Shown: one piece after another, positions 1 through 64,000 of the stretch | Layout: the number at the start of each line of letters is the position of its first letter | How positions within the stretch are numbered: position 1 is the first letter of the stretch | NCBI GenBank assembly: GCA_013203315.1 | Contig: JABMQJ010000020.1 | Span: 6,774-70,773 of the forward strand | Length of the DNA: 64,000 bases | Direction: 5' to 3' | Source of the DNA: Candidatus Omnitrophota bacterium | GTDB taxonomy: Bacteria; Omnitrophota; Gorgyraeia; JABMRN01; RBG-13-46-9 | Position numbers and translations under genes: made by a program | The notes under the pieces: model-generated | Told to the model about the DNA's origin: nothing | Databases searched by the model: none | Seen by the model: the letters and a program-made list of their open reading frames with translations, nothing else

Positions 1-1677
1 TTCCTGCGTAAGGCCGAACGGCAGTTCGTATTCAAGATTAAGGCCGAGGTTGTGTTTTAGGTATTCCAAGACATACTTTGAGGTAATCCCTTTTTTGTCT
101 AACCCTTCCAGATAAGCGTATCGCAGCGCTATTTTTTTAAGAGGGGTTTTTAAAAGTTTTTGGAAATCAAACGCGAGCGATCCCTCTAAACCCCATATGT
201 CAAATTCGCCTATGTTTTCCGACTGCCATACGCTTGATGACGGACTTTCTTTTGTCCAGTCTATGATGTTTTCTGTGTTGCGCAAGAAAGCTGTGCCTTT
301 TACGTTTATGCCATAAGTGGCATAATCCAAGCCGGCTTCGTAGCTCCAGGCTGTCTCTGGTTTTAGTTCGGAATTGCCTCTATTCGCCGGACTGGAGTAA
401 TAAAGTTCCGTAAATGTAGGGGCCCTGAAAGACCTGGCAATGCCGGCTCTTACTGAAAGCTCGTGGTTTCCGTAATCCTCTCCAAGGAAAGCCGGAAAAA
501 CTTCGTATGCGATATTCGCGGACGGAGAATAATAAGATCCGAATGTAGAGTAACAATCTGTCCGGAAGGACCCGTTTAAAATTAAATTCAAAATTCTACC
601 TTCATACTCCAGAAACGCGCTATTCTTTAGACGGGAATGCCCGCCCAGGCTTGTGCTGGAAACTTCTTCTTTGCCGAGAAGCCCACCGAGAACTAAATTT
701 CCAAAACTCGTCCTGATTTCTGAATTAACTTCGCCGCCGTATAAATACGTGGTATGGTCGCTTCTTGAAAAACTCGGCCTGTTCCGGTCGAGTATGAATT
801 TATCCTGCAGCCTTTTAAAGTAAAAACTCGGCGCAACGGATATATTGCCTTTCTCCATTCTGCCCTTGGCGATAAAGAGCCCTGTGTTTATGCTTTCTTC
901 CTCATCCGGGTATCTGCTTGAATAAAAACTACCGGCGCCGAATTTCTTTGTGAGATATCCCATGAAAACATCAAGCTCCGCGTCGTCGGCCTCCACCCTG
1001 CTGAATGAAGAGGCTGTTAGGGTGTCAAATTCGGTTTCCGGGGCAAACCCCGTGCTTCTTTTCCATTCTACGGAAGCCCTGCTTTTTAACGGCCCGAGCG
1101 GAACGTTTAAAGATGCGAGTCCCGAATAAAAATCCCACCATCCCGTGCTTGATGAGGCAAAAAAACCTATTTTATCCCCTGGTTTTCTGGGAACGAAGTT
1201 AATGGCACCTCCCAATGCGCCGGAGCCATAGGCGCTTGAGGCCGGGCCATGGGTTATATCTATTCGCTTTACGTCATATAACGTAAAAGGTAGGTCCATG
1301 TTATGGTGGCCGCTTTTTGGGTCATTTAAACTAATCCCTTCAAACAAAACAAGGTTTTCCTCAAAAGGCGCGCCCCTTAAGCTTATATCGGCTTGCACGC
1401 CGTAAGGCCCCCTCGTCCTGACGTCCGTTAAGCTGAATTCCTTCAAGATTGACGGAATGGAAAAATGTGATACCGTTTCATCCTTTTCGAGAACAATGGT
1501 ATCCTGGCTTCGTATGGGCAGCCTCTGATCCCCTGAATGGATTCTACTTGAGGTAACTATGACAGGTTCGAGTTTAACGCTTGACCCTTGCGCGCTTTCT
1601 TCACCGGAAGCAGACGAAGATGGTACAATAAATAGAACTAATAGAATGTAAACCAAAATTTTTCTTTGGGTTAACAA
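1..1677 (-). CDS. TonB-dependent outer-membrane receptor (partial; C-terminus lies beyond window start)
   Basis: Open minus-strand frame running off the window edge. N-terminal signal peptide, then a TonB-box-like 'EPVIVTSSR' and plug-domain motifs ('LRGAPFEENLVLFEGISLNDPKSGHHN', 'GPASSAYGSGALGGAINFVPR'). The start (TTG 1677 or GTG 1704) is uncertain. Confidence 0.6.
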   Translation of the reverse strand, partial: MLTQRKILVYILLVLFIVPSSSASGEESAQGSSVKLEPVIVTSSRIHSGDQRLPIRSQDTIVLEKDETVSHFSIPSILKEFSLTDVRTRGPYGVQADISLRGAPFEENLVLFEGISLNDPKSGHHNMDLPFTLYDVKRIDITHGPASSAYGSGALGGAINFVPRKPGDKIGFFASSSTGWWDFYSGLASLNVPLGPLKSRASVEWKRSTGFAPETEFDTLTASSFSRVEADDAELDVFMGYLTKKFGAGSFYSSRYPDEEESINTGLFIAKGRMEKGNISVAPSFYFKRLQDKFILDRNRPSFSRSDHTTYLYGGEVNSEIRTSFGNLVLGGLLGKEEVSSTSLGGHSRLKNSAFLEYEGRILNLILNGSFRTDCYSTFGSYYSPSANIAYEVFPAFLGEDYGNHELSVRAGIARSFRAPTFTELYYSSPANRGNSELKPETAWSYEAGLDYATYGINVKGTAFLRNTENIIDWTKESPSSSVWQSENIGEFDIWGLEGSLAFDFQKLLKTPLKKIALRYAYLEGLDKKGITSKYVLEYLKHNLGLNLEYELPFGLTQE

Positions 1678-1693
1678 ATAGAATAAAAAAAAT

Positions 1694-2557
1694 TTATCTT
1701 TCACTTTTTAAAAGCTCCTTTAGTTTTTTCGTAATAGGCCCAGGCTTTCCGTTTCCTATCGTCCGTCCATTAATTTCTACCACCGGCATTATCCCTACGG
1801 TTGAGTTAGTAAGAAATACTTCGTCGGCTTTAAGTAATGCCTGTTTTTTAACGAAAATTTCCTTAACTTTCTTTTTTAAAAATCTTTTCGAGAGGCGTAT
1901 AACTTCGGCCCTGATTATACCAGGAAGGCATCCCGATTTCAAGCAGGGTGTAATTATTCTTTTTTCTTTTATTAAAAAAATATTTGAGCTTGACGCTTCA
2001 CTCACAAAGCCGTTTATGTTTAGAAGTATCACTTCATCAAGATTTTTTCTTTTTGCATCATAGCGATGCATTATATATTGCAGATAATTCAGCGTTTTGT
2101 GCCCGCTCGTCGGGGATTTTTCGTTGTAGACGCTCTTTGAGACGCCTAGCCTCATTCCCTTTTCATAAACACTTCGCGGGATTTGTTTTTGCGGTAAGGC
2201 GTAAATCGCAATCGTGGCCCGGACGCTACCGGAAGGCATTAAAAGCCCGCGCGAGGTTCCTCTTGTTACTATTATTTTTATATACGCGTCTTTTTCGTGA
2301 GTTACAGACAGCTTATTTTTATTCAGTAGTTCATATACTATTTTTTTTATTTTTGGGGGCGTGACTTTTAAATTGATGCGAAAGGTTTTCAGTGACTTAA
2401 AGAGTCTCGCTACATGTTTTTCCAAGCCGAATACGACTCCGTTATGAGCGCGCATTGTTTCAAAAACACCGTCTCCGTAAAGAAAGCCTCTGTCTAAGAC
2501 TGAAACCTTCGCCTTATCAAGCGGAACAAATTTACCGTTAATGTACGCTATCAGCAT
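1694..2557 (-). CDS. pabC: class IV (fold-type IV) PLP aminotransferase, probably aminodeoxychorismate lyase
   Basis: 287 aa. Class-IV aminotransferase motifs ('DRGFLYGDGVFET', 'NIFLIK..RIITP'). It is immediately downstream of a chorismate-utilising enzyme gene, an arrangement typical of pabB-pabC. Confidence 0.5.
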   Translation of the reverse strand: MLIAYINGKFVPLDKAKVSVLDRGFLYGDGVFETMRAHNGVVFGLEKHVARLFKSLKTFRINLKVTPPKIKKIVYELLNKNKLSVTHEKDAYIKIIVTRGTSRGLLMPSGSVRATIAIYALPQKQIPRSVYEKGMRLGVSKSVYNEKSPTSGHKTLNYLQYIMHRYDAKRKNLDEVILLNINGFVSEASSSNIFLIKEKRIITPCLKSGCLPGIIRAEVIRLSKRFLKKKVKEIFVKKQALLKADEVFLTNSTVGIMPVVEINGRTIGNGKPGPITKKLKELLKSER

Positions 2558-4004
2558 AAACTAAACTCCGTCTGGCACCGAGTTTTACCGCGTCAATTAA
2601 AGCCTTTGCCTTATCAAGCGTTTCCTGGTATTCTTTTTCCGGTAGAGAATCGTAAACTATGCCTCCGCCTACCTGGAAGAAAGCTTTTTTTCCTTTTATT
2701 ACAAAGGTTCGTATCGCGATGGAGGTATCCATATTACCGTCAAACCCTATGTAGCCTATTGAGCCGGTGTAAATTGCCCGCTTGACAGGCTCAAGCTCCT
2801 CGATAATCTCCATCGACCTTATCTTGGGCGCGCCGGTAATAGAGCCTCCGGGGAAACAGTTAATAATACAATCTATAGCGTCAACCTTGTCCCGAAGCAC
2901 GCCTTCGACAGTCGAGACAAGATGGAAAACCGTTGAATACTTTTCACAGGCCATAAATTCTGTTACACGCACGGAACCGTATTCGCAAATGCGGCCAAGG
3001 TCGTTGCGCTCAAGGTCTATAATCATAAGGTTCTCAGCCCTGTCTTTTGCGCTTGCGGTGAGTTCTTTTTTTAATATTGCATCAAGCGCGGGCGTTTTTC
3101 CGCGGGGCCTGGTCCCTTTTATGGGCCGGGTCTGAATATGGCGGCCTTTTTTTCTTAAGAATCTCTCGGGTGAAGCACTCACTATTTTTACATCACCAAA
3201 ATTAAGAAATGAAGAAAAGGGGGCCGGGTTAATTGTCCTTAAAATCTTGTAAAGATCGAATGGGTCAATATTTAAATCCACGGTGAACCGTTGCGATAGG
3301 TTGACCTGGTAGATATCGCCTGCTTTTATATACTCCCTTGCTTTTTCAACGGCTTTTTTATATGCGCTTTTTGTAAAATTCGATTGCGGCTCATTGTCGG
3401 AAGCAGCGTTTCTTGTATTATGAAAGAAAGAATTTTCGCGTTTATTTTTTGCATCATAAATTTTTCTTTTTACATCTTCCAGGCGCGCAATTTTTCTGGC
3501 GTTTCTTTTTTTAAGGGATTTTTCGGGGTGGCCGGAAGATATTATAAAGGCTTCTCGTTTCAGGTGATCGAAAGCAAAAATTGCGTCGTAAAAGCATACG
3601 ATGGAATCGGGTATATCAATATCGTCTCTGGCGCGGTCCGGAAGGCGTTCTGTAAAATCTTTTAAATCGTAGGAAAAATATCCCACTCCCCCTCCGATAA
3701 AAGGAACCGGAAAATCTTTCGGTGTATCTACTTTAAATTGCTTGAATAACTTTTTTAACACGAAAAAGGGATTCGCTTTAAACGCTTCCTTTTTCCCTGC
3801 CTGGTTTAAGGTGATATGATTTTTTTTTGACGTAAAAATAAGAAACGGTTCTACGCCAAGAAAGGAAAACCGGCCCAATTTCCCCGACGGCAGGGAGCTA
3901 TCAAGAAAAAAACTATTCGGCATATTTTTGAGGTGGCCATAGATAGCTTCGCAGGATAGGTTATCCAGTTTTATTTTCTCGACTATCGGTAGGTCGGAAT
4001 GCAT
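2538..4004 (-). CDS. pabB: aminodeoxychorismate/anthranilate synthase component I (chorismate-binding enzyme)
   Basis: 488 aa. C-terminal chorismate-binding signature 'CFPGGSITGAPKIRSMEIIEELEPVKRAIYTGSIGYIGFDGNMDTSIAIRT'. The adjacent class-IV aminotransferase favours pabB over trpE. Confidence 0.55.
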   Translation of the reverse strand: MHSDLPIVEKIKLDNLSCEAIYGHLKNMPNSFFLDSSLPSGKLGRFSFLGVEPFLIFTSKKNHITLNQAGKKEAFKANPFFVLKKLFKQFKVDTPKDFPVPFIGGGVGYFSYDLKDFTERLPDRARDDIDIPDSIVCFYDAIFAFDHLKREAFIISSGHPEKSLKKRNARKIARLEDVKRKIYDAKNKRENSFFHNTRNAASDNEPQSNFTKSAYKKAVEKAREYIKAGDIYQVNLSQRFTVDLNIDPFDLYKILRTINPAPFSSFLNFGDVKIVSASPERFLRKKGRHIQTRPIKGTRPRGKTPALDAILKKELTASAKDRAENLMIIDLERNDLGRICEYGSVRVTEFMACEKYSTVFHLVSTVEGVLRDKVDAIDCIINCFPGGSITGAPKIRSMEIIEELEPVKRAIYTGSIGYIGFDGNMDTSIAIRTFVIKGKKAFFQVGGGIVYDSLPEKEYQETLDKAKALIDAVKLGARRSLVYADSVH

Positions 4005-4013
4005 ACGCGTGTT

Positions 4014-4421
4014 TTAGAATTTTACTTTCATGGCGCGCGGCGGACATCCCGGAACGCATAACTCACAGGCATTACATTTTTCCGCATCAAAGATTACCAG
4101 CATGGTTTGTTTCTCCATGTAAAGCGCGCCTGTAGGGCATATAGTGATGCATGCGCCGCAGTGGGTGCAGCGCTCTTCGTCCCTCATTATATCCTGGCTC
4201 AATAGTTGTATTGTTATGCCAAGGTCCTTTAAATATTTCATTGCTCCGGCGTAATTATCTTCTTCGCCTTTTAATTCGATTACAAGTTCGCCTTCTTCTT
4301 TTGGTGTTACCCTTGCTCGTAAAATGTTAAAAACGAGATCGAATTCTTTAACTAGTTTATAAATAATGGGTTGATCCACTAATTTTGTGGGGAATTTTAT
4401 TACAATTCTTTTTGAAATCAT
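4014..4421 (-). CDS. NIL-domain / 4Fe-4S ferredoxin fusion protein
   Basis: 135 aa. N-terminal NIL-like domain, then two ferredoxin-type cysteine clusters ('CTHCGACITICP', 'CNACELCVPGCP'). Confidence 0.6.
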   Translation of the reverse strand: MISKRIVIKFPTKLVDQPIIYKLVKEFDLVFNILRARVTPKEEGELVIELKGEEDNYAGAMKYLKDLGITIQLLSQDIMRDEERCTHCGACITICPTGALYMEKQTMLVIFDAEKCNACELCVPGCPPRAMKVKF

Positions 4422-5144
4422 TTAAGCACCTCGCATAAGTTCAATATTGCCGATAGAGCCTACTTTGTCTTTATATATTACCATAGCTCCTATAATGCCT
4501 TCAACACTTTTTGCAAAATCTAAGGCTTCCTCTATTTCGCGCTCGGTTTTGACCTTATTGCAGCAAGCCGTGGCGCATGCATCCGCAAGGCTTGCCTCTT
4601 TCGCCATAACACATACGGCATCCGCGTTTCCGAAACTTAGTGAATGCCCGACCGTGCCGCTTGAAGTACAAATTCCTACGGGTGTCACCTCGGGGTTCAC
4701 CTTAATGGCTATCCTACCACTTAGAGGGGAATTACCTGCGTATATACCGATTTTCCTTTCTGTGTTAGTTTTTATAAATATGTCGCCCCCATTTTCAAGA
4801 ATGACCTGGCCTGTAAATTGGAGAAGCCCCTTTCCAACAAACTCAGCTATAGCGCCCGCAACTGCTGCCATGGGACCTACGCCCGCAAGGGTTGAGGCCT
4901 TTAACATGGCCCTTATTATGTCAGGGGCTTTATCATCGGCAGGCAGGGGAGTTAGGCTTTTCTCGAATTCAGGCTTTGTCTTTATATAGCTTATAATATC
5001 ATTCCTATACCGGCGGACAAGCTCCCGGGATTCGTTTTTAAGATCTTTTTCGGCGGATACAAAAATATCTGTTTGGCAGTCTCTTGTGGTAAAACCAACT
5101 AGGTCGGATTTTACCCATTCTCTATAAAATCGGGGCTGTTTCAT
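4422..5144 (-). CDS. UPF0280/COG2122 (ApbE-like superfamily) protein
   Basis: 240 aa. Gly/Ala-rich core ('LAGVGPMAAVAGAIAEF', 'GICTSSGTVGHSLSFGNADAVCV') typical of the UPF0280 family. It directly abuts the NIL-ferredoxin gene. Confidence 0.45.
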   Translation of the reverse strand: MKQPRFYREWVKSDLVGFTTRDCQTDIFVSAEKDLKNESRELVRRYRNDIISYIKTKPEFEKSLTPLPADDKAPDIIRAMLKASTLAGVGPMAAVAGAIAEFVGKGLLQFTGQVILENGGDIFIKTNTERKIGIYAGNSPLSGRIAIKVNPEVTPVGICTSSGTVGHSLSFGNADAVCVMAKEASLADACATACCNKVKTEREIEEALDFAKSVEGIIGAMVIYKDKVGSIGNIELMRGA

Positions 5145-5167
5145 GTTGTGATAGGGGGATTATTTTG

Positions 5168-5737
5168 TTAAAATATAAAAGCCGCTACAGCCAGAACAGT
5201 AGTATAGTCTCCGCCGGAACCGACAACCGCGGATTGGGTGATATTGGTGGTGCGGACTATCTTGTCGCTTATTTTGAATTCCTCTTTTTTTTCGGACCAC
5301 GGTTTGTCTTCGCCAAAGTCCATGCCCAGAGTCGAGGCAAGCATTGAAACGGCAAGTTCTTCCGCAAAATCGCCGGCTACTTTTTCCGTTTCACCGAAAG
5401 CGTGGTGTTCGCTAAGATATCCGTAGGCATTTGGATCGGCCGGTTTAGCGCATCCGATAGAGGATGCTATCAAGCGGTGCGGTTCGTTGCTCGAAGAACG
5501 CGCCATCACGACAAACGTGAGCATGCCCGCTACAAGTTCTTTTATGCCTTCGTTTTTTGATACTATTTTGCATTCGGGCGGTAAAATACTTGATACCGAA
5601 ACAAGGTTACACTTCTCTATACCGGCGTCTCGGAGGGACAGCTCAAAACTTCTAAGTTCCGTACTGTGCGTGCCAACGCCCTTGGTAAGAAACATTTTTT
5701 TAGGTACTAAAAGTCTTTTCCTCGAAGCCAGTATCAT
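5168..5737 (-). CDS. pdaD: pyruvoyl-dependent arginine decarboxylase
   Basis: About 175-189 aa. 'LRDAGIEKCNLVSVSSILPPECKIV' matches the PdaD self-cleavage region ('NAGIGNVNLIRISS|IMPPEAEIV') with the Ser-Ser pro-enzyme cleavage site. The start could instead be the internal Met at 5695. Confidence 0.75.
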   Translation of the reverse strand: MILASRKRLLVPKKMFLTKGVGTHSTELRSFELSLRDAGIEKCNLVSVSSILPPECKIVSKNEGIKELVAGMLTFVVMARSSSNEPHRLIASSIGCAKPADPNAYGYLSEHHAFGETEKVAGDFAEELAVSMLASTLGMDFGEDKPWSEKKEEFKISDKIVRTTNITQSAVVGSGGDYTTVLAVAAFIF

Positions 5738-5754
5738 TCGTCACATCCTTTTTA

Positions 5755-6642
5755 TTATTTCTTACTGTTAAATATATACCCCAAAAGCCTGTAGATAATT
5801 TTCGCGGCCAAAAAGTCAGGCGCGATAAACCCTTCTTTAGGAGATAATTCAACTACGTCAAATCCTATTATTTTTTTGTCCTTTGTAACTATTTTCAAGA
5901 AATCCATGAATTCATACCAGCCAAATCCGCCCGGTTCGGGTGTGCCTACAGAGGGCATGATAGCCGGATCAAGAACGTCAAGGTCAATCGTTATATATAC
6001 GTTGTCTTTTAAGGCGCCGGAGGCTTCCTTTTTCCAGTCGGGGCTGTCCAGGATATCGTAAACGCTTATAACCTTTACATCGGAAGGTGACGTATCCAGG
6101 AAATCCTTTTCTTCCTTGCTTAAGTTTCGTACGCCTACCTCAACTATAGGGCATATCTTCACGAGCCTTCTTGCAACGCAGGCATGGTTATATTTAGAAC
6201 CGTTGTATTCGTCTCTTAAGTCATAATGCGCGTCCAGATGCAGTACTGAAATTTCGTTAAACGCTTCTTTTGCGGCTTTAACAGCTCCTACCGTTATGGA
6301 ATGTTCGCCGCCCAAAAGCACCGGAAATTTACCCGCATCAAAAACCTCTTTGACAGCATCCTTTACGTTGGCTATAGCTTTTTCCGGTGTCGTCGGAGCA
6401 TTGAATTCCAAGGGTGGGGCTGTATAAATTCCTATTTTATAGGTTTCGGCTTGGAGTTCATCGTCAAAAAGCTCCATGTTGGTGGACGCCTCTATAATCG
6501 CTTCGGGCCCCTTTCGGGCACCTTTGATATACGTAAGCGTCTCGTCATATGGGGCTTGGATAATGCACACCTTTGATTTTTTCAGGCCCGCACACTCTTC
6601 GCTTATGTCCCCGAATCTTTTCTGTAAAATTATTTCTTCCAT
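5755..6642 (-). CDS. speB: agmatinase (arginase/ureohydrolase family)
   Basis: Mn-binding ureohydrolase motifs 'LGGEHSITVG', 'HLDAHYDLRDEY', 'ITIDLDVLDPA'. Paired with pdaD, giving an arginine to agmatine to putrescine route. Confidence 0.7.
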   Translation of the reverse strand: MEEIILQKRFGDISEECAGLKKSKVCIIQAPYDETLTYIKGARKGPEAIIEASTNMELFDDELQAETYKIGIYTAPPLEFNAPTTPEKAIANVKDAVKEVFDAGKFPVLLGGEHSITVGAVKAAKEAFNEISVLHLDAHYDLRDEYNGSKYNHACVARRLVKICPIVEVGVRNLSKEEKDFLDTSPSDVKVISVYDILDSPDWKKEASGALKDNVYITIDLDVLDPAIMPSVGTPEPGGFGWYEFMDFLKIVTKDKKIIGFDVVELSPKEGFIAPDFLAAKIIYRLLGYIFNSKK

Positions 6643-6650
6643 TTTTTAAA

Positions 6651-7496
6651 TTAAACCTTCATCTCGCTTAATCTGCGAACACGTTCTGCTATCGGCGGAT
6701 GCGTAGAGAAAAGATTTGTAATAAAACTGCTGCGAAAAGGATTTACTATGAAAAGATGCGCCGTCTCGGGCGAAGCCTCTTTCATAGGGCGGATCCTTGC
6801 AGCTTCCTTAAGCCTTTTTAAGGCACTAGCAAGCCCGCGCGGATCCTTCGCGAAATAAGCGCCCTGCCTGTCCGCTGCGTATTCACGCGAACGTGAAATC
6901 GCAAGCTGAACAATAATAGCTGCCAGCGGCGCAATTATTGAGACAGCTAAAAGTGCTACAATGTTCCCGGAGCCTCTTTTCTGTCTTGAATAACCGCCAA
7001 GTATGGCGGCCCATCTTGCCATATATGCAAGCATCATGATAGCGCCTGCCATTGAGGCTGTAACTGTCATGATAAGCGTATCTCTGTTTTTAACGTGGGC
7101 TAATTCGTGAGCCAAAACGCCTCTTAATTCGTTCTCGTCCAATAGCTCAAGTAGCCCCTTTGTCACGCAAACAACTGCCTTTTCGGGATTTCTTCCCGTT
7201 GCGAAAGCATTCGGAGATTTGTTCTCAACCATGTATATCTTTGGCATGGGAAGGCGAGCTGAATGCGTAAGCTCTTTTACCAAGTTATAAAGGTGATAAA
7301 ACTGCCTTTCCGGCACCTCTTTTGCCTTATATATAGCAAGGACGATCTTATCGCTATACCAGTAGCTAACGCCGTTAAGTATCAGGGCAAAGACTAACGC
7401 GATCATAGCCCCGCGTGGGCCGCCAAAAAAAGACCCAAACCAGACCAGAATCAAGGTCAATGCAAGTAATAAAAGCCCTGTTTTTACGTAATTCAT
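6651..7496 (-). CDS. htpX: M48 zinc metalloprotease HtpX
   Basis: 281 aa, four predicted TM segments, 'HELAHV' HEXXH motif and downstream Glu. Typical HtpX architecture. Confidence 0.75.
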   Translation of the reverse strand: MNYVKTGLLLLALTLILVWFGSFFGGPRGAMIALVFALILNGVSYWYSDKIVLAIYKAKEVPERQFYHLYNLVKELTHSARLPMPKIYMVENKSPNAFATGRNPEKAVVCVTKGLLELLDENELRGVLAHELAHVKNRDTLIMTVTASMAGAIMMLAYMARWAAILGGYSRQKRGSGNIVALLAVSIIAPLAAIIVQLAISRSREYAADRQGAYFAKDPRGLASALKRLKEAARIRPMKEASPETAHLFIVNPFRSSFITNLFSTHPPIAERVRRLSEMKV

Positions 7497-7657
7497 GTTC
7501 TTAATACCTTATATTTTCCGGGCTTGGGAGGGCCCGGAAAAACTATAATACCACAAAAATCGTCCAAGTCAACAGTAAAGAGCGTTATGCCACTTACCGT
7601 CAAGACAGGGAGTGGCAGTATTCGGCGAAACGCAATCATGTTAATTTTTTGCTATGC

Positions 7658-7686
7658 TTGACCTCTGCAGTATATATATGTATAAT
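7658..7686 (+). promoter_or_regulatory. sigma70-like promoter (TTGACC - 17 nt - TATAAT) for the 7762 gene
   Basis: Near-consensus -35 and -10 hexamers with a 17-nt spacer, about 75 nt upstream of the ATG at 7762. Confidence 0.4.
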
Positions 7687-7761
7687 AATATCCATTAAAA
7701 ATGGTTACTTTTTGGCCATACATAGTTGTTTTTTTAACTCTATATAAAGGTATTTAACCCA

Positions 7762-8655
7762 ATGAAAAAAACTCTTTTAATTTTCCTATTTCTTGCTATT
7801 GCTTTATACTCTTTTCCACAAAACGCATTCGGAGGAGCGTGGACCCTTCCTCAATACAAAGTCTGGGGCGAATATTCCTTTAAGTGGCAATGGGCAAAAG
7901 AAGATTTTGGTGACGACTACAAAAAAAAGAAAAAAGGTCAAGACGCCCGTTCCTGGGATTTCATAATGGAGCCCAAGGTTGAAATAGGCATAACGGACTC
8001 ATTCAATCTTTTGTGTTCAATGGAATATAAAGAAAGTAAATATAAAGAGTATGGCCGTCCGGATGACTGGGGGCCGTATAGAAGAAAAAATAACGGCGTA
8101 AGTTACGTAAAGGTCGGGGGCAAATTACGGTTCATTGAAGAGCCATGCGTAATAAGCGGTCAAATAAAAGGCTATTTTTATACCGGTTACGGCAACGATC
8201 ACGGTGATGATCCTGCATATAAAAACCAGCCTGCCATAGGAGACGGCGATGACGCGCTGGAATTACGTGGCTTGATCGGAAAGAGATTTAAGCTTAATAC
8301 GCCCCTTGAAGACTGGACATTGCCATGCTATGCCGGTCTGGAGGCAGGATACAGGTGGCGAAATGCAGCCGTAGCTAATGATATACCTATATTCGTTGAA
8401 ACCGGCTTTTGGCCGTTTAAATGGCTTCTTATAAAAACAGAGCTTGATACAATCATAGCCCACCGTGACACGGGTAGCATAGATAAAGACTATGCAGTAT
8501 GGCGCATAGGCCCCGTATTCCAGATTGCCGGGGATAGCGCCTTAAGAGAGGGTAAGCGAATACTGAATATCGAGCTTCAATACGGCCTAACCGTATGGGG
8601 AAGAGAGACTTCCGCCTATCAGGAACTTACCCTAAAAATACAGGGTGCGTTTTAG
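7762..8655 (+). CDS. hypothetical outer-membrane beta-barrel protein
   Basis: Signal peptide. Rich in aromatic/Gly alternation and ends in '...LKIQGAF' (C-terminal Phe, an OMP signature). No recognisable family. Confidence 0.4.
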   Translation: MKKTLLIFLFLAIALYSFPQNAFGGAWTLPQYKVWGEYSFKWQWAKEDFGDDYKKKKKGQDARSWDFIMEPKVEIGITDSFNLLCSMEYKESKYKEYGRPDDWGPYRRKNNGVSYVKVGGKLRFIEEPCVISGQIKGYFYTGYGNDHGDDPAYKNQPAIGDGDDALELRGLIGKRFKLNTPLEDWTLPCYAGLEAGYRWRNAAVANDIPIFVETGFWPFKWLLIKTELDTIIAHRDTGSIDKDYAVWRIGPVFQIAGDSALREGKRILNIELQYGLTVWGRETSAYQELTLKIQGAF

Positions 8656-8692
8656 ATAATTAGTTAGAAATGAAAAAGTGGGTTCCTATCTA

Positions 8693-8721
8693 TTGACTTA
8701 ACGCCGTAAATGTTCTATACT
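8693..8721 (+). promoter_or_regulatory. sigma70-like promoter (TTGACT - 17 nt - TATACT) driving the riboswitch leader
   Basis: Near-consensus hexamers with a 17-nt spacer, about 45 nt upstream of the first GEMM aptamer. Confidence 0.45.
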
Positions 8722-8769
8722 AGATAATGGAAAAAGGGTAAATTGAGTACTTTGACAATTTGGTAGTTT

Positions 8770-8872
8770 TTCCGACAAAGGCAAACCATTCCCGAAAGGG
8801 TGGGACGCAAAGTCACGGGTCTTCACAGACCACGTTAAAAGCGTGGCGCTGAAAGGCAGCCGGACCGCCGAA
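8770..8872 (+). promoter_or_regulatory. c-di-GMP-I (GEMM-I) riboswitch aptamer #1
   Basis: 'GGCAAACCAUUCCCGAAAGGGUGGGACGCAAAGUCACGGGUCU...ACAGACC...GGCAGCCGGACCGCC' aligns with the Vibrio cholerae Vc2 GEMM-I aptamer ('GGCAAACCAUUCGAAAGAGUGGGACGCAAAGCCUCCGGCCU...'). The GAAA tetraloop and 'ACGCAAAG' core are conserved. Confidence 0.7.
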
Positions 8873-8887
8873 GAAATAAGCGTATTA

Positions 8888-8915
8888 GCCAGGGTTGCCT
8901 GGCTATTTTTATTTC
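8888..8915 (+). terminator. hairpin + U-tract (gccagg-gttg-cctggc tattttt), possible expression-platform terminator
   Basis: 6-bp GC-rich stem followed by a T-rich run, directly after the aptamer. Confidence 0.3.
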
Positions 8916-8916
8916 T

Positions 8917-8946
8917 ACCCCGCTCTCTCGAGAGCGGGGTTTTTGT
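8917..8946 (+). terminator. intrinsic terminator / riboswitch expression platform
   Basis: Palindrome 'ccccgctctc..gagagcgggg' (about 9-10 bp stem) followed by 'ttttt', 7 nt before the GTG/ATG of the downstream gene. Confidence 0.55.
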
Positions 8947-8952
8947 TAGGCG

Positions 8953-9213
8953 GTGATTAAAATGAAGATAAGTGACAAAAAATTTCACAGGGTAATCGCG
9001 GTAATGGATAGAGAGGATATAGATTACCTGGATAAGATTGGCAAGGATTCGCTCTTTACTACAGGCGTTAAGCTTTCCAGGATCAAGATTCTTCGCGCCA
9101 TGGTTGAAGCCATGAAGGAACTTGGCGTAAACGGAAAGTACGTTAAAACCGAAGAAAAGCTAAAAGACGAGATCCTGAAAAAGCGTGCTCATTATAAAGA
9201 AGGTACGATATAG
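8953..9213 (+). CDS. small riboswitch-controlled protein, possible ribbon-helix-helix DNA-binding protein
   Basis: 86 aa (or 83 aa from ATG 8962). Predicted beta-strand 'RVIAVMDRE' followed by two helices. Directly downstream of GEMM-I aptamer #1. Confidence 0.45.
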   Translation: MIKMKISDKKFHRVIAVMDREDIDYLDKIGKDSLFTTGVKLSRIKILRAMVEAMKELGVNGKYVKTEEKLKDEILKKRAHYKEGTI

Positions 9214-9225
9214 GGGTATTTTGTC

Positions 9226-9318
9226 CCGTGAAAAAGGCAAGTCCGCCGAAAGGCGGATACGCAAAGCTACAGGCCTAAGTCAGTAATGCTGATACGGCGG
9301 CTGAGTTACCGGAAAGGA
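9226..9318 (+). promoter_or_regulatory. c-di-GMP-I (GEMM-I) riboswitch aptamer #2
   Basis: 'GGCAAGUCCGCCGAAAGGCGGAUACGCAAAGCUACAGGCCUAAGUCAGUAAUGCUGAUACGGCGGCUGAGUUACCGGAAAGG' matches the Vc2 consensus across P1 (GAAA loop), 'ACGCAAAGC', 'GGCCUAA' and 'GUUACC'. Its 3' end runs into the RBS 'GGAAAGGAGG' of the 9329 gene. Confidence 0.75.
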
Positions 9319-9328
9319 GGCAAATAAA

Positions 9329-9610
9329 ATGAGAAGTGGCAAAAGGATTCTATTAGCGCTCGTTGTCCTTTGGGCCGCGGTTTTCCTGGTTCAAGATGTG
9401 GCGTTTTGCCGTTCAACCAGTCTTACAACAACGCTCTATATAACGGTGAAGGCGCCTCCAAAAGGTAATATAGCGCCCAGCGATAAGAATCTTGAGGCGG
9501 TGGAGAAAATAGCGAAAGATCAGGCAATGACAGCGCCTAACATAAAAGATGTTGCGCCTGAAATTAAGTTTTCTGGAGGTAAGATATACACCATAACAGA
9601 CACGCTTTAA
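9329..9610 (+). CDS. small secreted protein (signal peptide), c-di-GMP riboswitch-controlled
   Basis: 93 aa. Strong RBS. N-terminal signal peptide 'MRSGKRILLALVVLWAAVFLV'. Its stop abuts the convergent 1497-aa gene. Confidence 0.55.
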   Translation: MRSGKRILLALVVLWAAVFLVQDVAFCRSTSLTTTLYITVKAPPKGNIAPSDKNLEAVEKIAKDQAMTAPNIKDVAPEIKFSGGKIYTITDTL

Positions 9611-12600
9611 TTAGAAGTACTTGATCTTTATGGTTTTTTTCTCGAGGATAAAGTCTTCGTCTTCCAGCTTATCTTTAGGCTCTACCGTTATGGGCCTACT
9701 GGCGCTGGGAGAGGCTAATCGATACTGCTTAGGCAGGCGTTTGGTATCTATGTTAAGCTCGTATTCGCCGGGGTATACGTATTCAAAAATAAAACTTCCG
9801 TCAGAAAAAGAATACGTGTCCCTGTATTCCGGGGTAAGGAATATCCGCGCATTCGGAACCGGAATATCAAGGTCTTCCTCAAAAATACCGTTATCGTTAA
9901 CGTCGACGTATATCTTGCCTTCTATTGTTCCCGCCGCAACAACGATAAAAGTTGTTTCCGAAGTTTTAAGCTGTTCCACCAAGACATCCTTTGTCGCATC
10001 GCCTCTTATCATCATGTCAACAGGAAGGCCCCTCATGTCTAACCTTACTTTTCTCGAGCCGGGTACTACTTTTTTGATAAATGCCTTACCACCGGCGTTT
10101 GTCTGGGCGCTTCTTCCTTCAACAACGTAAGCAAGGACATCTTTCATGCCTTTGTCGTCCTTATCCATTTTTTTGTTTCCGTTTGCGTCCTCAAAAACAT
10201 ATACCTTTATCCTGCCCCATTTCTCAGGGGTTGTAATATCAAAAACATGCCTGACAAGAAATAGAACGGACCAATCCTGTGTCGACCTGTAGGTATCGTA
10301 TAAGTCCATGTTATCGGCTTCGTAGGTTAGGCTAAGGGTCGTGACCGGCGAAGGGTTATAATCAATGCCCGTGGAAAACGAGAATATAGAGCTGTTAGCT
10401 ACGGTATCCTGGAAGGCGGTCCGCAACCTGCAGTCTCCGGAGAAGCTAAGATAGGGCAGCAAATAATACCTGCCTGAGAGGGTCGTGTTCCATACCGATG
10501 AGGTCGGCAGGCCGTTCATTGAGAGTTGTTTTGTTTTTGTCAAATCCTGATAAAGCCTTATATAAGAACCGTTTAATTCCGGGAAATATTTATACAGGGT
10601 AGCGGATGCCATGTGATAAAAATTACTGCCGGTACTTCCGCCGAGCGGGTCGGCTCTGTAATATTGATATCCCAACTGCAAGGAGGCTGTTCCCATGGTT
10701 TTGTAATAATCGAAGGAGTAGGTTTTGTAATAGCTTCCGGAAGCGTCCTCGTTGCCTCCGTCCGTAAGGTTGCGACCGTAGTTCCAACCGAAAGAAATAT
10801 TCTGATCATAGGGGAGCCTGTAGTTGAACCCCGTGTACGCGCTCCTTGTATACGAGGTAGTCTCGTCTTTGTTGAAAGCGACGTTATCCCTGCTTACGGT
10901 TCCCGACATATTGAGGCTAAAGTCTTTACTTATTTTAAAGCTTGAACCTATGTCCCAGCCCATGTAGTCCTGATATGTCGTGGGAATACCGATAGACGCG
11001 TATTTATCCCCGATAAACTCGAAAGAAGTGTTCATGTTAAAACGATCGTGCTTGTATTTTATTCCTGTTTTATAATCGAGATCGCTTACAAGTTTATCGC
11101 GCTCGTTATCGGGAAAATAGTTTGATTGGGCATAAGTGTTGTAGAAATTAAAATTCGGAAATACCTGCCAGTCGCTATCCAGTAAATAAACAAAATTCTT
11201 TCTCGGATGAGCGGTGGCGCCTGAGTCCTCTGAAAATTCGGCTTTGTTATATACATACAGTTCCGTCGCGGAAAATTTGAACGTGTCTGTGTCGACCCAA
11301 TCCTGTTTGGAAGCGTAGAGTTCCCCGAAATACTTCACGGTACCGCTACCTTCAGACCTGGGGATAGATATAGCGTCCATCTCACCTGCCCAGAAAGTGG
11401 CCTTTACGGGGGCGTCCTTCTCGGCGTAGTCCATTTCAACGCCCCAATACGGCTGCGACTGCGCTCTTACACTGGGAAGTCTCATGTAATTATCAAGTAG
11501 CTTCAGCGTGTTGTTGTTCTTGGAAAAGGATAAGTGCTGGGCATCTTCTTTCCATGTGTGCTTATCCGATGTATCATAGTCCCTCATGCTCAAATGGCCA
11601 AAAACATCCAAATCGTGTATCCTGCCATTCAGGTAATATTCGTTATACCTCGTGCGCTTTTCTTCAAACATGTCCTCAAAATACCTGAAACTTGCGTCTA
11701 GCTTTAAGTCTATGTCGGGTTGATATTCTGCCGGCAAAAGTTCTTCTCTCACTTCGCGGGGTAATTTGGGGACATCTATTTCTGCTGCCTCTTTCTTCTC
11801 TATTTCCTCAAGCGACATCGGGGGCTTTTCAATCGTGAACATGGTGAGCTCCGGCTTTTCGCCTCTTGTAAATTTCACAAGATTTTCTTCGGGGAAATAC
11901 TTGTATGAAATGCCGGTTGCATCCTTAACTGAGCCCAGGCTTAACAAAAAATTGTCATTATAAATAGCTAAAGGCTTGCGCATGGTAAGAAACGGCTGCT
12001 TGCTTACAAGGCCTTCGGTTTTGCCTACATTCATTTCGAGGGGGATACCGTCATATCTTATGATAATAACAGTCAGGGCTGCGGGCTTCATAAATGTGAG
12101 CCCTATCTGATCGGTAAGCTCTTTAAGAGGGGTCCAAATCTCGTTTCCCTTGCGCAGGCATGGGCTTTCAAACTCAAATTTTTTACCCGCGAATTCAAAG
12201 GCTATATTTCGGTCTATTTCGTAACCGGAGAAATCATATCCGGTCGGCCTCATCCTTCTTGCCTCCACCCATTCGCCTTCCGGGATTCTTTCCACTTCCT
12301 CAACCGTGACTTCAGGGGTTTCCAGGAAAGCGGGTTCCTCTTCGGTAATAAGCGTTCCTCCAGGAATTTCTTCTTCACGCAAGAGAGCAAGTGGTTCTGT
12401 TTCTTCCGGGGTAACCTCCTCGACGGTAACTTCCGCTATAACTTCCTCTATGGTAAGTCCCTTGACGGCATCTTCTTCGACGGCAACTTCCCTTACGGGC
12501 TCTGAGACACGCTCCCTGCGAGTTTTCTTCCCGGCAAACTTTTTTCTTAAAGCGTTTATAAAATTTTTGAAACCGTTCAGCATACCGGCGCGCCTTCCGG

Positions 12601-14104
12601 AGCCGACAAGGGAGGCTTCTGTGGCTGCCTGCTTTCCGGCTTCCCTGGATAACGCAACGAAATTACCCACCGTTTCAGTATTTTGTTTAAGCCCATCGCC
12701 TACTTGTTTGGCGTATTCATTTATGCGCTGGCTTGGGGATGCTGCCGGTGCAATTTCAGCTTCCTCGGTAACGCTTACAATTTCCTTGGGGGCATCGCCT
12801 GTTATGCTTTCTCTTTCGGCGGTTACAAGGGGTGTAGTACTTGCATAATTTCTTAAACGCGTTGCTGTGCTGTCTAGATTTGCCTTCAAGTCGGTGCGCC
12901 TTTCAGAATTAATGAAATATACCTCTTCGGTTACTTTCCTTCCGACCCCCCTTGATGTCGTAATGAATCTTCCGATATTAATGATTCCGTTTTTTATATA
13001 TTTTCCGAAATTCGGTAGCTCTCTTTGGGGCAGGATTCTTTCTCTTTGAGGAGCCATCTCTTGGGGGGCTATTCTTCTTTCCTGGGTTAATCTTTCAGGA
13101 ACCCTAAGCGGCTTAGAGATTTTCTCTAATATTGCGGGTTTTTTTACTTCTGCGGCTCGCTTCGGCATGATACTCGCTACCAGTGATGTTGTCGCAGCAG
13201 GTTTTCTTTTTGCGGGTTTTGCAATAACCGGTTTTTCGACAATCGGCGTTTCCCGGGTAACTTCTTCGATTTCAGGTTCTCTCGTAACTGTGATTTCAGC
13301 TGCTTCTTCAAGTTCTTTTATTTTCTCTTTGCAGCTCCTGACAGCTATTTGTGTCATGTTTTTTGTAATCGATATACGCCTCTTTTTTTCCGGGAAATCT
13401 TCCTCGAGGTTATTTAGTATTTTTAAAACGGTTTTATAATTTTTAAGCGCTACCAGGAATCTCTGGTTCTCTGCGTCAACGGAGGCTTTTTCTAAAAGAC
13501 GGGTTATTTTCTCTATTTCCCTGGAAAACGTTCTGTCTTCCGCCGCCTTGCCGCTAAGGGCGTCTATTTCGTCTCTTAAAACACTTTCCTTGCTTTCTAT
13601 GAGGCGTAGGAGAAGTTTGGCCTCTCTATTGTCGGAAGCGCCTTTTAAAACGAATTCTATCTCGGTTCTGGCGTGGCTATACTTCTTAAGCGCGACGTAA
13701 TAACGGCCTTCGTTTTTCTGGTCTTCCGCGGTGTCGATTAGATTATATGCGTTTTCCAGTTTTTCTTTATATGTATATTTGCTGTTAATATCTTGTTCAA
13801 TATGGCGTATCTGGGTCTTACATTCTTCGATTTTATTTTCCGTGAGATCTTTTAAAAGTGATATACGCTTATTTTGCGGTTCGCTATCCAGGATGTTTCG
13901 GGCAATTGCCAGCGCTTCTTCGTACTTTTGCAGGGCAAACATGAATCTCTGGTCTTCATAAAAACAAGCGCCTTCTTCGACAAGGCTTAAAACGTCGTTT
14001 TCGTTTCCGCTGATTTTGGCATAGGAGTACCCCCAGGAGCCAAAAGTTATAAAAAGGCTCATGATCAAAGTCAACGAAATTAACGAAATCTGCCTTTTTC
14101 TCAT
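9611..14104 (-). CDS. giant (1497 aa) TPR / acidic-linker / outer-membrane beta-barrel / C-terminal beta-sandwich protein, candidate atypical usher of the adjacent pilus-like locus
   Basis: Signal peptide. N-terminal TPR-like helical repeats, a Glu/Pro/Val-rich acidic region, a roughly 600-aa Tyr/Asn/Gly/Asp-rich beta region typical of OM barrels, two CarboxypepD_reg/Cna-B-like beta-sandwich modules, and a C-terminal '...KIKYF'. It occupies the usher position downstream of the chaperone gene. Confidence 0.5.
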   Translation of the reverse strand: MRKRQISLISLTLIMSLFITFGSWGYSYAKISGNENDVLSLVEEGACFYEDQRFMFALQKYEEALAIARNILDSEPQNKRISLLKDLTENKIEECKTQIRHIEQDINSKYTYKEKLENAYNLIDTAEDQKNEGRYYVALKKYSHARTEIEFVLKGASDNREAKLLLRLIESKESVLRDEIDALSGKAAEDRTFSREIEKITRLLEKASVDAENQRFLVALKNYKTVLKILNNLEEDFPEKKRRISITKNMTQIAVRSCKEKIKELEEAAEITVTREPEIEEVTRETPIVEKPVIAKPAKRKPAATTSLVASIMPKRAAEVKKPAILEKISKPLRVPERLTQERRIAPQEMAPQRERILPQRELPNFGKYIKNGIINIGRFITTSRGVGRKVTEEVYFINSERRTDLKANLDSTATRLRNYASTTPLVTAERESITGDAPKEIVSVTEEAEIAPAASPSQRINEYAKQVGDGLKQNTETVGNFVALSREAGKQAATEASLVGSGRRAGMLNGFKNFINALRKKFAGKKTRRERVSEPVREVAVEEDAVKGLTIEEVIAEVTVEEVTPEETEPLALLREEEIPGGTLITEEEPAFLETPEVTVEEVERIPEGEWVEARRMRPTGYDFSGYEIDRNIAFEFAGKKFEFESPCLRKGNEIWTPLKELTDQIGLTFMKPAALTVIIIRYDGIPLEMNVGKTEGLVSKQPFLTMRKPLAIYNDNFLLSLGSVKDATGISYKYFPEENLVKFTRGEKPELTMFTIEKPPMSLEEIEKKEAAEIDVPKLPREVREELLPAEYQPDIDLKLDASFRYFEDMFEEKRTRYNEYYLNGRIHDLDVFGHLSMRDYDTSDKHTWKEDAQHLSFSKNNNTLKLLDNYMRLPSVRAQSQPYWGVEMDYAEKDAPVKATFWAGEMDAISIPRSEGSGTVKYFGELYASKQDWVDTDTFKFSATELYVYNKAEFSEDSGATAHPRKNFVYLLDSDWQVFPNFNFYNTYAQSNYFPDNERDKLVSDLDYKTGIKYKHDRFNMNTSFEFIGDKYASIGIPTTYQDYMGWDIGSSFKISKDFSLNMSGTVSRDNVAFNKDETTSYTRSAYTGFNYRLPYDQNISFGWNYGRNLTDGGNEDASGSYYKTYSFDYYKTMGTASLQLGYQYYRADPLGGSTGSNFYHMASATLYKYFPELNGSYIRLYQDLTKTKQLSMNGLPTSSVWNTTLSGRYYLLPYLSFSGDCRLRTAFQDTVANSSIFSFSTGIDYNPSPVTTLSLTYEADNMDLYDTYRSTQDWSVLFLVRHVFDITTPEKWGRIKVYVFEDANGNKKMDKDDKGMKDVLAYVVEGRSAQTNAGGKAFIKKVVPGSRKVRLDMRGLPVDMMIRGDATKDVLVEQLKTSETTFIVVAAGTIEGKIYVDVNDNGIFEEDLDIPVPNARIFLTPEYRDTYSFSDGSFIFEYVYPGEYELNIDTKRLPKQYRLASPSASRPITVEPKDKLEDEDFILEKKTIKIKYF

Positions 14105-14194
14105 CTTAATTTTTTTCCGATATTAAAAGGAGATCTTCTTGCCACCAAGCGTCTCCTTCCTTGCTGCCCTCACGCAGGCTTTGCTGTGGTTTCC

Positions 14195-15019
14195 TTACTT
14201 TACGTTAAAACTTATTTGCCCCCCTAGGTAATCTTCTCCTCCGTAATCGAGAACTGCCTGAACAAAATACTCTCCCGGCGCAAGCTTCTTTTTGTCATAC
14301 CTAACTGTAAACTCCCTATTCGTCCGGGGGAATATGCCGCCGTCCTGCGAATTAAGTAGGAGTTCGGCTACTTCGGTTTTCGAAGAATCTATTATTTTAA
14401 CCGGGCCGCTTGGTCTTACAAGAATATTGCTGTTATTTCTTACCGTGCAGCTTATGTCAAAAGCGCCGTCTTCATCGGGTTTGCTCACCTTTAAACCCTG
14501 GAGCTCTACATCATAGCTTTCAGCGCCTTTAACCGTTACCAAAAAGATTGATCCGAGCCTTATATTTATTGATGCCCCGGTCGTGGCGCTTAACTCATCT
14601 GCAGGCGGTGATATTTCAAAAAACACAACGCCGTATCTGCCGCCCTTGGCATCTTCCGGAACTTCTACGACATAGCGCACCTTCATCTGGTCCGAAGGTC
14701 CCAGATCAAATTCTGTGGGGCCTATTTTAAGCCAGTCAGCGGCGGTCCAGGGCGTAGTTCCTTCCGGCAGAAAATCATTGCTTCCATCCGGCGCGTAAAC
14801 AAGGTCGTTTACATAGACCTTTACATGTATCGTCTCGTTCTGATCGTAGTTGAGAACGGTTACATACCCGCTCTCAGTACCGCCGGGACTAATGGATAGC
14901 TTTACCCTCGGCGGATCTATGTTCATTTTTATCGCATAAGCGGAAAAATTCATTAAAAATAGAAAAATAACTATAGTGCATGCAAATATCGGTTTTTTTA
15001 TAAACTTAGCAAAACTCAT
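14195..15019 (-). CDS. PapD-like periplasmic pilus chaperone (two Ig-like domains)
   Basis: 274 aa with signal peptide. N-terminal 'IDPPRVKLSISPGG...VTVLNYDQNETIHVKVYV' and 'GGRYGVVFFEISPP' resemble the PapD/CsuC N-domain pattern (conserved Arg in strand A, hydrophobic run then E-I-P-P). Confidence 0.45.
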   Translation of the reverse strand: MSFAKFIKKPIFACTIVIFLFLMNFSAYAIKMNIDPPRVKLSISPGGTESGYVTVLNYDQNETIHVKVYVNDLVYAPDGSNDFLPEGTTPWTAADWLKIGPTEFDLGPSDQMKVRYVVEVPEDAKGGRYGVVFFEISPPADELSATTGASINIRLGSIFLVTVKGAESYDVELQGLKVSKPDEDGAFDISCTVRNNSNILVRPSGPVKIIDSSKTEVAELLLNSQDGGIFPRTNREFTVRYDKKKLAPGEYFVQAVLDYGGEDYLGGQISFNVK

Positions 15020-15519
15020 AATACCTCCACCATAATGAACCTGATATGTGACGTATAAGAACCTGCTGCTTGGTATTTTGGAATTTGTAAGTTATATTTG
15101 AGTTTTATCTGAACCGTTGTGCCCGTATTATCACTGCCTGAGCTTGTATATATCAATACCGGTCTCGTCGCGAAATCGCCGGGACTGCCAACGCTGTTTG
15201 AAACAAGTCCTCCGCCGTTTACCACCTGCTCTACTATCCACTGCATGTTCTCCGCCGGTATGGAATGCTGAGCGCTTGTAAACGGGCGCATCATCTGTAC
15301 CTTAAAATACCACGTTCTTTCGTTATCGGAGGTAAAATCGAACCTGTGTTCGTAATTACCTTTTCTTGTAATCGATTTTTTTTCGTTCATTTGCATGGTT
15401 CCGAAATCAATCGTTTGAAAGCCTTCACCTAACGACATTTCAAAGGTCGCAAAAGATCTTGCCTCCATTAGGACTAGAAGCATAAAAACTAAAATAATGA
15501 AAATCGGCTTTTTAATCAT
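15016..15519 (-). CDS. SCPU/Csu-pilin-like secreted subunit (paralog 1)
   Basis: 167 aa with signal peptide. C-terminal strand 'AGSYTSHIRFIMVEVL' fits the 'G-Y-T-x-T-V-T-V-T' motif shared by the paralogs. Confidence 0.45.
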   Translation of the reverse strand: MIKKPIFIILVFMLLVLMEARSFATFEMSLGEGFQTIDFGTMQMNEKKSITRKGNYEHRFDFTSDNERTWYFKVQMMRPFTSAQHSIPAENMQWIVEQVVNGGGLVSNSVGSPGDFATRPVLIYTSSGSDNTGTTVQIKLKYNLQIPKYQAAGSYTSHIRFIMVEVL

Positions 15520-15523
15520 CGCT

Positions 15524-16075
15524 TTACTCTGTCTCCGTAATAAGATATGCTACTTTCAGGCCGTAATGGCCTCCCATCGCCGAACCCGGCAAATCAAGCT
15601 TGTATTGGAATCGCAATATGAGCTCTTTCCCTATCTCATCTTCTGTGTCGCTTGTATATACAACCTGCGGTTCATCTGAAAATTCCTGCCAACCGGGCGC
15701 TGCTATCCCGCGGCCATCTGTATGGTATATGCGCCATTTAAAGCTTTCTGGCGGTATCTGATTCCCTTTTGGGCCTATAACTTCATTAAGAATATGTATT
15801 TTTACGTAATATTTTCTTCCCTTGTTGGCAGCACACTTTATTGTATTGTAATATGTGCCTTCTTTTAATGTTACACTATCTCCGGGGTTAACAACGCCAA
15901 AATTAATATAATTATTATCAATATTTATATCGAAAACGGGAAGGACTACAACTGAGGCAAATATATCTTCTATGTCCTCATCTGCATTGCAAATACAAGG
16001 CACCAGGACAGCAAAAACCACCACCAATGATGCAAAAACCCCTATTATATTACACTTAGCTCTATATATAGTCAT
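15524..16075 (-). CDS. SCPU/Csu-pilin-like secreted subunit (paralog 2)
   Basis: 183 aa. N-terminal hydrophobic segment. C-terminal 'GGHYGLKVAYLITETE'. Confidence 0.45.
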   Translation of the reverse strand: MTIYRAKCNIIGVFASLVVVFAVLVPCICNADEDIEDIFASVVVLPVFDINIDNNYINFGVVNPGDSVTLKEGTYYNTIKCAANKGRKYYVKIHILNEVIGPKGNQIPPESFKWRIYHTDGRGIAAPGWQEFSDEPQVVYTSDTEDEIGKELILRFQYKLDLPGSAMGGHYGLKVAYLITETE

Positions 16076-16184
16076 TTTAGTAGTATAAGTATACCATAAA
16101 TATGTTTAAAAAGCAAATGTCCTTAGTGTTTTGGCTAAGGCCAAACTAAAGATGCGTAACTTCAAAGTTTTCAATGAGTTACGC

Positions 16185-16778
16185 TTAAGGTGCCGTTGTC
16201 ATCGTATATGTTACCGACACCGTATATGTCCGTTCGGCACTAAGCCCTCTTGGGTCAACGCCAAAGCTAAAAGTTGAGAGCGTTCCGAATGGCGTATTGA
16301 CCGTATCCAGAGACCCGGAGGTATAGATATTTGACGATTCCGTAGGTATCGGCGTCCATTCTACGCTGCCGGCTAGGGTTCCGTCTGTTTGCTGGTTTGC
16401 GTTCCTATCCCACGGTTGTGTATAATAGTACTTTGCGTTACCGGCAAACAAGCCTTCTGAATATACCCCCTGCATTTTTAAATACCATGGCACGCCCATA
16501 TTACTGATACACACTACCCCTGTATCGCTCTTTCCGTCATCCTCTTTTCTTCCGTTAGGATATACCAAAGATTTTGTGGGGTCAACATTGCTGAACGGCA
16601 CGGCTGTAGAGTATATCACGCTCGCGTCAGTATAAAATTCCATTGAAAATATACTTGTCGCGGTAACGGTGACGTTTGTCGTAAGAGAGCTGTCTAGAGC
16701 TATTGCGTTGCTCTGCGCTATCAGAAAAACGGCCACCAGGGCTAAGATCTTTATATCTATCATTTTATACAAAGACAC
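16185..16778 (-). CDS. SCPU/Csu-pilin-like secreted subunit (paralog 3)
   Basis: 197 aa with signal peptide. GTG start preceded by GGAGG. C-terminal 'ERTYTVSVTYTMTTAP'. Confidence 0.5.
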   Translation of the reverse strand: MSLYKMIDIKILALVAVFLIAQSNAIALDSSLTTNVTVTATSIFSMEFYTDASVIYSTAVPFSNVDPTKSLVYPNGRKEDDGKSDTGVVCISNMGVPWYLKMQGVYSEGLFAGNAKYYYTQPWDRNANQQTDGTLAGSVEWTPIPTESSNIYTSGSLDTVNTPFGTLSTFSFGVDPRGLSAERTYTVSVTYTMTTAP

Positions 16779-16890
16779 TTTTTTGCCTCCGTTATTAACT
16801 TCCTAAAAAAAATTACTTCTTCGACGGGTTTTAAGTCCTCGCAGTTTAAGTAATGACCGATGCATCTCCAGACCACCCAAAGGTCTGCGC

Positions 16891-16920
16891 GATCGGTGTG
16901 TCTTTTAAGACACACCGATC
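16891..16920 (-). terminator. intercistronic perfect 13-14-bp stem-loop after putative major subunit gene (partial terminator / mRNA stabiliser)
   Basis: Perfect palindrome 'gatcggtgtgtctt tt aagacacaccgatc' 38 nt downstream of the stop of the 16958-17536 gene. A second 6-bp hairpin lies next to it (16868-16888). No clean U-tract. Confidence 0.4.
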
Positions 16921-16957
16921 ATTATCTTATCTGCATTACGTTTTCCGAGAAGCAATA

Positions 16958-17536
16958 TTATGCTGTTTCGGTTAACGTATAGGTAATCGTACCAGTATAG
17001 GGACCGGGTGCCAATCCTGAGCCATCAACCTTGAAGCTCAAAGTTGCCAGTGTTCCCTCCGGTGTATTGGTTTCGTCTGCGGTTCCAGCTGTGTATAAAG
17101 TTACAGCAGCGCCCGTGAGATCGAACCAGGTTAGATCACCATATGTTCGGCCACCATCTGCAGGTGTACCCCAGTTTCGGTTCGTAGGTTGGCCCATGTT
17201 ACCGGCCAATTTTGTAAGAAGCGGTGATGCAGCGTTCATTGCGATTTTCAAATACCAAGGATTTCCCTGGTTTGATTTTATCGTAAGACCTACATCTGAT
17301 TTACCGTCATCTTGTGCTCTTCCGTCTGCATAGTTGTATGCACTTGACGGGTCTACAGTGGAAAACGGAATGGCTGTCGAATACAGTACATTCGCGTCCG
17401 TGTAAAACGCCATCGAGAATATGCTACCAACTGATGCAGTAACGTTTGAATTGAGTGTCTGGTCAGCTGCATAAGAAGCACCTGCTATCGCGATTGCGAA
17501 TAGCATTACCATAGATGTAATCACTAGTTTTTTCAT
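16958..17536 (-). CDS. SCPU/Csu-pilin-like secreted subunit (paralog 4; putative major subunit)
   Basis: Start moved to the Met at 17536 (RBS AAAGGAGG 6 nt upstream), giving 'MKKLVITSMVMLFAIAIAGASYA' as signal peptide. C-terminal 'GPYTGTITYTLTETA'. Own upstream region of about 270 nt, and the strong hairpin downstream. Confidence 0.5.
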   Translation of the reverse strand: MKKLVITSMVMLFAIAIAGASYAADQTLNSNVTASVGSIFSMAFYTDANVLYSTAIPFSTVDPSSAYNYADGRAQDDGKSDVGLTIKSNQGNPWYLKIAMNAASPLLTKLAGNMGQPTNRNWGTPADGGRTYGDLTWFDLTGAAVTLYTAGTADETNTPEGTLATLSFKVDGSGLAPGPYTGTITYTLTETA

Positions 17537-17656
17537 TTTGTTCACCTCCTTTGTTTTGTTTTTAAATTGTTTTAGTAACCCTTTATTTAGCATTTCTGTT
17601 TTTCCCATCATGTCTTTAGTATATCATATTTAGTTTTTCCTGTGGTCACGGCTGAG

Positions 17657-17681
17657 TAACATCAATGTAACATCAATGTAA
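17657..17681. repeat. tandem 11-mer 'taacatcaatg' x2 (+taa) in the upstream region of the putative major subunit gene
   Basis: Exact tandem duplication 120-145 nt upstream of the 17536 start codon. Candidate regulator binding site. Confidence 0.4.
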
Positions 17682-17808
17682 TAAGGCCAGTGAGTCTGAA
17701 GCAGGGCTCCATTATATATAATGCGATAATTGTGCTAAAATTTCATTAAATACTATAATATAGCAAAAAGCGAGAAAGAGCGGAAAATCTAACTTTTTAT
17801 ACCTAACA

Positions 17809-18411
17809 TCACGCTGAAAGCGTCATCGTAAACTGAATTTGACACGCATAATTATTGTTAGCGTCTAGCTGGCTTGGGTTAATCGCAAAACTGAAACCGC
17901 AGAGGGTGCCCTGCTGCCATGTTTCAGCGCCCATATTATTTAAATCGTTGGCTCCTGCTGTAAAAATTCTCGCAGGTGATGTGGGAAGGGGCTGCCATCC
18001 TTCTATCAGTGCTCCGTTTGAAGACTGGCCATACCTCATGTTCCATGGTCGCCAAAAACCGTACTTTACCTGCTCTAGGAAAAAACCGCCCGGGCTTCCC
18101 TGAATCTTTAAATACCAGGTTTCACCAAGGTTGCTTTTGCATAATAGGCCTATGTCGTTGTTCCCGTCACCCTGAGAACGATTATCAGCCTGGACCCATG
18201 TTTTTGTAGGATCCATATTTGTAAAGGAAACCTGCGTGGTATATAGATATTTACTAGGTTCGCCCGTATAGAACTCCATCATAAAAATATTGCTAACATC
18301 AAAGCTACCTGCAGCTATTACGGTTCTTGTTTCAGCAAAAGAAGATTGGCCTACAAAGCTTGCGGCCGTTACAGTCAGTAAAAGAGTGGTTATTAAAAAT
18401 ATTTTTTTCAT
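17809..18411 (-). CDS. SCPU/Csu-pilin-like secreted subunit (paralog 5)
   Basis: Start moved to the Met at 18411 (RBS AAGGGGGG). Signal peptide 'MKKIFLITTLLLTVTAASFVGQSSFA'. C-terminal 'NNYACQIQFTMTLSA'. Confidence 0.45.
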   Translation of the reverse strand: MKKIFLITTLLLTVTAASFVGQSSFAETRTVIAAGSFDVSNIFMMEFYTGEPSKYLYTTQVSFTNMDPTKTWVQADNRSQGDGNNDIGLLCKSNLGETWYLKIQGSPGGFFLEQVKYGFWRPWNMRYGQSSNGALIEGWQPLPTSPARIFTAGANDLNNMGAETWQQGTLCGFSFAINPSQLDANNNYACQIQFTMTLSA

Positions 18412-18525
18412 ATTAGCCCCCCTTAGTATCGTTTTATATTCTAACAAAAAAAATGTGCAAAGTAAACAAAAAAAGCTGACTTTTTCATATCTAACTTATT
18501 TTTAATAACCCTTAGCCCTTTATCA

Positions 18526-19920
18526 TCACATCGCGCCTGAACCCGAAAACACAACGGGGATTGTTTTTAATAAAAGTTTAAGGTCCATCCATAAGGACCA
18601 GTTATCAATATATTCCAAATCTAATTCCATCCATTTATCAAAATCAAGCATGCTTCTGCCACTTACCTGCCAGATACATGTTATGCCGGGCTTCATGCTG
18701 AGCCTTCTACGCTGCCAGTCTTCGTATTTTTCGACTTCCTCCTGAATAGGGGGTCGCGGACCTACAACCGACATATCGCCTTTTAATACATTGATAAACT
18801 GGGGCAATTCATCTATGCTTGTCCTTCTCAAAAAACGGCCTATGGGGGTAAAGCGCGGGTCTTTTTTAATCTTAAAAATGGGTCCCCTCATTTCGTTTAA
18901 GGCCTCTAACCTATCTTTTATCTCCTCGGCTCCCACCACCATGCTTCTGAACTTTAACATAATAAATTTTCTTCCATTCAGCCCCGTTCTTTCCTGTTTA
19001 AAAAGAACGGGGCCCGGGGAAGTCCGTTTTATGACTACTGCCACCAATAAAAACAAGGGGCTTGACATAACCAATACGAGAAGAGAAAAGATTATATCAA
19101 ATAACCTTTTCAGGAAAAGCTCTTCCTGCCGAATAAATATTGTATTGAAACTTACAAGCGGAAAACCGCCTAGGCTTGCAAAGGTCCCTTTGGCAATTTT
19201 TAAATCATAAAGATCCATCGCAATGTGGGTTCTTATTCCTTCCAGTTCGCATTGAATAATACTTTTTTCTATTTTGCTCAGCCACGACCTCGGAACAATA
19301 TATACAACCTCATCAATAACCTCTGCATGTAGAATTTCGGTCATATCTTTCAAAAGACCCGTAACCTTTATCCCGCATACCTCCATATTAAGCCGGGCCG
19401 GATCGTTATCTATTATTTTCATCACCCTGAGCCCCCATTGCGGATGCTTGTTAATCAGATTGATAAATCTCTCTGCCCTTAGGCCGGTGCCTACTATCAA
19501 GATGCGCCTGTAATTATAGCCCTTTCGCCTTATATATCGGCTAACACCTATTATGGTTAACTTTTCAAATAATAATAAACAGATTGCGAGCGCCAAGAAC
19601 GCAATTAAAAACTCCCTTGTAAGATACGGAATTCTAAGAATATAAGCCGCGGAAATGAAGAATAGACTCGCCAAGAGGCTCCCTTTGACGACCAACCCCA
19701 TAGCGTCTATGATTCCTCTTATTCTGAAAGATTTATATAATCCTAAATAAATAAATATATTTATCCATACGGGAACGATAATAAAAAGTGGCCATAGATA
19801 TTGCTCTACTGCATAAGGCAGGGATTCTACATAACAGGCTACTATATAAGCGCCTGCTATAAATATACTGTCTGCCAGCATTATTATTTTTCTTAAAAAA
19901 TTTTCTCTTTCCTTTATCAT
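18526..19920 (-). CDS. undecaprenyl-phosphate sugar phosphotransferase (WbaP/WcaJ-like priming glycosyltransferase)
   Basis: 464 aa, N-terminal TM helices. C-terminal bacterial sugar transferase domain ('DELPQFINVLKGDMSVVGPRP', 'KPGITCIWQVSGRS'). Confidence 0.7.
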   Translation of the reverse strand: MIKERENFLRKIIMLADSIFIAGAYIVACYVESLPYAVEQYLWPLFIIVPVWINIFIYLGLYKSFRIRGIIDAMGLVVKGSLLASLFFISAAYILRIPYLTREFLIAFLALAICLLLFEKLTIIGVSRYIRRKGYNYRRILIVGTGLRAERFINLINKHPQWGLRVMKIIDNDPARLNMEVCGIKVTGLLKDMTEILHAEVIDEVVYIVPRSWLSKIEKSIIQCELEGIRTHIAMDLYDLKIAKGTFASLGGFPLVSFNTIFIRQEELFLKRLFDIIFSLLVLVMSSPLFLLVAVVIKRTSPGPVLFKQERTGLNGRKFIMLKFRSMVVGAEEIKDRLEALNEMRGPIFKIKKDPRFTPIGRFLRRTSIDELPQFINVLKGDMSVVGPRPPIQEEVEKYEDWQRRRLSMKPGITCIWQVSGRSMLDFDKWMELDLEYIDNWSLWMDLKLLLKTIPVVFSGSGAM

Positions 19921-20077
19921 AACCGGCCCTTTTGTAATAGAACCCGCTCAATTACGCAGATTGTTCTCACATAATCATATAATAGCATAATCTCTATCAT
20001 AAATGGTAACGTAACCTTAATAATACGATGAAAGTTATGTAACAAAATGTAGCAGATGAGAGGACATTTTTCACTGT

Positions 20078-22357
20078 TTACTGAACCCCGCTGATTCTAA
20101 GGGCTACATCTTTCTCAAACGACGGAACCTTTATTGCCATTCCCTTGCCTGATGAAACAGCTTTTTCTCGATACAAGGGCCTCGCCTTCCATGTATCCCA
20201 CCATTCTATGCTATATTCCCCATTGGGTAAATCAAGAACTTCTAATGTTGCCCCTTTTACCTCTTGTGGTTTAATTCCTTTATAACTATTGTACCAATTA
20301 CTCTCTTTATTTTGTATCCAGAATATTGCCTCTTTCCCGCACTGCAATCCCAACACGCGGATATCCATGGATGAGCCTTTTTTATAATTTGTGAGCACAA
20401 CCTTTTTAATAGAAAGCCAATCTTTTCCGACATTCTCCAAGCGTATGATATGCTCACCTTGAGGAATGTTAATTTTACAGTCCTCCATGTAGTCATACTG
20501 ATATATCCCCCACTCATCCCGGTATCTCCTTCGCTTCCAATTCCCCTTACCCTCGGGAGTCTCCCCGGGGAATTCTCTGCTAAACATTTTTTGGCCATCC
20601 ACATATACGTTGAGCACTGCACGCACAGAAACTTGATCTACTGTGATAATAAATTCTCCTTTGCGGGGGTAATTAACTCTGAAAACAGGACATACGCGTA
20701 TATCCTGTTTATCCATACCATGAAGATACATATTTAATTTACCGCCTTTTAAGGTTCCGTTGTTTAATGCTTCGATTTCTCTATCATCTTCATTACCCCA
20801 ATCGTCCGCTACAGGTATAGATACATCGCGATTACCTATTGCTCCTTGGTGTACATTGTCTTCGGGGTATACGTGAAATTTGGCTCTACCCCAACCATTT
20901 CTGGGTAAATTTAAATTCTTAACAAATAAAGAAAATGTCTTGTAGTGCTCGTATAAATTTTTTTGATTAATATAATCATCCCACCACCAATTCATCGCAC
21001 CGCCAAGGGCTTGAGAAAAAAGACCCGCCCATAGGCAGTTATGAATATGAATTCCGTTTCCTACGGTATCGTAGAATTTATCGCTTTTCGTACTATCTAT
21101 GCCGTATTCGCCTATCAAAGATGGTTTACGATACTTCGTTACATACTGCATTGTTTTATAATTGATAGTATCAACCAGATCACAAAAGGCCCCTCTGCGT
21201 CCATAAATGTGGACCTGCGAGAAATCTATAGAGGGTAATTTCCAGATTTCATCTTCGTTAAAACCATTGAACTCGAGCATCCCTATGCTTGTTGTCACAA
21301 GATGGCCATGAGGATCGATATCCTTTATATACTCTGACATTTCTTTAACCCAAAACACGGGGGCATTTGTTTCATTCCATAATTCAAAAGCGAGTAAGTT
21401 TTTATAGGCTCCCCACCGGGCGACAATATAACGTAATCGTTTTTTATAATACTCTTGCGCGTTTTCATTTGTCCAAAATTCTGCGGGGCTTACACAGGGT
21501 CCGCCATTAGACGCATTATATGGATTGCGACCCCATTCCGGGACGCCCCAAAATATTTTATGTGCGGCTAACTCTTTGTAATTTCCCAGAACCAGGATAA
21601 CATATAACCCCTTTTTGTCTGCCTCCTTCAAAATATGATCGAGGCGCCATGCGTTCCGGAGATTATAGCGCCCCAATCCGGAGAAACCCTCCTTTGAAAC
21701 ATTATTTTTAGCCCATTCCAGAGCCAAATTCCAGGAAACCATCCAAATGCGAACAATATTACACCCATTATCAGATAATTTTTCAAAATAAGAATCGTAT
21801 GCGTATGTCTGCTTACGATCTGTCCAGCCTACATTCTCTCCTATGCCAAAGTAGATTTCACCGGAATCAAAAAACAAATAAGGTGTAGAGCTAGCTCGCA
21901 GAAATCCTGGCTTAATAGATTTCGTAACATTAAAAGTTTCTTCTTTGGTTCTCAATTTTCTCTTTCCGAATTGTGCTGTTAGAAAAACACGATAAATTCC
22001 TATCTCTCTTGGCGTAAAGCGTACCTTCCACTGAGGAGAACCTACTGCTTCCAATATCTCACGGCCTTCTGATAAATCTCTTGAAAACCCCTGGTAATAG
22101 AATGCAGGTATAATTAATTCATTCTGGTTCGGTGAGATAAAATGGGCTTTTATATCGACCTGGTTAGGATCAAAGGGGTTATCAAAAACACCTTTCGTAT
22201 CTATATCAAGCTCCAAGATATCAAATTGCTTAACCGGATGTTCTATTTTAACAAATGAAATATGAGGACCATCTTTCGCAATGACTGCACAGGACGCGAA
22301 AATAATCAATAAAATAAGAATCGGTTTTACTAGCATTTTTAGCTGTCCATATTTCAT
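20078..22357 (-). CDS. secreted glycoside hydrolase, GH5-family TIM barrel with N-terminal Ig-like (DUF5060-like) domain
   Basis: 759 aa with signal peptide. 'AFELWNETN' (clan GH-A catalytic acid/base NE motif) and a second Glu in 'LIGEYGID'. Confidence 0.5.
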   Translation of the reverse strand: MKYGQLKMLVKPILILLIIFASCAVIAKDGPHISFVKIEHPVKQFDILELDIDTKGVFDNPFDPNQVDIKAHFISPNQNELIIPAFYYQGFSRDLSEGREILEAVGSPQWKVRFTPREIGIYRVFLTAQFGKRKLRTKEETFNVTKSIKPGFLRASSTPYLFFDSGEIYFGIGENVGWTDRKQTYAYDSYFEKLSDNGCNIVRIWMVSWNLALEWAKNNVSKEGFSGLGRYNLRNAWRLDHILKEADKKGLYVILVLGNYKELAAHKIFWGVPEWGRNPYNASNGGPCVSPAEFWTNENAQEYYKKRLRYIVARWGAYKNLLAFELWNETNAPVFWVKEMSEYIKDIDPHGHLVTTSIGMLEFNGFNEDEIWKLPSIDFSQVHIYGRRGAFCDLVDTINYKTMQYVTKYRKPSLIGEYGIDSTKSDKFYDTVGNGIHIHNCLWAGLFSQALGGAMNWWWDDYINQKNLYEHYKTFSLFVKNLNLPRNGWGRAKFHVYPEDNVHQGAIGNRDVSIPVADDWGNEDDREIEALNNGTLKGGKLNMYLHGMDKQDIRVCPVFRVNYPRKGEFIITVDQVSVRAVLNVYVDGQKMFSREFPGETPEGKGNWKRRRYRDEWGIYQYDYMEDCKINIPQGEHIIRLENVGKDWLSIKKVVLTNYKKGSSMDIRVLGLQCGKEAIFWIQNKESNWYNSYKGIKPQEVKGATLEVLDLPNGEYSIEWWDTWKARPLYREKAVSSGKGMAIKVPSFEKDVALRISGVQ

Positions 22358-23142
22358 TGCTTTCTCCCCTTATTGTCTTTTTTTAGTTTTTCTAATAGAA
22401 GGTAATAAAAAAATATAATTGCGTCTTTTAAGTATCTTTTCCAAAGCCTATACGGTTCCATCATCACCCGCCAGAACCATTCCAAACCTATTTTCTGCAT
22501 CCACTCTGGCGCTCTCTTTATATTACCTGAAAGAAAGTCAAAGGATGCCCCAACCGCCATTAATACAGAAACGCCGAGTTCATCTTTATGCTTCCAGATC
22601 CATTTCTCCTGTTTGGGTGCTCCTAAGCCTACAAATAAAAATTCCGGTTTTTTCTCCTTTATCACTTTTACTATCTTTTGGTTTTCCCTCTCATCCTTCT
22701 CAAACCCGAAAGGAGGTGAGTGTGTTCCAACAATTTCTAATTCGGGATACTTCATTTTTAAAATATTACCCGCTTTCTCGGCCACCCCCGGTTTAGCCCC
22801 TAAGAAAAATATTTTATACTTATTCAGAGCAGCGGTCCTGCATAAAGCAGGGAATAAATCTGAGCCCGAGATTTTTGATTTCAGAGGTTTCCCCAGAAAT
22901 TTCGCGGCCCATAGTATCGGCACTCCATCGGGTAGAAGAAAAGAGGCCCTATCTAGAATCGAAAAGAATTCAGTATCCCTTTTTGCCCTTACTAAGACAT
23001 TAACAGGCACGGGGAATATGGTAATATTCCTGCTTGTCCGAACTGAATCTGTGATTACATCCACAAATCTGCCGAAATTGACAGAGACAAATTTCAGGTT
23101 AAAAATCTTCTCGAAATTTATAATGTTAATATCTTTTTGCAT
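22354..23142 (-). CDS. WecB/TagA/CpsF-family glycosyltransferase
   Basis: 262 aa. 'FLGAKPGVAEKAG...GLGAPKQEKWIWKHKDELGVSVLMAVGASFDFLSG' is the family signature. Confidence 0.6.
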   Translation of the reverse strand: MQKDINIINFEKIFNLKFVSVNFGRFVDVITDSVRTSRNITIFPVPVNVLVRAKRDTEFFSILDRASFLLPDGVPILWAAKFLGKPLKSKISGSDLFPALCRTAALNKYKIFFLGAKPGVAEKAGNILKMKYPELEIVGTHSPPFGFEKDERENQKIVKVIKEKKPEFLFVGLGAPKQEKWIWKHKDELGVSVLMAVGASFDFLSGNIKRAPEWMQKIGLEWFWRVMMEPYRLWKRYLKDAIIFFYYLLLEKLKKDNKGRKQ

Positions 23143-24200
23143 TTTCCTAATACCTTGTCAACATTTATCAATTCCATACATTTTTTTCCTTTAAATCTCA
23201 AATTACAGCTTGACTTATAACAAGCCAAGCAAGGTACGGATGGCTCTATTATTTTACCTAAACCATATAATTCGAATTCATTCCTGTTAAATGCGTTATT
23301 AAAAAGCAAGACCTTTTTCTTCAAAGCAATGGCAATATGCAATGTCATAGTAACACAGGTAATAACTAAATCTGTTTGATTTACGAGGTCTGTAAATTGT
23401 TCTAAAGGAAAATATCCTATATATCGCCCCCCACTTTTTCGAGCTATTTCTTTATTTTTTTTGTGTTCTTTTCGGCCGCCTAAAATTAGAACACCATATC
23501 CGGCTTTCCTTAACTTTCTTACCAATTCCACCCATCTTGCTTTCGGATATTCTCTGACTTTCCACTGTTCTCCATATCCGGTATTTAAGCCGATTAACGG
23601 ATGAATAAATACCGGCCACTTAGTATGTTTTTCTATTTCTAAAATATATTTTTCTCCGCTAAAATCAAAACCGCAGAGCTCAAAAATCTCTTGAGGGTAA
23701 CTTTTTTTGTTCTTTTTATTTATATCGTCCCAGATTCCTGTCTTCCATTTGCTAAAAGCATTCTTGTCTATAGGGGCGCATTTACCATCTTTGAGTTCAA
23801 ATCCCTTTTTTACTTTGGCCTTTATTAATTCCGCGAGAGAACAGGCCTCTTTATCTTTATCTAGATTAAATAGAAAATCGAACTTTTGGGCGAAAAGCCA
23901 CAAAATATTCTGTAGATTAAAATCCAAAATGTTATCGACCAGAGAAGGGACAAGTTTCGGAAAACATGTAAGCCAGGATATCTCAGAATGAGGAAATTTT
24001 TCCTTAATCTTCCTTAAGATGGGGGTCGTTCTTATTATGTCTCCTGCTGCCTTTAATTTAATTATCAAAATTCTTTCTGCTACTTTATCGTAATATTTGC
24101 AATCCTCGCATTTAACTCCAAATTTCTTGTGGTACAAGCATGGAATGCCTCCCCTAAAAAACCTGCAGTCTGTTTTCACGGTCTTTGTTATATTAGCCAT
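23118..24200 (-). CDS. GT9-family (heptosyltransferase-like) glycosyltransferase with Cys-rich N-terminal extension
   Basis: 360 aa. 'ILIIKLKAAGDIIRTTPILRKIKEKFP' matches the GT9 N-terminal motif. Preceded by 'CRFFRGGIPCLYHKKFGVKCEDCKYY' (4 Cys, zinc-ribbon-like). Confidence 0.5.
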   Translation of the reverse strand: MANITKTVKTDCRFFRGGIPCLYHKKFGVKCEDCKYYDKVAERILIIKLKAAGDIIRTTPILRKIKEKFPHSEISWLTCFPKLVPSLVDNILDFNLQNILWLFAQKFDFLFNLDKDKEACSLAELIKAKVKKGFELKDGKCAPIDKNAFSKWKTGIWDDINKKNKKSYPQEIFELCGFDFSGEKYILEIEKHTKWPVFIHPLIGLNTGYGEQWKVREYPKARWVELVRKLRKAGYGVLILGGRKEHKKNKEIARKSGGRYIGYFPLEQFTDLVNQTDLVITCVTMTLHIAIALKKKVLLFNNAFNRNEFELYGLGKIIEPSVPCLACYKSSCNLRFKGKKCMELINVDKVLGKCKKILTL

Positions 24201-24204
24201 AGAT

Positions 24205-25185
24205 CTATACTCCTTCTAGCATTTGTAGTAATATGGAAAATTTTTGACGCCAATTGTCTCTGGCCTCTTTTTGCAGCATAGCCATCTCCTCTTCTAAACG
24301 AGAAGTATTATTCTTGAGACGCATTATGCCTTTAATTATATCTTCTGACGTATTGCGCACATGGACGGTGCCTTTATTAAAAAAGCGGCGTATCACACCC
24401 CAATCAGAAGCGATAAGAGGCTTACCTACCGAAACAGCTTCATACATGCCCGCACACAGCGTATTATCGACGGTACATAAAACCATTATTGCATCGGCGG
24501 CTCGCAATAAAGAAAAGTATGGCCGGGGTTCGTCCATGTAACCGGTAAATGTTACGTTAGGAGGGGGGTTCTTTAAAATATCTTTTTTTGCATATATCGT
24601 ATTTCCGGTAATATAAAAATTGACGTTCTGTAAACGCTGAGCCGCTAAAAGGATTTCCTCTATCGGTTCGTCGAAAGAGAAGGTATTTATTACAGTGACG
24701 CTAAATCCGTCTTTCAATTTTATAGATTGCGTAGGAGGAAAATCCGGTATACAATCTTCTAATACAAAGCTCCGAGCGCCCCACCTTTTCAACATGTTAC
24801 ATAACTCATCATTTGTGGCTATATTAAGAAATGCTTTTCTTGCTAAAAACTTAAATAGAAAATTAAACCACTTCCACTTTGGATCTAAAAAAGCGCCGGT
24901 TGCAGAATCGATTATAAAATGCGTTCCTGATATTCTGGTATATACAAAGGCGATTAAAGGCAGGAAAACCGGCGGATTTTCAACGATGACGAAATCCGGA
25001 CGTTCACGTTGTAAGACCCAGAAAGTTTTTAGTGCTTGAAAAATATATTTTATGGGGGCAATAAGTGGAAATTTAAATTTAAAAAAATGAATTAGATAAA
25101 GAGGGGCCTGAATCTGGCAGGCGAAAGTCTGGCTTCGTCTGCTTAAAGGTTGCCATCCTATAATAATAATTTTTTTAGGTTTCAT
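24205..25185 (-). CDS. glycosyltransferase (GT-B fold, group-1-like)
   Basis: 326 aa. C-terminal GT-B nucleotide-sugar-binding-like region ('GMYEAVSVGKPLIASDWGVIRRF'). Sits inside a polysaccharide operon. Confidence 0.4.
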   Translation of the reverse strand: MKPKKIIIIGWQPLSRRSQTFACQIQAPLYLIHFFKFKFPLIAPIKYIFQALKTFWVLQRERPDFVIVENPPVFLPLIAFVYTRISGTHFIIDSATGAFLDPKWKWFNFLFKFLARKAFLNIATNDELCNMLKRWGARSFVLEDCIPDFPPTQSIKLKDGFSVTVINTFSFDEPIEEILLAAQRLQNVNFYITGNTIYAKKDILKNPPPNVTFTGYMDEPRPYFSLLRAADAIMVLCTVDNTLCAGMYEAVSVGKPLIASDWGVIRRFFNKGTVHVRNTSEDIIKGIMRLKNNTSRLEEEMAMLQKEARDNWRQKFSILLQMLEGV

Positions 25186-25190
25186 AAAAA

Positions 25191-26210
25191 TTACACGGGT
25201 ATTTTATAACAACCTAAGCATTTACACCCTTCCAGGGATTCTTCGATATTTTTGTCCCTCTTAATAGATAACTGCCTTAGGTTTTTCATCGTTTTGTTAT
25301 TCCATTCACTTAGAATTGAATTTTCAATAATATTGCCAAAAGAAAACGGACTTACCAATCCGCTCGTGCAACACGCTTTCAATTCACCTGTCCATGCCAC
25401 ATTTAAAACATACCAGAGCCAATAACATGGTTTCCCTTTTGGCAATTTATCCCTCAACATTGTTCTCATGCTTTGCAAATTATCTTCTCGCGATTCTTTA
25501 ACTAATAGCCGGTCAACGCCTAATTTTTCAGAAAGTTTTTTGATTTGTTCCAGCTCGTGAATACTTTCTTCAAAAATGATAAACTGGCTTTCTATGAAAG
25601 GTGTCTTACTTTTAAGTGATTTCTTAAGCTTTACTATTTCCTTGATGCTAGAGAGTACCGTTTCAAATCGAGCTCCTACCCTTACCTTTTCATAGGTCTC
25701 TTTGGTGGCCCCGTCAAGAGAAATGATCAAATAATCTAAGCCTGCGTCAATAACCTTTTTAAAATCGTCCGGTTTAAAGGTTGTGAAATTTGTACTTATC
25801 GCACTAATGATATTATTTTTGGTCGCGTATTCTATCATGGAAAAGATATCGGAGTTAAGGAAGGATTCGCCTAAACCGTCGAGCCGAACTAAAATAAGGT
25901 AGTCTTTCAATTGATCTATTACCTTTTTGTAATTAGCAAATGAAAGGTACCCTTTAGGTATAGGGTTTTTACCGGAACCTGTATAGCAAATCGGACATCT
26001 TAAATTACAGAGGTTGGTCGGTTCGAAGTGTAGGACAAAAGGCGTCGATTTTAACGTAACTTTTTTTATGCGTCGTTCTAATTCCGCGTGTAACGTATTA
26101 AAAACCTTTTTTAATCCAATCCTTTTCGGAGAATTTACGATAGGAGCTAGATAACGCGTGAATGTTTGGCCGAGTGCGAAAGCAGTATTGGTTAATGATA
26201 AATATTGCAT
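25191..26210 (-). CDS. radical SAM / SPASM-domain enzyme
   Basis: 339 aa. 'CNLRCPICY' CxxxCxxC cluster. C-terminal extra cysteines ('KACCTSG...CKCLGC'). Confidence 0.6.
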   Translation of the reverse strand: MQYLSLTNTAFALGQTFTRYLAPIVNSPKRIGLKKVFNTLHAELERRIKKVTLKSTPFVLHFEPTNLCNLRCPICYTGSGKNPIPKGYLSFANYKKVIDQLKDYLILVRLDGLGESFLNSDIFSMIEYATKNNIISAISTNFTTFKPDDFKKVIDAGLDYLIISLDGATKETYEKVRVGARFETVLSSIKEIVKLKKSLKSKTPFIESQFIIFEESIHELEQIKKLSEKLGVDRLLVKESREDNLQSMRTMLRDKLPKGKPCYWLWYVLNVAWTGELKACCTSGLVSPFSFGNIIENSILSEWNNKTMKNLRQLSIKRDKNIEESLEGCKCLGCYKIPV

Positions 26211-26232
26211 CTTTTTCCTTTTTAATTTTCGT

Positions 26233-27648
26233 TTAGTCCAATGGTATATTTCGCCACAAATCGCATTTTTCTAATATCAATTCACGAATATTCTTATTTT
26301 TGAGTCGGCACGTTAATCTTATAGAATAATATTTCAGCCTTTCAATTATAATACGCAGTAAAGAACGTCTGAATATATTCGATCTCACTGTACTCCAAAA
26401 TGCTGCTTTGCGAAATAACCTGTAGGCTTCAATTCGCTCTTTTTTCGAGAACTCCTTCGTTTCAAAAGCGGGTTCGATCTTGTCTTCCTGTAAGGTGGGG
26501 GGAAAATACATCGCGTCTTTATTAAGGTTGATTCCCTGTTCTTCCGCCCATTTCCATAGTTCTGTTTTTGGATAAGGCACTACTGAATTCACATAAATAG
26601 CGTTCAATTTCAATGATTTCATGAACTCTATGCTTCTTTTTACCGAATCTGTCGTGTCATTAATATTCCCTACCATAAAGCAACCTGTAACATAAAAGCC
26701 TTTCTTTTTCGCCAGCCTTGCTGCATAAGCAATCTTTTCAAGCGACTCGCCCTTTTGCATGCTCCTCAGCACTTTTTCGTCCCCGCTTTCAATGCCAAAA
26801 CCTATAGCCCTACAACCAGCGGATAGCATCGCAGAAAGTATTTCGTCCGTTACTAAATCGGCTCTCACCCCCTGGGTGGCCGTCCATTTAATCTGAAGGT
26901 TCCTTTTTCGAATCTCGTCGCATAGTTTTAGTATTCTGTTCCTATCAACTAAAAGATTGTCTCCATCGATATAAAATTTTTTAAACCCGAATTTCTTCAT
27001 ATCCCATTGTATCTCAGCGATTATGCTTTCCCAGGATCTTGGCCGCCAAAGACGACCCTGGATATCTTTAACGCAGCAAAAATTGCACCGATAGGGACAT
27101 CCCCTTGAATCAGCGATTGGTAAAAAATTGTATTTTTTAACCTCCAATAAATCCCACGCCGGAAACGGCAATTCATCTAAATTATGGTTAAATTCTCTAG
27201 GTTGATTTTTCCTTACTTCACCGCCTTCCCGATAGATGAGGCCTTTTACGGACTCTAAACCTGTTTTTCTTTTGAGGGCGTTGCAAAGTTCCTGGACGGT
27301 TTTTTCGCCTTCCCCGAAAATTTCAAAATCTATCTCGCGATAGATTTTTAAAACCTCTTCTTGCATAATGCAGGCGTGCGGTCCTCCGATCAGTATTTTC
27401 GCCGGTGTTATCCTCTTTATTTTTCTAATAAAATCTATAACCATAGGCTCTGAAAAGGACATCATCGGCAGCCCTACTATATCAGGATTAAACTGTTTTA
27501 TTTTATCAATACACGCATGGTCGATATTAGTATCCACAATGGATACGCACTCCCCGGCTGACCGAAGGCTTGAAGCCAAATATGTCAGATTTATCGGCGG
27601 ATAGCGAATAGGATCAAAATATATCGGATTCAATAATAAAATATTCAT
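26233..27648 (-). CDS. B12-binding-domain radical SAM enzyme (class B)
   Basis: 471 aa. N-terminal cobalamin-binding Rossmann-like domain, then 'ADSRGCPYRCNFCC' radical-SAM cluster. Confidence 0.65.
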   Translation of the reverse strand: MNILLLNPIYFDPIRYPPINLTYLASSLRSAGECVSIVDTNIDHACIDKIKQFNPDIVGLPMMSFSEPMVIDFIRKIKRITPAKILIGGPHACIMQEEVLKIYREIDFEIFGEGEKTVQELCNALKRKTGLESVKGLIYREGGEVRKNQPREFNHNLDELPFPAWDLLEVKKYNFLPIADSRGCPYRCNFCCVKDIQGRLWRPRSWESIIAEIQWDMKKFGFKKFYIDGDNLLVDRNRILKLCDEIRKRNLQIKWTATQGVRADLVTDEILSAMLSAGCRAIGFGIESGDEKVLRSMQKGESLEKIAYAARLAKKKGFYVTGCFMVGNINDTTDSVKRSIEFMKSLKLNAIYVNSVVPYPKTELWKWAEEQGINLNKDAMYFPPTLQEDKIEPAFETKEFSKKERIEAYRLFRKAAFWSTVRSNIFRRSLLRIIIERLKYYSIRLTCRLKNKNIRELILEKCDLWRNIPLD

Positions 27649-27666
27649 TGTAGGGAAACGGTTGTG

Positions 27667-28779
27667 TTATGCATTATATTGGTACAGATTGCAGCATCGC
27701 GAACAAACCGGTAATAAGTTTACTTCTTTAATTTTTTTTCTGAATTCCCTTGCTTTTTTGCCATTCCAAATTGCAAGAAATGAATCCTTCTTTACATTGC
27801 CTAGCACATAATCCGGGAAATCGCCACAAAAGACTATATCTCCATTATATCGGATATCTGCCCTGGCCCATAAAGAAAAACATTTTTTCTGAGACATCTT
27901 TGATGTATTGTTATAAAAATTTGCGATTTCTGCCGGCGAAAGTTCAGGAAGAAAGGTAATATGCAATCCTTCGTTTCTTTTGGTTTGTATATTTTTAATA
28001 ATGCCTGAAAGCCTTTTAAGATTCATGTTAATTTCTTCTTTCCTGAAACCCCTCCAGGAGGCCGCCTCTATACCAAAAAGCTTACTGCAAACTTCTTCAT
28101 ATCGCCTGCCCATGTGAAGAGGTATATTCCACCCATATATAAAATGGATGCCATCAATTCTAAGTGTTTTTGATAGCTCGACCATCTTCTCAAGTGTGTT
28201 ATAAGAATCCTCTGTTATAACCGTATTTATTATTATTTTAGGATAGCGAGTTTTCTTTTGATCCCGCGCTTTCACAAGAGCCCTGATGCTTTCAATTGTT
28301 TTATCATAAGCGCCTGCATTCCTTATTTTATCATTTACCTCCCTTGGTCCATCTAAAGAAATTTCTATTTCATCGAGCCTTGTTCTAACAACTTCGCATG
28401 CATAAGGTGATAGGAGGGTCCCATTTGTAATTACGAGGCAACGTAAATCCTTGGATTTAATGTAGGAAATGAGTTGCATGATTTTTGGATACAAAAATGG
28501 TTCTCCTCCCCAGATAATAATCCTTTTCGGGCATGTTTCGTCTATAATCTTTTTCCATTGTTCGAAGCGTAGTTCTTCCGATTTCAGACCGGATACCGCT
28601 TCGGTTTTGAAATGGCCTTGCTCTCCCCACTGGGCGCACATCTTACATCTCAGGTTACACCGCATTGTTGGTAAAAGCGCTAATTGGGTTGGCGGAAAAG
28701 AATAACCATCCTTCAAAAAATAATACCCTAAAAACATCTTACGGAAATAAAGCAGTTTTCGAAGTCTCTTATACATCAT
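27667..28779 (-). CDS. radical SAM / SPASM-domain enzyme
   Basis: 370 aa. 'MRCNLRCKMCAQ' cluster. C-terminal 'CSRCCNLYQY'. Confidence 0.6.
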   Translation of the reverse strand: MMYKRLRKLLYFRKMFLGYYFLKDGYSFPPTQLALLPTMRCNLRCKMCAQWGEQGHFKTEAVSGLKSEELRFEQWKKIIDETCPKRIIIWGGEPFLYPKIMQLISYIKSKDLRCLVITNGTLLSPYACEVVRTRLDEIEISLDGPREVNDKIRNAGAYDKTIESIRALVKARDQKKTRYPKIIINTVITEDSYNTLEKMVELSKTLRIDGIHFIYGWNIPLHMGRRYEEVCSKLFGIEAASWRGFRKEEINMNLKRLSGIIKNIQTKRNEGLHITFLPELSPAEIANFYNNTSKMSQKKCFSLWARADIRYNGDIVFCGDFPDYVLGNVKKDSFLAIWNGKKAREFRKKIKEVNLLPVCSRCCNLYQYNA

Positions 28780-30232
28780 CCACCACTCTCAAGTTTAAAT
28801 TTGAAAGTTTAGAAAAAATAATTTTTTTCAGTATAGAAAAATCTTCTTTGGATATTAACGAAAATAAAAAAGATAACGCAATGAATGGAATTACAAAAAT
28901 AAGTTTGGCCCATACCTGCTGTGGTTTAAAGATAAGAAATAAACCAAACGAGATAATAAATGGAAATAATGGTTTTATAAGAATTGTTTTTTTAATACCT
29001 ATTTTATATTTCTCTAATAATCCAGCCGCCATAATCAGGTGTAAGGCATGTAAAACGAGAAGTGCATATACAGCCCCGATAAGTCCCATGCGGGGAACCA
29101 ATATAAGGCTTACGCCTATGCCAACTATGACTTGTATTATATGCAATAACATGGCCACAAAAGAAAAGCCTCCTCCGAGTAACACAAGCCAGAGACTATA
29201 ACCCAGCAAATAAAAATATGACACAATCATTAGGTAGAAAAATATTTGTGAAACATGCCCATATTGTGATGAAAAAAGAACGGTTATAATTTCCTTATGA
29301 AACATGCCTGCCAAAAAAGCGAAAAAGGCCACGATTAAACCCAATACCCTTAATGCATGATACACAAGATTCTTGATTTCGACCGATTTACCCTTTGAAA
29401 ATAACTCGGCGATTTGTGGGAAAAATACAGAACGAAACGCTCCGAATACGCGCTGTAAATGCTCGGGAATTCTGCTTGCGACTTCAAAAAGCGCCAAAGA
29501 AGCAGGCCCAAGAAAGCCCGCAATTATCAGGGCGTATATTCTTCCGCTGAAAAACCCTAAAATACTTTCTATTCCTATAGGCCAACCGAATTTTATTATT
29601 TTCTTAAAATGAGAAGTTTTAAGTTGCCCCCGAGAAATACCGCGAGGGAATAGAAGTATGCAACCAATTAAAAGAGAAAACGCAAAAGCATACAATGCGC
29701 CAATGATGTCCATTTTAAAAATTATAAGGAAGACTATCACCAGTAACATTCTTGATAACGCGATTGAAATATCGGCAAACGCTATTTGTTTATATCGATA
29801 AAACCCCTGAAGCACATGATTGAATAGAAATTCAAAACTTTGAGCTAAGTAACATATTATAATAAATGGAAAAAAACGCAGGAGCAATTCAGATTTAAAA
29901 ATAGTGTAAATAAGAGGCCTAACCGCATATAATATAGGAATCGTTATAACGGTAATGCCTATTTTTATAACTAAGAGTGATTTGGTCCAATTCTTTTTTT
30001 CATCGCCTTCTGCTGAAACAATAAATTTGCTGGCTGAAAAATTAAGTCCGAGATCACTCATGACAACAAAAAATCCGACAATAACCTGTATCAAAAGATA
30101 AATCCCAAATCGTTCTATGGGAATATTGCGCGCGATAATCATAAAGGTCGCTAGTCCCAGGAGCAATCTTATTCCGGTTGAAGTAAGCATTAATGACATA
30201 TTTCCTAAAAATCTATCCCTTATATTTTTCAT
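28769..30232 (-). CDS. polysaccharide flippase (Wzx/PST, MOP superfamily)
   Basis: 487 aa, about 12-14 TM helices. Typical oligosaccharide-unit flippase topology within an EPS operon. Confidence 0.55.
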   Translation of the reverse strand: MKNIRDRFLGNMSLMLTSTGIRLLLGLATFMIIARNIPIERFGIYLLIQVIVGFFVVMSDLGLNFSASKFIVSAEGDEKKNWTKSLLVIKIGITVITIPILYAVRPLIYTIFKSELLLRFFPFIIICYLAQSFEFLFNHVLQGFYRYKQIAFADISIALSRMLLVIVFLIIFKMDIIGALYAFAFSLLIGCILLFPRGISRGQLKTSHFKKIIKFGWPIGIESILGFFSGRIYALIIAGFLGPASLALFEVASRIPEHLQRVFGAFRSVFFPQIAELFSKGKSVEIKNLVYHALRVLGLIVAFFAFLAGMFHKEIITVLFSSQYGHVSQIFFYLMIVSYFYLLGYSLWLVLLGGGFSFVAMLLHIIQVIVGIGVSLILVPRMGLIGAVYALLVLHALHLIMAAGLLEKYKIGIKKTILIKPLFPFIISFGLFLIFKPQQVWAKLIFVIPFIALSFLFSLISKEDFSILKKIIFSKLSNLNLRVVDDV

Positions 30233-30244
30233 ATTTTCCTAAGA

Positions 30245-30973
30245 TTAAGTTTTTCCAAAAAAACGGTTATAATGAATTTTGTAAATAAACCGGGCTATGG
30301 TATCGTCTTTTTCTACTTCTATTCGCTTAAGTAAAAAGAGATCCGTTGTCTTGTCATTTTTACCCGGCATGCTCGTGCAAGCACATGTATAACCTGCTTC
30401 TTTCACCAGGTATTTTAAATGTTCGTTAAACTTCGAGCATGGATAGCAGAAAAAATGCTCTCTTTGGTTCAGCGCAGATTCCAGTGTCTGCTTGGATCTT
30501 TCAAGCTCATCCATTATGTCCGGGTCAGAAAGAGACGGTAATTCAACATGATTAACGGTGTGAGAATGAAAAGAAAATCCATGCACGGAAAGAAATCGAA
30601 TTTCATCCCAAGACATAATGTTTATATCGTCTTTCGCCCCTTCGTCCCAATCATTAACACTGCCTATTTTGCCTGTAGGTATAAATATCGTGGCCTTAAA
30701 ACCATAGGACTTTAATATGTCTTTCGCGGAATTTAAAAAGCTTCTGTAGCCATCATCAAAAGTCAAAATGACGGACTTGCTTGGAATATTTTTTTTCGCT
30801 TTTAAAATTTCCGCAAGTTCGCCCAGCTGGAATACAGAATATTTGTTTTTATACAGATATTCCATTTGCCTCGCGAAATCCTGAGGACTTACATAAAAAC
30901 GTTTTAGCTTGTTTTTCATGGAAGTCTTAGCTATATGATGATAGCATAAAATTAGACAACCTCGTCTTAACAC
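30245..30973 (-). CDS. polysaccharide deacetylase (NodB-homology / CE4)
   Basis: 242 aa. 'ILTFDDGYRSF' Asp-Asp motif and 'HSHTVNHVEL' His motif. Confidence 0.6.
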   Translation of the reverse strand: MLRRGCLILCYHHIAKTSMKNKLKRFYVSPQDFARQMEYLYKNKYSVFQLGELAEILKAKKNIPSKSVILTFDDGYRSFLNSAKDILKSYGFKATIFIPTGKIGSVNDWDEGAKDDINIMSWDEIRFLSVHGFSFHSHTVNHVELPSLSDPDIMDELERSKQTLESALNQREHFFCYPCSKFNEHLKYLVKEAGYTCACTSMPGKNDKTTDLFLLKRIEVEKDDTIARFIYKIHYNRFFGKT

Positions 30974-32031
30974 GGATATTCCTTTTGCATGAAAAAATAA
31001 GGTTCGGTTATTTTTTCGCCTTTTATGGGTTTGAATTCATCTCCGCCATACAGAGCGGCATATCTTCGCCACGGGCCGTCGCATATGAAATAGTAGCGGC
31101 ATTTCTTGCATTCCGGAAACATTGTGCTGTACCTTCCGCATATCGCTTTAATTTGCATCCTGTGTAAAAATTCAGACACCGGAAATAGCTTCAGACTATG
31201 GATAGATACTCGCCGCATTCCTCTCAGAATGATGAAACCTATCGTGCTAAACAGGCCATTTTGAATAACCGCTCGCTTTAGATAATCCCATTCCTCCGGA
31301 TCGTACTGAATCTGATGCATATTATGAATATATCGCTCGTAACCCTCCATAAGGCAGAAAGGTATATACATCACATTTACCTTGATTCTATCTTTCAAAA
31401 TATCGACCGCTTCCTTCACGTAGGGAGCCGCCTTTTTCAGCATGGGCGCAAGGTCTTTATTGTATATTTCGTGACAGACGCAGGGGTTTAAATTAATAAG
31501 ACTCACTACTTCCGGGCCAATTCCTCTTATGAGGCGGGCGATATCTGGCAGGCGCTGATAGTTAAATTGCGTAATGACAGAATTTATCCTAATCCTTACT
31601 CCCAAAATCCCTGCGTTTTCGATAGCCTTTAAACATTTTTCAAAACTTCCCTTCGCACCCACGATATAATCGTGAGATTCGGCATTGTCTCCATGAATAG
31701 AAAACAGAATATCACTTACACCAGCTTCTTTTAATGCCTTAAAGAACTTGATATCCGCAAGGAGTATACCGTTTGTAATAAGGCATACTTTTTTAAAACC
31801 GAGCGAAAGCGCGTAGGCAACGATTGAAATGAGATCTTTATTCATTGTAGGTTCACCGCCTGTAAAGTCGATTCCTTCTATCCCGAGTCTTCTGGAAGCG
31901 CGCAATTGTTTTTTAATTAAATTTAAATTAAAAAAATTCGATTTTAGAAATGGGCGGTAATAGCAAAATTTACACGCTGCGTTACACCTGTAGCCCAAAT
32001 TAATGTCAACCTTTTTATTCAGTTGCATCAT
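30967..32031 (-). CDS. radical SAM enzyme (SPASM/twitch-like C-terminus)
   Basis: 354 aa. 'YRCNAACKFCYY' cluster. Additional C-terminal Cys pairs ('CKKCRYYFIC'). Confidence 0.6.
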   Translation of the reverse strand: MMQLNKKVDINLGYRCNAACKFCYYRPFLKSNFFNLNLIKKQLRASRRLGIEGIDFTGGEPTMNKDLISIVAYALSLGFKKVCLITNGILLADIKFFKALKEAGVSDILFSIHGDNAESHDYIVGAKGSFEKCLKAIENAGILGVRIRINSVITQFNYQRLPDIARLIRGIGPEVVSLINLNPCVCHEIYNKDLAPMLKKAAPYVKEAVDILKDRIKVNVMYIPFCLMEGYERYIHNMHQIQYDPEEWDYLKRAVIQNGLFSTIGFIILRGMRRVSIHSLKLFPVSEFLHRMQIKAICGRYSTMFPECKKCRYYFICDGPWRRYAALYGGDEFKPIKGEKITEPYFFMQKEYPC

Positions 32032-32978
32032 TTTATAAACCTTTCGTAAATCATTCCGGCATTAACAAATAATTTCATTATGAAGGAAAAGCATATTATA
32101 ATCAGCGGATTTTCTTTTTTCCTGAACCTAAATACATCCCTAACGGGGCCCGCGAACGTAGAAAATATTATGTAAGGGACTGATCGCTGAGCTTTAAATA
32201 CATAAGCCCTGGGCATGCCGGAAAAACGAAGTGTGCCGGCATACATACCCCGTCCGTACTCGAATAACCTCTTCAGTAATCCTAAGGTTGTATTTCTGCC
32301 ATAATGTTTTACTGAAATCTCGGGATAATATATATTCTTGTAACCTGCCATTAATATCTTAAGGCCGATACTTACATCTTCAAATGATCTATAATGTGTA
32401 TCTTCAAAAAGACCGATATTTTCTAGAATTTTTTTGCGATAGCATGCGTTGGTTGTGCGGAAATAATAACAAAAAGGAGAGTTTAATTTATCATAATACT
32501 CATCAGCTAAAAACCTGACCCGTTCGATATTGCGTATCATTTTGCAGTTACCTACTTCAAAAGTATTACCCCCCACACTGCCTATATTTTCATCCTGGTT
32601 AAAGGCTCTAATAAAAACCTCTACCCAATGGGTGCACACTTCACAGTCATCATCTGTGAATGCGACGAGATCGTGTGAACTTGCCTTTACTCCGGCATTT
32701 CGGTTATCCGCCAGACTCACATTGGCTGTCTTTACCACCTTGATCACTGATTTCCGCTTAATATACCTTTTTACAAGCGCATCGACATCCTCTTCTCCGC
32801 TATTCACAATAATAACCTCATCGGGCAATCGGGTCTGATTCAGGAATAATGAATCCAAGCACTTTCTCAAGAGCTTATTCCTGTTATAAGTCAAAATAAC
32901 AACTGAGATTTTCATGTGAGCCACCCCGAAAACCTGCTTGTCCGACCGAGGTTTACGATTAAACCGCAACAGAACCAA
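32028..32978 (-). CDS. GT2-family glycosyltransferase
   Basis: 316 aa. 'ISVVILTYNR' and 'FTDDDCEV' (DxD) motifs. Confidence 0.65.
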   Translation of the reverse strand: MVLLRFNRKPRSDKQVFGVAHMKISVVILTYNRNKLLRKCLDSLFLNQTRLPDEVIIVNSGEEDVDALVKRYIKRKSVIKVVKTANVSLADNRNAGVKASSHDLVAFTDDDCEVCTHWVEVFIRAFNQDENIGSVGGNTFEVGNCKMIRNIERVRFLADEYYDKLNSPFCYYFRTTNACYRKKILENIGLFEDTHYRSFEDVSIGLKILMAGYKNIYYPEISVKHYGRNTTLGLLKRLFEYGRGMYAGTLRFSGMPRAYVFKAQRSVPYIIFSTFAGPVRDVFRFRKKENPLIIICFSFIMKLFVNAGMIYERFIK

Positions 32979-34357
32979 AGCATGAGTAGGCGTCCTAAGG
33001 AAATGGACTCAACCAAACCATGAACAGAGAAGGCGAATAGCCCGCTCACAAGCCCCATTGTTACAACGGACGCGATCCCCTCGGATTTCTTTATTAAGGA
33101 CGACCATCCTTTCTTTAAAACGGAAAAAATAAATAATAGAAAAGCCCCAAGCGCGAAAATTCCCATTTCAGCGGCGATAAGCAGATAAAGATTGTGCACC
33201 TGGTAAAAGAAAAAAGACGTTATTCCACTTACCGAAACATCGTACAGATACATAACAAGTATATAATTACCGGCTCCGATACCTAAAAGCGGGTGTGAGA
33301 ACACGATATTCAAAGCGATTTGCATCAGAGGCACGCGCATCGCCAGCGAACCGTAATCATAACTCGTAAAACGGGATAAAATCATATCGGCCATGAAAAA
33401 TAGAGTTATCAAGGAAAGCGTGATTATAAAAAATGATCTTATGAGCATTTTCATACTAAACCGCGCCTTTAATAGATTCAGGAAGAGGAGAGCCCCCATT
33501 CCCGTAAAGAAACTGATCAATCCTCCTCTTGAGAATGTGAGATTGCAAACAAAAAAGCAAAAGACAAAAATTGTGAAAATTACGATTTTATATAAAATTT
33601 TCATTCGAAAAAGTAAAAGCGCCGCTAAAAGTGGCAGGACAAAATCCATATACATAAACCATAGCATGTTCGGCGAAGGAAGGGTACCGGTAATTCTAAA
33701 CACTGATTGGATTCTCAATCTCTGGACATCGATCTTCAGCGGTTCCCCTAACCACTCCAACCCCAAGGGGCTCCCGGTATGCCACTGTATAAAAGCAATA
33801 ATACTCTGAATTAAGGCCCCTGCTATTAAAATAAAGAGAATTGTCTTTAAGGTTTGTTTTTTTATCGGATAGTGCGCGATATAAAAAAATATAAGAAATC
33901 CTCTAAGAAGAATTAACGATTGGTAAATACATTGTTTCTTATCTACGGCGTTAAGGCATGAGACGAAAGAAAGCAATACCAGAAAAAACAGAAAAAGCGA
34001 CGCGCTTTTGCTAACGGTAACCTTCTCGGTAACACGCCTTCCAAGTATTTCTGCGACCCATAAAATATATAAACTTAAAATAACAAAATCAATTATACGT
34101 ATCCCTATCCATAAACTCGGTTCGTCGGGATAAATATAAAATTTGCCCAGATGAAACGGGATGATGAATACCAATAAATAAAGAAGCCCTTCTCGAATGC
34201 CTACTGTAAGGAGCGAGACGAAAATAAATATTAATCCTGCGACTAAAATTAACCAGTAAAGCGGCTGTATGGGAAGTAAAAGTATAACGGAAGAAAAGAT
34301 AACGAGAATAAAGGTAATAATAATGAAAGGAAAATTTTTGAATTCATGCGTTATCAT
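32912..34357 (-). CDS. O-antigen ligase/polymerase-like (Wzy) integral membrane protein
   Basis: 481 aa, about 10-12 TM helices with a large periplasmic loop. Lies next to the chain-length regulator. Confidence 0.5.
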   Translation of the reverse strand: MITHEFKNFPFIIITFILVIFSSVILLLPIQPLYWLILVAGLIFIFVSLLTVGIREGLLYLLVFIIPFHLGKFYIYPDEPSLWIGIRIIDFVILSLYILWVAEILGRRVTEKVTVSKSASLFLFFLVLLSFVSCLNAVDKKQCIYQSLILLRGFLIFFYIAHYPIKKQTLKTILFILIAGALIQSIIAFIQWHTGSPLGLEWLGEPLKIDVQRLRIQSVFRITGTLPSPNMLWFMYMDFVLPLLAALLLFRMKILYKIVIFTIFVFCFFVCNLTFSRGGLISFFTGMGALLFLNLLKARFSMKMLIRSFFIITLSLITLFFMADMILSRFTSYDYGSLAMRVPLMQIALNIVFSHPLLGIGAGNYILVMYLYDVSVSGITSFFFYQVHNLYLLIAAEMGIFALGAFLLFIFSVLKKGWSSLIKKSEGIASVVTMGLVSGLFAFSVHGLVESISLGRLLMLWFCCGLIVNLGRTSRFSGWLT

Positions 34358-34392
34358 ATATCAGCAAGTAGCATTTTTTAAACGTCTTCATC

Positions 34393-36162
34393 TTATAGCC
34401 GTTTATAAAGAAATCCCGGCACTTCGTATCTTTGACAGTTGAGCATAATTCCCAAGCTTTTAGGCCCGACCGGAACCAATCTCTCCAATGCCATTTTTGC
34501 CACTTCCCTCCTTGTCGAACCAGCTTTAATTACAAATAGCGCATAATCAAAAGAAGATGAGATGGCCAAGGTAGCGCTATTAAGCCCGCAGCTGGACGAA
34601 TCGAAAATAATATAATCAAATTTGTTTTTGAGGTTTATAATAAAATCTTTCAATCGTTCGAAATCCAAAGGTTTATTCAAAGAATTCTCTACGCCGCTGG
34701 GAATAAAAAACAAATTATTTAAACGGGTAGTCAGGATAATATTCCGGACGCTATCTTCTTTATCCGCAAAATTGATAAGTCCGGGTTCATGGCTTGTCTC
34801 GAATAATTTATGTAAGCATGGGTGCACGGTATCCGCATCCACCAAAAGAATCTTTTTATCCACATTTTTGCTGAGTGTCAAGGCAAGATTCAAGGCAGTT
34901 ACGGTCTTACCTTCTCCTCTGGAAGAACTGGTTACCAGCAGGGCTTTAACCGGAGATGCTGAAAATACTTTAATTGCGTTTAACAATTCCTGATATGATT
35001 CAAAAACTACTCCTTCGGGTTTAGTAAATAACGTATCAACATTCGGCAAAGACCCGATTGATCCCACAATGCTATAGCCGAGATATTTCTTTATATCTTC
35101 ACGCGTATACAAACGATGATCCATATAATTGGCCCAAAACACCATCCCCATGCCGCCAAAAACTCCTAAGAAAATTGCTGCTAAAATATTTATGCGTTTC
35201 TTTGGCCAAACCGGTTTGATTGGTACGGTAGCCGGCTCGATGATCTCAATATTGCGGACCTGTCCGATTTTGTCTTTTTCCATTGCTACGGCGATCTGCA
35301 TTTCCTCCCGTTTTTTAAGAAGCATTAAATAAATTTCTTTTAAATTTTCCGTGGTATATTCCATACGGCGTAATTGCATTTTTTTTTGCGGAAAATCTTT
35401 AAGTTTTTCCTTAATATTTTGTATTTCTGTCCGGGCCGCATTTATATCAGGGTAGCCGGCTTTGTATTCTTCCAATAAGTACACAAGGTGTTTTTCTTCG
35501 TCAAATAATTTTTCCAGAGAAATCCTTGCCTCGTCTCTGAGAGAAACAATATCGTAATTTTCTTCGTAATCTCTTAATGCGGCCTCGGCGTTACCAAGGC
35601 TAACATTAACAACGTTTATCTGGGCATCTATAAACTCGAGGACACTCGAAGAACGTGTTGCCTTTATTTTAAAATAAAAGTCAACGTAATTTTTGGTAAC
35701 AGCGTTAACAATCTGGACCCCTAATAACCTGTCTTGCAAATCCAGGCGAATACTTATAAAATCCGTATTTCTTACGGGAGCGATTTTAAGTTTTCTTTTG
35801 AGAAATAATACTGCTTTTTCAAATTTATACTCGCCTTTTATGGGAAGTTTTTCGGCTAACGACAAATCTATTACTGTTTTTTCCAAAACACGGCGGGTTT
35901 TAATAAATCTGACCTGCGTGCTCATTAAAGATAATCTGTCGACAAATTCGGAAATAGGTACTTTAAGGGGGGTCAGTGGTTCTTCTTCGGCTTTTTCAAC
36001 AAGAATTATTGTTTCTGCACGGTAAAATGGCTTTAGGGCAAACGAGAGAACTGTAACAGAAATAATCAGGCCAAAAAAGAAGGTAAGAAAAATGGCTTTT
36101 CTTCGAAAAAGTATTATGCAATAATCCCGAAGCGTAGGTTGTCTACTTATATTATTTGCCAC
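34393..36162 (-). CDS. polysaccharide co-polymerase / BY-kinase (Wzc-like chain-length determinant with P-loop)
   Basis: 589 aa. N-terminal Wzz-like TM + coiled-coil. C-terminal 'SSSRGEGKTVTALNLALTL' Walker A and 'LLVDADTVHP'. Confidence 0.6.
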   Translation of the reverse strand: MANNISRQPTLRDYCIILFRRKAIFLTFFFGLIISVTVLSFALKPFYRAETIILVEKAEEEPLTPLKVPISEFVDRLSLMSTQVRFIKTRRVLEKTVIDLSLAEKLPIKGEYKFEKAVLFLKRKLKIAPVRNTDFISIRLDLQDRLLGVQIVNAVTKNYVDFYFKIKATRSSSVLEFIDAQINVVNVSLGNAEAALRDYEENYDIVSLRDEARISLEKLFDEEKHLVYLLEEYKAGYPDINAARTEIQNIKEKLKDFPQKKMQLRRMEYTTENLKEIYLMLLKKREEMQIAVAMEKDKIGQVRNIEIIEPATVPIKPVWPKKRINILAAIFLGVFGGMGMVFWANYMDHRLYTREDIKKYLGYSIVGSIGSLPNVDTLFTKPEGVVFESYQELLNAIKVFSASPVKALLVTSSSRGEGKTVTALNLALTLSKNVDKKILLVDADTVHPCLHKLFETSHEPGLINFADKEDSVRNIILTTRLNNLFFIPSGVENSLNKPLDFERLKDFIINLKNKFDYIIFDSSSCGLNSATLAISSSFDYALFVIKAGSTRREVAKMALERLVPVGPKSLGIMLNCQRYEVPGFLYKRL

Positions 36163-36206
36163 TTTTTCTCCTTCTGGCGGCAGTATCGGATGTCACGGCT
36201 ATTTTT

Positions 36207-36977
36207 TTAATAACTTTTAGTAAGTTGCCATTGAATTGACGGATTTATTTTACGCGTGAAAAATTCTAAGAAATCGTCCAATTTTGATATAAAACTTTTT
36301 GGAACAAATATAACGTCGTTTGGCTGAAGTAAAATATTTTCCTCCGTTTTACTCGCTTTAAGTATTTTCTTCATGTTTACGCGCATGGCCTTCGGTGTGC
36401 CATCGAGGTCACGGCGTATCAAAATAACACTATCTAATACAGCAGAATTCTTCGTATAAGCTGCCATGGCAATGGCTTCAACGATAGTAAGGCGGCCCGT
36501 TAGAGGGTACATCCCCGGTTTTCCCACTTCGCCGAGGACGCATATTTTTTTACTCGAGAAATTTCTTACAATAACGGTTACCCTAGGATCCTTGATAAGC
36601 TCACTTAATCCCTGGGTTACCGATTTATCCAGTTCTTTCGGCGTAAGGCCGCTTACTTCTATGTCATCAAGAATTGGAAGAGATATTTTACCGTCCGGCC
36701 TTACCGTAACAGTTGCGGAGAGGTCCGGGTGACGCCATACAAATACTTCCAACACGTCTTCTGGTCCGATAATATAATCAAAATTTTTCATGATGGCCTC
36801 TGCGTCTCGCTCGTACGACTTCTCGGCTTCAATCGCATTTCCTCCGTCAGCAAAAAGCAGACCGGACATACTAACCGTTAAAACGAACAATATTAAAAAG
36901 TTTATGATGTTGAAATTTTTCTTCATATGTTTATATCGGTAATATCTTGCCATTTTTGCCACCATTGTATATTGCAC
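36207..36977 (-). CDS. polysaccharide export outer-membrane protein (Wza-like, SLBB domain)
   Basis: 256 aa. 'GPEDVLEVFVWRHPDLSATVTVRPDGKISLP' (polysaccharide export / SLBB). Confidence 0.6.
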   Translation of the reverse strand: MQYTMVAKMARYYRYKHMKKNFNIINFLILFVLTVSMSGLLFADGGNAIEAEKSYERDAEAIMKNFDYIIGPEDVLEVFVWRHPDLSATVTVRPDGKISLPILDDIEVSGLTPKELDKSVTQGLSELIKDPRVTVIVRNFSSKKICVLGEVGKPGMYPLTGRLTIVEAIAMAAYTKNSAVLDSVILIRRDLDGTPKAMRVNMKKILKASKTEENILLQPNDVIFVPKSFISKLDDFLEFFTRKINPSIQWQLTKSY

Positions 36978-37167
36978 ATCATATCATAAACAGGTTATAG
37001 CCCTTTGCTCTTAATAAAGTATACCTGCTTTTACGCTTAGTATGGTAATATTAGTAAAATAATACAGTAAAAGTAATGCAATGGTAATATTGCAAATTTC
37101 ATTTATATTTTTATTCGCTGGTAAATATGACGTATGTGGCTCTGGTAATTCTACTGGCTTGCCAGAT

Positions 37168-38394
37168 TTAGCGGCCCTTTTTAAGCTCTGCGTTCATTAG
37201 GCGCGTGGCTTCTTTGAGTGCCTTTTTTGTGTCGACTTTTGTAAGAACGACTTTTTGTATGGCCTGGTTCACAAATCTTGTGCTTGTTTCCCAAACTACA
37301 ATCGGTGGCGGGCCCTTCGTGTCCAAGGCTTGCGCTTTTAATACTTTTTTAAATTTTTCGTCCATAGGCAAAACGTCCCACGTATTCATGTTGGGAGGGA
37401 GATAGGTGTCTTGTGCTTGCCACGCTTTTTCGTAAAGTGCTATCTGGGTTTTTGGCTCAAACAGGAATTTTATAAATTGCCATGCCTCATTCTTGTTACC
37501 GGATTGGGCGAAGATTCCCATTATTCTTCCGCCTATGAATCCCGTTCCTTTACCTGAGGGCCCTTTTGGCAGAGGTGCAATTGACCATTTATCTTTAATT
37601 TCCGGGGCACTTATCATAAGCTCTACTATTTTCCAGTTTCCGGATATAGCAAGAGGGAAGTCCCCTGTTCGCATACCTTGTTCGAGCGGAATTTGCGTCT
37701 TTGGAACACCTAGTTCGCTGTAAAGTTTTGCGAAAAACTCCATACCGCGAGCGGCTTCTTCTGTATCAAGGGTGCATACCGAGAAGTCGTCATTGTAGTA
37801 ATCTCCACCGGCCTGCCACAAATAAGCGGAATAACCTATCCAATTTAAAGAACCCCACTCAAATATCATGCCCTTTTGCTGCTTTTTCAATTCTTTTAAG
37901 GCTTCGGTAAGTGCAAACCATGTCTCCGGAGGATGAGGTATTATATCGTTTCTGTAATACATGATTTGTTCTGTCATATCGAATGGTATGCCGTACACTC
38001 TTCCTCTATAATCTACAGATTCCCATATACCGGGAAAAATCTTATCTTTTATGGTGCTTACGTCTTCGGGAAACATCTCACCCAGATCAATCATAGCACC
38101 TAAAGTACCGAACTCCGTACCCCAGGTAAGACCCATTGTTCCTATATCGGGGGTAACGCCTCCAGCGATAGAAATTAGATACTTAGCGTGTGCCTCACCC
38201 CATGAAACTGCTTCACATCTTACTTTTATTCCTGTTTTGGCCAAAAATTCTTTCGCTACCTCGTTTACACTCATGGCCTGGCTTTCGGAACCTACAAGCC
38301 ACATTACAAGTTCCTTTTCCTTGATGATTTTCGTGCCGCAACCGAAAGTAGACAAAAGCACCGCGATACATAATAGCAAAAGAATCCTTTTCAT
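37168..38394 (-). CDS. ABC transporter sugar-binding lipoprotein (solute-binding protein family 1)
   Basis: 408 aa. Lipobox 'LSTFGCG'. Family-1 SBP fold features. Confidence 0.65.
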   Translation of the reverse strand: MKRILLLLCIAVLLSTFGCGTKIIKEKELVMWLVGSESQAMSVNEVAKEFLAKTGIKVRCEAVSWGEAHAKYLISIAGGVTPDIGTMGLTWGTEFGTLGAMIDLGEMFPEDVSTIKDKIFPGIWESVDYRGRVYGIPFDMTEQIMYYRNDIIPHPPETWFALTEALKELKKQQKGMIFEWGSLNWIGYSAYLWQAGGDYYNDDFSVCTLDTEEAARGMEFFAKLYSELGVPKTQIPLEQGMRTGDFPLAISGNWKIVELMISAPEIKDKWSIAPLPKGPSGKGTGFIGGRIMGIFAQSGNKNEAWQFIKFLFEPKTQIALYEKAWQAQDTYLPPNMNTWDVLPMDEKFKKVLKAQALDTKGPPPIVVWETSTRFVNQAIQKVVLTKVDTKKALKEATRLMNAELKKGR

Positions 38395-38405
38395 TTGATC
38401 CTCTT

Positions 38406-39656
38406 TTAACTTATTTTAGCGAAAATTTTCTGTATAACAAGAGCGCCTGCGCCTACGGCAACAGCATTTTCCCCCAAGCTTGTCGGAATAACTTTAACTA
38501 CCTTAACCGCTTCTTCATAGCCCCACATCTTAACGGTATTTTTCACCGCTTCCATCAGGACCTCGCCGGCCTTTTCAATGCCTCTTCCTATGACAACGGC
38601 TTCCGGATTAAAAAGATTTATCAAATACGCGATTTTAGTTCCCAGATACGCCCCCGCTTCCTGTAAAAACTCTACGGCAAGCTTATCGTCGTCTTTAGCC
38701 GCTTTTGTCACTATGCTAAATGTGATTTTATCTAAATCTCCTTTTACCATATCCAAAATCTTGGATTTCGCGTCTTTATTTTTTTGGAAATATATCTTGG
38801 AATATGTCGGAATACCTAAATCTATGCCCCTTGAACGAAGACAACAACCATGGCTATAACCCTCCCAGCAACGAAGCGAAGATTCTCCGGGAGGATTGAT
38901 ATTGAGTTCCCCCGCGCTTTTAGTAGCACCGTAATAAAGCTCCCCTTTTATAATCATTCCCACGCTTGAGTCGGAACATATAAATAATATATTTTCAACA
39001 CCTTCCTCGAGGCCTATTCCCGCCCATTTTTCACCCAAAGCTGCAGCCATGGAATCGTGTTCTACGACACTATGCATGTTAAACTTGCCTTCTACCGACT
39101 TCTGCAAGGCTGCATAGCTAAACGTTTCTCCTTTTTCGACAGCATAACGGGCCGTGCCCTTGTACCTATCCAGAGGCCCCCATATGCCGAACCCGACTCC
39201 CTTTATCTTTTCTTTTTCTATGCCGCTTTTTTTGACGAGCCTCTCGATAAGATCGTTTACCCTTTCTATGAATTTATCCTGCCCTTCTTCGCACTTTTTT
39301 ACTACCTCTTTAGCCACAACCTTTGAGGTCACGTCTAAAAGACAGGCTGTAAGCACGGTATCCTCTACAATGTGCGGCGCTCCTAAATCAACGCCTATGC
39401 TGTAACCATATTCCTTGTTAAGCCGTAGAAGTTCCGGACGTCTTCCTCCCGTGGAAATATCAAGGCCCGTCTCGTAGGCTAGGCCCTTCTTTATATACGT
39501 ATTAACGTAATTGGAAACCGTAACTATGTTAAGGCCGGTTAGTTTTGAAATGTCGGCGCGCGAAACCTCTCTTTTTCGTCTTATAGTATCCAGTATGTCG
39601 AGATTTCTTCTTTCTTTTTCAGTCAGGCGATCTTCTTTTTCAGTAAAGTCTTTCAC
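38406..39656 (-). CDS. ROK-family transcriptional regulator
   Basis: 416 aa. N-terminal HTH ('ISKLTGLNIVTVSNYV') and ROK sugar-kinase-like domain. Confidence 0.7.
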   Translation of the reverse strand: MKDFTEKEDRLTEKERRNLDILDTIRRKREVSRADISKLTGLNIVTVSNYVNTYIKKGLAYETGLDISTGGRRPELLRLNKEYGYSIGVDLGAPHIVEDTVLTACLLDVTSKVVAKEVVKKCEEGQDKFIERVNDLIERLVKKSGIEKEKIKGVGFGIWGPLDRYKGTARYAVEKGETFSYAALQKSVEGKFNMHSVVEHDSMAAALGEKWAGIGLEEGVENILFICSDSSVGMIIKGELYYGATKSAGELNINPPGESSLRCWEGYSHGCCLRSRGIDLGIPTYSKIYFQKNKDAKSKILDMVKGDLDKITFSIVTKAAKDDDKLAVEFLQEAGAYLGTKIAYLINLFNPEAVVIGRGIEKAGEVLMEAVKNTVKMWGYEEAVKVVKVIPTSLGENAVAVGAGALVIQKIFAKIS

Positions 39657-39671
39657 ATCACACCTCTTTTT

Positions 39672-41843
39672 TTAAACTAAACTCGAAGCGAGTTTAGGGT
39701 CAAGTTTTAGTAAAAATTCTTTTACGTTTTTATCGTGGCGCGCCATAGCAAAAGGGATACCCCAAAGGCTCATGTTGCGCACATATAGCTCACCATCACC
39801 GAGCGCACCGTCTTTGGAAAAAACTACGTCCGGCTGGGCCCAAACATTTTTTCTTTTATAAACAAAATTTTCCCAGGTTCTTTTGGCAATATCCAGCGCT
39901 TCGTCAACAAAACCTTCATATATCGCCAGGCAGCAAAGCGCGTATGTTTCGCCCGTCCATACGTTTTCTGCATGATGATTTGAATGATCGATTTTCCCGT
40001 TGGGATAAACGGAATTAACGATACCGAACTTACTCTTTTTTCCGTTTAGATTCAAAATTGTTTTAACGGCTTTTTTTACATGATCCTCGGGTAGTATATA
40101 ACCCAGACCCAGAAGATGTGCGTACCATTGCCCGTTAAGTTGGCCCGCGGTACAAGCATTATAACTGCTTTTTTTGGTTTTTCCCGCGATGTAATAAGAG
40201 CCGTTCCATAGTTCTTTTTCAAACGAATGCTTTCCTCTTTTAAAATAATCTTCGCATTGTTTGTAGAAAGCGTTATCGCCCATAATGCGTGCCATTTTCA
40301 TGGACGCAAGAAGGCTTGCTAAAAATATGCCGGAAGAATATGAGCTTGTTCCGTAAAAATCCCAGAGATCGTAAGTCTGGTCTTTGCCTTCGTTGTCGGG
40401 AAGGCCGTTTCCGTCCTTATCCTGGGAGAATTCCCAGAGCATCGCCTTTTTTACGCTTTTATATATTTTTTTCAAAAACTTAATGTCGTCGGTCCAGAGG
40501 AAATCCCTGTATGCCATTAAGGCGTACTTCGTGGAAAGGTCCTTCCACGGATGTCCGGCTGTCGTGCCATCCGACGGGCAGCCTATTTGCGATTTTCCAA
40601 GGTCGTGGGCGATGCGTCCGTCTTTTTTCTGGTACTTTTTAAAAAGGAGCATTGTGTTTTTTTCAAGCTCCGGGAAAAACATAGCAAGCGCAATTGTCCC
40701 GTAGTACCTAACGTCCAACGTACCCATGAGAGGCCATTTTACCGGATTCTCATACATGACAAATTGGTTGTCTTTTGTCCACCAGCTTGCCGAGGTTATG
40801 GTCGAAAGATAATTTATAAGACCGTCTTTTAGCCAATTTTTTAAGGGTGCGGTTTTTATGGGATTTTGCCACCTGTCTATTTTCTTTAAAAATTCTTCTT
40901 TTCTTTTATGAACATAAACAGCCACATCCCAGGAATCGCCGAACCAGTTCTGATACATGTGTCCGAGATAGTGGTTTGGCATAAACCATGTATAGTAAAA
41001 AGGAATTTCCTTTTCTTCATTTGGCTTTAATTTAAATTTAACTGCGAGTGCAGCCATCCATTCGTCACCCTCGCCCTGCGCTACCTTTCCGCCGTTCTCG
41101 TTGGGGAGTTCCCCATTTTCGCTGAAAAATCTCCATATGTCAAAACGCCTGTCTTCTATGTCACCCTTAAAATTATCCCTGACATAGGACCATTCGTTCT
41201 GGTAGGTAATATGGCCTACGTGCGGCACCGATAGAGATATGTCACCTCGAGCGCCACCGTCCCACGGATGCGCGTTTTTCTTATAAAAACTTACCCCGGT
41301 AAGACCGTTTTTCCGTCTTACCTTGTTATATCGGCCCACATTCCAGCTGCCGACCGCGTTTATGCCGGAAGCCATAATTGAAACGAGTGCTTTTTTGTTT
41401 GTTGTATTTTTTATTTTGAAACTATATATCGCTGAAGGGATGGAAGAATTTTTGTTATCCTCTTTTATGAAGGGTGAAAAAGCAAGAAGCGAAACATCTA
41501 GTTTTATATCTTTGTCTTTAAAACGAAGTTTGCCAACCGGAAAATTTGCTTCGAATTCTATTCTTTCTACGGTTGGGCATTTATTAAGAGGTGTAGTCTG
41601 GAGGAATTTACTTATTGATTTTTCGCCCTGTTTTATGAATATCGCGAAAGGATTCGAGACCCTATAGTCTTCCGCTGTTCCCGGCCTGTACCCATGAAGT
41701 TGGCCTAACGGTTTTTCCCAGTTGTTAAGCCCCGTAAAGGCGCCTCGTGTCCCGTCGGGAAAAAGTTGCAGTATCCCGCAGCCTATTCCACCGATTGGCA
41801 GCCCTGAAATAACATTGTCTTTTGATGTGTATTTTATAGACAC
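39672..41843 (-). CDS. GH116-family (glucosylceramidase-like) beta-glycosidase
   Basis: 723 aa. N-terminal 'SGLPIGGIGCGIL' matches the GH116 N-terminal beta-sandwich motif. C-terminal (alpha/alpha)6-like region. Confidence 0.5.
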   Translation of the reverse strand: MSIKYTSKDNVISGLPIGGIGCGILQLFPDGTRGAFTGLNNWEKPLGQLHGYRPGTAEDYRVSNPFAIFIKQGEKSISKFLQTTPLNKCPTVERIEFEANFPVGKLRFKDKDIKLDVSLLAFSPFIKEDNKNSSIPSAIYSFKIKNTTNKKALVSIMASGINAVGSWNVGRYNKVRRKNGLTGVSFYKKNAHPWDGGARGDISLSVPHVGHITYQNEWSYVRDNFKGDIEDRRFDIWRFFSENGELPNENGGKVAQGEGDEWMAALAVKFKLKPNEEKEIPFYYTWFMPNHYLGHMYQNWFGDSWDVAVYVHKRKEEFLKKIDRWQNPIKTAPLKNWLKDGLINYLSTITSASWWTKDNQFVMYENPVKWPLMGTLDVRYYGTIALAMFFPELEKNTMLLFKKYQKKDGRIAHDLGKSQIGCPSDGTTAGHPWKDLSTKYALMAYRDFLWTDDIKFLKKIYKSVKKAMLWEFSQDKDGNGLPDNEGKDQTYDLWDFYGTSSYSSGIFLASLLASMKMARIMGDNAFYKQCEDYFKRGKHSFEKELWNGSYYIAGKTKKSSYNACTAGQLNGQWYAHLLGLGYILPEDHVKKAVKTILNLNGKKSKFGIVNSVYPNGKIDHSNHHAENVWTGETYALCCLAIYEGFVDEALDIAKRTWENFVYKRKNVWAQPDVVFSKDGALGDGELYVRNMSLWGIPFAMARHDKNVKEFLLKLDPKLASSLV

Positions 41844-41886
41844 GTTATCTTACTCGCCTAAAACTGCTTTGGTCTTTGGTGGCAGG

Positions 41887-42948
41887 TCACCTATTGACTT
41901 TTCTTTTATAAACTTCTTTTATATAATCTTCGGCCAGTTTATTTTGAGGGGTAAAATTCCTGTTTGACTTTCCGCCCATTTTAACTGACGTGCCCCAATC
42001 CCACCAGTAAATACCATAAAACCATTCCTTGTCCCAGAATGTATCAATAACGGCTTTGTAGCAGTTTAGCTGTGTTTCCATGTCAGCCTTTGCGTTGGGT
42101 GCGCGTTCCCATGGTGAGCGTGCGGCTTGCGTTGCGCTGCAATATCCTGTTTCCGGAAATACAACCGGTTTATTGATTCTTTTTTGCCAGGCCTCTATTT
42201 CTGGAATCCATTTTTGCCACGCTTCCATAAGCTCATCATATGTAGGGTTATCCTTATCGGATAACGGAAAATAAGCATCGATTCCCGCGTAGTCAAGGTC
42301 ATCCCAGAATCTTATCTGGAGATATTCATCGCTCCAGTTGGCAGCATACATCAAGGGTCCCTTATATACCTTTCTCACTTCTTTTATTATTTTTCTCCAC
42401 TCGTCAACGTGATGCGTAGTCGCGCCGGTAAGTTCGGTTCCTACGCAAAACATCTCGACGCCGGTTTCCTGGGCTATTTTCGCGTAATGTATCATGAATT
42501 TTTCATAATTCTCGAACCATTTTTCCCAATCGGGCTCTGAAACGCAAGCTATGTCCCCTCTCCAGTTACCGAATTCCGTGCTTATAATATCAAGGTGCGG
42601 TTTCAGCAGTACCTTCATGCCGAGTGAACGTGCCGTTACTATGGCGTGTTTTAAGCTTTCGTCGGTGGGTGTTTTTTCCGTTGAAAATATATCCGTCGCA
42701 AAGCAGTGATCCTGGTACCATGTTGTGAGAATTGTAACCCATTCGACATTCATGTTTTTTAACTTTTCGAGCGATGCATCAGATCTTTTTGAAGCGTAAG
42801 CTTTTTTATTCCACGTCGTATAACACATGCCTTTCTGGAATACAGGGCCCGCATGCGCTTTTCCTACAAGACCAGCTACGCTTAAGAAACCTGCCAAAAC
42901 AATGATAGGCGCTATTGCGATTAGAGAAACTTTAAAAACTTTATTCAT
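41887..42948 (-). CDS. secreted TIM-barrel glycoside hydrolase (clan GH-A; GH113/GH5-like, candidate beta-mannanase)
   Basis: 353 aa with signal peptide. 'VGTELT' and 'FPETGY' Glu-containing motifs. Paralogous to the catalytic half of the 44422-46053 gene. Confidence 0.45.
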   Translation of the reverse strand: MNKVFKVSLIAIAPIIVLAGFLSVAGLVGKAHAGPVFQKGMCYTTWNKKAYASKRSDASLEKLKNMNVEWVTILTTWYQDHCFATDIFSTEKTPTDESLKHAIVTARSLGMKVLLKPHLDIISTEFGNWRGDIACVSEPDWEKWFENYEKFMIHYAKIAQETGVEMFCVGTELTGATTHHVDEWRKIIKEVRKVYKGPLMYAANWSDEYLQIRFWDDLDYAGIDAYFPLSDKDNPTYDELMEAWQKWIPEIEAWQKRINKPVVFPETGYCSATQAARSPWERAPNAKADMETQLNCYKAVIDTFWDKEWFYGIYWWDWGTSVKMGGKSNRNFTPQNKLAEDYIKEVYKRKVNR

Positions 42949-42979
42949 TCCCGATCACCCTCCGTTCGATTTGTTCGGC

Positions 42980-43720
42980 TTATTTGCCAATTCTTAAGTT
43001 GTCGATGTACACCGGGCCTTTGTAAACCGGCCTCTTATTCGATTCCACTCTTACGACAATCTTTCTTATGTCTTGTCTAAATGTTTCATCGGGAAGTACC
43101 CTTTTCCAGTCGTAGCTACCCGGTCCTATGTCGCCCCTTATCGTAACCCACTCGCCGGGGATAAGAGGGACTGAGCGGGTCATCTCTGTCCATTTCCAGC
43201 TATCCCCCACTGTAAGAATTATCTTTGCCCTTAACCCAAGTGGCGTGTCTTCTGTGATATACACATCTACCGCGATTTCCCTGTAAGGGCTGAAGTCGAA
43301 ATACTGTTCGTGCTCTATAATAGCTGCGCTCCATATTCTTCCCGGGAAGTTAGAGTTTACTTTAAGGCTTGAATTTCCTTCGCTTGCCACATCGCTTGAA
43401 ATTTCTATGCTTTCGGCAACGTGGTCATCTTTATCCAGGGCCCACTCGGGAACCTCCCAGCCATCTTCATCTTTTTCAAAACTGAATAAAACCATTTCTT
43501 CGGTTATGGGTTCACGTTCCGCATCCGCGGCGGTATCCTTTTCTTGAGCGGGTGTTTTTGGGGTAGCTTGTGGTTCGGCCTGCGTCGTAGCAGTTTCTTT
43601 TTTAACCGCTATTTTTGCAGAAGGGCCTTTCCCTTTCGGCTCTTCGGCTTTACCGCAACCCGAGGATATGATAGATAAAGATATAATAAGTGCTAAATAA
43701 TAAAAGACTTTTTTTCGCAT
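42980..43720 (-). CDS. secreted lipoprotein, CBM-like beta-sandwich (paralog A)
   Basis: 246 aa. Lipobox 'ISSGCG', low-complexity linker, then a conserved module shared with the next gene ('GLRAKIILTVGDSWKWTEM', 'PVYIDNLRIG'). Confidence 0.4.
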   Translation of the reverse strand: MRKKVFYYLALIISLSIISSGCGKAEEPKGKGPSAKIAVKKETATTQAEPQATPKTPAQEKDTAADAEREPITEEMVLFSFEKDEDGWEVPEWALDKDDHVAESIEISSDVASEGNSSLKVNSNFPGRIWSAAIIEHEQYFDFSPYREIAVDVYITEDTPLGLRAKIILTVGDSWKWTEMTRSVPLIPGEWVTIRGDIGPGSYDWKRVLPDETFRQDIRKIVVRVESNKRPVYKGPVYIDNLRIGK

Positions 43721-43813
43721 GATTCCCCTCTCAAGATTATTTACAAACTGTGGATAGTAGGGGGAGTTTAAACCTCCCCCTACTATTTGTAGCTGTCCGT
43801 ATATTAACGTATA

Positions 43814-44407
43814 TTATTCGCCCAATACGATATTATCTATATAAATCGGGCCGCTATACGCCGGTTTATTTGTTTCGATTCTGATCGCGATTTTTCTTAC
43901 GTCCGCTCTGAATTCATCTGTTGGCTTTGTTCGCCTCCAGTTGGTACTGCCTGGTTTTAGATTTGCTGATATGTGTGTCCATTCACCAGGTTTAAGTCTG
44001 ACTGAGCGGCTCATTTCTGTCCACTTCCAGTCTTCGCCTACCGTAAGAATCATCTTCGCTCTCAAGCCTACGGGCGCGTCTTCCGGCACGTAGATATCGC
44101 ATGCGAGCGTGCTGTATGGCGTCCAATCGTAATACTCCATGATCTCTGCCACAGCGCCGTTCCATCTGTTGCCCGGGAAATTGACAGTTAGTTTAAGACT
44201 GCCTTTTCCGTCATTAGCAACGTCTTTGCTTACATCAAGCTCCTCGCCCAGGTAATCGTCCTGTTCGTAAGCCCAGTCGGGGATTTCCCAACCTTCTGTA
44301 TCTTCGCCTTCAAAGGAAAAAAGCACTTGATCTTCTGCAAAAGTGCTTCCTGATGCGAGGAATACAACTGCTGTAAGCAGTGCCGCTATAAAAAATAGCT
44401 TCTTCAT
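43814..44407 (-). CDS. secreted CBM-like beta-sandwich protein (paralog B)
   Basis: 197 aa with signal peptide. About 50% identical to the C-terminal module of paralog A ('GLRAKMILTVGEDWKWTEM', 'PIYIDNIVLG'). Confidence 0.4.
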   Translation of the reverse strand: MKKLFFIAALLTAVVFLASGSTFAEDQVLFSFEGEDTEGWEIPDWAYEQDDYLGEELDVSKDVANDGKGSLKLTVNFPGNRWNGAVAEIMEYYDWTPYSTLACDIYVPEDAPVGLRAKMILTVGEDWKWTEMSRSVRLKPGEWTHISANLKPGSTNWRRTKPTDEFRADVRKIAIRIETNKPAYSGPIYIDNIVLGE

Positions 44408-44421
44408 ACGTACACCTCCTT

Positions 44422-46053
44422 TTATTCTATTTCCTTATACCACTTCTCTATCACAACTTCAGCTTCTTTATCCCTTATCGGAAAACCTATCGGGCTCCAG
44501 CGCTCCAGCGGGAAATACTGCCATATGTACATTCCCTTAAACCAGCTTCTTTTGCTTAGAACTTCGAGGGCCGCGTCCAAACAATCGGCCTGTTCTTTCT
44601 GGTCCTCCGGATTTGAAAGCGTTGCCCACGGCTGTTTATTCGTTCCGTCGGAACTTACGTATCCGAGCTCTGTAAATATGATCGGTTTATTGAGGTCATT
44701 ATCTTTTAACCATTTTTCTAAAATGTCAGCGTGTTTTTCCCATGCTGCTACTAATTCTTCTTTTGTGGGATCGTTTTTATTTGTCAGCGGAAAATAAGCG
44801 TCTATGCCTATCAAATCTAAGGCGTCCCAGAAAGGCATGTCAATATATTCTGTCCAGTTGGCTGAATATGTAATATACCCTGTGTATATTGCCCTTACGG
44901 AAGCGATAATATCTCGCCACTCTGCGTCCCATGCGTCGAATGAAGTGTTTTCGAGTTCTGTGCCTACTGAGAATATTTCCACGTTATTGTCCTGGGCAAG
45001 TTTTGCGTAGCGGAGAGCTATTTTTTTATAATTTGCAAACCACGCCTTGGTACCTATGATGTCGCCTCTGAATGTACCGTCTTTACAATCTACGTGAGGT
45101 TTAAGAAGTACTTTTATGCCGAGGGCGTGGCATGTCTGGATAGCATGAGCGATTGCACGATCGGTGGGGCTATCGCCGCCTTCAAAATCATGTACAACGA
45201 TTTCTGTTGAATCTACTGCGTCCTGATAAGTCGGAGCCATAATTGCTACGTGTTTTACGCCGATTTTTTTCAAATGAACAAGCATAAGATCAGACGGCAC
45301 AGAACCGAGTTCCCAATCTGTCCATGAGGTATACACAACGCCTTTGTGAAATTCCTCCAAGGTCATCGGTGTGGGTTCTTCTTTTAACTCCGCTATGGCT
45401 GCCGCAAGCTCTTCTTTTTTCTTGGTGAGATCTACTACGGGGGTTTTTCTTTCGGGCTCATCGGGGTTTAAACTCTTTGGGCCATATATCTCGAATTCCC
45501 ATATCGAAACTCCCCAGGTGGAGTTATTTCGCTTAAGGCCGATCATCTTGACGTAACGGGCTTTGATAGGTGAAAATTCTATTTCATCTATAACGCCGTC
45601 CTGTCCTTCCATTAATACGAGTCTCTTCCAGTTTTTATTGTCAAGCGAAGCCAGAATTTCGTAATCTAGCGCGTAGGCTGTTTCCCATCTTATGATTATT
45701 TTACTCAATACCTTTGGTTTGCCTAAATCGAAATAAATCCATTCGTTGTCAACTCCAAGCTGCGAAGACCAGCGTGTGAGTATATCCCCGTCAATAGGCG
45801 CTTTGGAGTTTGGAGGAGGGGCCCAGTCAGGTGTGTCGTCAAAACTTGAGGCAACCGCATCTTCAACCGAGAGATATACAAGAGCGTTCTCTTCGGCAAC
45901 CTCGGTTACTTCTTGTACCTCTTGCGATTCCTGGTTTCCGTATGCGTTCAGCGTGCATCCAACAATAAGTAGGAACGTAATGATATACTTCTTCATATGA
46001 CTCCTTATATTATACCTGGATAAGGCCTTTAAAGTGTAACACGTATGTAACAA
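44422..46053 (-). CDS. secreted discoidin (F5/8 type C)-domain + clan GH-A TIM-barrel glycoside hydrolase
   Basis: 543 aa. N-terminal 'DGDILTRWSS...WIYFDLG' discoidin/CBM32-like. C-terminal 'VGTELE', 'FTELGY' paralogous to the 41887 gene. Confidence 0.5.
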   Translation of the reverse strand: MLHTCYTLKALSRYNIRSHMKKYIITFLLIVGCTLNAYGNQESQEVQEVTEVAEENALVYLSVEDAVASSFDDTPDWAPPPNSKAPIDGDILTRWSSQLGVDNEWIYFDLGKPKVLSKIIIRWETAYALDYEILASLDNKNWKRLVLMEGQDGVIDEIEFSPIKARYVKMIGLKRNNSTWGVSIWEFEIYGPKSLNPDEPERKTPVVDLTKKKEELAAAIAELKEEPTPMTLEEFHKGVVYTSWTDWELGSVPSDLMLVHLKKIGVKHVAIMAPTYQDAVDSTEIVVHDFEGGDSPTDRAIAHAIQTCHALGIKVLLKPHVDCKDGTFRGDIIGTKAWFANYKKIALRYAKLAQDNNVEIFSVGTELENTSFDAWDAEWRDIIASVRAIYTGYITYSANWTEYIDMPFWDALDLIGIDAYFPLTNKNDPTKEELVAAWEKHADILEKWLKDNDLNKPIIFTELGYVSSDGTNKQPWATLSNPEDQKEQADCLDAALEVLSKRSWFKGMYIWQYFPLERWSPIGFPIRDKEAEVVIEKWYKEIE

Positions 46054-46086
46054 AACTGTAAATATTTTGCAACAACTGAACCGCTT

Positions 46087-46944
46087 CTACGGCGTTCCAT
46101 ATTCCTTAAGCCCCTTCATCGTTATCCCTTTCATGAAATACTTCTGGAACAACAGAAAGACGATGAGCATCGGCGTCGTCGCCACCACGGCACCCGCCAT
46201 GATCGTCGCGAATCTCGTGCCGAACTGACTGTTAAGCACGGAGAGGGCGAGCGGCAATGTGCGCATCTGGTTGGAATTTATCACTATGAGGGGCCATATG
46301 AAGCTGTTCCACTGCTGCAGAAACGTTAATATCGCCAGCGTAGCGAGAACCGGCTTTATCAGCGGTAGTATGACGAGGCGGTAGATACCGAACTCGCTGC
46401 ACCCGTCGATCTTCGCCGCATCCACCAAGTCATTCGGTATTGACATTATGAACTGCCTGCATAGGAAAACGCCGAAGACTCCCGCCATGACCGGAACGAT
46501 CAATGCGTTATACGAATTAAGCCAGCCAAGTTTCCTTATCAGGATGAACCCTGAAATGATGTTAACCTGCCACGGTATCATGAGCGAACCTAAGAGTACA
46601 AAAAATATCTTATCCCTACCCCAGAACTTGTGCTTGGCAAATGCGTAGCCCGCTAGCGAGCAGAAGAATAAGTTGGCGATGGTAACGGCAGCTGAGACGT
46701 ATATGGAATTCCAAAGGTACCTCAGTATCGGCATAAGCCGGAAGAGGTTCTGATAAGGCAAGACTGTCGGATGTTTCACTATGAACGAAGGCGGGTACGA
46801 CTGTACTTCTTCGACGGGTTTTATGCTGGTGACGAACATCCAGACATACGGGATCACTATGACGATCGCGCCGAGTGCGAGGAGCGCGTATATCATACTC
46901 TTTGTCGCAACATTCTGGAACCGCTTGCTCTTCAAAATCTCCAT
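46087..46944 (-). CDS. carbohydrate ABC transporter permease (MalG-like)
   Basis: 285 aa, 6 TM. EAA loop 'DAAKIDGCSEFGIYRLVILP'. Confidence 0.7.
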   Translation of the reverse strand: MEILKSKRFQNVATKSMIYALLALGAIVIVIPYVWMFVTSIKPVEEVQSYPPSFIVKHPTVLPYQNLFRLMPILRYLWNSIYVSAAVTIANLFFCSLAGYAFAKHKFWGRDKIFFVLLGSLMIPWQVNIISGFILIRKLGWLNSYNALIVPVMAGVFGVFLCRQFIMSIPNDLVDAAKIDGCSEFGIYRLVILPLIKPVLATLAILTFLQQWNSFIWPLIVINSNQMRTLPLALSVLNSQFGTRFATIMAGAVVATTPMLIVFLLFQKYFMKGITMKGLKEYGTP

Positions 46945-47059
46945 ATCGCTCGTTTTCCTCTAAAGATATTATCTACCACCCAAACACCGGTCTATTATAT
47001 CAAAAACTATGTAAAAAGATATAAAAACATTATAATACCAAAAGATCACATAAATAATG

Positions 47060-48709
47060 TCATTTTGTCATAGCATTTGAACTCTCGATCAACCTCGGCA
47101 TTACCTTCTCAATCCCTATCCGCACCATTTCCCTCGCTCTACTTTGTGAATCCGCAATAGCATAAATCCTGAACTCCGGTGCGTTCCCGGATGGCCTGAG
47201 ATGTGATATCTCACCATTATCAAAAAGCATTCTTATGCCATCTGTATAATTTACATTTTCAGGCTTCCCAAAACCGTCATGCTTAAGAAATGCTTCTTCT
47301 ATTCTCTTTTTAATAGATTCTCTTTCTTCCGGGTCTTCCAAATCTTTAGGGGTTAGAAAACTCATTATAGCTTTGCCCATTTCTATAGGAAATTCTTTTT
47401 TTCTATCTGCATGCGTAAACCGCAAACGAAGTGTTTTTATTAATTCTGAAACGCCTGATCCGCTTTTTACGACCAGATGTATAACGCTTAAAAGCGGAAG
47501 TACTGCGTCTCTGGTAGGTAAGGCTTTAAGGGTTTTATTTCCGATCGTAAGATCGGTTCCTGTTAAAAAACCACCGTTCGATTCCCATGAAACCACGTTC
47601 CATTTACCTGAATGACTTTGAATAGAATCATTCATTGCGGCAACAACAAAAGGTGACCCAATCTTGGTTTGGGTAAGTTCTATGCCTTTGTCCTTACAGA
47701 TCTTTATAATAGAATCATTTGCGCTAACAGGTACACACGCGGCATCTATCTTTATATTCAAATCTTGTAAACCCAACATAGCAAGTAATCCTAAAATATC
47801 ACCGGTTATATATTTTACATTGTCGGTCGGCCTACCTTCTTCATATTCCCTGTAAACCAGAAGAGGCCTATCTGAATCACCGTCTAGAGTTACGCCGATA
47901 TCGAGATCATTGCTCGCGAGAACCTTGTTAAAGATACTTAAAGTCTTATCGGACACACTTTCAGTATCAACCGGAACGAACCTCTCACTTCTTAAAGGTT
48001 CGTTGCCTATCTTAATATCTGGAGCAAAGACTTTTGCACCTAAACTTTGGAAGATCTCTTTTACGATGTCCCTGCCTACGGCAGAATGTTGATATAAAAA
48101 TATCTTTGTCCCTCGAGGAAAAAATTCGTTCCCGAACGCACACTTGTACCTATCTATATAAATTTGACCGGACTCGCCTGTATAAGATTCAGCTTTTAAT
48201 AATTTATTAAACTCAGATTCAAATTTTGCCTTAAAGGCGCCCTTTTTATCAAATATTGACTTCTTTTCGGAAGCAGAATAAACTTTTGTTCTTTCTTTTC
48301 TTACATTTTCCAAAATACCAGGCTCATCCGATTTTAATATCTCTCCGGTCTCTCTTGTAAACTTTATACCGTTCCTATCCACCGGTATATGGCTGCCTGT
48401 AACCATAATACTGGCCATATTATTCTGCATTGCATAATTTGCTAATGCAGGGCTGGGAACCTGCCCTTGATCGTCTACTATACCGCACATATCAGCGATA
48501 GCAGCCGAAACAGCCCTTTTTATCCTATACGTACTGGGCCTTCTATCTCCGGCTAAAGCTACAGTATCACCTTCTTTAAATTCTCCGCATGTCTTAAGAT
48601 ACGCGATAAAACCCCTTGCATTAATGAAACACTCCATATCGGTCATATTTTCGACCGTATCTCTTAAGCCGCTTGTACCGAATTTTAATTCTTTAAATTT
48701 CGCGTTCAT
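47060..48709 (-). CDS. alpha-D-phosphohexomutase (phosphoglucomutase/phosphomannomutase family)
   Basis: 549 aa. 'TGSHIP' active-site Ser loop. 'LDGDSDRP' metal-binding loop. Confidence 0.65.
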   Translation of the reverse strand: MNAKFKELKFGTSGLRDTVENMTDMECFINARGFIAYLKTCGEFKEGDTVALAGDRRPSTYRIKRAVSAAIADMCGIVDDQGQVPSPALANYAMQNNMASIMVTGSHIPVDRNGIKFTRETGEILKSDEPGILENVRKERTKVYSASEKKSIFDKKGAFKAKFESEFNKLLKAESYTGESGQIYIDRYKCAFGNEFFPRGTKIFLYQHSAVGRDIVKEIFQSLGAKVFAPDIKIGNEPLRSERFVPVDTESVSDKTLSIFNKVLASNDLDIGVTLDGDSDRPLLVYREYEEGRPTDNVKYITGDILGLLAMLGLQDLNIKIDAACVPVSANDSIIKICKDKGIELTQTKIGSPFVVAAMNDSIQSHSGKWNVVSWESNGGFLTGTDLTIGNKTLKALPTRDAVLPLLSVIHLVVKSGSGVSELIKTLRLRFTHADRKKEFPIEMGKAIMSFLTPKDLEDPEERESIKKRIEEAFLKHDGFGKPENVNYTDGIRMLFDNGEISHLRPSGNAPEFRIYAIADSQSRAREMVRIGIEKVMPRLIESSNAMTK

Positions 48710-48790
48710 TCTTTAACCTATTAAAATTAGGGACAGGCACCTTTAATTCTATTAAAGATATCTGTCCCTAATATTTACTTGAGAGTTTTT

Positions 48791-50260
48791 TTAAACCTTG
48801 CCTCTGCGATCTTCAAGCCTTCTGCGGTTTTCCTTGACTCTTTCTTTTGTCAGCTGTACGCGTGAAATAAAAATAATAGCAATAATCAAACCCGCGACCG
48901 GCAAAGCAGCTAAAGAGAAGCGTAGCCAGAATATGGTTTGAGGCGCCTGTATCTGAAGTTTCCAAGTAAAACCTGACCATCCTATAATGAAGCCAGAAAA
49001 TATAACTCCTAATGAATTTCCCAGTTTAAGCATATAAGAAGCACAGGCGGTAAAAGAACCTTCCCTTCTTTCCTGCGTTTTAAGTTCATCGTGGTCAATA
49101 ATGTCGGCGCCGATGGAACTATGCAGCATCCAGATAGAAGCCGCAGACATTCCCATCAAACCAGACGCGATCGTCTGGAGCCACTGGATTGCCGGCGTAT
49201 ACAGAAACCATGAACCACCGTAACCACATATGCCTACTAGACAGGCTACAATTAAAGCTCTTCGTTTGCCAATCCTATGTGACATAGCTCCATGGATTGG
49301 AACTCCTAAAAGGCCTCCCAGCATAAAAGCCACGCCCATCCATACCTGCCAATTATTTCCGACAATTTCGTTTCCGCCTGCTACATAAAAACGCGTTACA
49401 TAGTAACCAAGCGAACCCACCATGCTCGTGCCTAAAGTAAAAGCAATACCCACAACCATCATCTTGCGGAACGGCATGCATCTAAGGGTTTCACCTAAAC
49501 CAGCCAGAATGGAAATTTTCTCTTTAACCTTTACCACCACTTTATCATAGTAACGTTCTTTAACTCTGAAAAAAATGATTATGGCGAAAATAGCCATTAC
49601 AGCACCCAGTATCATTGTATACACCCGCATTGCCAGGAGAGTATTCTGTTTTCCTGTTCCCGGGATAAGAAACCAGGCCAGAGTAGTAAACTTAAAAGCA
49701 AAGAAATTGCCCAATTCTGAAATCTTTTGGGCGACGCTCCGATAGGACATGATAGAGGTGCGCTCTTCATAATCAGGCGACATTTCCGCGCCTAAACTGT
49801 AGTACGGTATGGTAAAAGCGCTGATTATGGGGATATAAATCATGTTGGAAAGTAAAATGTACCAAAACACCACGGATACGCCGAGGAATTTTATCCCCAC
49901 CCAGGCCGGCGACATCATAAACAAGATCGGCAGGCCTAGTCCACTTAAAATACCGGCGATTAAAATAAAAGGGCGCCTGCGGCCCCATTTGGAACGCAAG
50001 TTATCGGAGAGCCACCCCACCACAGGATCAATAAAGGCATCAAATATTCGGACTAATCCAACACCCAAGCCCACCAGCCATGGGTCAATACCTAAATACA
50101 AGTTAAACACCATATAAGCAACCCCCGCGTACAACCAGAGGCCCCACATATCAACTGCAGTACCGATACTGTAAGCCGCTTTGGTGAGGATAGGAAGCCG
50201 ATCTCGCGGAGCCCATCTCCTATCATATTTTCTTTTATCAGCAGGAATAGGTGTTTCCAT
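48791..50260 (-). CDS. MFS/GPH-family glycoside:cation symporter
   Basis: 489 aa, 12 TM. 'LSDNLRSKWGRRRPF' GPH signature between TM2 and TM3. Confidence 0.6.
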   Translation of the reverse strand: METPIPADKRKYDRRWAPRDRLPILTKAAYSIGTAVDMWGLWLYAGVAYMVFNLYLGIDPWLVGLGVGLVRIFDAFIDPVVGWLSDNLRSKWGRRRPFILIAGILSGLGLPILFMMSPAWVGIKFLGVSVVFWYILLSNMIYIPIISAFTIPYYSLGAEMSPDYEERTSIMSYRSVAQKISELGNFFAFKFTTLAWFLIPGTGKQNTLLAMRVYTMILGAVMAIFAIIIFFRVKERYYDKVVVKVKEKISILAGLGETLRCMPFRKMMVVGIAFTLGTSMVGSLGYYVTRFYVAGGNEIVGNNWQVWMGVAFMLGGLLGVPIHGAMSHRIGKRRALIVACLVGICGYGGSWFLYTPAIQWLQTIASGLMGMSAASIWMLHSSIGADIIDHDELKTQERREGSFTACASYMLKLGNSLGVIFSGFIIGWSGFTWKLQIQAPQTIFWLRFSLAALPVAGLIIAIIFISRVQLTKERVKENRRRLEDRRGKV

Positions 50261-50304
50261 TCGTTTTCTCCTTTTTGAAAATTTTGCCTTAAAAAATTCT
50301 CATA

Positions 50305-51288
50305 TTAGCGATTATAACATGCATCGATAAGACGCTCTACGCTTGTGGTAGCCACGCATTGAACGTTATCGGCGCCGCCGTAATAAAGTTTAACTTCGCC
50401 ATTATCTTCCACTACAGCGCCAGAGGTAAACACGACGCTCGGAGTTTGCCCCACAAGTTCATACATCTCCTCGGGAATCAAGATTGCGTCTTTAGCCATG
50501 GCCTTAACTTTTGCCGGATTCTCCAGATCCAAAAGACAGACACCCAATTGATAAACATAATGCGCTTTACATTGAATACGCACTCCGTGAAAAATATTAA
50601 GCCATCCTTCGGGTGTTTTAATAGGAGTGGCCCCTGGTCCGACCTTTGTCCAGGCCCAGTTAATCCCTTCCCAGTTCCTGAACACGCATTCACTCTTTCC
50701 CCAAAAGATCAAATCCGGGGAATAAGATACCCAGACATCCCCCGTAGGGTTTCCGGTATTGGGCCGGTCAAGGCGCGCGTAGAGTCCGTTGATTTTCTCA
50801 GGGAAAAGCACGCCATTTCGGTTATCTGGTTCAGAAATAAAGCCCATCCACTCGAATTTCTTAAAGTCATCTGTCTTCACCAGGCTGAGGCGACAGGTAT
50901 GGCCTGAGTGGCCGGCATGTACTATATAATATGTATCCCCGATTTTTGTTATGCGCGGATCATAATACATGCTCGAGGTATACTCCTTAAACATCGGATC
51001 ATCATGGGGCATAGGCACCGGTTTTGGCCGCGGTTTAAAATTAAACCCATCCTTGCTTTCGGCAATCCAAAAACGGTCAGACAAAGCGGAATTCTCCACC
51101 CGGCAAACCATTGTATAAATACCTTTGTATTTTATGATGCCGGAATTAAAAACATGCTTAATATCTGCCTCAGGGGGGAAATTCTTGCCTGTCAAGATAG
51201 GATTCCCCTCATACCGCTTGCATATAGGATACTTGCTTGTTTTCATGTCAAATTTCCTCTCTTTTTGTACATTGTTTTCATTGTGCAA
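50305..51288 (-). CDS. GH130-family beta-mannoside phosphorylase
   Basis: 327 aa, 5-bladed propeller family. 'YEGNPILT', 'VFNSG', 'DPRITKIGDTYYI' match GH130 conserved blocks. Confidence 0.55.
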   Translation of the reverse strand: MHNENNVQKERKFDMKTSKYPICKRYEGNPILTGKNFPPEADIKHVFNSGIIKYKGIYTMVCRVENSALSDRFWIAESKDGFNFKPRPKPVPMPHDDPMFKEYTSSMYYDPRITKIGDTYYIVHAGHSGHTCRLSLVKTDDFKKFEWMGFISEPDNRNGVLFPEKINGLYARLDRPNTGNPTGDVWVSYSPDLIFWGKSECVFRNWEGINWAWTKVGPGATPIKTPEGWLNIFHGVRIQCKAHYVYQLGVCLLDLENPAKVKAMAKDAILIPEEMYELVGQTPSVVFTSGAVVEDNGEVKLYYGGADNVQCVATTSVERLIDACYNR

Positions 51289-51342
51289 TAAATTGGAAGT
51301 ATAGCATTTTCAGAACTGCTTGTCAATAAAAGGTTTGACTTA

Positions 51343-52248
51343 CTAATACTCAACCTTCGTCTTTACGAACTTTATGTTGATTATCGTTATTATGAATACC
51401 ACTACGAATACGATATAACCCAATGCGGAGGCGTACCCCATCTTGAATTTCCTGAATCCCATATCGTAAAGATAGGCCACTACGGTGAGGGCGGAGTCGA
51501 GGACCCCACCTATCCCTAATTCCGACTGAGTCATGATATAGACTCTTTCGAACACCTGAAAGGACGTGATGAACCCTATTATGACCACAAAGACCGTGAA
51601 CGGCTTTAATAATGGAAGTGTTATGTGCCAGAACTTGTCGAAAACGTTGGCTCCGTCGATATCCGCGGCTTCGTAAACCGTCTTTGGAATGGTCTGAAGT
51701 CCGGCCAGGAAAAGTATCATATTGTAGCCTAGACTCGCCCATATGGACATTATCATTATTGCGGGAAGCGTCCAGACCGGGCTCATGAGCCAATCTACGG
51801 GTTGTAATCCTACCCGTATAAGGATGTGATTTATGAGGCCGTATTTCTCGCCGGCAAAAAGCCATTTCCATATTACCGATAATGCTATGACCGATGTTAC
51901 CGATGGTATGAAATATATGGCCCTGAAGAAATTTTTAAACCGTATCTGTTGATCGACTGCTATGGCCAAGAGAAGCGATAACGCAGTGCCCAGCGGTATG
52001 ACACCGAGGGTGTAAAGGCAAGTATTGCGGACGGACTTCCAGAACCTGGGGTCATTGAAGAATATGTTCTTGTAATTAGCGAGCCCCACCCATTTCGGGG
52101 CGTGTATAGCATCGTATTCTGTGAATGACCAGTAGAAGGAGGCTATGACCGGCCCGACGACAAAGATTAAGAATAGCAGGACTGCCGGCGCGATAAAGAT
52201 ATAGGACCACTTTGCTTCGTTTAATTTGGTAAAAAAGCCCTTCTTCAT
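51343..52248 (-). CDS. carbohydrate ABC transporter permease (MalF-like)
   Basis: 301 aa, 6 TM. EAA loop 'EAADIDGANVFDKFWHITLP'. Confidence 0.7.
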   Translation of the reverse strand: MKKGFFTKLNEAKWSYIFIAPAVLLFLIFVVGPVIASFYWSFTEYDAIHAPKWVGLANYKNIFFNDPRFWKSVRNTCLYTLGVIPLGTALSLLLAIAVDQQIRFKNFFRAIYFIPSVTSVIALSVIWKWLFAGEKYGLINHILIRVGLQPVDWLMSPVWTLPAIMIMSIWASLGYNMILFLAGLQTIPKTVYEAADIDGANVFDKFWHITLPLLKPFTVFVVIIGFITSFQVFERVYIMTQSELGIGGVLDSALTVVAYLYDMGFRKFKMGYASALGYIVFVVVFIITIINIKFVKTKVEY

Positions 52249-52348
52249 TCCCTAAACTGCCTCATCAGTAGGCGGAGTTTACCACAATATGCCTCTATCG
52301 TCAATAATAAAAGGGGTTCCTTATATCAAGTTTATAAGAAGGAAGGTA

Positions 52349-52358
52349 GGGGGGGGGG
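52349..52358. repeat. G10 homopolymer tract
   Basis: Ten consecutive G in the 114-nt spacer between the stop of the giant gene and the start of the downstream permease gene. Confidence 0.9.
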
Positions 52359-52362
52359 TAGA

Positions 52363-55300
52363 TTACAGCGAGCTCATGGTTTGGGATTCGCATCTGCGGA
52401 AGTCGCTCATAGCAGTGTCTGCGTCTTCGAGTTCGATGTCCGGTAGCACGAGTACGAAGGAGCCATTAAGTAGTTCGCTGAGTTTTTCGATGTCGGCCAG
52501 TTGCAATTCGGCTTTTAAGGAGTCGTAGTTTTTCCTGGTCAGTCGGTTAATGGATTCGATTATCGCGTTTACGGTAGCGCTTATGCTTCCCTCATCTCCG
52601 TTTCCTTGTTTTTTGAAGTCTATGAGTTTCGCCATTAAGAGTCCGATCTGCATCTGTGGCACAGCAGGCACATATTCGCCCTGTAGGGCGGCTATGTGCG
52701 CACCAAGTTCGCGTAATGACGCTAATCTGGCCTGGTATTCACTGGCATCTTTTCGTCTGTCGTCTTTTAATATCCACGTAAATACTGTTTCCTGCGGGTT
52801 TGCGGCTTTTATGCCTTCGATATCGGTTACAACCTTATCCATCCTTGCCATGTTCTCATCCGAAGTTGTCCCGTCGTCAACGTAAACAAGGAACTTTATC
52901 GGGCCGGATTCGTTCTCTATGTTCATCCACTTGGCCATGCGATTTCCGGAAGTCTTGAGTCTATTCGCGAAGCTATTGCACTCGCTTAAAACCGAAAACT
53001 TATCCGATTCCGACTTCACAGCCACGACTACAGTACATGGCGGTATCATGCCAACTGCCTCTACAGCTTTTTGGCCTTGCTTAATAGTTTCCTCGAGATG
53101 CTCACGGTCCATAGGTGGGGTAACCATTTTGGGTGCGAAACCATAATCTCCGGTGTCTACGCGAGGCGATTCTTCGACAGGTGCTTGTTTCACCGCGAAT
53201 TCGGGTGGACCAGGAGTAGTAGCTTTTTTCCTTTGATATTTATAAAATGTACACGCTTCAATATACTTACTAAGAGTTATTGGGACTGTTTTTGAATCAA
53301 TTATTTCTAAACCCTGAAGCGGAATTGCATTATCTGACCCTTGTCTTAAAATAACTAATTTTGCATCCTCTCTAAGCCCACGCTCAGGATGACTCATTAT
53401 GGCGTTTAGCTGGTCAAGGAATTCCTGTTTATTTTGGTCTGGCTCCGGATAATATAAATATACGATATCATATTCTGAGAAATCTACGTTAGCATTGAAT
53501 ATATCTTTGTGTTCAAAATGCACTCTATTTACGACTTCGGTTAAATTTGAGGCAACTTCCGGATCTAGAGTTCCGTCAAAGTTACGCGCGATCATGTTTA
53601 AAAACCACTGCCTAACGCTATTACTTACTAAGAACAAAGATTCTTCTACTTCCATGCCATCTACAGAAGCGCCGTACGAGGCCATCTTATACGCTGTTGA
53701 CCCATCGCCTGAGCCAAATTCAAAGACTTTTGTGCCATTTTTGATTTCGGCAAATTCTGCTAATTCATCAAATATCTCATTAAAAGTAATTTGAAATTTT
53801 CCATACTTAACATTTGTCAATTCGTCGATAGTTACATTATTGGTCCCGGGAATTTCCTGTGCCCATCCTAATTTTAAATATAATTCTATATAAAGGTCAT
53901 ATATGCATCTTTTTACTCTTTTTTGTACGGTTTCAGACTGATCAACCATGGGCGTTTTCTGTACATAATCTCCTCGCTTCAATGCTTCGCTGGTTAATGC
54001 ACCATATCTGTCCTCAAATGCTTGCTTCAGGTCATCGGAAATAGCGCGATTTGACATTAATAATCTTCCGAATTTTTTCAGCTTGTGCATATCACCCCTA
54101 GCTGGCTGGCTCGGATCAGCCATATCCGTCGGGCTCATCCAGAGGGCATCTACGATTGTTACAATGATGTGAGGGTAAGGATTGCCTATCACATGTTGTA
54201 CTAAGTTTTCCGCACTTGTAGCCGCATCCTGTGCATGTTCGGTAAGATCGCTTCTTCCGCCACCTTGAGGTGGGAGTGTCGGTTCCGCCGATTCCCGAAC
54301 CGCGGGTTGAGATGGTTCCGGTGCACTGGCTTCTCTATCAGGAAGCCCTACTTCTCCCTCTTCCTTCTTTTCCCATGTTAAAGTTATCCTGGTACCTTTT
54401 TCAACTACAGGATCAGGGGCATCAACGCGCTCTAATCTCAAAGTCGATTCTATCTCTTCGACTATCTCAAGTGAATATTCACCAAACCTTAAACATTTTC
54501 CTCTTTTGACCCATCTTTCGCCTCTTGTCTCAATGGTGACATTATCAGGGAATATAACAATGATTCGCAACCCATAACCCTCATCAGGCCTTTGAATTGT
54601 TCCATCATCCAGCCAGGCGCGATGTGTCTTATCGGTGTTTATGCTTTCTTGCAATAAGGCATCGGGATTTTCCATGCCGGGCCCTTCATCAATGCCTATA
54701 ACTTCAAGTTTTTTCGAACCCCCTGCATCTTCGGTATAGCGTACTTCGATATTGCCGCCCCCGCCATGCATTATAATATTAAATACCATTTCACCACAGG
54801 CATCTGTTATGTCCTTATTGTAAATACCGAGATTTATTGTATTTAAAAATTCATCCAATGCGTCTACAAAAGCTGTGCCCTGCAGTATCGCTCTTTCTCT
54901 ATCCGCTTCCTCGGTAAAGTGCCACGTAAATGCGGGTCCGCCTGCATCTAGTGGAGTAGGTTCGGGTTTTTTCGCCATCGAAAGTATGCCGGCACTGCGA
55001 AGCTGTGTTAGTAATGCCTCTGCTCTTGCTGTATTAGATTCACCGAGGTGCACGCTAATGGCCTGAATAGCTTCATCTCTTTCAATTCCACCATCTGCCC
55101 TATCCAACATCACAGCTGCTACTATATTACGCAATACCGGATCCTCCGGATAATTCTGCATGAATGTATCTAAAAGATCTCTTCTATCAGCGGGAAGTTG
55201 TGCGTAATAATCTTGTGCCGCCGCCAATTCCCGAGGCGCGGCTTCGTCTGGCTTTATTTCGCCCGGGCTATATTCAGTGGTGCCTTCCACTGTAAAGAAA

Positions 55301-58300
55301 CTGTGAAATCCTTCTTTTTCTTCTATCGGTTCAATTTTACCCAGTTCATGATCCGGGTGAAACCTTGTAATCGCAAGGATTACCCCGACATAATGCGTGT
55401 TATTGATTACAATTTCATAGCGCTCCCATTGTTTGTGCTCTCCTCTTTCTGGTTTGAAAAATGTGTCTATAGCCTGCTCTGCTGATGCCTGTTTTGGAAT
55501 CTTTATTTCGACAAGCCATTCTTCAGTTTTTCCTGTTTCATTTTCTCTGCTTATGACCATGTCTGCTTTTACGCTTGTCCTACTACTATCTAAGGGTCTT
55601 TTTGGATCACCAATGTCGACACGTACAGTTTTCTCAAATTCTTCTACGCGCGCTCCCGTATTTTCTAAGGCCGATGCAACCTTTAAAATATCCCTTAACT
55701 GCCTTCTATTTAATTTGTTGAAGCCTTTTATGCGCTGGTATCTATCAATAAGCGCTTGCATTTCTGCATCTACCGCCTCCGCCGATTCCCGATCCGCGGG
55801 TTGACCTGTCTCGGTATGCACCTCATCGACCGGCTCTCCTCTAAGCGCTCTCACGAATTGTTTTAAATCAGATTTAGGGTGTTTTTTGGAGAAGGAGAGG
55901 GCTAGATTTAATGCATCATCAAGCACTACAAGCCCCGTAACTACAATGGCTATTACTTTTGTATATAAAGGTGCCGCGAATAAAGGCATTTCAAAAAATA
56001 GGTCATGTGTTAAGAAGAGTGTTAGAAGCACTTGTATAAGCGTAATCGCATAAGGCGCTATTGCTACTAATGCCGGGTGCTTGAAGCTTTCTCCCTTTGT
56101 TGCTTTGTATACACCTTCGTTAAAATCGATTTCTCCTCTAAATCGATCAACCATTGCGTGCCTTGCTTCATGCCATGTCATTTGAAGCCAGGCAAGGAGT
56201 TTTCCTATAACCGGTATCTTCTGCCAGAAGCCACGGGTTAGGGTGGGTACTTCGCCCTCTGCCTCCGGTGCGGCGGAGTTTTTGAAAATAAAGTATATTC
56301 CTTCGGCAAATATAACGCCTGCGTCATTCTCAATTTCTTTTGATATTCTTTCTCTTTCAGAATCTTGCCATTCAGTTGGGCCTGCAGAAAATCTAAGCAT
56401 AATCACGCCATCCGGTAAAACCACTTTCCTGGCTATGTCCCGTATTCTTTTCATTCTCAGCTCAGTACTATATTCATAGCTGAAAATGCCGGTTGCTCTT
56501 AGTAAGCAAATTGAATTTGAAGGAATGTGCTCGCCAATCTCTTCGGCATCGATGTTGTATACGCTCACACGCTCTCTTAATTCAGGAAACATGTTCCATA
56601 CATAATTGCCTTCTTCAATGATGGCTTCTTGAGAATAATTCACAAGGTGGTACCGGGAGGCGTTGGGACATTGTTCTGCTATTTCATAGAACTCTGCTCC
56701 TGTGAAACCTAAAATAACTATTTCCCTGTCTCGCGTAAATTCATCCAGGTTGATGCCTGCGCTATTTAAAATGTTATTCTCTCTTTCTACAAACATGGGG
56801 AATGTGATACTTGGATAGAGCGGCTCGGATCCTCCGCGCAATGGCGTAACGAGAAGTTTTCTCCAGCCATCGTTATCCCACTTGAGACCTTCGGGTGGAA
56901 GATATTTTTCTAGCATGTCATCGGTTACAATAGCTACTTTTCTACGCAATCTTTCTCTTACTCTTGCCAATTCTTTTTCGTTTTCAGGTGTGGTGGGTTG
57001 CGGTTCTCCTGTTCGTGCCTCACCTGTTCTCATTCTGAAGAACGCGCGGTGGAAGTCGGAGCGGGAATTGAATGGGTTTAGATTTGCGATTTCTAAGATA
57101 AGGAAGGGGGACATTATTGCAGTAATGGTTGTCCATATGATTAGTGGGTCTATACCGAAGGAATGCATTATAAGGCCGGTAATAAGAGACGGGATACCAC
57201 CTACGCCAAGCACCCCAAGAGGGCCTGCCAAAGTTACGAGCCTCGGGTGCCTGAAACCAGCCCCATGCTTAAGTTCTTCTTTTAGTTGTTCAACTGTATA
57301 ATTTCGGTAATCACGGTAATCAAAGCCCATTAAGAAAGTCCTATATTCTCCACTGAGTCCCTCTACATTGCGCACGGCCCTGGTAAGGTCTCCCTTGTCC
57401 ATTCCTTCGGTAATAGGAATATTATCGATGATGAATGCATCTCTGGTTAGATATTTACCGCCTATGACATAACCGTCTTCATCGCGTAATACAATCACCT
57501 CTCCGTCTCCTCTTCCTGTTATCCAGTCCATAAACCAGTGACTGTTCTCATGTATACGAACTATTCTCTCTGCTAAGCGGTTACTTATGCGGTGGCTTAT
57601 GAAGCGCAGCATGGCATTGGGTAGGGTGTGGACAGCGGCGGGGGAAGGCTTATCGGATCCGCCAAGAAGTTCTTTAATACTTTCGGGGATTTCTATTTCA
57701 ATATCTGGTTTTTGAATGTCGTTCGGGATTTTAGGCTTACCGTAGAACCTAACCTCTTCAGCGTCAGACCTCTGGGCTACACCTAGACATTGGCCGAGGT
57801 TATCATATAGATAGCCTTTTCTTATTTCTAATGTACTGCCTATTGAAGGTACGCTAGAATCTGTATCTGTGACCCTATATTTATTTCTTGAGTCTTTTAT
57901 GTATTCAAGTGTGCACTGTCCGGTTATGTTCTTAGAATCATCTAAGATTGCCACTGTTCCACAAATGTCTTTGTCATATATACCAACATTATCAGATTCT
58001 TGCGTACTATGTGACTTGCCGTCTATTTCTACATTATCAGCAAAATATTTTCTAAAAACATGCAATTCGAACAACCTAGGAGTTGACTTGGTAATTTCGT
58101 CTATATTAAGTGCGACACCAAGCGTAGAGAGCCAGTACAAGCATGTTTGGCTAATACCTTTATTTTGATGCGCCTCCCAGACAGGCGAACCAAATGGTCC
58201 AATAGGATAATATTGACGTAGTTCTATCTTCTTAGCGCGGGAATTGTCCAATCCAATCTTAAAGCTGAACCGGCCTACAGGCTGTGCTTCACCCCTAATC

Positions 58301-60432
58301 GACACAGAGGCCCACACAAGCGCATGTGGATCGTCTCCAATTTTGCAGTCAACATCATAATCAATTATTACATCCGGGCCGCCCATGATATTTGGTATAA
58401 CTTGCGTATGCGATTCATGCTGTAGCCCCCCTCTATCTATCGAAGCTGACTTATACTCTGCTAGCGCAACTTCTACTGCTTCTAGTTTGTCCTGCGCTTC
58501 CGCTAAGTTAATAGGCGTGAGTTCGTGCCCGGGGTCGGCAATTTCGGGTTCGGCTTTTACATATTCGTTATCACTGTCTCGCATAAAGCGTTCCCTTCTT
58601 ACGAGGCGGCCGGTTTCGTCTTTAAACTCCAGCACAAAGTCTTTACCCGCATCGGTTGTGCGTCTTAGGATTACAGCAAGCCTACTTATGTCGGGTTCGT
58701 TTGCGGATACGCCCATTTCACTGAACATGCTCTGTATGGCGAGGGCGCGTGTGGATATAGCATCTCTTATGATCTCTTCTTCCTTTATGAGGCCGCCGCT
58801 TAAGAGCTTAAAGTATGGACGGTTCTTGCGTTTCTTAAATTTAGGCAGGATGCCTATGTAAGAGTAGCCTTTTTTCGCGAGGAGTTTTTCCAAGTTCTTT
58901 CCGTGGAAACCGCCTGTTACTATAATTGCGGCCTGCGGTCGCGGTGGCGTCTGGCGAATCGTTGGACGTTTTGTGTCGGGCGGTTTTTTAAATGCTAATT
59001 CGATATTCTTTAGGAACGCATGGTCGCGTTTGAAGGCAATTTTATAGAATTTCTCGGTCTTTTCCCTGTACGAGTCAAGGCGCTTAATGTCGTCGGGTAA
59101 GTTGGCGTTTATTTTATACTTAGGCGATTCGCGCGTTATAAAGGATGAAAAATGTTTCGTATTTAGAGAGCTTTTGTTTTTAACGTAATAGTCGTAGTCA
59201 CCTCTTGTGATGGAAGCCTTAAATAGGTCTTTTAAGATTGAGAGGCCTTTTGAAAGTGCGTAGAGTTCTTTTTGTGTGTCGTTACCGAAGAGGCTCTCGG
59301 CGATTTCCGCTTCGAGTGTCTCGATTTCGTCAAATAAGGCTTGCTTATCCAGAGATTTAAATTTATCAACATACTTTTTATACTTGAAAAGTTCGGGGCA
59401 TTTTTCACTCACATTGATATATGCGGGCTTTGCCTTTTTAAATAGATACGCGTAAAACTCGGCTGAATCAATGTTACCCTGTTTGAACGCGAGAGACTTC
59501 CTGACAAGAGTTTCTATTTCAGTTTTCGATAGCCTTTTAGACAAACTGTCTATAAGATTATTTCTTTCGGAATTGGTAGTTTTTAAATCTATATCTTTTT
59601 CAAGTGTCGCAAGTTGGATAAAGTTAGAAAAGTTTTCGTATTTTGTTATATCAATCCCGGATTTTTGAGCAGTTTCCGCAAGAGACGCGAGATATTTATG
59701 CAACTCCGATTTCCCACCTGTGAAGGCGCGCTTTTCGTTCTCGAACTCTTTGAGACTGCTTGAGTAGATATCACGCTTTAGATTATTTAAATAATGTTCA
59801 AGCGTTTTTAATATCTCTTCGCGGTGGGTTTTATATTGCAGGCTTTCTCTGTAGGCGCTAAGGTCAGCGAAGTATAGCTTCGGATCTTCAAGGCCCTTCA
59901 AGGTTATTTTTTCAGGGTTCATTATGCCGAATAATTCAGCGCCGGTTACCCTTCCTTCTTTTACGAAATAATCGGCTAGTTTTCCCCTCGAGGTTTTATC
60001 CTTGATATCCGTAAAGACAGAGAGGTCATAGTTTCCGGCGCCACCTTCCAGAAACGCTAAGTCCACGTCGTATTCGGTGTTTAAATAATTTATTATCGAC
60101 TCTATGGATTTCTGGCAACCGTAATCGCAGTGTGAGTCCTGGATGTGGATAATAGTGCGGTTTGTAGTGGCAGTAACGCCAGGTGAACTGGAAGCGTTCA
60201 CATGACCTAAGGAAGGCGGGAGGGTGAAGGTTTCAGGGTTTAGGGTGCCCGGGCCACCGGTCCTGTTAGAGCTGACGCGAGTAAGCTCTAAAGGCTTTTT
60301 GGCGGCCCAGGCAAAGTCTAACGGAAGTGATGTAATAAAAAAGGCAATCGCTGTAATTAAAGCGACTGCCCTAATTGGTCCTTTATGTCGTAATAGATTA
60401 TTATTATGTCGTTTTTGTCTCGCGTCTTCCAT
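52363..60432 (-). CDS. giant (2689 aa) membrane-anchored multidomain protein with GHKL-ATPase-like and two SAM-methyltransferase-like domains
   Basis: Uninterrupted 8-kb ORF. N-terminal TM 'IRAVALITAIAFFITSLPL'. Internal TM clusters (about 57100-57260 and 55920-56100). MTase-like motif I 'IVILGFTGAEF' (about 56700) and 'VFEFGSGDGSTAY' with 'DIVYLYYPEP' (about 53300-53800). GHKL N-box/G-boxes 'NIIMHGGGGNIEV...IGIDEGPGM...GYGLRII' (about 54400-54800). Confidence 0.6.
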   Translation of the reverse strand: MEDARQKRHNNNLLRHKGPIRAVALITAIAFFITSLPLDFAWAAKKPLELTRVSSNRTGGPGTLNPETFTLPPSLGHVNASSSPGVTATTNRTIIHIQDSHCDYGCQKSIESIINYLNTEYDVDLAFLEGGAGNYDLSVFTDIKDKTSRGKLADYFVKEGRVTGAELFGIMNPEKITLKGLEDPKLYFADLSAYRESLQYKTHREEILKTLEHYLNNLKRDIYSSSLKEFENEKRAFTGGKSELHKYLASLAETAQKSGIDITKYENFSNFIQLATLEKDIDLKTTNSERNNLIDSLSKRLSKTEIETLVRKSLAFKQGNIDSAEFYAYLFKKAKPAYINVSEKCPELFKYKKYVDKFKSLDKQALFDEIETLEAEIAESLFGNDTQKELYALSKGLSILKDLFKASITRGDYDYYVKNKSSLNTKHFSSFITRESPKYKINANLPDDIKRLDSYREKTEKFYKIAFKRDHAFLKNIELAFKKPPDTKRPTIRQTPPRPQAAIIVTGGFHGKNLEKLLAKKGYSYIGILPKFKKRKNRPYFKLLSGGLIKEEEIIRDAISTRALAIQSMFSEMGVSANEPDISRLAVILRRTTDAGKDFVLEFKDETGRLVRRERFMRDSDNEYVKAEPEIADPGHELTPINLAEAQDKLEAVEVALAEYKSASIDRGGLQHESHTQVIPNIMGGPDVIIDYDVDCKIGDDPHALVWASVSIRGEAQPVGRFSFKIGLDNSRAKKIELRQYYPIGPFGSPVWEAHQNKGISQTCLYWLSTLGVALNIDEITKSTPRLFELHVFRKYFADNVEIDGKSHSTQESDNVGIYDKDICGTVAILDDSKNITGQCTLEYIKDSRNKYRVTDTDSSVPSIGSTLEIRKGYLYDNLGQCLGVAQRSDAEEVRFYGKPKIPNDIQKPDIEIEIPESIKELLGGSDKPSPAAVHTLPNAMLRFISHRISNRLAERIVRIHENSHWFMDWITGRGDGEVIVLRDEDGYVIGGKYLTRDAFIIDNIPITEGMDKGDLTRAVRNVEGLSGEYRTFLMGFDYRDYRNYTVEQLKEELKHGAGFRHPRLVTLAGPLGVLGVGGIPSLITGLIMHSFGIDPLIIWTTITAIMSPFLILEIANLNPFNSRSDFHRAFFRMRTGEARTGEPQPTTPENEKELARVRERLRRKVAIVTDDMLEKYLPPEGLKWDNDGWRKLLVTPLRGGSEPLYPSITFPMFVERENNILNSAGINLDEFTRDREIVILGFTGAEFYEIAEQCPNASRYHLVNYSQEAIIEEGNYVWNMFPELRERVSVYNIDAEEIGEHIPSNSICLLRATGIFSYEYSTELRMKRIRDIARKVVLPDGVIMLRFSAGPTEWQDSERERISKEIENDAGVIFAEGIYFIFKNSAAPEAEGEVPTLTRGFWQKIPVIGKLLAWLQMTWHEARHAMVDRFRGEIDFNEGVYKATKGESFKHPALVAIAPYAITLIQVLLTLFLTHDLFFEMPLFAAPLYTKVIAIVVTGLVVLDDALNLALSFSKKHPKSDLKQFVRALRGEPVDEVHTETGQPADRESAEAVDAEMQALIDRYQRIKGFNKLNRRQLRDILKVASALENTGARVEEFEKTVRVDIGDPKRPLDSSRTSVKADMVISRENETGKTEEWLVEIKIPKQASAEQAIDTFFKPERGEHKQWERYEIVINNTHYVGVILAITRFHPDHELGKIEPIEEKEGFHSFFTVEGTTEYSPGEIKPDEAAPRELAAAQDYYAQLPADRRDLLDTFMQNYPEDPVLRNIVAAVMLDRADGGIERDEAIQAISVHLGESNTARAEALLTQLRSAGILSMAKKPEPTPLDAGGPAFTWHFTEEADRERAILQGTAFVDALDEFLNTINLGIYNKDITDACGEMVFNIIMHGGGGNIEVRYTEDAGGSKKLEVIGIDEGPGMENPDALLQESINTDKTHRAWLDDGTIQRPDEGYGLRIIVIFPDNVTIETRGERWVKRGKCLRFGEYSLEIVEEIESTLRLERVDAPDPVVEKGTRITLTWEKKEEGEVGLPDREASAPEPSQPAVRESAEPTLPPQGGGRSDLTEHAQDAATSAENLVQHVIGNPYPHIIVTIVDALWMSPTDMADPSQPARGDMHKLKKFGRLLMSNRAISDDLKQAFEDRYGALTSEALKRGDYVQKTPMVDQSETVQKRVKRCIYDLYIELYLKLGWAQEIPGTNNVTIDELTNVKYGKFQITFNEIFDELAEFAEIKNGTKVFEFGSGDGSTAYKMASYGASVDGMEVEESLFLVSNSVRQWFLNMIARNFDGTLDPEVASNLTEVVNRVHFEHKDIFNANVDFSEYDIVYLYYPEPDQNKQEFLDQLNAIMSHPERGLREDAKLVILRQGSDNAIPLQGLEIIDSKTVPITLSKYIEACTFYKYQRKKATTPGPPEFAVKQAPVEESPRVDTGDYGFAPKMVTPPMDREHLEETIKQGQKAVEAVGMIPPCTVVVAVKSESDKFSVLSECNSFANRLKTSGNRMAKWMNIENESGPIKFLVYVDDGTTSDENMARMDKVVTDIEGIKAANPQETVFTWILKDDRRKDASEYQARLASLRELGAHIAALQGEYVPAVPQMQIGLLMAKLIDFKKQGNGDEGSISATVNAIIESINRLTRKNYDSLKAELQLADIEKLSELLNGSFVLVLPDIELEDADTAMSDFRRCESQTMSSL

Positions 60433-60481
60433 TTTGTCTCGCGTCTTTCGGTTTAAGTTATTAAACCTTTAAACAAACTGG

Positions 60482-60510
60482 TGAAAAAAAATACCGGCTA
60501 ACGCCGGTTA
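60482..60510 (-). terminator. intrinsic terminator (downstream copy of tandem pair) after RND gene
   Basis: Minus-strand reading: 'CCGGC-GTTA-GCCGG' followed by 'TATTTTTTTT'. Confidence 0.45.
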
Positions 60511-60520
60511 TACCCCTCCG

Positions 60521-60548
60521 GTAAAAAAATACTGGCTAACGCCAGTAA
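60521..60548 (-). terminator. intrinsic terminator (upstream copy of tandem pair) after RND gene
   Basis: Minus-strand reading: 'CTGGC-GTTA-GCCAG' followed by 'TATTTTTTTA'. The stem differs from the other copy by compensatory C/T + G/A changes. Confidence 0.45.
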
Positions 60549-60604
60549 CCCCTCGCGTCTAATACTATTAACACGTAATAATGTATATTATTTCAGTATA
60601 ACAG

Positions 60605-63600
60605 CTATCTTTTTGATAACTTAACGAGAAGGGTGGGGACTACCTCTTTTATGCGTTCAAAGGTCGTGTAGATGGCCGGAACAAGGAGCAGGGTTAGCGG
60701 TGTAGCGACAAGCAGGCCCCCGATTACGGTTATTGCAAGCGGGTTCCAGAGGTTTGCGCCTTCGGATTTATCCAGGGCCATGGGTAAAAGCCCCATCACG
60801 GTTGTCGCGGTTGTCATGACTACGGGCCTTAGCCTGTCGTGCGCTGCCTGGATTACTACGTGGAATAAGCTTTTATTTTTCTTTCTTAAGAAATTTATGT
60901 GGTCAACTAGAATGATACCGTTATTGACAACGATACCCGCAAGCATCATCATGCCTATGAGAGCGCCCATGCCGATAGCGGTTTTTGTAACATAAAGAGC
61001 CAGGATCGCCCCTATAGAGGCAAGAAGCACTGTCCCCATAATGATAAGCGGCTGATAGTAGGACTCAAAAAGCGAGGCCAGGACTATAAAAATTAAGGCT
61101 AAAATTACCCAAATAATAAGGCCGAATTCTTTCTGGGTCTTAACCATGGAAGGGTAATTGCCCCCAAGTCTATAAAAGTAATTTTCGGGAAATTTCATGT
61201 CTTCAAGGGCCTCTTTTATTTTCTCGGCGGCCTTGCTTAAGGGTATCTCCCCGATATTGGTGCTAACCTGAATCATACGCGAGCGGTCCTTCCGCCATAT
61301 TTCACTCGGGCCCAGGCCGTATTCGAAATCCGCTATCTGGTCCAGAAACACTTTCTTGCCGTCTTCTGTAACCATTACAAGTTTGTGTACGTCCTTAAAC
61401 GTTTTTCTATACCGCTCTTCGAGTCTGCCGATCATCTCGACTTCTTTCGATTCCGTGTGGAAAAGCGTGGCCCGAAGCCCCCGCATCTGGGCGTGAACTA
61501 TCGTGGATATGTCGCTAACAGACATGTCGTATTGCGCCGCTTTATTTTTATCGACTTTCAAACCGAGTTCCGGCCTTCCTTCCCTCATGCGTATTTTTGT
61601 GTCCGTAAATCTCGGGATCGAGCCAAGCTTCGTAGCAATTGAGATAGCGAGTTCGCGCAATATGTCATAGTCATATCCGAAAAGGTCCAGAATAATTTCT
61701 TTGGTACCGACTTCTTGTTCTTCTTCAAAATATATAAAAGCGGGTTTGATCTTCGCGACCTTGGGCCTTAAGTCGTCTATGATTTCCGTAATGGCTTTTT
61801 TTCGCTGGTCCAGGGGTAGGAGTTCGACATAAACTTTGCTGGACCACGGTTCGACTCTCGCGTTAAAGAGCTTTATTTCCGGTATGTCTTTTAATAAATT
61901 TTCCACTTTTTTTACGGTCTCGTTGCTTATATCAAGCTTGGTTCCCGTCGGTAATTCAACGAAAATCGTAAATTTATTCTGCTCCGTGGTACCTATAAAT
62001 TCTTTTCCCATGCGCGTCGCCAAAAACAAACACGCGATGAAGGCTGCAATTACTATGGCAAATACTATAAATCGCTTTTTGAGAATAAATATGAGCGCTT
62101 TCTTTTGCAGGTTATATAATGGGCCGAGCAAGTCCGTTGTACTTTTTGTTATTTTTATCCGCGAGGATAATAGAGGAACTATTGTAAGCGCCACGAAAAA
62201 AGAAATTCCTAGTGAAAATATAACGGTCCAGGCCACGCCCCTGTAAAGTAGCCCCATTTCTTTACCGGCAAATAATATCGGGAAAAATACTATTATGGTG
62301 GTGAGGGTGGAGGCCCAGATTACAAGAAACATTTCATATGCGCCGTCGATTGCGGCTTGTACCTGTTTTTTTCCTTGTTCGATTTTAGTCAGTATATGTT
62401 CAAAGACCACTATGGAGTTATCGACAAGCATCCCTACCCCGAGGGCCAGTCCTGACATGGTGATAAAATTTATGCTTAGCTTGTATAGCTCCATCAATCC
62501 GAACGTAATTATTATCGAGATGGGAATGGAAGCAGCGACAATCATTATGGGGCGCAGCTCTTGCCTTATCAAGAAAATTACGACAGAGACCAGTAGCATA
62601 ACATATAATGCCTTTATCGGCATAAACATTACCCCAATAATGGCAATGGCAATAAATATAGAATATTTCTTTTTAATTCTGCCAAGGAAAAAAGCCAAAA
62701 TGAACATTATGAGAACAGCGCCTTTAAGAAGTGAGTTTTTTAAATTATCTATGGATTTTTTTATAAAATCGGCCTGGTTGCTCGTGACGATAATTTTTAT
62801 GTCATCCGGCATGATCTCTCTTATTCTCTCCACCTCTTTCATGAGGCCTTCTACGATCTGGATGGTGTTACCGGTGGATTCTTTCTGAATGTAAAGCGAA
62901 ACCACGGGCCTTATATTTATTCTTGCGTAACCCTTTGGCTCCAAATGCGAATCCCTGACCTCCGCCACATCCCCTAATCTTACTATGGAGCCATCGGGTG
63001 TAGTGGAAACGCCTATTTTTTTAATGTCCTCTATGGATTCGAATTCACCTATGGTTCTTATCAGGTATTTATTCTTTTCTTGTTTTATCTCGCCCGATAA
63101 TAAATTCAGATTATTGGTGCCGAGCATACTTATTATCCTCTGTATGGGTAATGAGTATTTCGCGAGGGCCCGCTGGTCAACCTCTACCAGTATTTTCCTT
63201 TCCCGTCCGCCGCCTACCTCGACATTCGCGACGCCCGATATCCTTTTTACGCGCTCCTTGACTACTTCGTCTACAATCTTGCGTATCCCCTCGGTAGTTC
63301 GCCTTAAAGACGTTACAGCGAGAATTAGTATCGGAACATCCGAACGTTTAAATTGCGCTATTACGGGTTTCTCGGCCGATTCCGGAAGTTTATTTTTGAC
63401 TCGCGCGAATTTTTCTCTCACATCAAGCGCCACAAAGTCCATGTTTATGCCGGGTTCGAAACTCAAAACGATAGTAGCTTCTCCTTCTTTGGAAATGGAA
63501 AGCATTTCTTCCAGGTGGCTTACAGTACTTACGGCTTCCTCTATGGGCTTGGTAACCATTGATTCTACTTCCGTAGGCGGAATACCCCCTCTTATCTGGA

Positions 63601-63745
63601 CAATAATACTGATCTCGCCGAAAGATATGTTGGGATGGAGTTCAACTGGGAGCCTGGTGAGTGATATGAGCCCTATCAGGATAAGGGCGATAAAACACAT
63701 TGCCGTCGCAACGGGCCTTTTTATGGCAAGTTCGGGTAAGTTCAT
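60605..63745 (-). CDS. RND efflux transporter permease (AcrB/HAE1 family)
   Basis: 1046 aa, 12 TM with two large periplasmic loops. N-terminal 'MNLPELAIKRPVATAMCFIALILIG' and conserved TM4/TM10 regions. Confidence 0.75.
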   Translation of the reverse strand: MNLPELAIKRPVATAMCFIALILIGLISLTRLPVELHPNISFGEISIIVQIRGGIPPTEVESMVTKPIEEAVSTVSHLEEMLSISKEGEATIVLSFEPGINMDFVALDVREKFARVKNKLPESAEKPVIAQFKRSDVPILILAVTSLRRTTEGIRKIVDEVVKERVKRISGVANVEVGGGRERKILVEVDQRALAKYSLPIQRIISMLGTNNLNLLSGEIKQEKNKYLIRTIGEFESIEDIKKIGVSTTPDGSIVRLGDVAEVRDSHLEPKGYARINIRPVVSLYIQKESTGNTIQIVEGLMKEVERIREIMPDDIKIIVTSNQADFIKKSIDNLKNSLLKGAVLIMFILAFFLGRIKKKYSIFIAIAIIGVMFMPIKALYVMLLVSVVIFLIRQELRPIMIVAASIPISIIITFGLMELYKLSINFITMSGLALGVGMLVDNSIVVFEHILTKIEQGKKQVQAAIDGAYEMFLVIWASTLTTIIVFFPILFAGKEMGLLYRGVAWTVIFSLGISFFVALTIVPLLSSRIKITKSTTDLLGPLYNLQKKALIFILKKRFIVFAIVIAAFIACLFLATRMGKEFIGTTEQNKFTIFVELPTGTKLDISNETVKKVENLLKDIPEIKLFNARVEPWSSKVYVELLPLDQRKKAITEIIDDLRPKVAKIKPAFIYFEEEQEVGTKEIILDLFGYDYDILRELAISIATKLGSIPRFTDTKIRMREGRPELGLKVDKNKAAQYDMSVSDISTIVHAQMRGLRATLFHTESKEVEMIGRLEERYRKTFKDVHKLVMVTEDGKKVFLDQIADFEYGLGPSEIWRKDRSRMIQVSTNIGEIPLSKAAEKIKEALEDMKFPENYFYRLGGNYPSMVKTQKEFGLIIWVILALIFIVLASLFESYYQPLIIMGTVLLASIGAILALYVTKTAIGMGALIGMMMLAGIVVNNGIILVDHINFLRKKNKSLFHVVIQAAHDRLRPVVMTTATTVMGLLPMALDKSEGANLWNPLAITVIGGLLVATPLTLLLVPAIYTTFERIKEVVPTLLVKLSKR

Positions 63746-63763
63746 AGCGTTATGGTGTCAAAT

Positions 63764-64000
63764 TTATTTCTTAAACAGTTTCGTAGTCACTTCGTGCGAT
63801 AACAGATAAATTGCAGGAACAACCAGCAAGGTAAGAAAAGTAGAAACAAATAAACCGCCGATAACGCTTATGGCTAACGGGCTTCGCAGTTCTGATCCTT
63901 CGCCTATCGCCAGTGCCATCGGCACAAGCCCAAGTATCGTTGTCATTGCAGTCATGAGAATCGGGCGCAGGCGCGCCTTGCTCGCCTCAACCACAGAATC
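63764..64000 (-). CDS. RND efflux permease, C-terminal fragment (gene continues beyond window end)
   Basis: C-terminal RND TM11-12 sequence 'RPILMTAMTTILGLVPMALAIGEGSELRSPLAISVIGGLFVSTFLTLLVVPAIY'. Open frame to the window edge. Confidence 0.6.
   Translation of the reverse strand, partial: DSVVEASKARLRPILMTAMTTILGLVPMALAIGEGSELRSPLAISVIGGLFVSTFLTLLVVPAIYLLSHEVTTKLFKK

Follow-up and report, generated by a model that had tools for sequence, protein, structure and literature searches.

A predicted two-gene operon with two c-di-GMP-I aptamers facing a pilus-like fibre locus in Omnitrophota

Several described systems lie close to the locus analysed here. Cd1, upstream of flgB in Clostridioides difficile, is a terminator-coupled OFF switch of the c-di-GMP-I (GEMM-I) class, and MrkH is a PilZ-domain transcription factor. 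The ribbon-helix-helix (RHH) regulators AmrZ of Pseudomonas and CdbA of Myxococcus (PMC7156744) are also tied to c-di-GMP biology. Tandem riboswitches have been surveyed as those with no intervening open reading frame (ORF), gaps of more than 300 nt being excluded (Sherlock et al., 2022, PMC9481103), and the c-di-GMP-I class contributed 347 doublets and 12 triplets (PMC9481103); Bc3-5 of Bacillus thuringiensis is a triple tandem (PMC4759541).

Our locus lies in a 64,000-nt stretch (hereafter the window) of a metagenome-assembled Omnitrophota genome, and its features are collected in Table 1. We propose a two-gene operon under c-di-GMP control at two levels, and consider this explanation as a whole, including OFF as the best guess for its logic, to be likely. 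The promoter would drive a leader that carries aptamer 1 and then two intrinsic terminators. Since these terminators follow it, the aptamer 1 riboswitch would act on transcription elongation into gene 1, which encodes the RHH protein. Genes 1 and 2 would be co-transcribed, with aptamer 2 between them.

Table 1. Features of the operon and the facing fibre locus (window positions)
Feature	Position	Strand	Details
Promoter, sigma-70 type	8693-8721	+	TTGACT (-35), 17-nt spacer, TATACT (-10); 10/12 consensus positions
Leader motif	8740-8761	+	AAATTGAGTACTTTGACAATTT; core TTTGACA 8752-8758; conserved
Aptamer 1, c-di-GMP-I	8771-8873	+	best clan member RF03167 (c-di-GMP-I-GGC), 59.4 bits, GA 59, E 1.7e-11
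Terminator T1	8886-8916	+	stem UAGCCAGG/CCUGGCUA, loop GUUG (8886-8905), then UUUUUAUUUCU
Terminator T2	8917-8945	+	intrinsic terminator; 10-bp G+C-rich stem (8917-8940), then UUUUU
Gene 1 ribosome-binding site	8952-8957	+	GGUGAU; 4 nt before AUG
Gene 1	8962-9213	+	83-aa protein; RHH fold plus C-terminal helix (predicted)
Pyrimidine tract	9219-9227	+	UUUUGUCCC; 5' of and overlapping aptamer 2 P1; complementary to SD region GGAGGCAAA
Aptamer 2, c-di-GMP-I	9226-9313	+	RF01051, 80.6 bits, GA 35, E 2.8e-14
Gene 2 Shine-Dalgarno (SD)	9316-9320	+	GGAGG; 3 nt past aptamer 2, 8 nt before AUG
Gene 2	9329-9610	+	93-aa precursor of ~65-aa secreted protein; signal peptide, then STSLTTT..ITVK ... KIYTITD
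1497-aa secreted protein	9611-14104	-	last fibre-locus gene; convergent; 0-nt gap to gene 2 (stop 9610)
Remaining pilus-like locus	14195-18447	-	one 274-aa and five ~170-220-aa secreted proteins; no curated family

Two class-I aptamers and their expression platforms

Both regions are genuine class-I (GEMM-I) aptamers. Scanning the whole window with Rfam cmscan at gathering thresholds returned these two only, both on the + strand. They are the two GEMM-I aptamers of a preliminary description made from the sequence; each reaches or exceeds its Rfam gathering score, the coordinates given there (8770-8872 and 9226-9318) are 1-5 nt off the Rfam matches, and the motifs listed (GAAA tetraloop, ACGCAAAG, GGCCUAA and a 3' ACCG segment) are all present. 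Two overlapping, lower-scoring matches of the same clan also reach their own gathering scores, and aptamer 1 should therefore pass RF01051 too. With our own covariance model, trained on a set of 19 related aptamers, the scores are 75.3 bits (aptamer 1) and 87.1 bits (aptamer 2). Across 36 aligned aptamers from related loci, in an alignment biased towards structure because it was fitted to a model, standard pairs fill 95.5% of cells and double-sided changes occur at 19 of the 24 pairs; none of 500 shuffles reached any pairing or covariation measure, and slid-register controls were 26-42% paired. All helices (P1a, P1b and P2), whose inability to pair would have counted against the aptamers, show strong covariation across this set.

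Both aptamers share with Vc2 of Vibrio cholerae and RF01051 a two-hairpin architecture, a GNRA tetraloop, the ACGCAAAG junction and the ligand-contacting bases G20, A47 and C92 in Vc2 numbering (8780, 8809 and 8868 in aptamer 1; 9236, 9263 and 9309 in aptamer 2). Aptamer 2 is canonical, having both the GAAA tetraloop and the receptor CCUAAG...UACGG, and its P1 pairs 9226-9228 with 9310-9312. From their sequences, both aptamers would be expected to bind c-di-GMP. As far as we found, neither an Omnitrophota host nor RHH and small secreted targets are among those described for the RF01051 class. Two candidates in this part of the analysis were rejected: the apparent double aptamer of L030 and L035 is a single aptamer split by an internal insertion, not a tandem, and a hammerhead ribozyme as an aptamer-internal insertion was dropped, its CUGAUGA lying inside a stem and not being conserved.

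The pair had also been called tandem riboswitches, a term that we do not retain. The aptamers lie 352 nt apart (8873 to 9226) with the conserved 83-aa ORF between them, and because this ORF intervenes they are not strictly tandem. As in tandem c-di-GMP-I systems, two aptamers of the same class lie on one predicted transcript, each with an expression platform of its own. Unlike those systems, they would serve different genes by different mechanisms, transcription and then translation, rather than sharpen one response.

The promoter and hairpins already noted upstream of gene 1 are conserved. The near-consensus sigma70 promoter is strong, and the TTGACT...TATACT pair recurs upstream of aptamer 1 in L002, L003, L004, L009, L010, L013, L030, L031 and L032. 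The two terminator-like hairpins are each followed by a T-run and are conserved in orthologues. In T1, compensatory changes (CCAGG/CCUGG, CCGGG/CCCGG, CCAGA/UCUGG) are seen in L001-L006, L010, L013, L031 and L032, and the U-rich tail pairs with an A-rich stretch (8872-8880) as a lower stem. T2 has a counterpart at the corresponding position in close relatives (L001-L006, L009 and L010) and also in the more distant L032. Before the start codon, (A/G)GGUGA is conserved in most close orthologues.

Folding the leader with and without the aptamer had been suggested as a way of deciding between ON and OFF. The predictions do contain T1 and T2, and they give no aptamer-dependent difference: both terminators form in every predicted fold of the window's leader, with or without the aptamer, and for this reason any coupling of aptamer 1 to termination is invisible in the window. 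Duplex energies compared with shuffles, truncated-transcript folds and pairing probabilities revealed no T1 antiterminator above chance in the window and its close relatives, and the recurrent GCC:GGC contact in this search is 3 bp only. Two further pairings were dropped as not conserved. The first joins ACCGCC of aptamer 1 (8864-8869) to the complementary GGCGGU at 8949-8954 near the ribosome-binding site and occurs in the window's MFE fold (not kept in L002, L003 and L009); the second joins the 5' GGAAAAA to the P1 5' strand (not kept in L013).

For aptamer 1 we lean slightly towards an OFF switch, in which high c-di-GMP would lower expression. The 3' part of the aptamer can pair with the 5' strand of the terminator, the classical OFF design, through the P1 3' strand in L022/L023/L025 and L036 and through the P2 3' strand in L067 and L006. 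Over 35 loci, aptamer:terminator complementarity exceeds that of shuffles (Wilcoxon p = 0.018), and a terminator stem overlapping the aptamer, which an ON design requires, was found in 0 of 35. The likeness to Cd1 lies in an intrinsic terminator within ~10-20 nt of the aptamer and in the aptamer/terminator competition of the relatives just named. The window departs from the Cd1 type in its pair of successive terminators and in having no antiterminator that can be recognised.

Aptamer 2 begins 13 nt past the gene 1 stop codon, in the 115-nt gap between genes 1 and 2. The same placement, 4-21 nt past the stop codon (90 nt in L005), is seen in the window and nine relatives (eight distinct, as L028 repeats L001). 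The preliminary description had put this aptamer at the SD of a secreted protein's gene, and this agrees with an aptamer end 3 nt before GGAGG and a product with a signal peptide. That product has no Pfam or NCBIfam family and no informative PDB sequence match; a Candidatus Omnitrophica MAG has a 100%-identical protein in its annotation. The SD element CCGAAAGGAGGCAAA is conserved in L001, L002, L003, L005, L009, L010 and L027. Complementarity between the pyrimidine tract and the SD is present in the same register in 9/9 orthologues, though taken singly it is not significant when compared with composition-preserving shuffles. Since P1 and the 3' tail of aptamer 2 abut GGAGG and the 5' pyrimidine tract can pair there, aptamer 2 would control translation initiation of gene 2. 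In L001, L002, L003, L005, L010 and L027, P1 is coaxial with the anti-SD:SD helix. The logic is ambiguous in the window because CCC is common to both helices; here, too, our preference goes by a little to OFF, with expression lowered at high c-di-GMP. If both switches are OFF, the RHH protein would be a low-c-di-GMP repressor.

The same parts could instead follow ON logic, with c-di-GMP raising the RHH protein, the secreted protein or both and so promoting the fibre at high c-di-GMP. Many characterised GEMM-I switches before adhesin or pilus genes are ON. Aptamer 1 P1 can be extended (8767-8774 with 8869-8876), and its 3' strand then overlaps the A-rich strand that pairs with the T1 U-tract; a ligand-stabilised P1 could therefore weaken T1. 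At aptamer 2, CCC (9225-9227) pairs with either P1 or the SD, so that P1 formation could partly free GGAGG. However, the overlap of P1 with the A-tract is not conserved, being absent in L006, and it lies past the point of the termination decision. Together with the clear OFF designs of several relatives and the lack of any terminator stem overlapping an aptamer, this makes ON logic rather unlikely in our judgement.

The gene 1 product and its family

Translation of gene 1 most likely starts at the ATG at 8962, as in all homologues, and not at the GTG at 8953. The product had been described as a possible RHH regulator of 83-86 aa; the RHH fold is upheld by the predicted structure and the length is 83 aa, and what did not materialise is support from sequence profiles. 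In a monomer structure prediction, an N-terminal strand and two helices superpose on known RHH domains, and the top structural neighbours are nearly all DNA-binding RHH domains. A first AF2 model, from a shallow alignment, was unusable (pLDDT 52.7). Neither Pfam nor NCBIfam yielded an RHH family match for the window protein and 32 homologues, PDB sequence-profile searches and Foldseek against the PDB gave no matches for the window protein, and hhalign against Arc returned a probability of 0.3. On the predicted structure, the protein is most likely a DNA-binding regulator.

The family comprises 264 sequence clusters and is named in no database. Of 64 loci that encode a homologue, 53 have a GEMM-I aptamer in the same orientation no more than 350 nt upstream, and three of the 11 loci without one have no upstream DNA present. 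An intrinsic terminator follows the aptamer in 35 of 38 such leaders. Of the 30 long representatives that were tested, at least 23 carry the gene 1 domain joined to PilZ and 3 carry it joined to a receiver domain. The profile search also picked up P0110, a G5-repeat protein, as a false positive. We did not find the RHH-PilZ architecture in the searchable literature. It resembles MrkH in joining a PilZ receptor to a DNA-binding-type module, whereas the window's own protein, unlike MrkH, has no PilZ domain. Compared with AmrZ and CdbA, the gene 1 product has 6% identity and no detectable sequence similarity, a longer inter-helix loop and an additional C-terminal helix; its route to c-di-GMP would be the mRNA (in relatives, the fused PilZ), not known direct binding.

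The leader motif upstream of aptamer 1 is a candidate operator for this protein, the alternative being an RNA hairpin. TTTG(TG)ACA, a motif defined post hoc from related sequences, occurs in 19 of 48 130-nt regions upstream of aptamers, at 3.68 per kb compared with 0.059 per kb elsewhere in the loci. This 62-fold enrichment is found at variable positions, untranscribed promoter spacers included; in L015 and L054 the motif lies inside the -35/-10 spacer. We infer that the RHH protein binds DNA and regulates its own gene, and the TTTGACA-containing motif in its leader would be the site bound. Two other roles for the motif were discarded: as an operator common to the fibre locus, where the window holds no further copies above chance, and as a second promoter, which would have no -10 element at a workable distance.

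One could also see the 83-aa protein as an adaptor for, or partner of, the gene 2 product or pilus machinery, a role known for RHH antitoxins and assembly factors, with the riboswitches tuning the stoichiometry of a complex and not transcription. P0043 and P0044 fuse the gene 1 domain, via a hydrophobic segment, to a sequence like the L006 gene 2 product, a gene 1 homologue in L017 stands immediately before PilT/MshEN/PilB/PilC genes, and the leader motif is not repeated in the fibre locus. The two fusions, however, may be gene-calling artefacts. The DNA-binding character of the structural neighbours argues against a partner, as do the repeated motif conserved in gene 1's own promoter region and the output position of the domain after a receiver and beside PilZ, which is typical for DNA-binding modules. 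We judge this account unlikely and retain the DNA-binding regulator.

Aptamer 1 as a small RNA or a specificity variant

The leader might end as a free-standing terminated small RNA of ~190-220 nt, comprising aptamer 1 with T1 and T2 and serving as a c-di-GMP sink or acting in trans like the Bdellovibrio merRNA, with gene 1 expressed unswitched by leak-through. The near-consensus promoter, two strong terminators that fold whatever the state of the aptamer and the missing antiterminator speak for such an RNA, and in L001, L004, L005 and L013 the spacer that follows T2 is long enough for a promoter of its own. In the window, however, the end of T2 (8945) and the ribosome-binding site (8952) are too close together for a promoter to fit. 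Distant relatives have a single terminator with OFF-type alternative pairings. Across wide divergence, the aptamer keeps its orientation and its place, typically 90-125 nt (at most ~350 nt) upstream of the gene start, in the 53 of 64 loci noted above, which is a signature of cis-regulation. This reading therefore appears quite improbable beside cis-control of gene 1.

Aptamer 1 differs from the Vc2 type in its P2 arm. It has the GAAA tetraloop in P1b. Its P2 has a long insert, an extra hairpin and a basal A-C mismatch, and where the CCUAAG tetraloop receptor would stand it reads UCUUCACAG; the RF03167 threshold is barely reached. Type 2 members of the class, which have no receptor, are known. 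A specificity variant, either of the RF03167 "GGC" kind or a cGAMP-sensing GEMM-Ib aptamer through which the operon would integrate two signals, is suggested by the top Rfam clan member and by the missing receptor, and is nevertheless very improbable: position 20 is G in both aptamers and not A as in cGAMP variants, C92 is C, and where the RF03167 consensus has a G in ACGCGAA relative to RF01051, aptamer 1 has A47 and ACGCAAAG, not ACGCGAAG. The RF03167 alignment leaves the model's consensus G unmatched, ACGCAAAG is also found in 7/7 RF03167-labelled relatives checked (including L009, L015, L018, L025 and L026), and RF01051 is the match for orthologous first aptamers whose receptor is normal. 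The GGC model is the top match only because the P2 arm is unusual, and we rejected both an altered ligand and cGAMP sensing.

The convergent fibre locus and the proposed circuit

As had been noted, the operon is convergent with the fibre locus at a 0-nt gap, the gene 2 stop and the end of the 1497-aa gene falling on adjacent nucleotides. The 1497-aa protein combines a TPR-like N-terminus, a Cu_amine_oxidN1 domain and CarboxypepD_reg/SdrD_B-like C-terminal domains; its orthologues run towards the gene 1/gene 2 pair in convergent orientation in L001, L002, L003, L005, L006, L009, L013, L027, L031 and L032, and the back-to-back arrangement is kept in at least 10 related loci. Close relatives keep aptamer 2 with the gene for the secreted protein, as well as the convergent fibre locus, and the remaining fibre genes are co-conserved in relatives. 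Pfam, NCBIfam and PDB sequence searches gave no informative family for the fibre-locus proteins. The fibre locus of L006 has an added T2SS-T3SS_pil_N protein and a secretin, and in L003 a third aptamer lies immediately upstream of a fibre-locus gene. No fibre locus was detected adjoining distant homologues (≤55% identity).

The predicted operon would meet this conserved locus head-on with no spacer, and an EPS cluster lies beyond. From synteny only, we infer a link to fibre or EPS control, and the likely output would be control of a surface fibre structure.

What the locus presents is a known riboswitch class placed before a member of an as yet uncharacterised family of c-di-GMP-linked regulators. 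As the GEMM-I class is already textbook material, the aptamers themselves add little. A riboswitch, however, marks the gene downstream as a member of its ligand's regulon without an experiment, here an unnamed family of small RHH proteins, and the independent PilZ and receiver fusions of that family point the same way, to a signalling output module. The aptamer-ORF-aptamer layout would amount to serial control, of the transcription of a regulator and then of the translation of the next gene, in an arrangement that tandem surveys exclude by design. Tentatively, the 83-aa protein may be the founding member of an undescribed RHH transcription factor family devoted to c-di-GMP output. Standing alone, this module would be gated by GEMM-I and autoregulated through a TTTGACA operator; in other lineages, fusion to PilZ would connect it to c-di-GMP and fusion to a receiver domain to phosphorelays. 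In this Omnitrophota clade the second riboswitch would separately gate a secreted partner, and terminator-less convergent transcription may help to switch the uncharacterised pilus-like fibre on or off. For Omnitrophota, which have no cultured model organisms, the locus offers a testable way into both the biology of c-di-GMP and the control of surface fibres.

Two c-di-GMP-I aptamers in one operon

Scanning the whole 64-kb window with Rfam at curated thresholds yields exactly two matches, both on the plus strand and inside the interval where a preliminary description had placed two GEMM-I riboswitches; its coordinates and quoted motifs agree with the window sequence to within a few bases. Two further matches of the same clan reached their own thresholds and were masked by clan competition, from which we infer that aptamer 1 also passes the RF01051 threshold. 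Our own covariance model, trained on 19 related aptamers, gives 75.3 bits for aptamer 1 and 87.1 bits for aptamer 2. The covariation check proposed earlier also supports the helices: across 36 aptamers from related loci, in an alignment whose fitting to the model somewhat inflates the pairing figures, standard pairs make up 95.5% and 19 of 24 pairs have changed on both sides. No shuffle in 500 reaches any of these measures, and the contrast with slid registers (26-42% pairing) is still large despite that inflation.

Features of the riboswitch operon, its surroundings and related loci (L numbers, loci fetched with gene 1 homologues)
Feature	Positions	Strand	Remarks
297-aa secreted protein	7762-8655	+	no family match; own terminator-like hairpin 8628-8647
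Promoter TTGACT-17-TATACT	8693-8721	+	recurs 5' of the first aptamer in nine relatives
Leader motif AAATTGAGTACTTTGACAATTT	8740-8761	+	between -10 box and aptamer 1
Aptamer 1	8771-8873	+	best clan member c-di-GMP-I-GGC (RF03167), 59.4 bits vs 59, E 1.7e-11
T1	8886-8905 + U-tract	+	terminator 3' of aptamer 1
T2	8917-8940 + UUUUU	+	terminator 3' of T1
Gene 1	8962-9213	+	83-aa RHH (ribbon-helix-helix) protein
Pyrimidine tract UUUUGUCCC	9219-9227	+	directly 5' of aptamer 2; complementary to GGAGGCAAA
Aptamer 2	9226-9313	+	c-di-GMP-I (RF01051), 80.6 bits vs threshold 35, E 2.8e-14
Gene 2 Shine-Dalgarno GGAGG	9316-9320	+	AUG at 9329
Gene 2	9329-9610	+	93-aa secreted-protein precursor
EPS-type cluster beyond fibre genes	18526-27648	-	Bac_transf, WecG/TagA, GT9, GT1, two radical-SAM
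Aptamer insertions in relatives	L001 9522-9596; L030 2287-2364; L005 1126-1200; L010 4118-4192; L003 8128-8185 (minus)

In Vc2 structures c-di-GMP is contacted by G20, A47 and C92, and both aptamers have all three (8780, 8809 and 8868 in aptamer 1; 9236, 9263 and 9309 in aptamer 2). The consensus sequences of RF03167 and RF01051 differ at position 47 (Vc2 numbering), where RF03167 has the G of ACGCGAA; this segment is ACGCAAAG in aptamer 1, which is therefore not a GGC variant. Aptamer 1 scores best with RF03167 because of its P2 arm, which has an additional hairpin and no CCUAAG tetraloop receptor. The same ACGCAAAG occurs in RF03167-labelled aptamers of five relatives (L009, L015, L018, L025, L026), and first aptamers of orthologues with a normal receptor are labelled RF01051. 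Both have G at position 20, where cGAMP-sensing variants have A. Judged by sequence, both are ordinary members of the c-di-GMP-I class, which is already known.

For gene 1 the most likely start codon is ATG 8962, which follows GGUGAU and gives 83 aa as in all homologues. Aptamer 2 starts 13 nt past the gene 1 TAG and ends 3 nt before the GGAGG of gene 2, a small secreted-protein gene; the preliminary description had its end inside this Shine-Dalgarno sequence (SD). The promoter in the table is the sole promoter-like site on the plus strand between 8500 and 9800; since none was found between the two genes, they are probably co-transcribed. The second aptamer and gene 2 occur together in the window and nine fetched relatives (eight distinct, L028 repeating L001); in all of these relatives the gene 1 product shares 64% identity or more. 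The term "tandem" in the preliminary description does not apply in the field's sense, as gene 1 separates the aptamers. Tandem-riboswitch surveys require that no ORF intervene and discard gaps above 300 nt (PMC9481103), so aptamer-ORF-aptamer layouts go uncounted in them. The 297-aa gene ends just upstream of the riboswitch promoter, and homologues of its product are encoded a short way upstream of that region in relatives, on the same strand in L002 and L010 and on the opposite strand in L031.

Direction of control

The near-consensus sigma70 promoter and two terminator hairpins described at aptamer 1 are present and kept in relatives, T1 with compensatory changes among orthologues (CCAGG/CCUGG, CCGGG/CCCGG, CCAGA/UCUGG). 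Folding the leader, suggested earlier as a way to decide between ON and OFF control, returns T1 and T2 in every predicted fold of the window leader. No antiterminator was found in the window, where pairing of the T1 5' strand with other segments does not exceed chance; the sole overlap there, of the P1 3' strand with an A-tract pairing the T1 U-tract, is not conserved (L006).

The family is more informative. A terminator is present in 35 of 38 family leaders, its 5' strand beginning 4-24 nt past the aptamer and never inside it, and complementarity between this strand and the aptamer 3' portion exceeds that of shuffles overall (Wilcoxon p = 0.018). Classical OFF layouts are seen in L022, L023 and L025 (UAGGG-loop-CCCUA versus CCCUAAA/UUUAGGG), in L036 (CCUAAGGG in both the P1 3' and terminator 3' strands), and in L067 and L006. 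On these grounds we lean toward aptamer 1 being an OFF switch; an ON switch is a distinctly less probable reading, and a leader with no real switching is unlikely. Terminator-coupled OFF GEMM-I switches are among the nearest functional analogues of this operon.

Complementarity of the pyrimidine tract to the SD recurs in the same register in nine of nine orthologues, each case being individually non-significant against composition-preserving shuffles. In six relatives P1 is coaxial with the anti-SD helix, so aptamer 2, too, is somewhat better read as an OFF switch; in the window, where the two helices share CCC, either direction is possible. The anti-SD tract falls inside a ribosome footprint of the gene 1 stop, so gene 2 may also be unmasked when gene 1 is translated.

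In five relatives a GEMM-I aptamer is interrupted by a 58-80-nt two-hairpin insertion, always at the same point, with the GAC bulge on one side and the GC of GACGCAAAG on the other. The closing pair of its first hairpin covaries (G-C to A-U), and the inserts of the L001 first and L005 second aptamers are 86% identical over 43 nt. Insertion-bearing aptamers score at or below the Rfam threshold (37.5 and 36.1 bits) or are missed by it. A structured GEMM-I subclass is one possible reading, a site-specific insertion element another. A search of the fetched DNA outside aptamers found no copies. Long G+C-rich palindromes (CCCCGCCCTTTTGGCG ... CGCCAAAAGGGCGGGG) also recur (L005 455-505, 640-700 and 1220-1275; L010 3683-3750), serving as second terminator and lying also within an aptamer P2 loop and a 5' leader, and resemble a small family of dispersed repeats.

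The gene 1 family and a candidate operator

Gene 1 has 34 Omnitrophota relatives at 61-98% protein identity, nearly all 83 aa, and a full profile search returns 264 clusters at E<=1e-3. Sequence searches of Pfam, NCBIfam and the PDB give no match for the gene 1 product; AlphaFold, with a 108-sequence alignment, predicts an extended N-terminal segment, two helices and a third helix (pLDDT 86.9). In 53 of 64 loci encoding a homologue (the window plus 63 fetched, independent loci being somewhat fewer because of duplicates), a GEMM-I aptamer precedes the gene on its own strand by no more than 350 nt, and 3 of the 11 loci without one simply have no upstream DNA. Among 30 long representatives scanned, at least 23 join the domain to a C-terminal PilZ domain and 3 to an N-terminal receiver domain. 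Aptamer association and fusions together indicate a module under c-di-GMP control, through either its own mRNA or a fused receptor domain. We found no description of such an RHH family in the searchable literature; RHH regulators such as AmrZ and CdbA, also among the nearest functional analogues, link to c-di-GMP by other routes.

Two representative homologues, P0043 (159 aa) and P0044 (183 aa), are single ORFs combining the RHH domain, a hydrophobic segment and a sequence like gene 2 of L006; similarity to the window's gene 2 is weak (pairwise E 0.018). These fusions hint, as a Rosetta-stone link, that the gene 1 and gene 2 products act together, or they could be a gene-calling artefact. Two paralogous riboswitch-RHH units occur in MAG RBG_13_46_9 (L001 and L004, the latter without a second aptamer and followed by a different secreted protein) and on one contig (L014 and L018).

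The core of the leader motif, TTTG(TG)ACA, which was defined post hoc from related sequences, is found in 19 of the 48 windows taken upstream of aptamers, at 3.68 per kb compared with 0.059 per kb elsewhere in the loci, and is often present two- or threefold (L006, L010, L022, L023). Its position inside the untranscribed -35/-10 spacer in L015 and L054 favors a DNA site over an RNA element, although some substitutions in the flanking arms (L002, L003, L036) keep G-U pairing possible and would fit an RNA hairpin as well. It is a reasonable inference, not a result, that the RHH protein autoregulates through this candidate operator. The motif does not recur within the window's fibre locus.

The fibre locus and what the operon may mean

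The gene 2 product consists of a signal peptide and some 65 further residues (STSLTTT.ITVK ... KIYTITD), and its homologues are confined to close relatives. Convergent with the operon is a conserved gene set encoding a 920-1500-aa secreted protein, a protein of about 270 aa and several secreted proteins of about 170-220 aa, none with a curated family. The 0-nt convergent gap noted earlier is real: gene 2 stops at 9610 and the stop codon of the 1497-aa gene occupies 9611-9613 (minus). The gap is also 0 nt in L009, 4-23 nt in L002, L003 and L005, and about 80 nt in L001, and the genes overlap by 17 nt in L006, so that a tight or overlapping layout is retained in L002, L003, L005, L006 and L009. 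Between 9560 and 9700 there is no terminator hairpin and no spacer; with no room for a terminator, the two transcripts probably overlap at their 3' ends, and an interference mechanism is possible.

In L003, the fibre locus holds a third GEMM-I aptamer (8082-8220, minus; Rfam score 36.1 bits), some 65 nt ahead of a gene of about 199 aa; in that genome the fibre genes themselves appear to be riboswitch-controlled. The L006 fibre locus additionally encodes a pilus-formation N-terminal domain protein and a secretin. In L017 (10001-16608), where no aptamer was detected, a distant gene 1 homologue (55% identity) sits directly upstream of genes for a PilT-like ATPase, an MshEN-domain protein, two MshEN-bearing PilB-like ATPases and a PilC-like protein, which is a type IV pilus setting that includes c-di-GMP sensors at the protein level. 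The EPS-type cluster in the window includes a priming sugar transferase (Bac_transf) and glycosyltransferases (GT9, GT1). A tie between the operon and surface fibres is consistent with these circumstantial observations.

Taken together, the preliminary description was correct and well read. As the riboswitches belong to a known class, the surprise is modest. The interest lies in serial control within one operon, of transcription and then translation, in the recurrent structured insertion within relatives' GEMM-I aptamers, and in an unnamed RHH family, which the riboswitch and the PilZ/REC fusions together single out as an output module for c-di-GMP.

Follow-up and report, generated by a model that had tools for sequence, protein, structure and literature searches.

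Seven co-directional genes on the minus strand occupy positions 9611-18447 of the window, that is, the whole stretch of 64,000 nucleotides from an uncultured Omnitrophota bacterium that was analysed here (ORF listing; Table 1). The original prediction had called these seven ORFs together with their strand and their coordinates, all of which were recovered, and a hydrophobic, signal-peptide-like N-terminus is present in 7/7 ORFs. The locus adjoins a polysaccharide cluster with Wzz/GNVR, Bac_transf and WecG at 18526-51288. Downstream of the gene for the 1497-aa protein lies a small ORF for a secreted protein of 93 aa (9329-9610), which is conserved in four loci.

Table 1. Genes, protein regions and RNA features of the locus, with positions in the window
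Feature	Position	Strand	Description
Paralog 1, secreted, first gene	17809-18447	-	212-aa ORF from TTG; probable ATG at 18411, giving 200 aa
Paralog 2	16958-17611	-	217-aa ORF; probable start at 17536, giving 192 aa
Hairpin	16891-16920	-	perfect 13-bp stem, GATCGGTGTGTCTT-AAAA-GACACACCGATC
Paralog 3	16185-16778	-	197 aa; family HMM E 1.5e-77; C-terminus RTYTVSVTYTMTTAP
Paralog 4, divergent	15524-16075	-	183 aa; family HMM E 3e-42
Paralog 5, shortest	15016-15519	-	167 aa; stop overlaps the start of the chaperone gene by 4 nt
Chaperone-like protein, predicted periplasmic	14195-15019	-	274 aa; signal peptide and two Ig-like domains
1497-aa outer-membrane protein, candidate atypical usher	9611-14104	-	
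TPR/MIT-like helical repeats of the 1497-aa protein	13265-14002	-	~residues 35-280; Pfam Fis1_TPR_C, TPR_12, MIT
Glu/Pro/Lys-rich low-complexity linker	12221-13264	-	~residues 281-628; no Pfam match; poorly conserved (alignment A2)
Cu_amine_oxidN1-type 'stalk', alpha/beta, directly before the barrel	11864-12220	-	~residues 629-747; PF07833 E 4e-6
Beta-barrel region	10304-11710	-	~residues 799-1267; ~24 long antiparallel strands, ending in ...LFLVRHVF
Two C-terminal beta-sandwich domains	9638-10300	-	SdrD_B-like, ~residues 1269-1390; CarboxypepD_reg-like, ~residues 1392-1489

The hairpin of the original prediction is present and is located 38 nt 3' of the stop codon of paralog 2. Because its minus (coding) strand is devoid of a T tract, it does not represent a canonical intrinsic terminator; possibly, it serves as an mRNA stabiliser or attenuator. 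A promoter-like site at 18466-18438, upstream of paralog 1, is a consensus match only. Such sites are no more common than in shuffled sequence (22 found, 17 ± 4 expected), and therefore no promoter is claimed.

Conservation of the gene order

The same order, comprising two to six subunit paralogs followed by the chaperone-like protein and the large protein on one strand, was found in 18 loci: L001-L012 and L014-L015 from Omnitrophota, L016, L017 and L019 from Marinamargulisbacteria, and L021 from UBP8. Since 18 independent loci of three phyla show this gene order, the arrangement is far beyond chance, and the co-conserved unit of subunits, chaperone-like protein and large outer-membrane protein that had been postulated for the window is borne out by these related loci. 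Across the phyla, the gene for the large protein always follows directly after the chaperone-like gene. Likewise, the type of subunit is conserved by its position in the operon, with a short, N-terminally truncated paralog adjoining the chaperone gene; in 10 of 13 Omnitrophota loci this neighbouring gene encodes the shortest subunit. Polysaccharide genes flanking the unit were observed in none of 28 related loci.

In relatives from monoderm Actinomycetota, the chaperone-like protein harbors a C-terminal membrane segment and a subunit gene is located upstream; the barrel is absent. Plasmid-borne relatives of the chaperone in Deinococcus were rejected as members of the system, because the small and large proteins encoded next to them match none of the profiles of the locus. 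A literature search for chaperone-usher systems in Omnitrophota yielded no paper.

The small secreted paralogs

Sequence comparison shows genuine paralogy among the five small proteins, with 22-47% identity to the 217-aa protein in the alignment and E-values of 1e-39 to 1e-89 against the family HMM (paralog 1 at E 1e-67). All five are single-domain proteins of 167-217 aa, and only a few distant family members reach 290-350 aa. Homologs are also present in metagenomes, with 186 representatives of the subunit family. Two blocks are conserved. The first, located mid-protein, reads C-(K/R)-S-N-x-G-x-x-W-Y-L-K-h, with the W present in 102 of the 113 family members and L, V, I or F at position W+2. 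The second, Y-x-x-T-h-T-(Y/F)-T-(M/L)-T-x-T-(P/E/L), forms the last strand at the extreme C-terminus. Paralog 1 carries GETWYLKI and the C-terminal NYACQIQFTMTLSA, and in paralog 4 the W-Y-L-K is replaced by KYYVKI. Paralog 2, which is 100% identical to a protein of an NCBI Candidatus Omnitrophica MAG, is a candidate for the major subunit. An alignment gap indicates that paralog 5 is devoid of a segment of ~15 residues which the other paralogs have behind their signal peptide. None of the small proteins has a lipobox Cys, so they are not lipoproteins.

The C-terminal strand had been taken as the hallmark of SCPU/Csu-type pilins, a reading that did not withstand the searches. Among the 113 family members there was no match to Pfam SCPU (PF05229), to fimbrial families or to WxL, and DUF4402 was matched weakly by 4/113 (best E 1.3e-4; a literature search for DUF4402 gave no papers). 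A mature-only hhalign comparison with eight SCPU pilins remained insignificant (1.1%, P 0.05). Moreover, the likeness of the strand to the second WxL motif is at least as great, and it is similar to a generic Ig-like F-G hairpin, too. The strand is thus not diagnostic for SCPU. In line with this, HMM and profile searches detected no membership of the subunits in any pilin family, and the small paralogs constitute a rare orphan family.

Full-length hhalign comparisons of the subunits had yielded 95% for WxL and 91% for SCPU. As the Viterbi paths run through the signal peptides, these figures were discarded, and with them a bridge between WxL and SCPU: the mature-only values are 34% and 1.1%, respectively. 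The mature match to WxL (P 4e-4) covers 26 columns, and a similar score was obtained against an unrelated Ig-like domain. When the comparison was confined to the C-terminal 45 residues by deletion of alignment columns, the value for WxL rose to 92% (P 6e-7), for a motif that may be generic in view of the Ig-like control. Block-shuffle z-scores were too lenient, as the unrelated Ig-like domain scored z 7.7, and were therefore not used as evidence for homology. Matches of the subunit profiles A4 and A5 in the PDB to BtuB (E 0.5) and to Fab light chains were likewise rejected, their source being a bacterial signal peptide.

The chaperone-like protein

For the 274-aa protein, AF2 modelling yielded two Ig-like domains with a pLDDT of 91.4. 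The best Foldseek match of this model is the WxLIP of E. faecium (9i1y/9i25, E 7e-12; a literature search for 9i25 gave no paper), followed by CfaA (E 8e-11) and then by Caf1M, FimC, CsuC (E 2e-8) and EcpB. Chaperones of chaperone-usher systems make up more than 40 of the 50 best PDB matches, at a probability of 1.00 and E 8e-11 to 2e-7. The PapD-like two-domain fold, as anticipated by the original prediction, is therefore supported by both the model and its structural neighbours. The JGI annotation names two homologs 'PapD chaperone'.

With regard to sequence, the picture differs from the one first proposed. Neither PapD_N (PF00345) nor PapD_C (PF02753) matched the protein of the window or any of the 47 family members, and the family to which it is related, WxLIP (DUF916/DUF3324), had no place in the earlier reading. 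A profile of the 274-aa family detected EfmWxLIP1 in the PDB over the full length (E 1.6e-6), and mature-only hhalign against seven annotated WxLIPs gave 96.8% (P 2.8e-10) over 232 columns, as compared with 0.1% for the reversed control. Below threshold, Pfam WxLIP_HBD was matched by 16/47 and WxLIP_PGBD by 5/47 members. On sequence grounds, we thus assign the protein to the WxLIP (DUF916+DUF3324) family. The mature-only match to archaic (CsuC-type) chaperones is weak (17.8%, P 0.0014).

The N-domain profile detected EcpB (E 0.005-0.01, ~65 residues) and EfmWxLIP1 (E 0.013) across the F1-loop-G1 hairpin including an aligned Arg, and EcpB is the only chaperone of a chaperone-usher system that was detected by sequence. 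Two arginines are conserved in the family, Arg154 in 45 and Arg38 in 40 of the 47 members; they are candidate counterparts of the basic cleft residues Arg8 and Lys112 of PapD. Arg38 is located in the first strand; Arg154 opens the strand behind a flexible ~16-residue loop and is aligned with an Arg of EcpB, where it precedes the G1 strand, and with an Arg of EfmWxLIP1. A C-terminal membrane helix is absent from the 274-aa protein; the last residue, 274, is part of a beta-strand. Comparison of P0074 with the PDB and inspection of the gene contexts of P0074 and P0075 revealed no annotated WxL neighbours.

The 1497-aa outer-membrane protein

Pfam and the sequence itself corroborate the composition that had been proposed for the 1497-aa protein, namely TPR, a Glu/Pro linker, Cu_amine_oxidN1, a beta-rich region, SdrD_B, CarboxypepD_reg and the terminal KIKYF. 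The stalk domain was recognised by Pfam in 11/12 homologs and modelled by AF2 with a pLDDT of ~80-88. The two C-terminal domains were recognised in 12/12 and 11/12 homologs, respectively; the AF2 model reaches a pLDDT of ~80 for the second and <50 for the first. Both are located at the position of CTD1 and CTD2 of ushers and are retained even in the versions from Marinamargulisbacteria and UBP8. The TPR module is lineage-specific; in L015 and L016, T2SS-T3SS_pil_N domains stand in its place.

Foldseek ranked ushers as the best structural matches of the large barrel, followed by LptD and MtrB with E-values that are 3-4 orders of magnitude worse; the matches of the large protein also include the outer-membrane tether SlpA. 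The usher HMMs (PF00577 Usher, PapC_N, PapC_C) matched neither the protein of the window nor its 12 homologs, no usher chain emerged from the PDB profile search, and hhalign against four archaic ushers gave 0.4% (P 0.13). The model comprises no plug domain: strands 6 and 7 are separated by ~28 residues with two short strands of low confidence, and an insertion of at least 80 aa is absent throughout the modelled barrel.

Proposed mechanism and alternative explanations

We favour, with moderate confidence, the notion of a highly divergent machinery for secretion and assembly, encoded by the locus and operating in the manner of the chaperone-usher pathway. The five small paralogs would be transported to the periplasm by Sec, where the soluble WxLIP relative of 274 aa would capture them. 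Its long F1-loop-G1 hairpin, anchored by Arg154 and Arg38, would probably be inserted into the incomplete beta-sandwich of a subunit, reminiscent of donor-strand complementation. The complexes would then be handed to the 1497-aa protein, whose barrel of ~24 strands, flanked on the periplasmic side by the stalk and the two C-terminal beta-sandwich domains, would act as the usher and thread the subunits to the surface. Polymerisation, presumably by donor-strand exchange, would give rise to a thin fibre made of several subunits, or to an array on the surface. By analogy, the shortest paralog, which is devoid of the N-terminal segment, may be the first or tip subunit, and the TPR region together with the long linker may serve as a lineage-specific periplasmic scaffold.

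Several findings would also fit a surface complex without a pilus, in which WxL-like proteins form stoichiometric complexes with the WxLIP-like protein and decorate the peptidoglycan or the outer membrane of a diderm without polymerising, the large protein being an anchor between outer membrane and peptidoglycan rather than a translocon. The chaperone-like protein robustly belongs to the WxLIP family, and the small proteins combine the W-x-L block (102/113) with a C-terminal Y..T(I/L)T(Y/W)xL..TP strand close to the second WxL motif. The match of the C-terminal 45 residues to WxL, the order of small WxL and WxLIP genes in Firmicutes plasmid clusters, the membrane-anchored and barrel-free version in monoderm Actinomycetota with its upstream subunit gene, and the similarity of the large protein to SlpA point in the same direction, as does the invariably C-terminal location of the subunit domain, which is shared with WxL proteins (PMC9772566). 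However, the Pfam WxL family was matched by 0/113 members, the mature-only match of 26 columns is rivalled by that of an unrelated Ig-like domain, Y/F takes the place of W in the second motif, and the locus encodes neither a large WxL nor an LPXTG protein. Without transport, it is difficult to account for a soluble periplasmic WxLIP relative that is always encoded ahead of a 24-strand barrel carrying usher-like domains at its C-terminus. We regard such a complex as rather unlikely.

Less likely still is a role of the barrel comparable to LptD-LptE or MtrB-MtrA, permanently housing a partner such as a small paralog or the downstream 93-aa protein, or that of a Slam-like translocon, in either case without a fibre. 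As no plug is seen in a barrel of ~24 strands, its lumen must hold something; LptD and MtrB are the next-best structural matches, the 93-aa ORF is retained in four loci, and TPR plus barrel is the layout of Slam, too. These observations stand against the lead of the ushers by 3-4 orders of magnitude in E-value, against the small proteins not being lipoproteins, and against the presence of several paralogs with conserved positional types next to a PapD-like chaperone, which is typical of fibre assembly. An exopolysaccharide exporter of the BcsC/PgaA/PelB type, serving the neighbouring cluster and functionally unrelated to the small proteins, would explain the N-terminal TPR followed by a C-terminal barrel as well as the adjoining polysaccharide genes. 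Wzc-type clusters, however, use Wza-type exporters, polysaccharide genes accompany the unit in 0/28 related loci, the large protein always follows the chaperone-like gene, the TPR module is dispensable, and 16 strands would be expected instead of ~24. Synteny and strand number led us to reject this reading, which we consider highly improbable.

Evolutionary implications

Pili of the chaperone-usher type rank among the major adhesins and biofilm organelles, and the origin of the pathway is not known. In enterococci, listeriae and lactobacilli, WxL/WxLIP clusters are widespread and associated with virulence, while their mechanism is speculative. In our judgement, the proposed assembly system follows the chaperone-usher principle in a new form, and it possibly links WxL clusters and chaperone-usher pili in evolution. 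Membership of the chaperone-like protein in the WxLIP family, its PapD-like fold and its genetic coupling to an usher-like barrel suggest a shared principle of subunit completion. Tentatively, and with more doubt than confidence, we propose that the system of Omnitrophota, Margulisbacteria and UBP8 is an evolutionary intermediate between the Gram-positive WxL/WxLIP and the Gram-negative chaperone-usher systems: WxLIP would act as a PapD-like chaperone tethered to the membrane, inserting a strand to complete subunits of the WxL type, and diderms would have freed this chaperone and recruited a 24-strand barrel of independent domain architecture for the secretion of fibres. The locus provides a concrete and testable link between the two systems. 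If true, these proposals would add to the chaperone-usher-like systems a class that had escaped recognition, and they would offer a mechanistic explanation for WxL clusters.

Omnitrophota are uncultured nanobacteria that are often host-attached. The locus widens the envelope machinery known from this phylum, and fibres on the cell surface could be of central importance for attachment. In addition, the analysis defines three protein families that are 'hypothetical' in current HMM libraries.

Comparison with known systems

Like the TPR-porins BcsC, PgaA and PelB, the 1497-aa protein combines an N-terminal TPR and an outer-membrane barrel in one chain, and here, too, a polysaccharide cluster adjoins. 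The porins, however, have 16 strands and are linked to a synthase, whereas the protein of the locus has ~24 predicted strands, domains behind the barrel, and synteny with a chaperone and subunits. To EcpB of the E. coli common pilus, which belongs to the alternate chaperone-usher family, the likeness of the chaperone extends over ~65 residues, and no similarity to other ECP components was found.

Both domains of the 274-aa protein are homologous, in sequence and structure, to WxLIP (DUF916-DUF3324, CscA) of Enterococcus, Listeria and Lactobacillaceae. As in WxL clusters, small secreted partners are encoded just upstream, and these share with WxL proteins the W-x-L block, a C-terminal (Y/W)-x-L strand and the location of the domain at the extreme C-terminus. 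In contrast, the Trp of the second WxL motif is Tyr or Phe in the locus subunits (Y/F-T-L/M), and the large WxL adhesin and LPXTG protein of WxL clusters are both missing. WxLIP has a membrane helix, whereas the chaperone of the locus has none, its host is a diderm and the outer-membrane barrel is always present. WxL proteins proper, with which the closest relatives of this chaperone pair, are not known to polymerise.

Pfam and NCBIfam scans assigned none of the seven proteins to the SCPU, PapD, Usher or WxL families. The conserved cysteines of SCPU pilins are missing from the subunits, as are the plug domain and the tip-adhesin gene that follows the usher in chaperone-usher systems, and there is no gene for a two-domain adhesin. 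In place of PapC_N, the 1497-aa protein carries an extra 750 N-terminal aa comprising TPR, linker and stalk. Archaic chaperone-usher systems are already known from many phyla (PMC9452303). With archaic pilins the subunits have the terminal G-x-Y-x-x-T-h-T-h-T-h strand in common, and the usher layout of a ~24-strand barrel with a periplasmic N-domain and two C-terminal beta-sandwich domains is matched by the 1497-aa protein as modelled. The two-domain PapD-like fold of the chaperone is common to the locus and to Csu and other archaic systems, and the order of subunits, chaperone and usher equals that of Csu in Acinetobacter baumannii (csuA/B-A-B-C-D-E).

Composition and conservation of the putative fibre locus

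The seven minus-strand ORFs of the original prediction, encoding five proteins of 167-217 aa, one of 274 aa and one of 1497 aa, were confirmed exactly, and all seven products have signal-peptide-like N-termini. The genes are closely spaced, with a 4-nt overlap between the stop of the 167-aa gene and the start of the 274-aa gene, and two of the proteins are 100% identical to proteins from a 'Candidatus Omnitrophica bacterium' MAG at NCBI. A hairpin lies within the locus (see table), with no T tract at this site. The upstream polysaccharide cluster includes Bac_transf, a WecG glycosyltransferase, a Wzz/GNVR tyrosine-kinase-like protein, GH116, and GH113 with an F5/8 type C domain. The 93-aa ORF occupies the same position in four related loci (L001, L002, L003 and L005; 47-87% identity), and its product might serve the barrel described below as an accessory component or as a partner inside its lumen. 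Relatives of the Tyr/Trp/Gly-rich protein, possibly a small outer-membrane protein, are encoded near the related loci L002 and L007 (58-60% identity). The 2689-aa ORF, next to an AcrB-family transporter gene, encodes a giant protein of unknown type.

Features of the window and of related loci (L numbers)
Feature	Locus	Position	Strand	Remarks
Secreted Tyr/Trp/Gly-rich protein, 297 aa	Window	7762-8655	+	No Pfam match
Small ORF, 93 aa	Window	9329-9610	+	Signal peptide; no Pfam match; convergent, abuts end of large gene
Perfect hairpin, 13-bp stem	Window	16891-16920		38 nt 3' of 217-aa gene
Polysaccharide biosynthesis cluster, long	Window	18526-51288	-	Co-directional, immediately upstream of fibre locus
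2689-aa ORF	Window	52363-60432	-	No Pfam match at E <= 0.001
AcrB-family transporter gene	Window	60605-63745		
Chaperone-like gene	L015	9886-11589		
Large-protein gene	L015	11589-14573		
460-aa protein gene	L018	4571-5950		
Very large secreted-protein gene	L022, Actinomycetota	11947-16509		
Very large secreted-protein gene	L024, Actinomycetota	11142-15116		
Very large secreted-protein gene	L026, Actinomycetota	6911-9430		
Deinococcus sp. AB2017081 plasmid record	L028, NZ_CP140100.1	12397-17031		

When the chaperone-family profile was run against GTDB genomes, one per species, 27 loci emerged, and their ORFs were then searched with HMMs built from the family alignments. Two to six subunit paralogs, the chaperone-like gene and the large-protein gene follow one another in this order on one strand in every sufficiently long Omnitrophota contig (L001-L012, L014, L015), as well as in Marinamargulisbacteria (L016, L017, L019) and UBP8 (L021). 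In line with the co-conservation expected of a functional unit in the original prediction, the gene set is kept together across these three groups.

The loci of monoderm Actinomycetota (L020, L022, L024-L027) have no barrel protein; their chaperone-like protein is extended to 419-485 aa and has a C-terminal membrane segment, and a single subunit-like gene (E 1e-13 to 1e-23) immediately precedes its gene. In L022, L024 and L026, a gene for a secreted protein of very large size (840 to 1521 aa) is located 3' of the membrane-anchored chaperone-like gene; these proteins matched none of the family profiles built here and may be counterparts of the Firmicutes 'large WxL' adhesin.

Further variants were observed. 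In L018 (Omnitrophota HKST-UBA08), a 460-aa protein encoded upstream of the chaperone-like gene carries three tandem subunit domains (matches of the subunit-family HMM A5 at residues 52-158, 231-307 and 318-457) and resembles a fused, 'pre-polymerised' array of subunits. The 568-aa chaperone-like protein of L015, a marine-biofilm Omnitrophota MAG, has its second Ig-like domain in three extra copies. Cultured Deinococcus strains (plasmid locus L028) encode a relative of the chaperone-like protein with 272 aa and 27% identity. Behind this gene lie those for a 181-aa protein and for a 'carboxypeptidase-like regulatory domain' protein of 1090 aa; the layout is similar, with no detectable kinship of these two neighbours to the Omnitrophota families, and the locus could offer an experimentally tractable relative.

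The chaperone-like protein

In a Pfam scan of the 274-aa protein only WxLIP_HBD, a domain of the WxL-interacting proteins (WxLIPs) of Gram-positive bacteria, was matched, below threshold; among 47 family members WxLIP_HBD was found in 16 and WxLIP_PGBD in five. Against the PDB, the family profile matched 'EfmWxLIP1' (9i1y, 9i25) over nearly its full length (E 1.6e-6). The AF2 model, which is confident (pLDDT 91.4), comprises two beta-sandwich domains, with a flexible loop of ~16 residues joining the long strands 127-136 and 153-163. Foldseek against the PDB ranked WxLIP on top (E 7e-12) and then chaperone-usher chaperones of every class: CfaA (8e-11), followed by Caf1M, SafB, FimC, DraB, FaeE, CsuC and EcpB. 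A profile of the N-domain only matched EcpB (E 0.005) and EfmWxLIP1 (E 0.013), each over the F1 strand, loop and G1 strand, and Arg154, present in 45/47 family members, aligns with an Arg in both. With signal peptides removed, hhalign of the family against seven genuine WxLIPs, encoded on Firmicutes plasmids and annotated as 'DUF916 and DUF3324' proteins, gave 96.8% (P 2.8e-10, 232 columns; reversed control 0.1%), as compared with 17.8% (P 0.0014) against four archaic chaperone-usher chaperones. We conclude that the protein combines a PapD-like chaperone fold with WxLIP sequence affiliation, and that it is soluble, owing to the absence of the membrane helix of WxLIPs. The originally predicted PapD-like two-domain chaperone is borne out in fold by AF2 and Foldseek; the sequence family, according to hhalign, is WxLIP instead.

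The subunit family

The five small proteins are paralogs (22-47% identity to the 217-aa protein; family HMM E 1e-39 to 1e-89) with only 186 relatives among 1.84 billion representative proteins scanned in full with HMMER. The subunit domain is always located at the extreme C-terminus, also in members of 290-350 aa. Pfam SCPU, Fimbrial and WxL were matched by 0/113 family members; weak matches comprised DUF4402 in four (best E 1.3e-4) and Ig-like NPCBM_assoc in 18. Two signatures are characteristic, C-(K/R)-S-N-x-G-x-x-W-Y-L-K-h in mid-protein and Y-x-x-T-h-T-(Y/F)-T-(M/L)-T-x-T-(P/E/L) at the C-terminus, and genuine small WxL proteins carry 'GW.L.V' and 'Y..TLTW.L..TP' at matching places.

Full-length subunits gave hhalign values of 95% against WxL and 91% against SCPU with clean reversed and shuffled controls. 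We rejected these values as signs of kinship, since the Viterbi paths begin inside the signal peptides and the values fall to 1-34% without them: 34% against WxL (P 4e-4, 26 C-terminal columns) and 1.1% against SCPU (P 0.05). This inflation is hidden in the displayed realigned region, which omits the signal peptides, and the reversed and shuffled controls are blind to it. The C-terminal 45 residues alone gave 92% against WxL (P 6e-7). In a global-score test, the score of the subunits against WxL was about equalled by that against the Ig-like N-domain of the chaperone encoded with them, so that the G-x-Y-x-x-x-h-x-h hairpin may be generic to Ig-like domains. We conclude that the subunits constitute, at the sequence level, an orphan family. 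The SCPU-type pilin identity proposed originally is unsupported; likeness to WxL is suggested by the motifs, the partner protein and the gene order, not demonstrated.

The 167-aa paralog, encoded next to the chaperone gene, is without a stretch of ~15 residues present behind the signal peptide of the other paralogs. The chaperone-adjacent gene encodes the shortest subunit in 10/13 Omnitrophota loci, and the N-terminal region of such subunits is often unmatched by the family profile. In chaperone-usher systems, the tip unit is the subunit without a donor strand. By analogy, the shortened paralog is consistent with donor-strand exchange.

The large protein

Pfam recovered the TPR, copper-amine-oxidase-N-like and two C-terminal domains predicted for the 1497-aa protein, as TPR/MIT, Cu_amine_oxidN1 (a 'stalk' domain, residues 639-742), SdrD_B-like and CarboxypepD_reg-like. 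Its N-terminal module is lineage-dependent: in L015 and the Marinamargulisbacteria locus L016, T2SS-T3SS_pil_N replaces the TPR repeats, with two such secretin-type domains in L015, and the barrel and SdrD_B-like C-terminal domains persist in both. None of 12 homologs matched Usher or PapC in Pfam, usher chains were absent from a PDB profile search with the family, and hhalign against four archaic ushers gave 0.4%.

AF2 modelling of residues 600-1497 from a 12-sequence alignment was of moderate quality (mean pLDDT 63, pTM 0.40); the stalk domain is confident, the first and second halves of the barrel reach pLDDT 45-65 and 80-90, and the C-terminal domains < 50 and ~80, respectively. DSSP assigned 24 long antiparallel strands (fragment residues 200-668). 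The model contains no plug domain; the usher-plug position (strands 6/7) holds two short strands of only ~28 residues. We read the predicted arrangement of periplasmic domain, 24-strand barrel and two beta-sandwich domains as usher-like apart from the missing plug, with sequence kinship to known ushers undetectable.

Discussion

The best-supported model, which we consider likely by a modest measure, is a chaperone-usher-like assembly. The subunits would be exported via Sec, bound by the soluble WxLIP-type PapD-like chaperone, handed to the usher-like barrel and displayed or polymerised at the surface. A WxL-type surface complex formed without polymerisation, with the barrel as its anchor, appears rather unlikely, and a barrel that resembles LptDE/MtrAB or Slam and houses or exports individual proteins is quite improbable. 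The neighbouring polysaccharide cluster would suit a BcsC-like polysaccharide exporter; this reading is highly improbable, being disfavoured by the 24 strands of the barrel model and by an adjacency that is not conserved, as polysaccharide genes adjoin the unit in no related locus other than the window.

With archaic chaperone-usher systems already reported from many phyla (PMC9452303), the occurrence in Omnitrophota of a system that resembles them represents no new principle. What is new is that all three components lie outside current chaperone-usher HMM families, that the chaperone belongs to the WxLIP family, and that the usher-like protein shows a novel domain architecture, modelled without a plug. 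Our literature search found no publication tying WxL/WxLIP to chaperone-usher systems and none on chaperone-usher-like systems in these phyla.

In WxL/WxLIP clusters, the interaction corresponds in type to donor-strand complementation. Among the lineages surveyed, the chaperone is membrane-anchored in monoderms, which lack a barrel, and soluble in diderms, which possess one. This distribution suggests, as a tentative possibility, a mechanism of subunit completion common to WxL clusters and chaperone-usher pili, and possibly a common origin.

Follow-up and report, generated by a model that had tools for sequence, protein, structure and literature searches.

A predicted usher-like outer-membrane protein with a WxLIP-like partner in a candidate surface export system of Omnitrophota

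What is the role of a large outer-membrane protein that is encoded in the position of an usher but is not recognised as one? The stretch of 64,000 nucleotides analysed here (the window), from a Candidatus Omnitrophota bacterium, contains such a gene at 9611..14104 (minus strand, like all genes of its module below except one), an open reading frame with an ATG start and a translation of 1497 amino acids. A sequence-only reading had suggested either an export porin for the adjacent exopolysaccharide (EPS) genes or a new class of fibre-assembly platform, and the evidence favours the latter. The best reading is a chaperone-usher-like system for export or assembly, deeply divergent and known here from sequence and models, and the results point to export of a surface fibre or surface complex and not to a polysaccharide porin. 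On balance, the protein is probably the outer-membrane platform for translocation and assembly in a system, undescribed until now, that works like the chaperone-usher pathway; no description of such a system was found in the searched literature.

The open reading frame is confirmed, and so is the domain order first read from it, except that the linker is longer than the roughly 250 aa given then. In a search of 1.84 billion proteins, 42 representative relatives were found. Two Candidatus Omnitrophica MAGs contain one identical and one 83% identical copy, annotated as hypothetical, and a wider clade of the family is tied in by hhalign (100%, E 8e-58). The translation begins with a Sec-type signal peptide (aa 1-29, 14018..14104; MRKRQ...SYA, cleaved before K) that has a basic n-region, a hydrophobic core and an A-x-A-like cleavage site. 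It is followed by a TPR-like helical region (aa ~30-268, 13301..14017), where the Pfam family Fis1_TPR_C reaches 30.1 bits, above its cut-off of 25.3, and MIT and TPR_12 stay below threshold. TPR families are matched in about 10 of 29 relatives, and the distant clade still keeps one N-terminal TPR. Composition and an orthologue alignment define the next 344 aa (aa 269-612, 12269..13300) as a variable linker rich in Glu, Pro, Val and Lys (15% Glu, 7% Pro, 8% Val, 4% aromatic residues), with 68% identity and 65 gap columns, compared to 93-94% identity for the TPR region and barrel (93% for the TPR region). Most family members have no long linker, and their N-terminal part is only 170-400 aa long; the long arm of TPRs and the linker would together form a clade-specific periplasmic extension. 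The periplasmic N-terminal domain (aa ~620-746, 11867..12247) is Cu_amine_oxidN1-like (PF07833, 27.1 bits with the cut-off at 24.2, matched in 14 of 29 relatives). In the distant clade its place is taken by PF13629 (T2SS-T3SS_pil_N, "pilus formation protein N-terminal"), which is not matched in the window protein itself. After a 50-aa Glu/Pro linker comes an aromatic-rich beta region (aa 797-1291, 10232..11716) ending in LFLVRHVF, which AlphaFold predicts to be an outer-membrane barrel of ~26 antiparallel strands, in support of the large barrel proposed earlier. Two C-terminal beta-sandwiches complete the protein: CTD1 (aa ~1296-1395, 9920..10219), which is SdrD_B-like and aligns with FimD CTD1 in hhalign, and the CarboxypepD_reg-like CTD2 (aa ~1396-1497, 9614..9919), with the terminal Phe that had been noticed. 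They are tandem duplicates (hhalign 99.7%). SdrD_B and CarboxypepD_reg are sub-threshold in the window protein; SdrD_B is matched in 29 of 29 family members, up to 1e-18.

The fold of this outer-membrane protein is predicted to be most like that of pilus ushers. An AlphaFold model of aa 790-1497, built from a 33-sequence alignment, shows 26 long strands and then two sandwiches with a mean pLDDT of 89.6, and its pTM of 0.68 makes the relative placement of the domains uncertain. A remote-homology check proposed with the earlier reading, Foldseek of the predicted structure against the PDB, puts FimD/PapC ushers on top: the best 11 matches are full-length ushers (E 2e-18 to 5e-13), and non-usher barrels follow at 7e-9 or worse. 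The claim that the protein matches no standard usher thus holds by sequence (no Pfam match to Usher, PapC_N or PapC_C in 29 + 8 family members) but not by fold. Profile comparison gives a weak, co-linear match of the family to four E. coli ushers (hhalign 78.7%, E 1.7e-5), covering aa 1126-1400 against the FimD barrel end and CTD1, with controls at 3.3% (reversed) and at most 0.3% (shuffled). The barrel alone has no profile similarity to ushers in hhalign (0.4%) and CTD1 alone reaches only 25%, and homology to ushers is therefore suggestive, not established. Like the ushers (PF00577, PapC_N, PapC_C), the protein would have a large monomeric barrel with a periplasmic domain on its N-terminal side and two beta-sandwiches on its C-terminal side, and its gene comes after those for subunits and a two-Ig-domain periplasmic protein. 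Unlike ushers, it has ~26 strands instead of 24, and its model is missing the plug that ushers insert between strands 6 and 7; its N-terminal domain belongs to other families, the window protein adds TPR repeats and a 340-aa linker, and for the C-terminal domains no usher model comes near the match to SdrD_B/CarboxypepD_reg. Other barrels share single features. MtrB and LptD have 26 strands, the number predicted here, and MtrB, which encloses a protein, gives the best TM-score of the Foldseek comparison (0.44-0.47), but neither has sequence similarity to the 1497-aa protein; the cytochrome partners of MtrB are absent here, as is an LptD-type jellyroll, and LptD reaches only E ~6e-6 in Foldseek. 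Secretins of Tad and type II/III systems (CpaC/RcpA) resemble the distant-clade relatives, which carry PF13629 at the periplasmic N-terminal position, but their pore is multimeric and the barrel here monomeric, and the window protein has neither a secretin domain nor PF13629. No sequence match of the protein to secretin or BcsC/PgaA models was found.

Directly upstream of the barrel gene, 14195..15019 encodes a secreted two-domain protein of 274 aa, a chaperone candidate by its PDB and hhalign matches. Gram-positive WxL clusters, known from Enterococcus, Lactiplantibacillus, Listeria and Bacillus, consist of WxL proteins and WxLIP (DUF916 + DUF3324). The 274-aa protein matches EfmWxLIP1 in the PDB (9i25_C/9i1y_A) over its whole length at E 3e-4, and its family aligns with Gram-positive WxLIP proteins over 230 columns and both domains (hhalign 97.6%, E 3e-12), which identifies it, by profile, as a WxLIP homologue. 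Unlike Gram-positive WxLIP, it has no C-terminal transmembrane helix or membrane anchor. It also weakly resembles PapD-type chaperones: hhalign gives 67-79% (controls at most 0.7%), EcpB is its third PDB match (E 0.14), and Cep192, a PapD-like fold, is matched in Pfam by four of seven family members. PapD_N is unmatched in the seven chaperone-like proteins, and by these comparisons the protein is far closer to WxLIP than to PapD.

Five small secreted proteins are encoded next to it: type C (167 aa, 15016..15519), type B (183 aa, 15524..16075), and type A copy 3 (197 aa, 16185..16778), copy 2 (217 aa, 16958..17611) and copy 1 (212 aa, 17809..18447). The true starts of copies 2 and 1 are probably the internal MKKLVITS and MKKIFLITT. 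Type A was assigned from alignment A7 and type B from alignment A8; type C aligns with type B and is homologous to the other subunits, without their N-terminal ED.xASVxV strand. All five are paralogous (hhalign A7 against A8, 99.2%). The subunits had been called SCPU-like, but neither SCPU nor Fimbrial is matched in 21 subunits (Pfam), and hhalign against E. coli pilins gives only 3%. They are probably WxL-like, a link moderately supported by profile comparison: their profile and that of WxL domains align over the full length at 65-75% (controls at most 1.4%), and both W-x-L motif positions line up. As in Gram-positive clusters, WxL precedes WxLIP in gene order, and genes for carbohydrate utilisation are associated, as has been proposed for the L. 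plantarum csc clusters (PMC1534035). The differences are a diderm host, absence of LPXTG partners, a second W-x-L motif that reads Y/F-T-L/M, a giant outer-membrane barrel protein and up to seven subunit paralogues. On the plus strand, a convergent gene at 9329..9610 for a secreted 93-aa protein abuts the stop codon of the barrel gene; a same-pattern gene lies at the same position and orientation in nine of nine loci with downstream sequence, which marks it as a conserved accessory.

The module of subunits, WxLIP-like gene and big outer-membrane protein is kept with strict synteny, in 10 of 10 related loci reached from the barrel side and in 40 of 43 metagenome loci reached by way of the WxLIP-like protein. 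The protein sits at the usher position of this conserved operon, and orthologues consistently away from pilin or chaperone genes, which would have refuted the earlier reading, are not what these counts show. Conservation also bears on the idea that the protein exports the adjacent Wzx/Wzy polysaccharide, as a TPR-porin of the BcsC/PgaA/AlgK-AlgE kind or as barrel partner of the short OPX protein. This cluster of 18.5 kb lies directly upstream of the module, with a priming transferase (18526-19920), Wzx, Wzy, PCP and a short OPX of 256 aa (36207-36977); no other barrel is evident in it, and the 1497-aa protein does have N-terminal TPRs. The cluster, which carries export genes of its own, is however an insertion specific to this strain, since the closest relative has its ROK and sugar-binding (SBP) genes (91% and 87% identical) immediately before those for the subunits. 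The GC content of the cluster is lower (0.36-0.40 against 0.43-0.45), and EPS genes are absent from that position in all 10 other loci. The barrels of TPR-porins are C-terminal, have 16-18 strands and belong to synthase-dependent EPS operons, unlike ~26 strands followed by two domains, and BcsC, PgaA, AlgE and Poly_export are unmatched in the window protein and 29 family members (Pfam). The porin suggestion is thus contradicted, and largely refuted, by synteny, and we regard it as most improbable.

Three other explanations deserve comparison. An ordinary chaperone-usher pilus operon that drifted past sequence recognition would account for the Foldseek ranking, the hhalign match to ushers, the gene order and the PapD resemblance. 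Yet the different N-terminal family, the missing plug, the extra strands, the nearness to WxLIP and the unmatched Usher, PapC_N, PapC_C, PapD_N, Fimbrial and SCPU models in ~37 big, 7 chaperone-like and 21 subunit proteins make a true, extremely diverged usher unlikely. Alternatively, the barrel could serve for import or as an anchor, with the small proteins binding glycans at the surface as its lids or partners, by analogy with SusCD/SGBP or with the Lactobacillus WxL (csc) "cell-surface complexes for carbohydrate utilisation". In the near clade, all 11 loci are surrounded by ROK, sugar ABC, SBP, DUF5060, CBM9, Mann_GBD, GH113, GH116 or GH130 genes, and PMC1534035 proposes that Gram-positive WxL clusters (L. 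plantarum csc) serve in carbohydrate utilisation. Against uptake, there is no plug or TonB-box domain, eight distant-clade loci show no obvious sugar genes nearby in unannotated ORF lists, and usher-like periplasmic domains with a chaperone-like partner suit export better; we consider it distinctly unlikely as a mechanism. As to what the surface product does in the end, it does not conflict with the main explanation. Very improbable, too, is an envelope tether like Deinococcus SlpA or Veillonella OmpM, in which the arm is bound to the wall, the barrel anchors the outer membrane and wall-bound WxL-like proteins are the periplasmic partners. Gram-positive WxL domains do bind peptidoglycan (PMC10599100) and the arm is long, but most relatives are without it, SLH or other known wall-binding domains are unmatched in the window protein and 29 family members, two C-terminal periplasmic sandwiches and several paralogous subunits are foreign to such tethers, and SlpA scores 7e-7 in Foldseek, far below ushers at 2e-18.

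Under the chaperone-usher-like reading, Sec would export the five subunits, whose fold is probably a WxL-like beta-sandwich. In PapD-pilin pairs the chaperone lends a beta-strand. Against this reading, no polymerisation is known for Gram-positive WxL proteins. In AlphaFold predictions, a WxLIP strand completes the WxL sandwich (PMC10599100), and the soluble WxLIP-like protein with its two Ig-like domains may likewise hold subunits in the periplasm by lending a strand. The periplasmic N-terminal domain and both C-terminal sandwiches would then serve as docking sites for the complexes, and the subunits would reach the cell surface through the ~26-strand barrel, either as a polymeric fibre or as a surface-anchored complex. 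The TPR arm and linker may serve in cargo recruitment, or may extend as far as the wall or inner membrane. In this clade the module is embedded in a beta-mannan utilisation locus, and for that reason its surface product may bind glycans.

The gene at 9611..14104 on the minus strand is, in translation of the window, a 1497-aa ORF with an ATG start. An identical protein is annotated as hypothetical in a Candidatus Omnitrophica MAG, with its start placed 14 codons downstream, and a second Candidatus Omnitrophica MAG holds an orthologue, again called hypothetical, that is 83% identical. The folded parts align with this orthologue without gaps at 84-94% identity, whereas residues 269-612 reach 68% with 65 gap columns; this pattern shows that the gene is real and that purifying selection acts on it. 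A signal peptide (aa 1-29) is followed by TPR-like helices (aa ~30-268, Fis1_TPR_C above the Pfam cut-off) and by a charged linker (aa 269-612) that contains Pro and Val and few aromatics. Next come a globular domain of ~125 aa with a Cu_amine_oxidN1 match above the cut-off, a Glu/Pro linker of 50 aa, a beta region rich in aromatic residues (aa 797-1291, with 'LFLVRHVF' at its end) and two SdrD_B/CarboxypepD_reg-type (Cna-B-like) beta-sandwiches. These sandwiches, CTD1 and CTD2, are tandem duplicates (hhalign 99.7%), and the last residue is Phe. This is the domain order set out in the sequence-only reading, except that the first linker is 344 aa long and not about 250 aa.

Besides two close orthologues, word-indexed protein searches return only a single distant relative, and a 4-sequence barrel alignment used as query for related loci finds three Omnitrophota genomes only. 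An exhaustive HMMER search of 1.84 billion proteins gives 42 representatives of the beta region, and the family is present in many sediment, groundwater and soil metagenomes. Every full-length relative has a beta region of ~500 aa, with 170-790 aa before it and ~200 aa after it. Pfam, run on 29 relatives, detects SdrD_B in 29, CarboxypepD_reg in 26, Cu_amine_oxidN1 in 14 and TPR families in ~10, along with weak porin-type matches in a few. The barrel, like the subunits encoded upstream, is without any Pfam or NCBIfam model, and a sequence search of the PDB with the barrel gives no match.

Structure prediction of aa 790-1497 from a 33-sequence alignment is confident (mean pLDDT 89.6, pTM 0.68); the pLDDT of a single-sequence AlphaFold model of aa 611-1497 was 28. 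As read from the DSSP string, the predicted model consists of 26 long antiparallel strands, with short turns alternating with slightly longer loops, and then the two sandwiches. In ushers the barrel has 24 strands and is interrupted between strands 6 and 7 by an inserted plug domain. In the modelled big protein the strands number ~26 and the plug is absent, strands 6 and 7 being joined by a 5-residue turn; the N-terminal domain also differs from that of ushers, and there are extra TPR repeats. Common to both are the two C-terminal periplasmic beta-sandwiches after the barrel, and CTD1 aligns with the CTD1 of FimD.

In a Foldseek search of the PDB the best 11 matches are all full-length FimD or PapC ushers (E 2e-18 to 5e-13), with TM-scores of only ~0.3-0.39. 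MtrB, a 26-strand barrel, is next in the ranking (E 7e-9) and has the best TM-score (0.44-0.47), followed by usher pores alone (~1e-8), SlpA (7e-7), and TonB-dependent transporters and LptD (~1e-6 to 1e-5). As modelled, the overall fold of the big protein is most similar to solved ushers. The Usher, PapC_N and PapC_C models have no match at E <= 0.1 in the window protein, and none in 29 relatives or in eight relatives from a distant clade. The earlier statement that the protein matches no standard usher thus holds for these sequence models, but not for the predicted fold. With hhalign, the family matches a four-member E. coli usher profile (FimD, HtrE, YehB and EcpC) at 78.7% (E 1.7e-5); such small profiles are insensitive, as EcpC, a bona fide usher, scores only 6.6% against the other three. 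The match is co-linear, pairing window aa 1126-1400 with the last FimD barrel strands and CTD1, and controls gave 3.3% (reversed profile) and at most 0.3% (shuffled). Since the signal is additive over the parts (barrel alone 0.4%, CTD1 alone 25%, barrel plus CTD1 65%), the profiles are only suggestive of homology to ushers.

Other pores have to be weighed against an usher-like one, and the sequence-only reading had favoured a likeness to secretins or to BcsC/PgaA-type porins. Secretins are defined by the PF00263 domain, which forms a multimeric pore. The predicted barrel is closed and monomeric, and PF00263 matches neither the window protein nor 29 relatives, nor the eight distant relatives. 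The TPR-porins BcsC, PgaA and AlgK-AlgE would account for the helical repeats, and they end in a barrel of 16-18 strands and belong to synthase-dependent EPS operons. Here ~26 strands are followed by two further domains, EPS genes are not conserved neighbours, and no EPS-porin model of Pfam matches the window protein or the 29 relatives. Both likenesses were rejected on strand number, missing domains, synteny and ranking, and so were LptD and the TonB-dependent transporters, which do appear in the Foldseek list.

It had also been proposed that the protein is the export porin for the adjacent exopolysaccharide. The Wzx/Wzy cluster in question (18526-36977) encodes a priming transferase, WecG, GT9, GT1 and GT2 glycosyltransferases, four radical-SAM proteins, a deacetylase, Wzx, Wzy, a PCP and an OPX that is short (256 aa) and has no obvious barrel partner. 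Its GC content is distinctly lower, at 0.36-0.40 against 0.43-0.45. In L001, the closest related locus, genes for a ROK regulator and a sugar-binding protein directly precede the subunit genes; the window copies, 91% and 87% identical to those of L001, lie beyond the EPS cluster at 37.2-39.7 kb. The cluster is an insertion relative to L001, and EPS genes are absent from this position in all other loci examined. Low GC, the gene order of L001 and the other loci together make an EPS porin very unlikely. A 759-aa DUF5060-domain protein is encoded at the edge of the insertion (20078-22357, minus strand), and in the related loci L004, L013 and L016 further DUF5060 proteins, beside Cellulase or CBM9, are encoded downstream of the module.

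Co-oriented with the big gene, and upstream of it, are three ~200-aa paralogues, a 183-aa and a 167-aa gene and then a 274-aa gene. The 274-aa protein has a signal peptide and no significant Pfam or NCBIfam match, and as a single sequence it finds nothing in the PDB. A profile of seven orthologues matches, over its full length, the chains 9i25_C and 9i1y_A of EfmWxLIP1 (E 3e-4), with the fimbrial chaperone EcpB next (E 0.14). WxLIP proteins (DUF916 plus DUF3324) are the partners of WxL proteins in Gram-positive bacteria. Five of them, taken from genuine Gram-positive WxL loci on plasmids, match the family at 97.6% (hhalign, E 3e-12, 230 columns over DUF916 and DUF3324), and sub-cut-off Pfam matches occur to WxLIP_HBD in four and to WxLIP_PGBD in two of the seven. 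By profile comparison, the 274-aa protein is made of two Ig-like domains in tandem, homologues of DUF916 and DUF3324. Gram-positive WxLIP proteins carry a C-terminal transmembrane anchor helix, whereas all seven orthologues stop right after the second domain. The family's scores against five PapD-type chaperones of E. coli are 67% in local mode (N-domain) and 79% in global mode, with controls at most 0.7%, and Pfam gives no PapD match among the neighbours of the big gene. The putative chaperone is of WxLIP type and resembles PapD only weakly. WxLIP consists of two perpendicular Ig-like domains, and in an AlphaFold prediction a strand from WxLIP completes the sandwich of WxL (Hassan et al., PMC10599100). 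The logic is the same as in donor-strand complementation by PapD.

Each of the five small proteins carries a signal peptide, and Pfam and NCBIfam give no significant match to any of them. They form one family, the ~200-aa group matching the 165-183-aa groups at 99.2% (hhalign). They had been described as SCPU-like, which was not borne out: neither the SCPU nor the Fimbrial model of Pfam matches them, and a pilin identity was rejected on this and on an hhalign score of 3% against E. coli pilins. The Pfam WxL model matches none of 21 subunits, and the PDB gives no match to single sequences or profiles. A merged profile of the subunits and seven WxL domains align from end to end, with scores of 65% in local and 75% in global mode; controls with reversed, shuffled (local-mode) and unrelated beta-family profiles stay at or below 2.3%. 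The invariant W-x-L of the subunits ('WYLKI'; W119, L121) aligns with the first WxL motif, and their C-terminal 'Y..tI.fTmTe.P' with 'Y.ttltWnL...P', so that the second W-x-L of WxL domains is Y/F-T-L/M in the subunits. The N-terminal 'ED.xASVxV' strand common to the other types is missing from the 167-aa type, as might be expected of a tip-like subunit that is incorporated first into a strand-exchange polymer. It is also worth noting that a perfect palindromic hairpin with a 13-bp stem (16891-16920, GATCGGTGTGTCTT..AAGACACACCGATC) lies ~40 nt past the stop of the second subunit gene. It is not called a terminator, as the coding strand has no T-tail, and may be an mRNA stabiliser or an attenuator that sets subunit stoichiometry.

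The module is conserved when approached from either end. In ten further loci found from the barrel side, three of them from Omnitrophota genomes, the same-strand genes ahead of the big gene are in every case one to five of ~200 aa, one of ~175 aa, one of ~165 aa and one of 257-293 aa. A metagenome search from the chaperone side gave 80 loci; a big-family ORF lies immediately downstream in 40 of the 43 with at least 3 kb of downstream sequence, and a subunit-family match is found in 45 of the 53 with upstream sequence. Orthologues are thus not found away from pilin- or chaperone-like genes. Among the metagenome big ORFs, 21 form a distant clade that the barrel HMM misses and that aligns with the window family at 100% (hhalign, E 8e-58, 870 columns). 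Its GC content ranges from 0.34 to 0.66. It has one TPR, and in the eight tested PF13629 ('pilus formation protein N-terminal') replaces the Cu_amine_oxidN1-like domain; the two C-terminal domains are the same. Given this clade and the two-way synteny, the module is conserved over a range much wider than Omnitrophota-like genomes.

Distant-clade modules have their own composition. Eight (L055, L057, L061, L064, L069, L074, L093 and L099) encode one subunit-like protein of ~460-480 aa with the C-terminus 'YSTxIVYSLxEI' and one protein of ~205-215 aa ('YDGTLLISATLV'). Two or three WxLIP-like genes are sometimes present, the big outer-membrane genes form a tandem pair in L064 and L074, and in L070, L071 and L097 WxLIP-like genes stand in tandem pairs that no big gene follows.

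A secreted protein of 75-108 aa is encoded convergently with the big gene and directly behind it in all nine loci with downstream sequence (window 9329-9610, plus strand; L004 5663-5989; L005 13025-13267; L006 12870-13109; L013 3970-4197; L014 11589-11864; L015 7217-7474; L016 9419-9712; and the end of L001). Its signal peptide is accompanied by a strand-like N-terminal 'ES..lTT.v.Iiv.PER', a linker rich in Pro, Ala, Thr and Glu, and 'G...lYT..e.L' at the C-terminus. The protein probably belongs to the system as well and may be a strand-only accessory, for example a plug, initiator or terminator. Just upstream of it, an 86-aa protein without signal peptide or Pfam match ('REDIDYLDKIGKDSLFTTGVKLSRIKILRAM', 8953-9213, plus strand) has a clear homologue at the same position in L014 (11946-12221) and may be a regulator. 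A 297-aa protein (7762-8655, plus strand), aromatic/Gly/Asp-rich with a signal peptide, the end '...QGAF' and no Pfam match, looks like a small outer-membrane barrel.

On the far side of the EPS cluster lies a beta-mannan utilisation locus (37168-52248) with genes for the sugar-binding protein (SBP), ROK, GH116, two GH113 (one with F5/8 type C), two Mann_GBD/CBM27 proteins, ABC permeases, a phosphomannomutase, an MFS_2 transporter and a GH130 mannooligosaccharide phosphorylase. Since near-clade loci share ROK, SBP, ABC permeases, DUF5060, CBM9, Mann_GBD/CBM27, GH113, GH116 and GH130, their conserved context is a beta-mannan-type utilisation locus. In PMC1534035, a role in carbohydrate utilisation was once proposed for Lactobacillus WxL clusters, which this context echoes. 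Beyond the locus are a 2689-aa ORF (52363-60432, minus strand) with no Pfam match at E <= 0.001 and an adjoining AcrB-family transporter gene (60605-63745).

The best-supported reading is a chaperone-usher-like export or assembly machine. Sec would export the WxL-like subunits, the soluble WxLIP-like protein would be their periplasmic chaperone, acting by strand complementation, and the 26-strand outer-membrane barrel with its usher-like periplasmic domains would be the pore through which they are translocated and perhaps polymerised. What reaches the surface may be a fibre or else an anchored complex, and it possibly binds glycans. By defining sequence and structural features, the components are not members of the usher, PapD, pilin or canonical WxL families. 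The big gene has the position of the usher gene in chaperone-usher operons, whose Ig-like pilins polymerise by donor-strand exchange; we rate the system as one that would work like the chaperone-usher pathway. In the literature searched, no description was found of such a system, of WxL/WxLIP in diderms or of their link to usher-like proteins. To our knowledge WxL/WxLIP proteins are so far known only in Gram-positive bacteria, where their function is unclear. We suggest tentatively, as a possibility somewhat short of probable, that the locus represents, as its first example, a widespread and so far undescribed kind of diderm surface assembly, in which a soluble WxLIP-type chaperone serves WxL-type subunits exported or polymerised via a plug-less 26-strand usher-like barrel, and that Gram-positive WxL/WxLIP complexes and Gram-negative chaperone-usher pili are bridged by a common strand-complementation ancestry. 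If correct, this would add a new lineage to the few known pathways that assemble outer-membrane fibres and surface proteins, give WxL and WxLIP a mechanistic reading as subunit and chaperone, and make the link between their clusters and chaperone-usher pili testable. It would also mean that Omnitrophota and other uncultured diderms share a conserved surface structure which, as it is encoded inside glycan-utilisation loci, may be a means of attaching to host cells or polysaccharide substrates.
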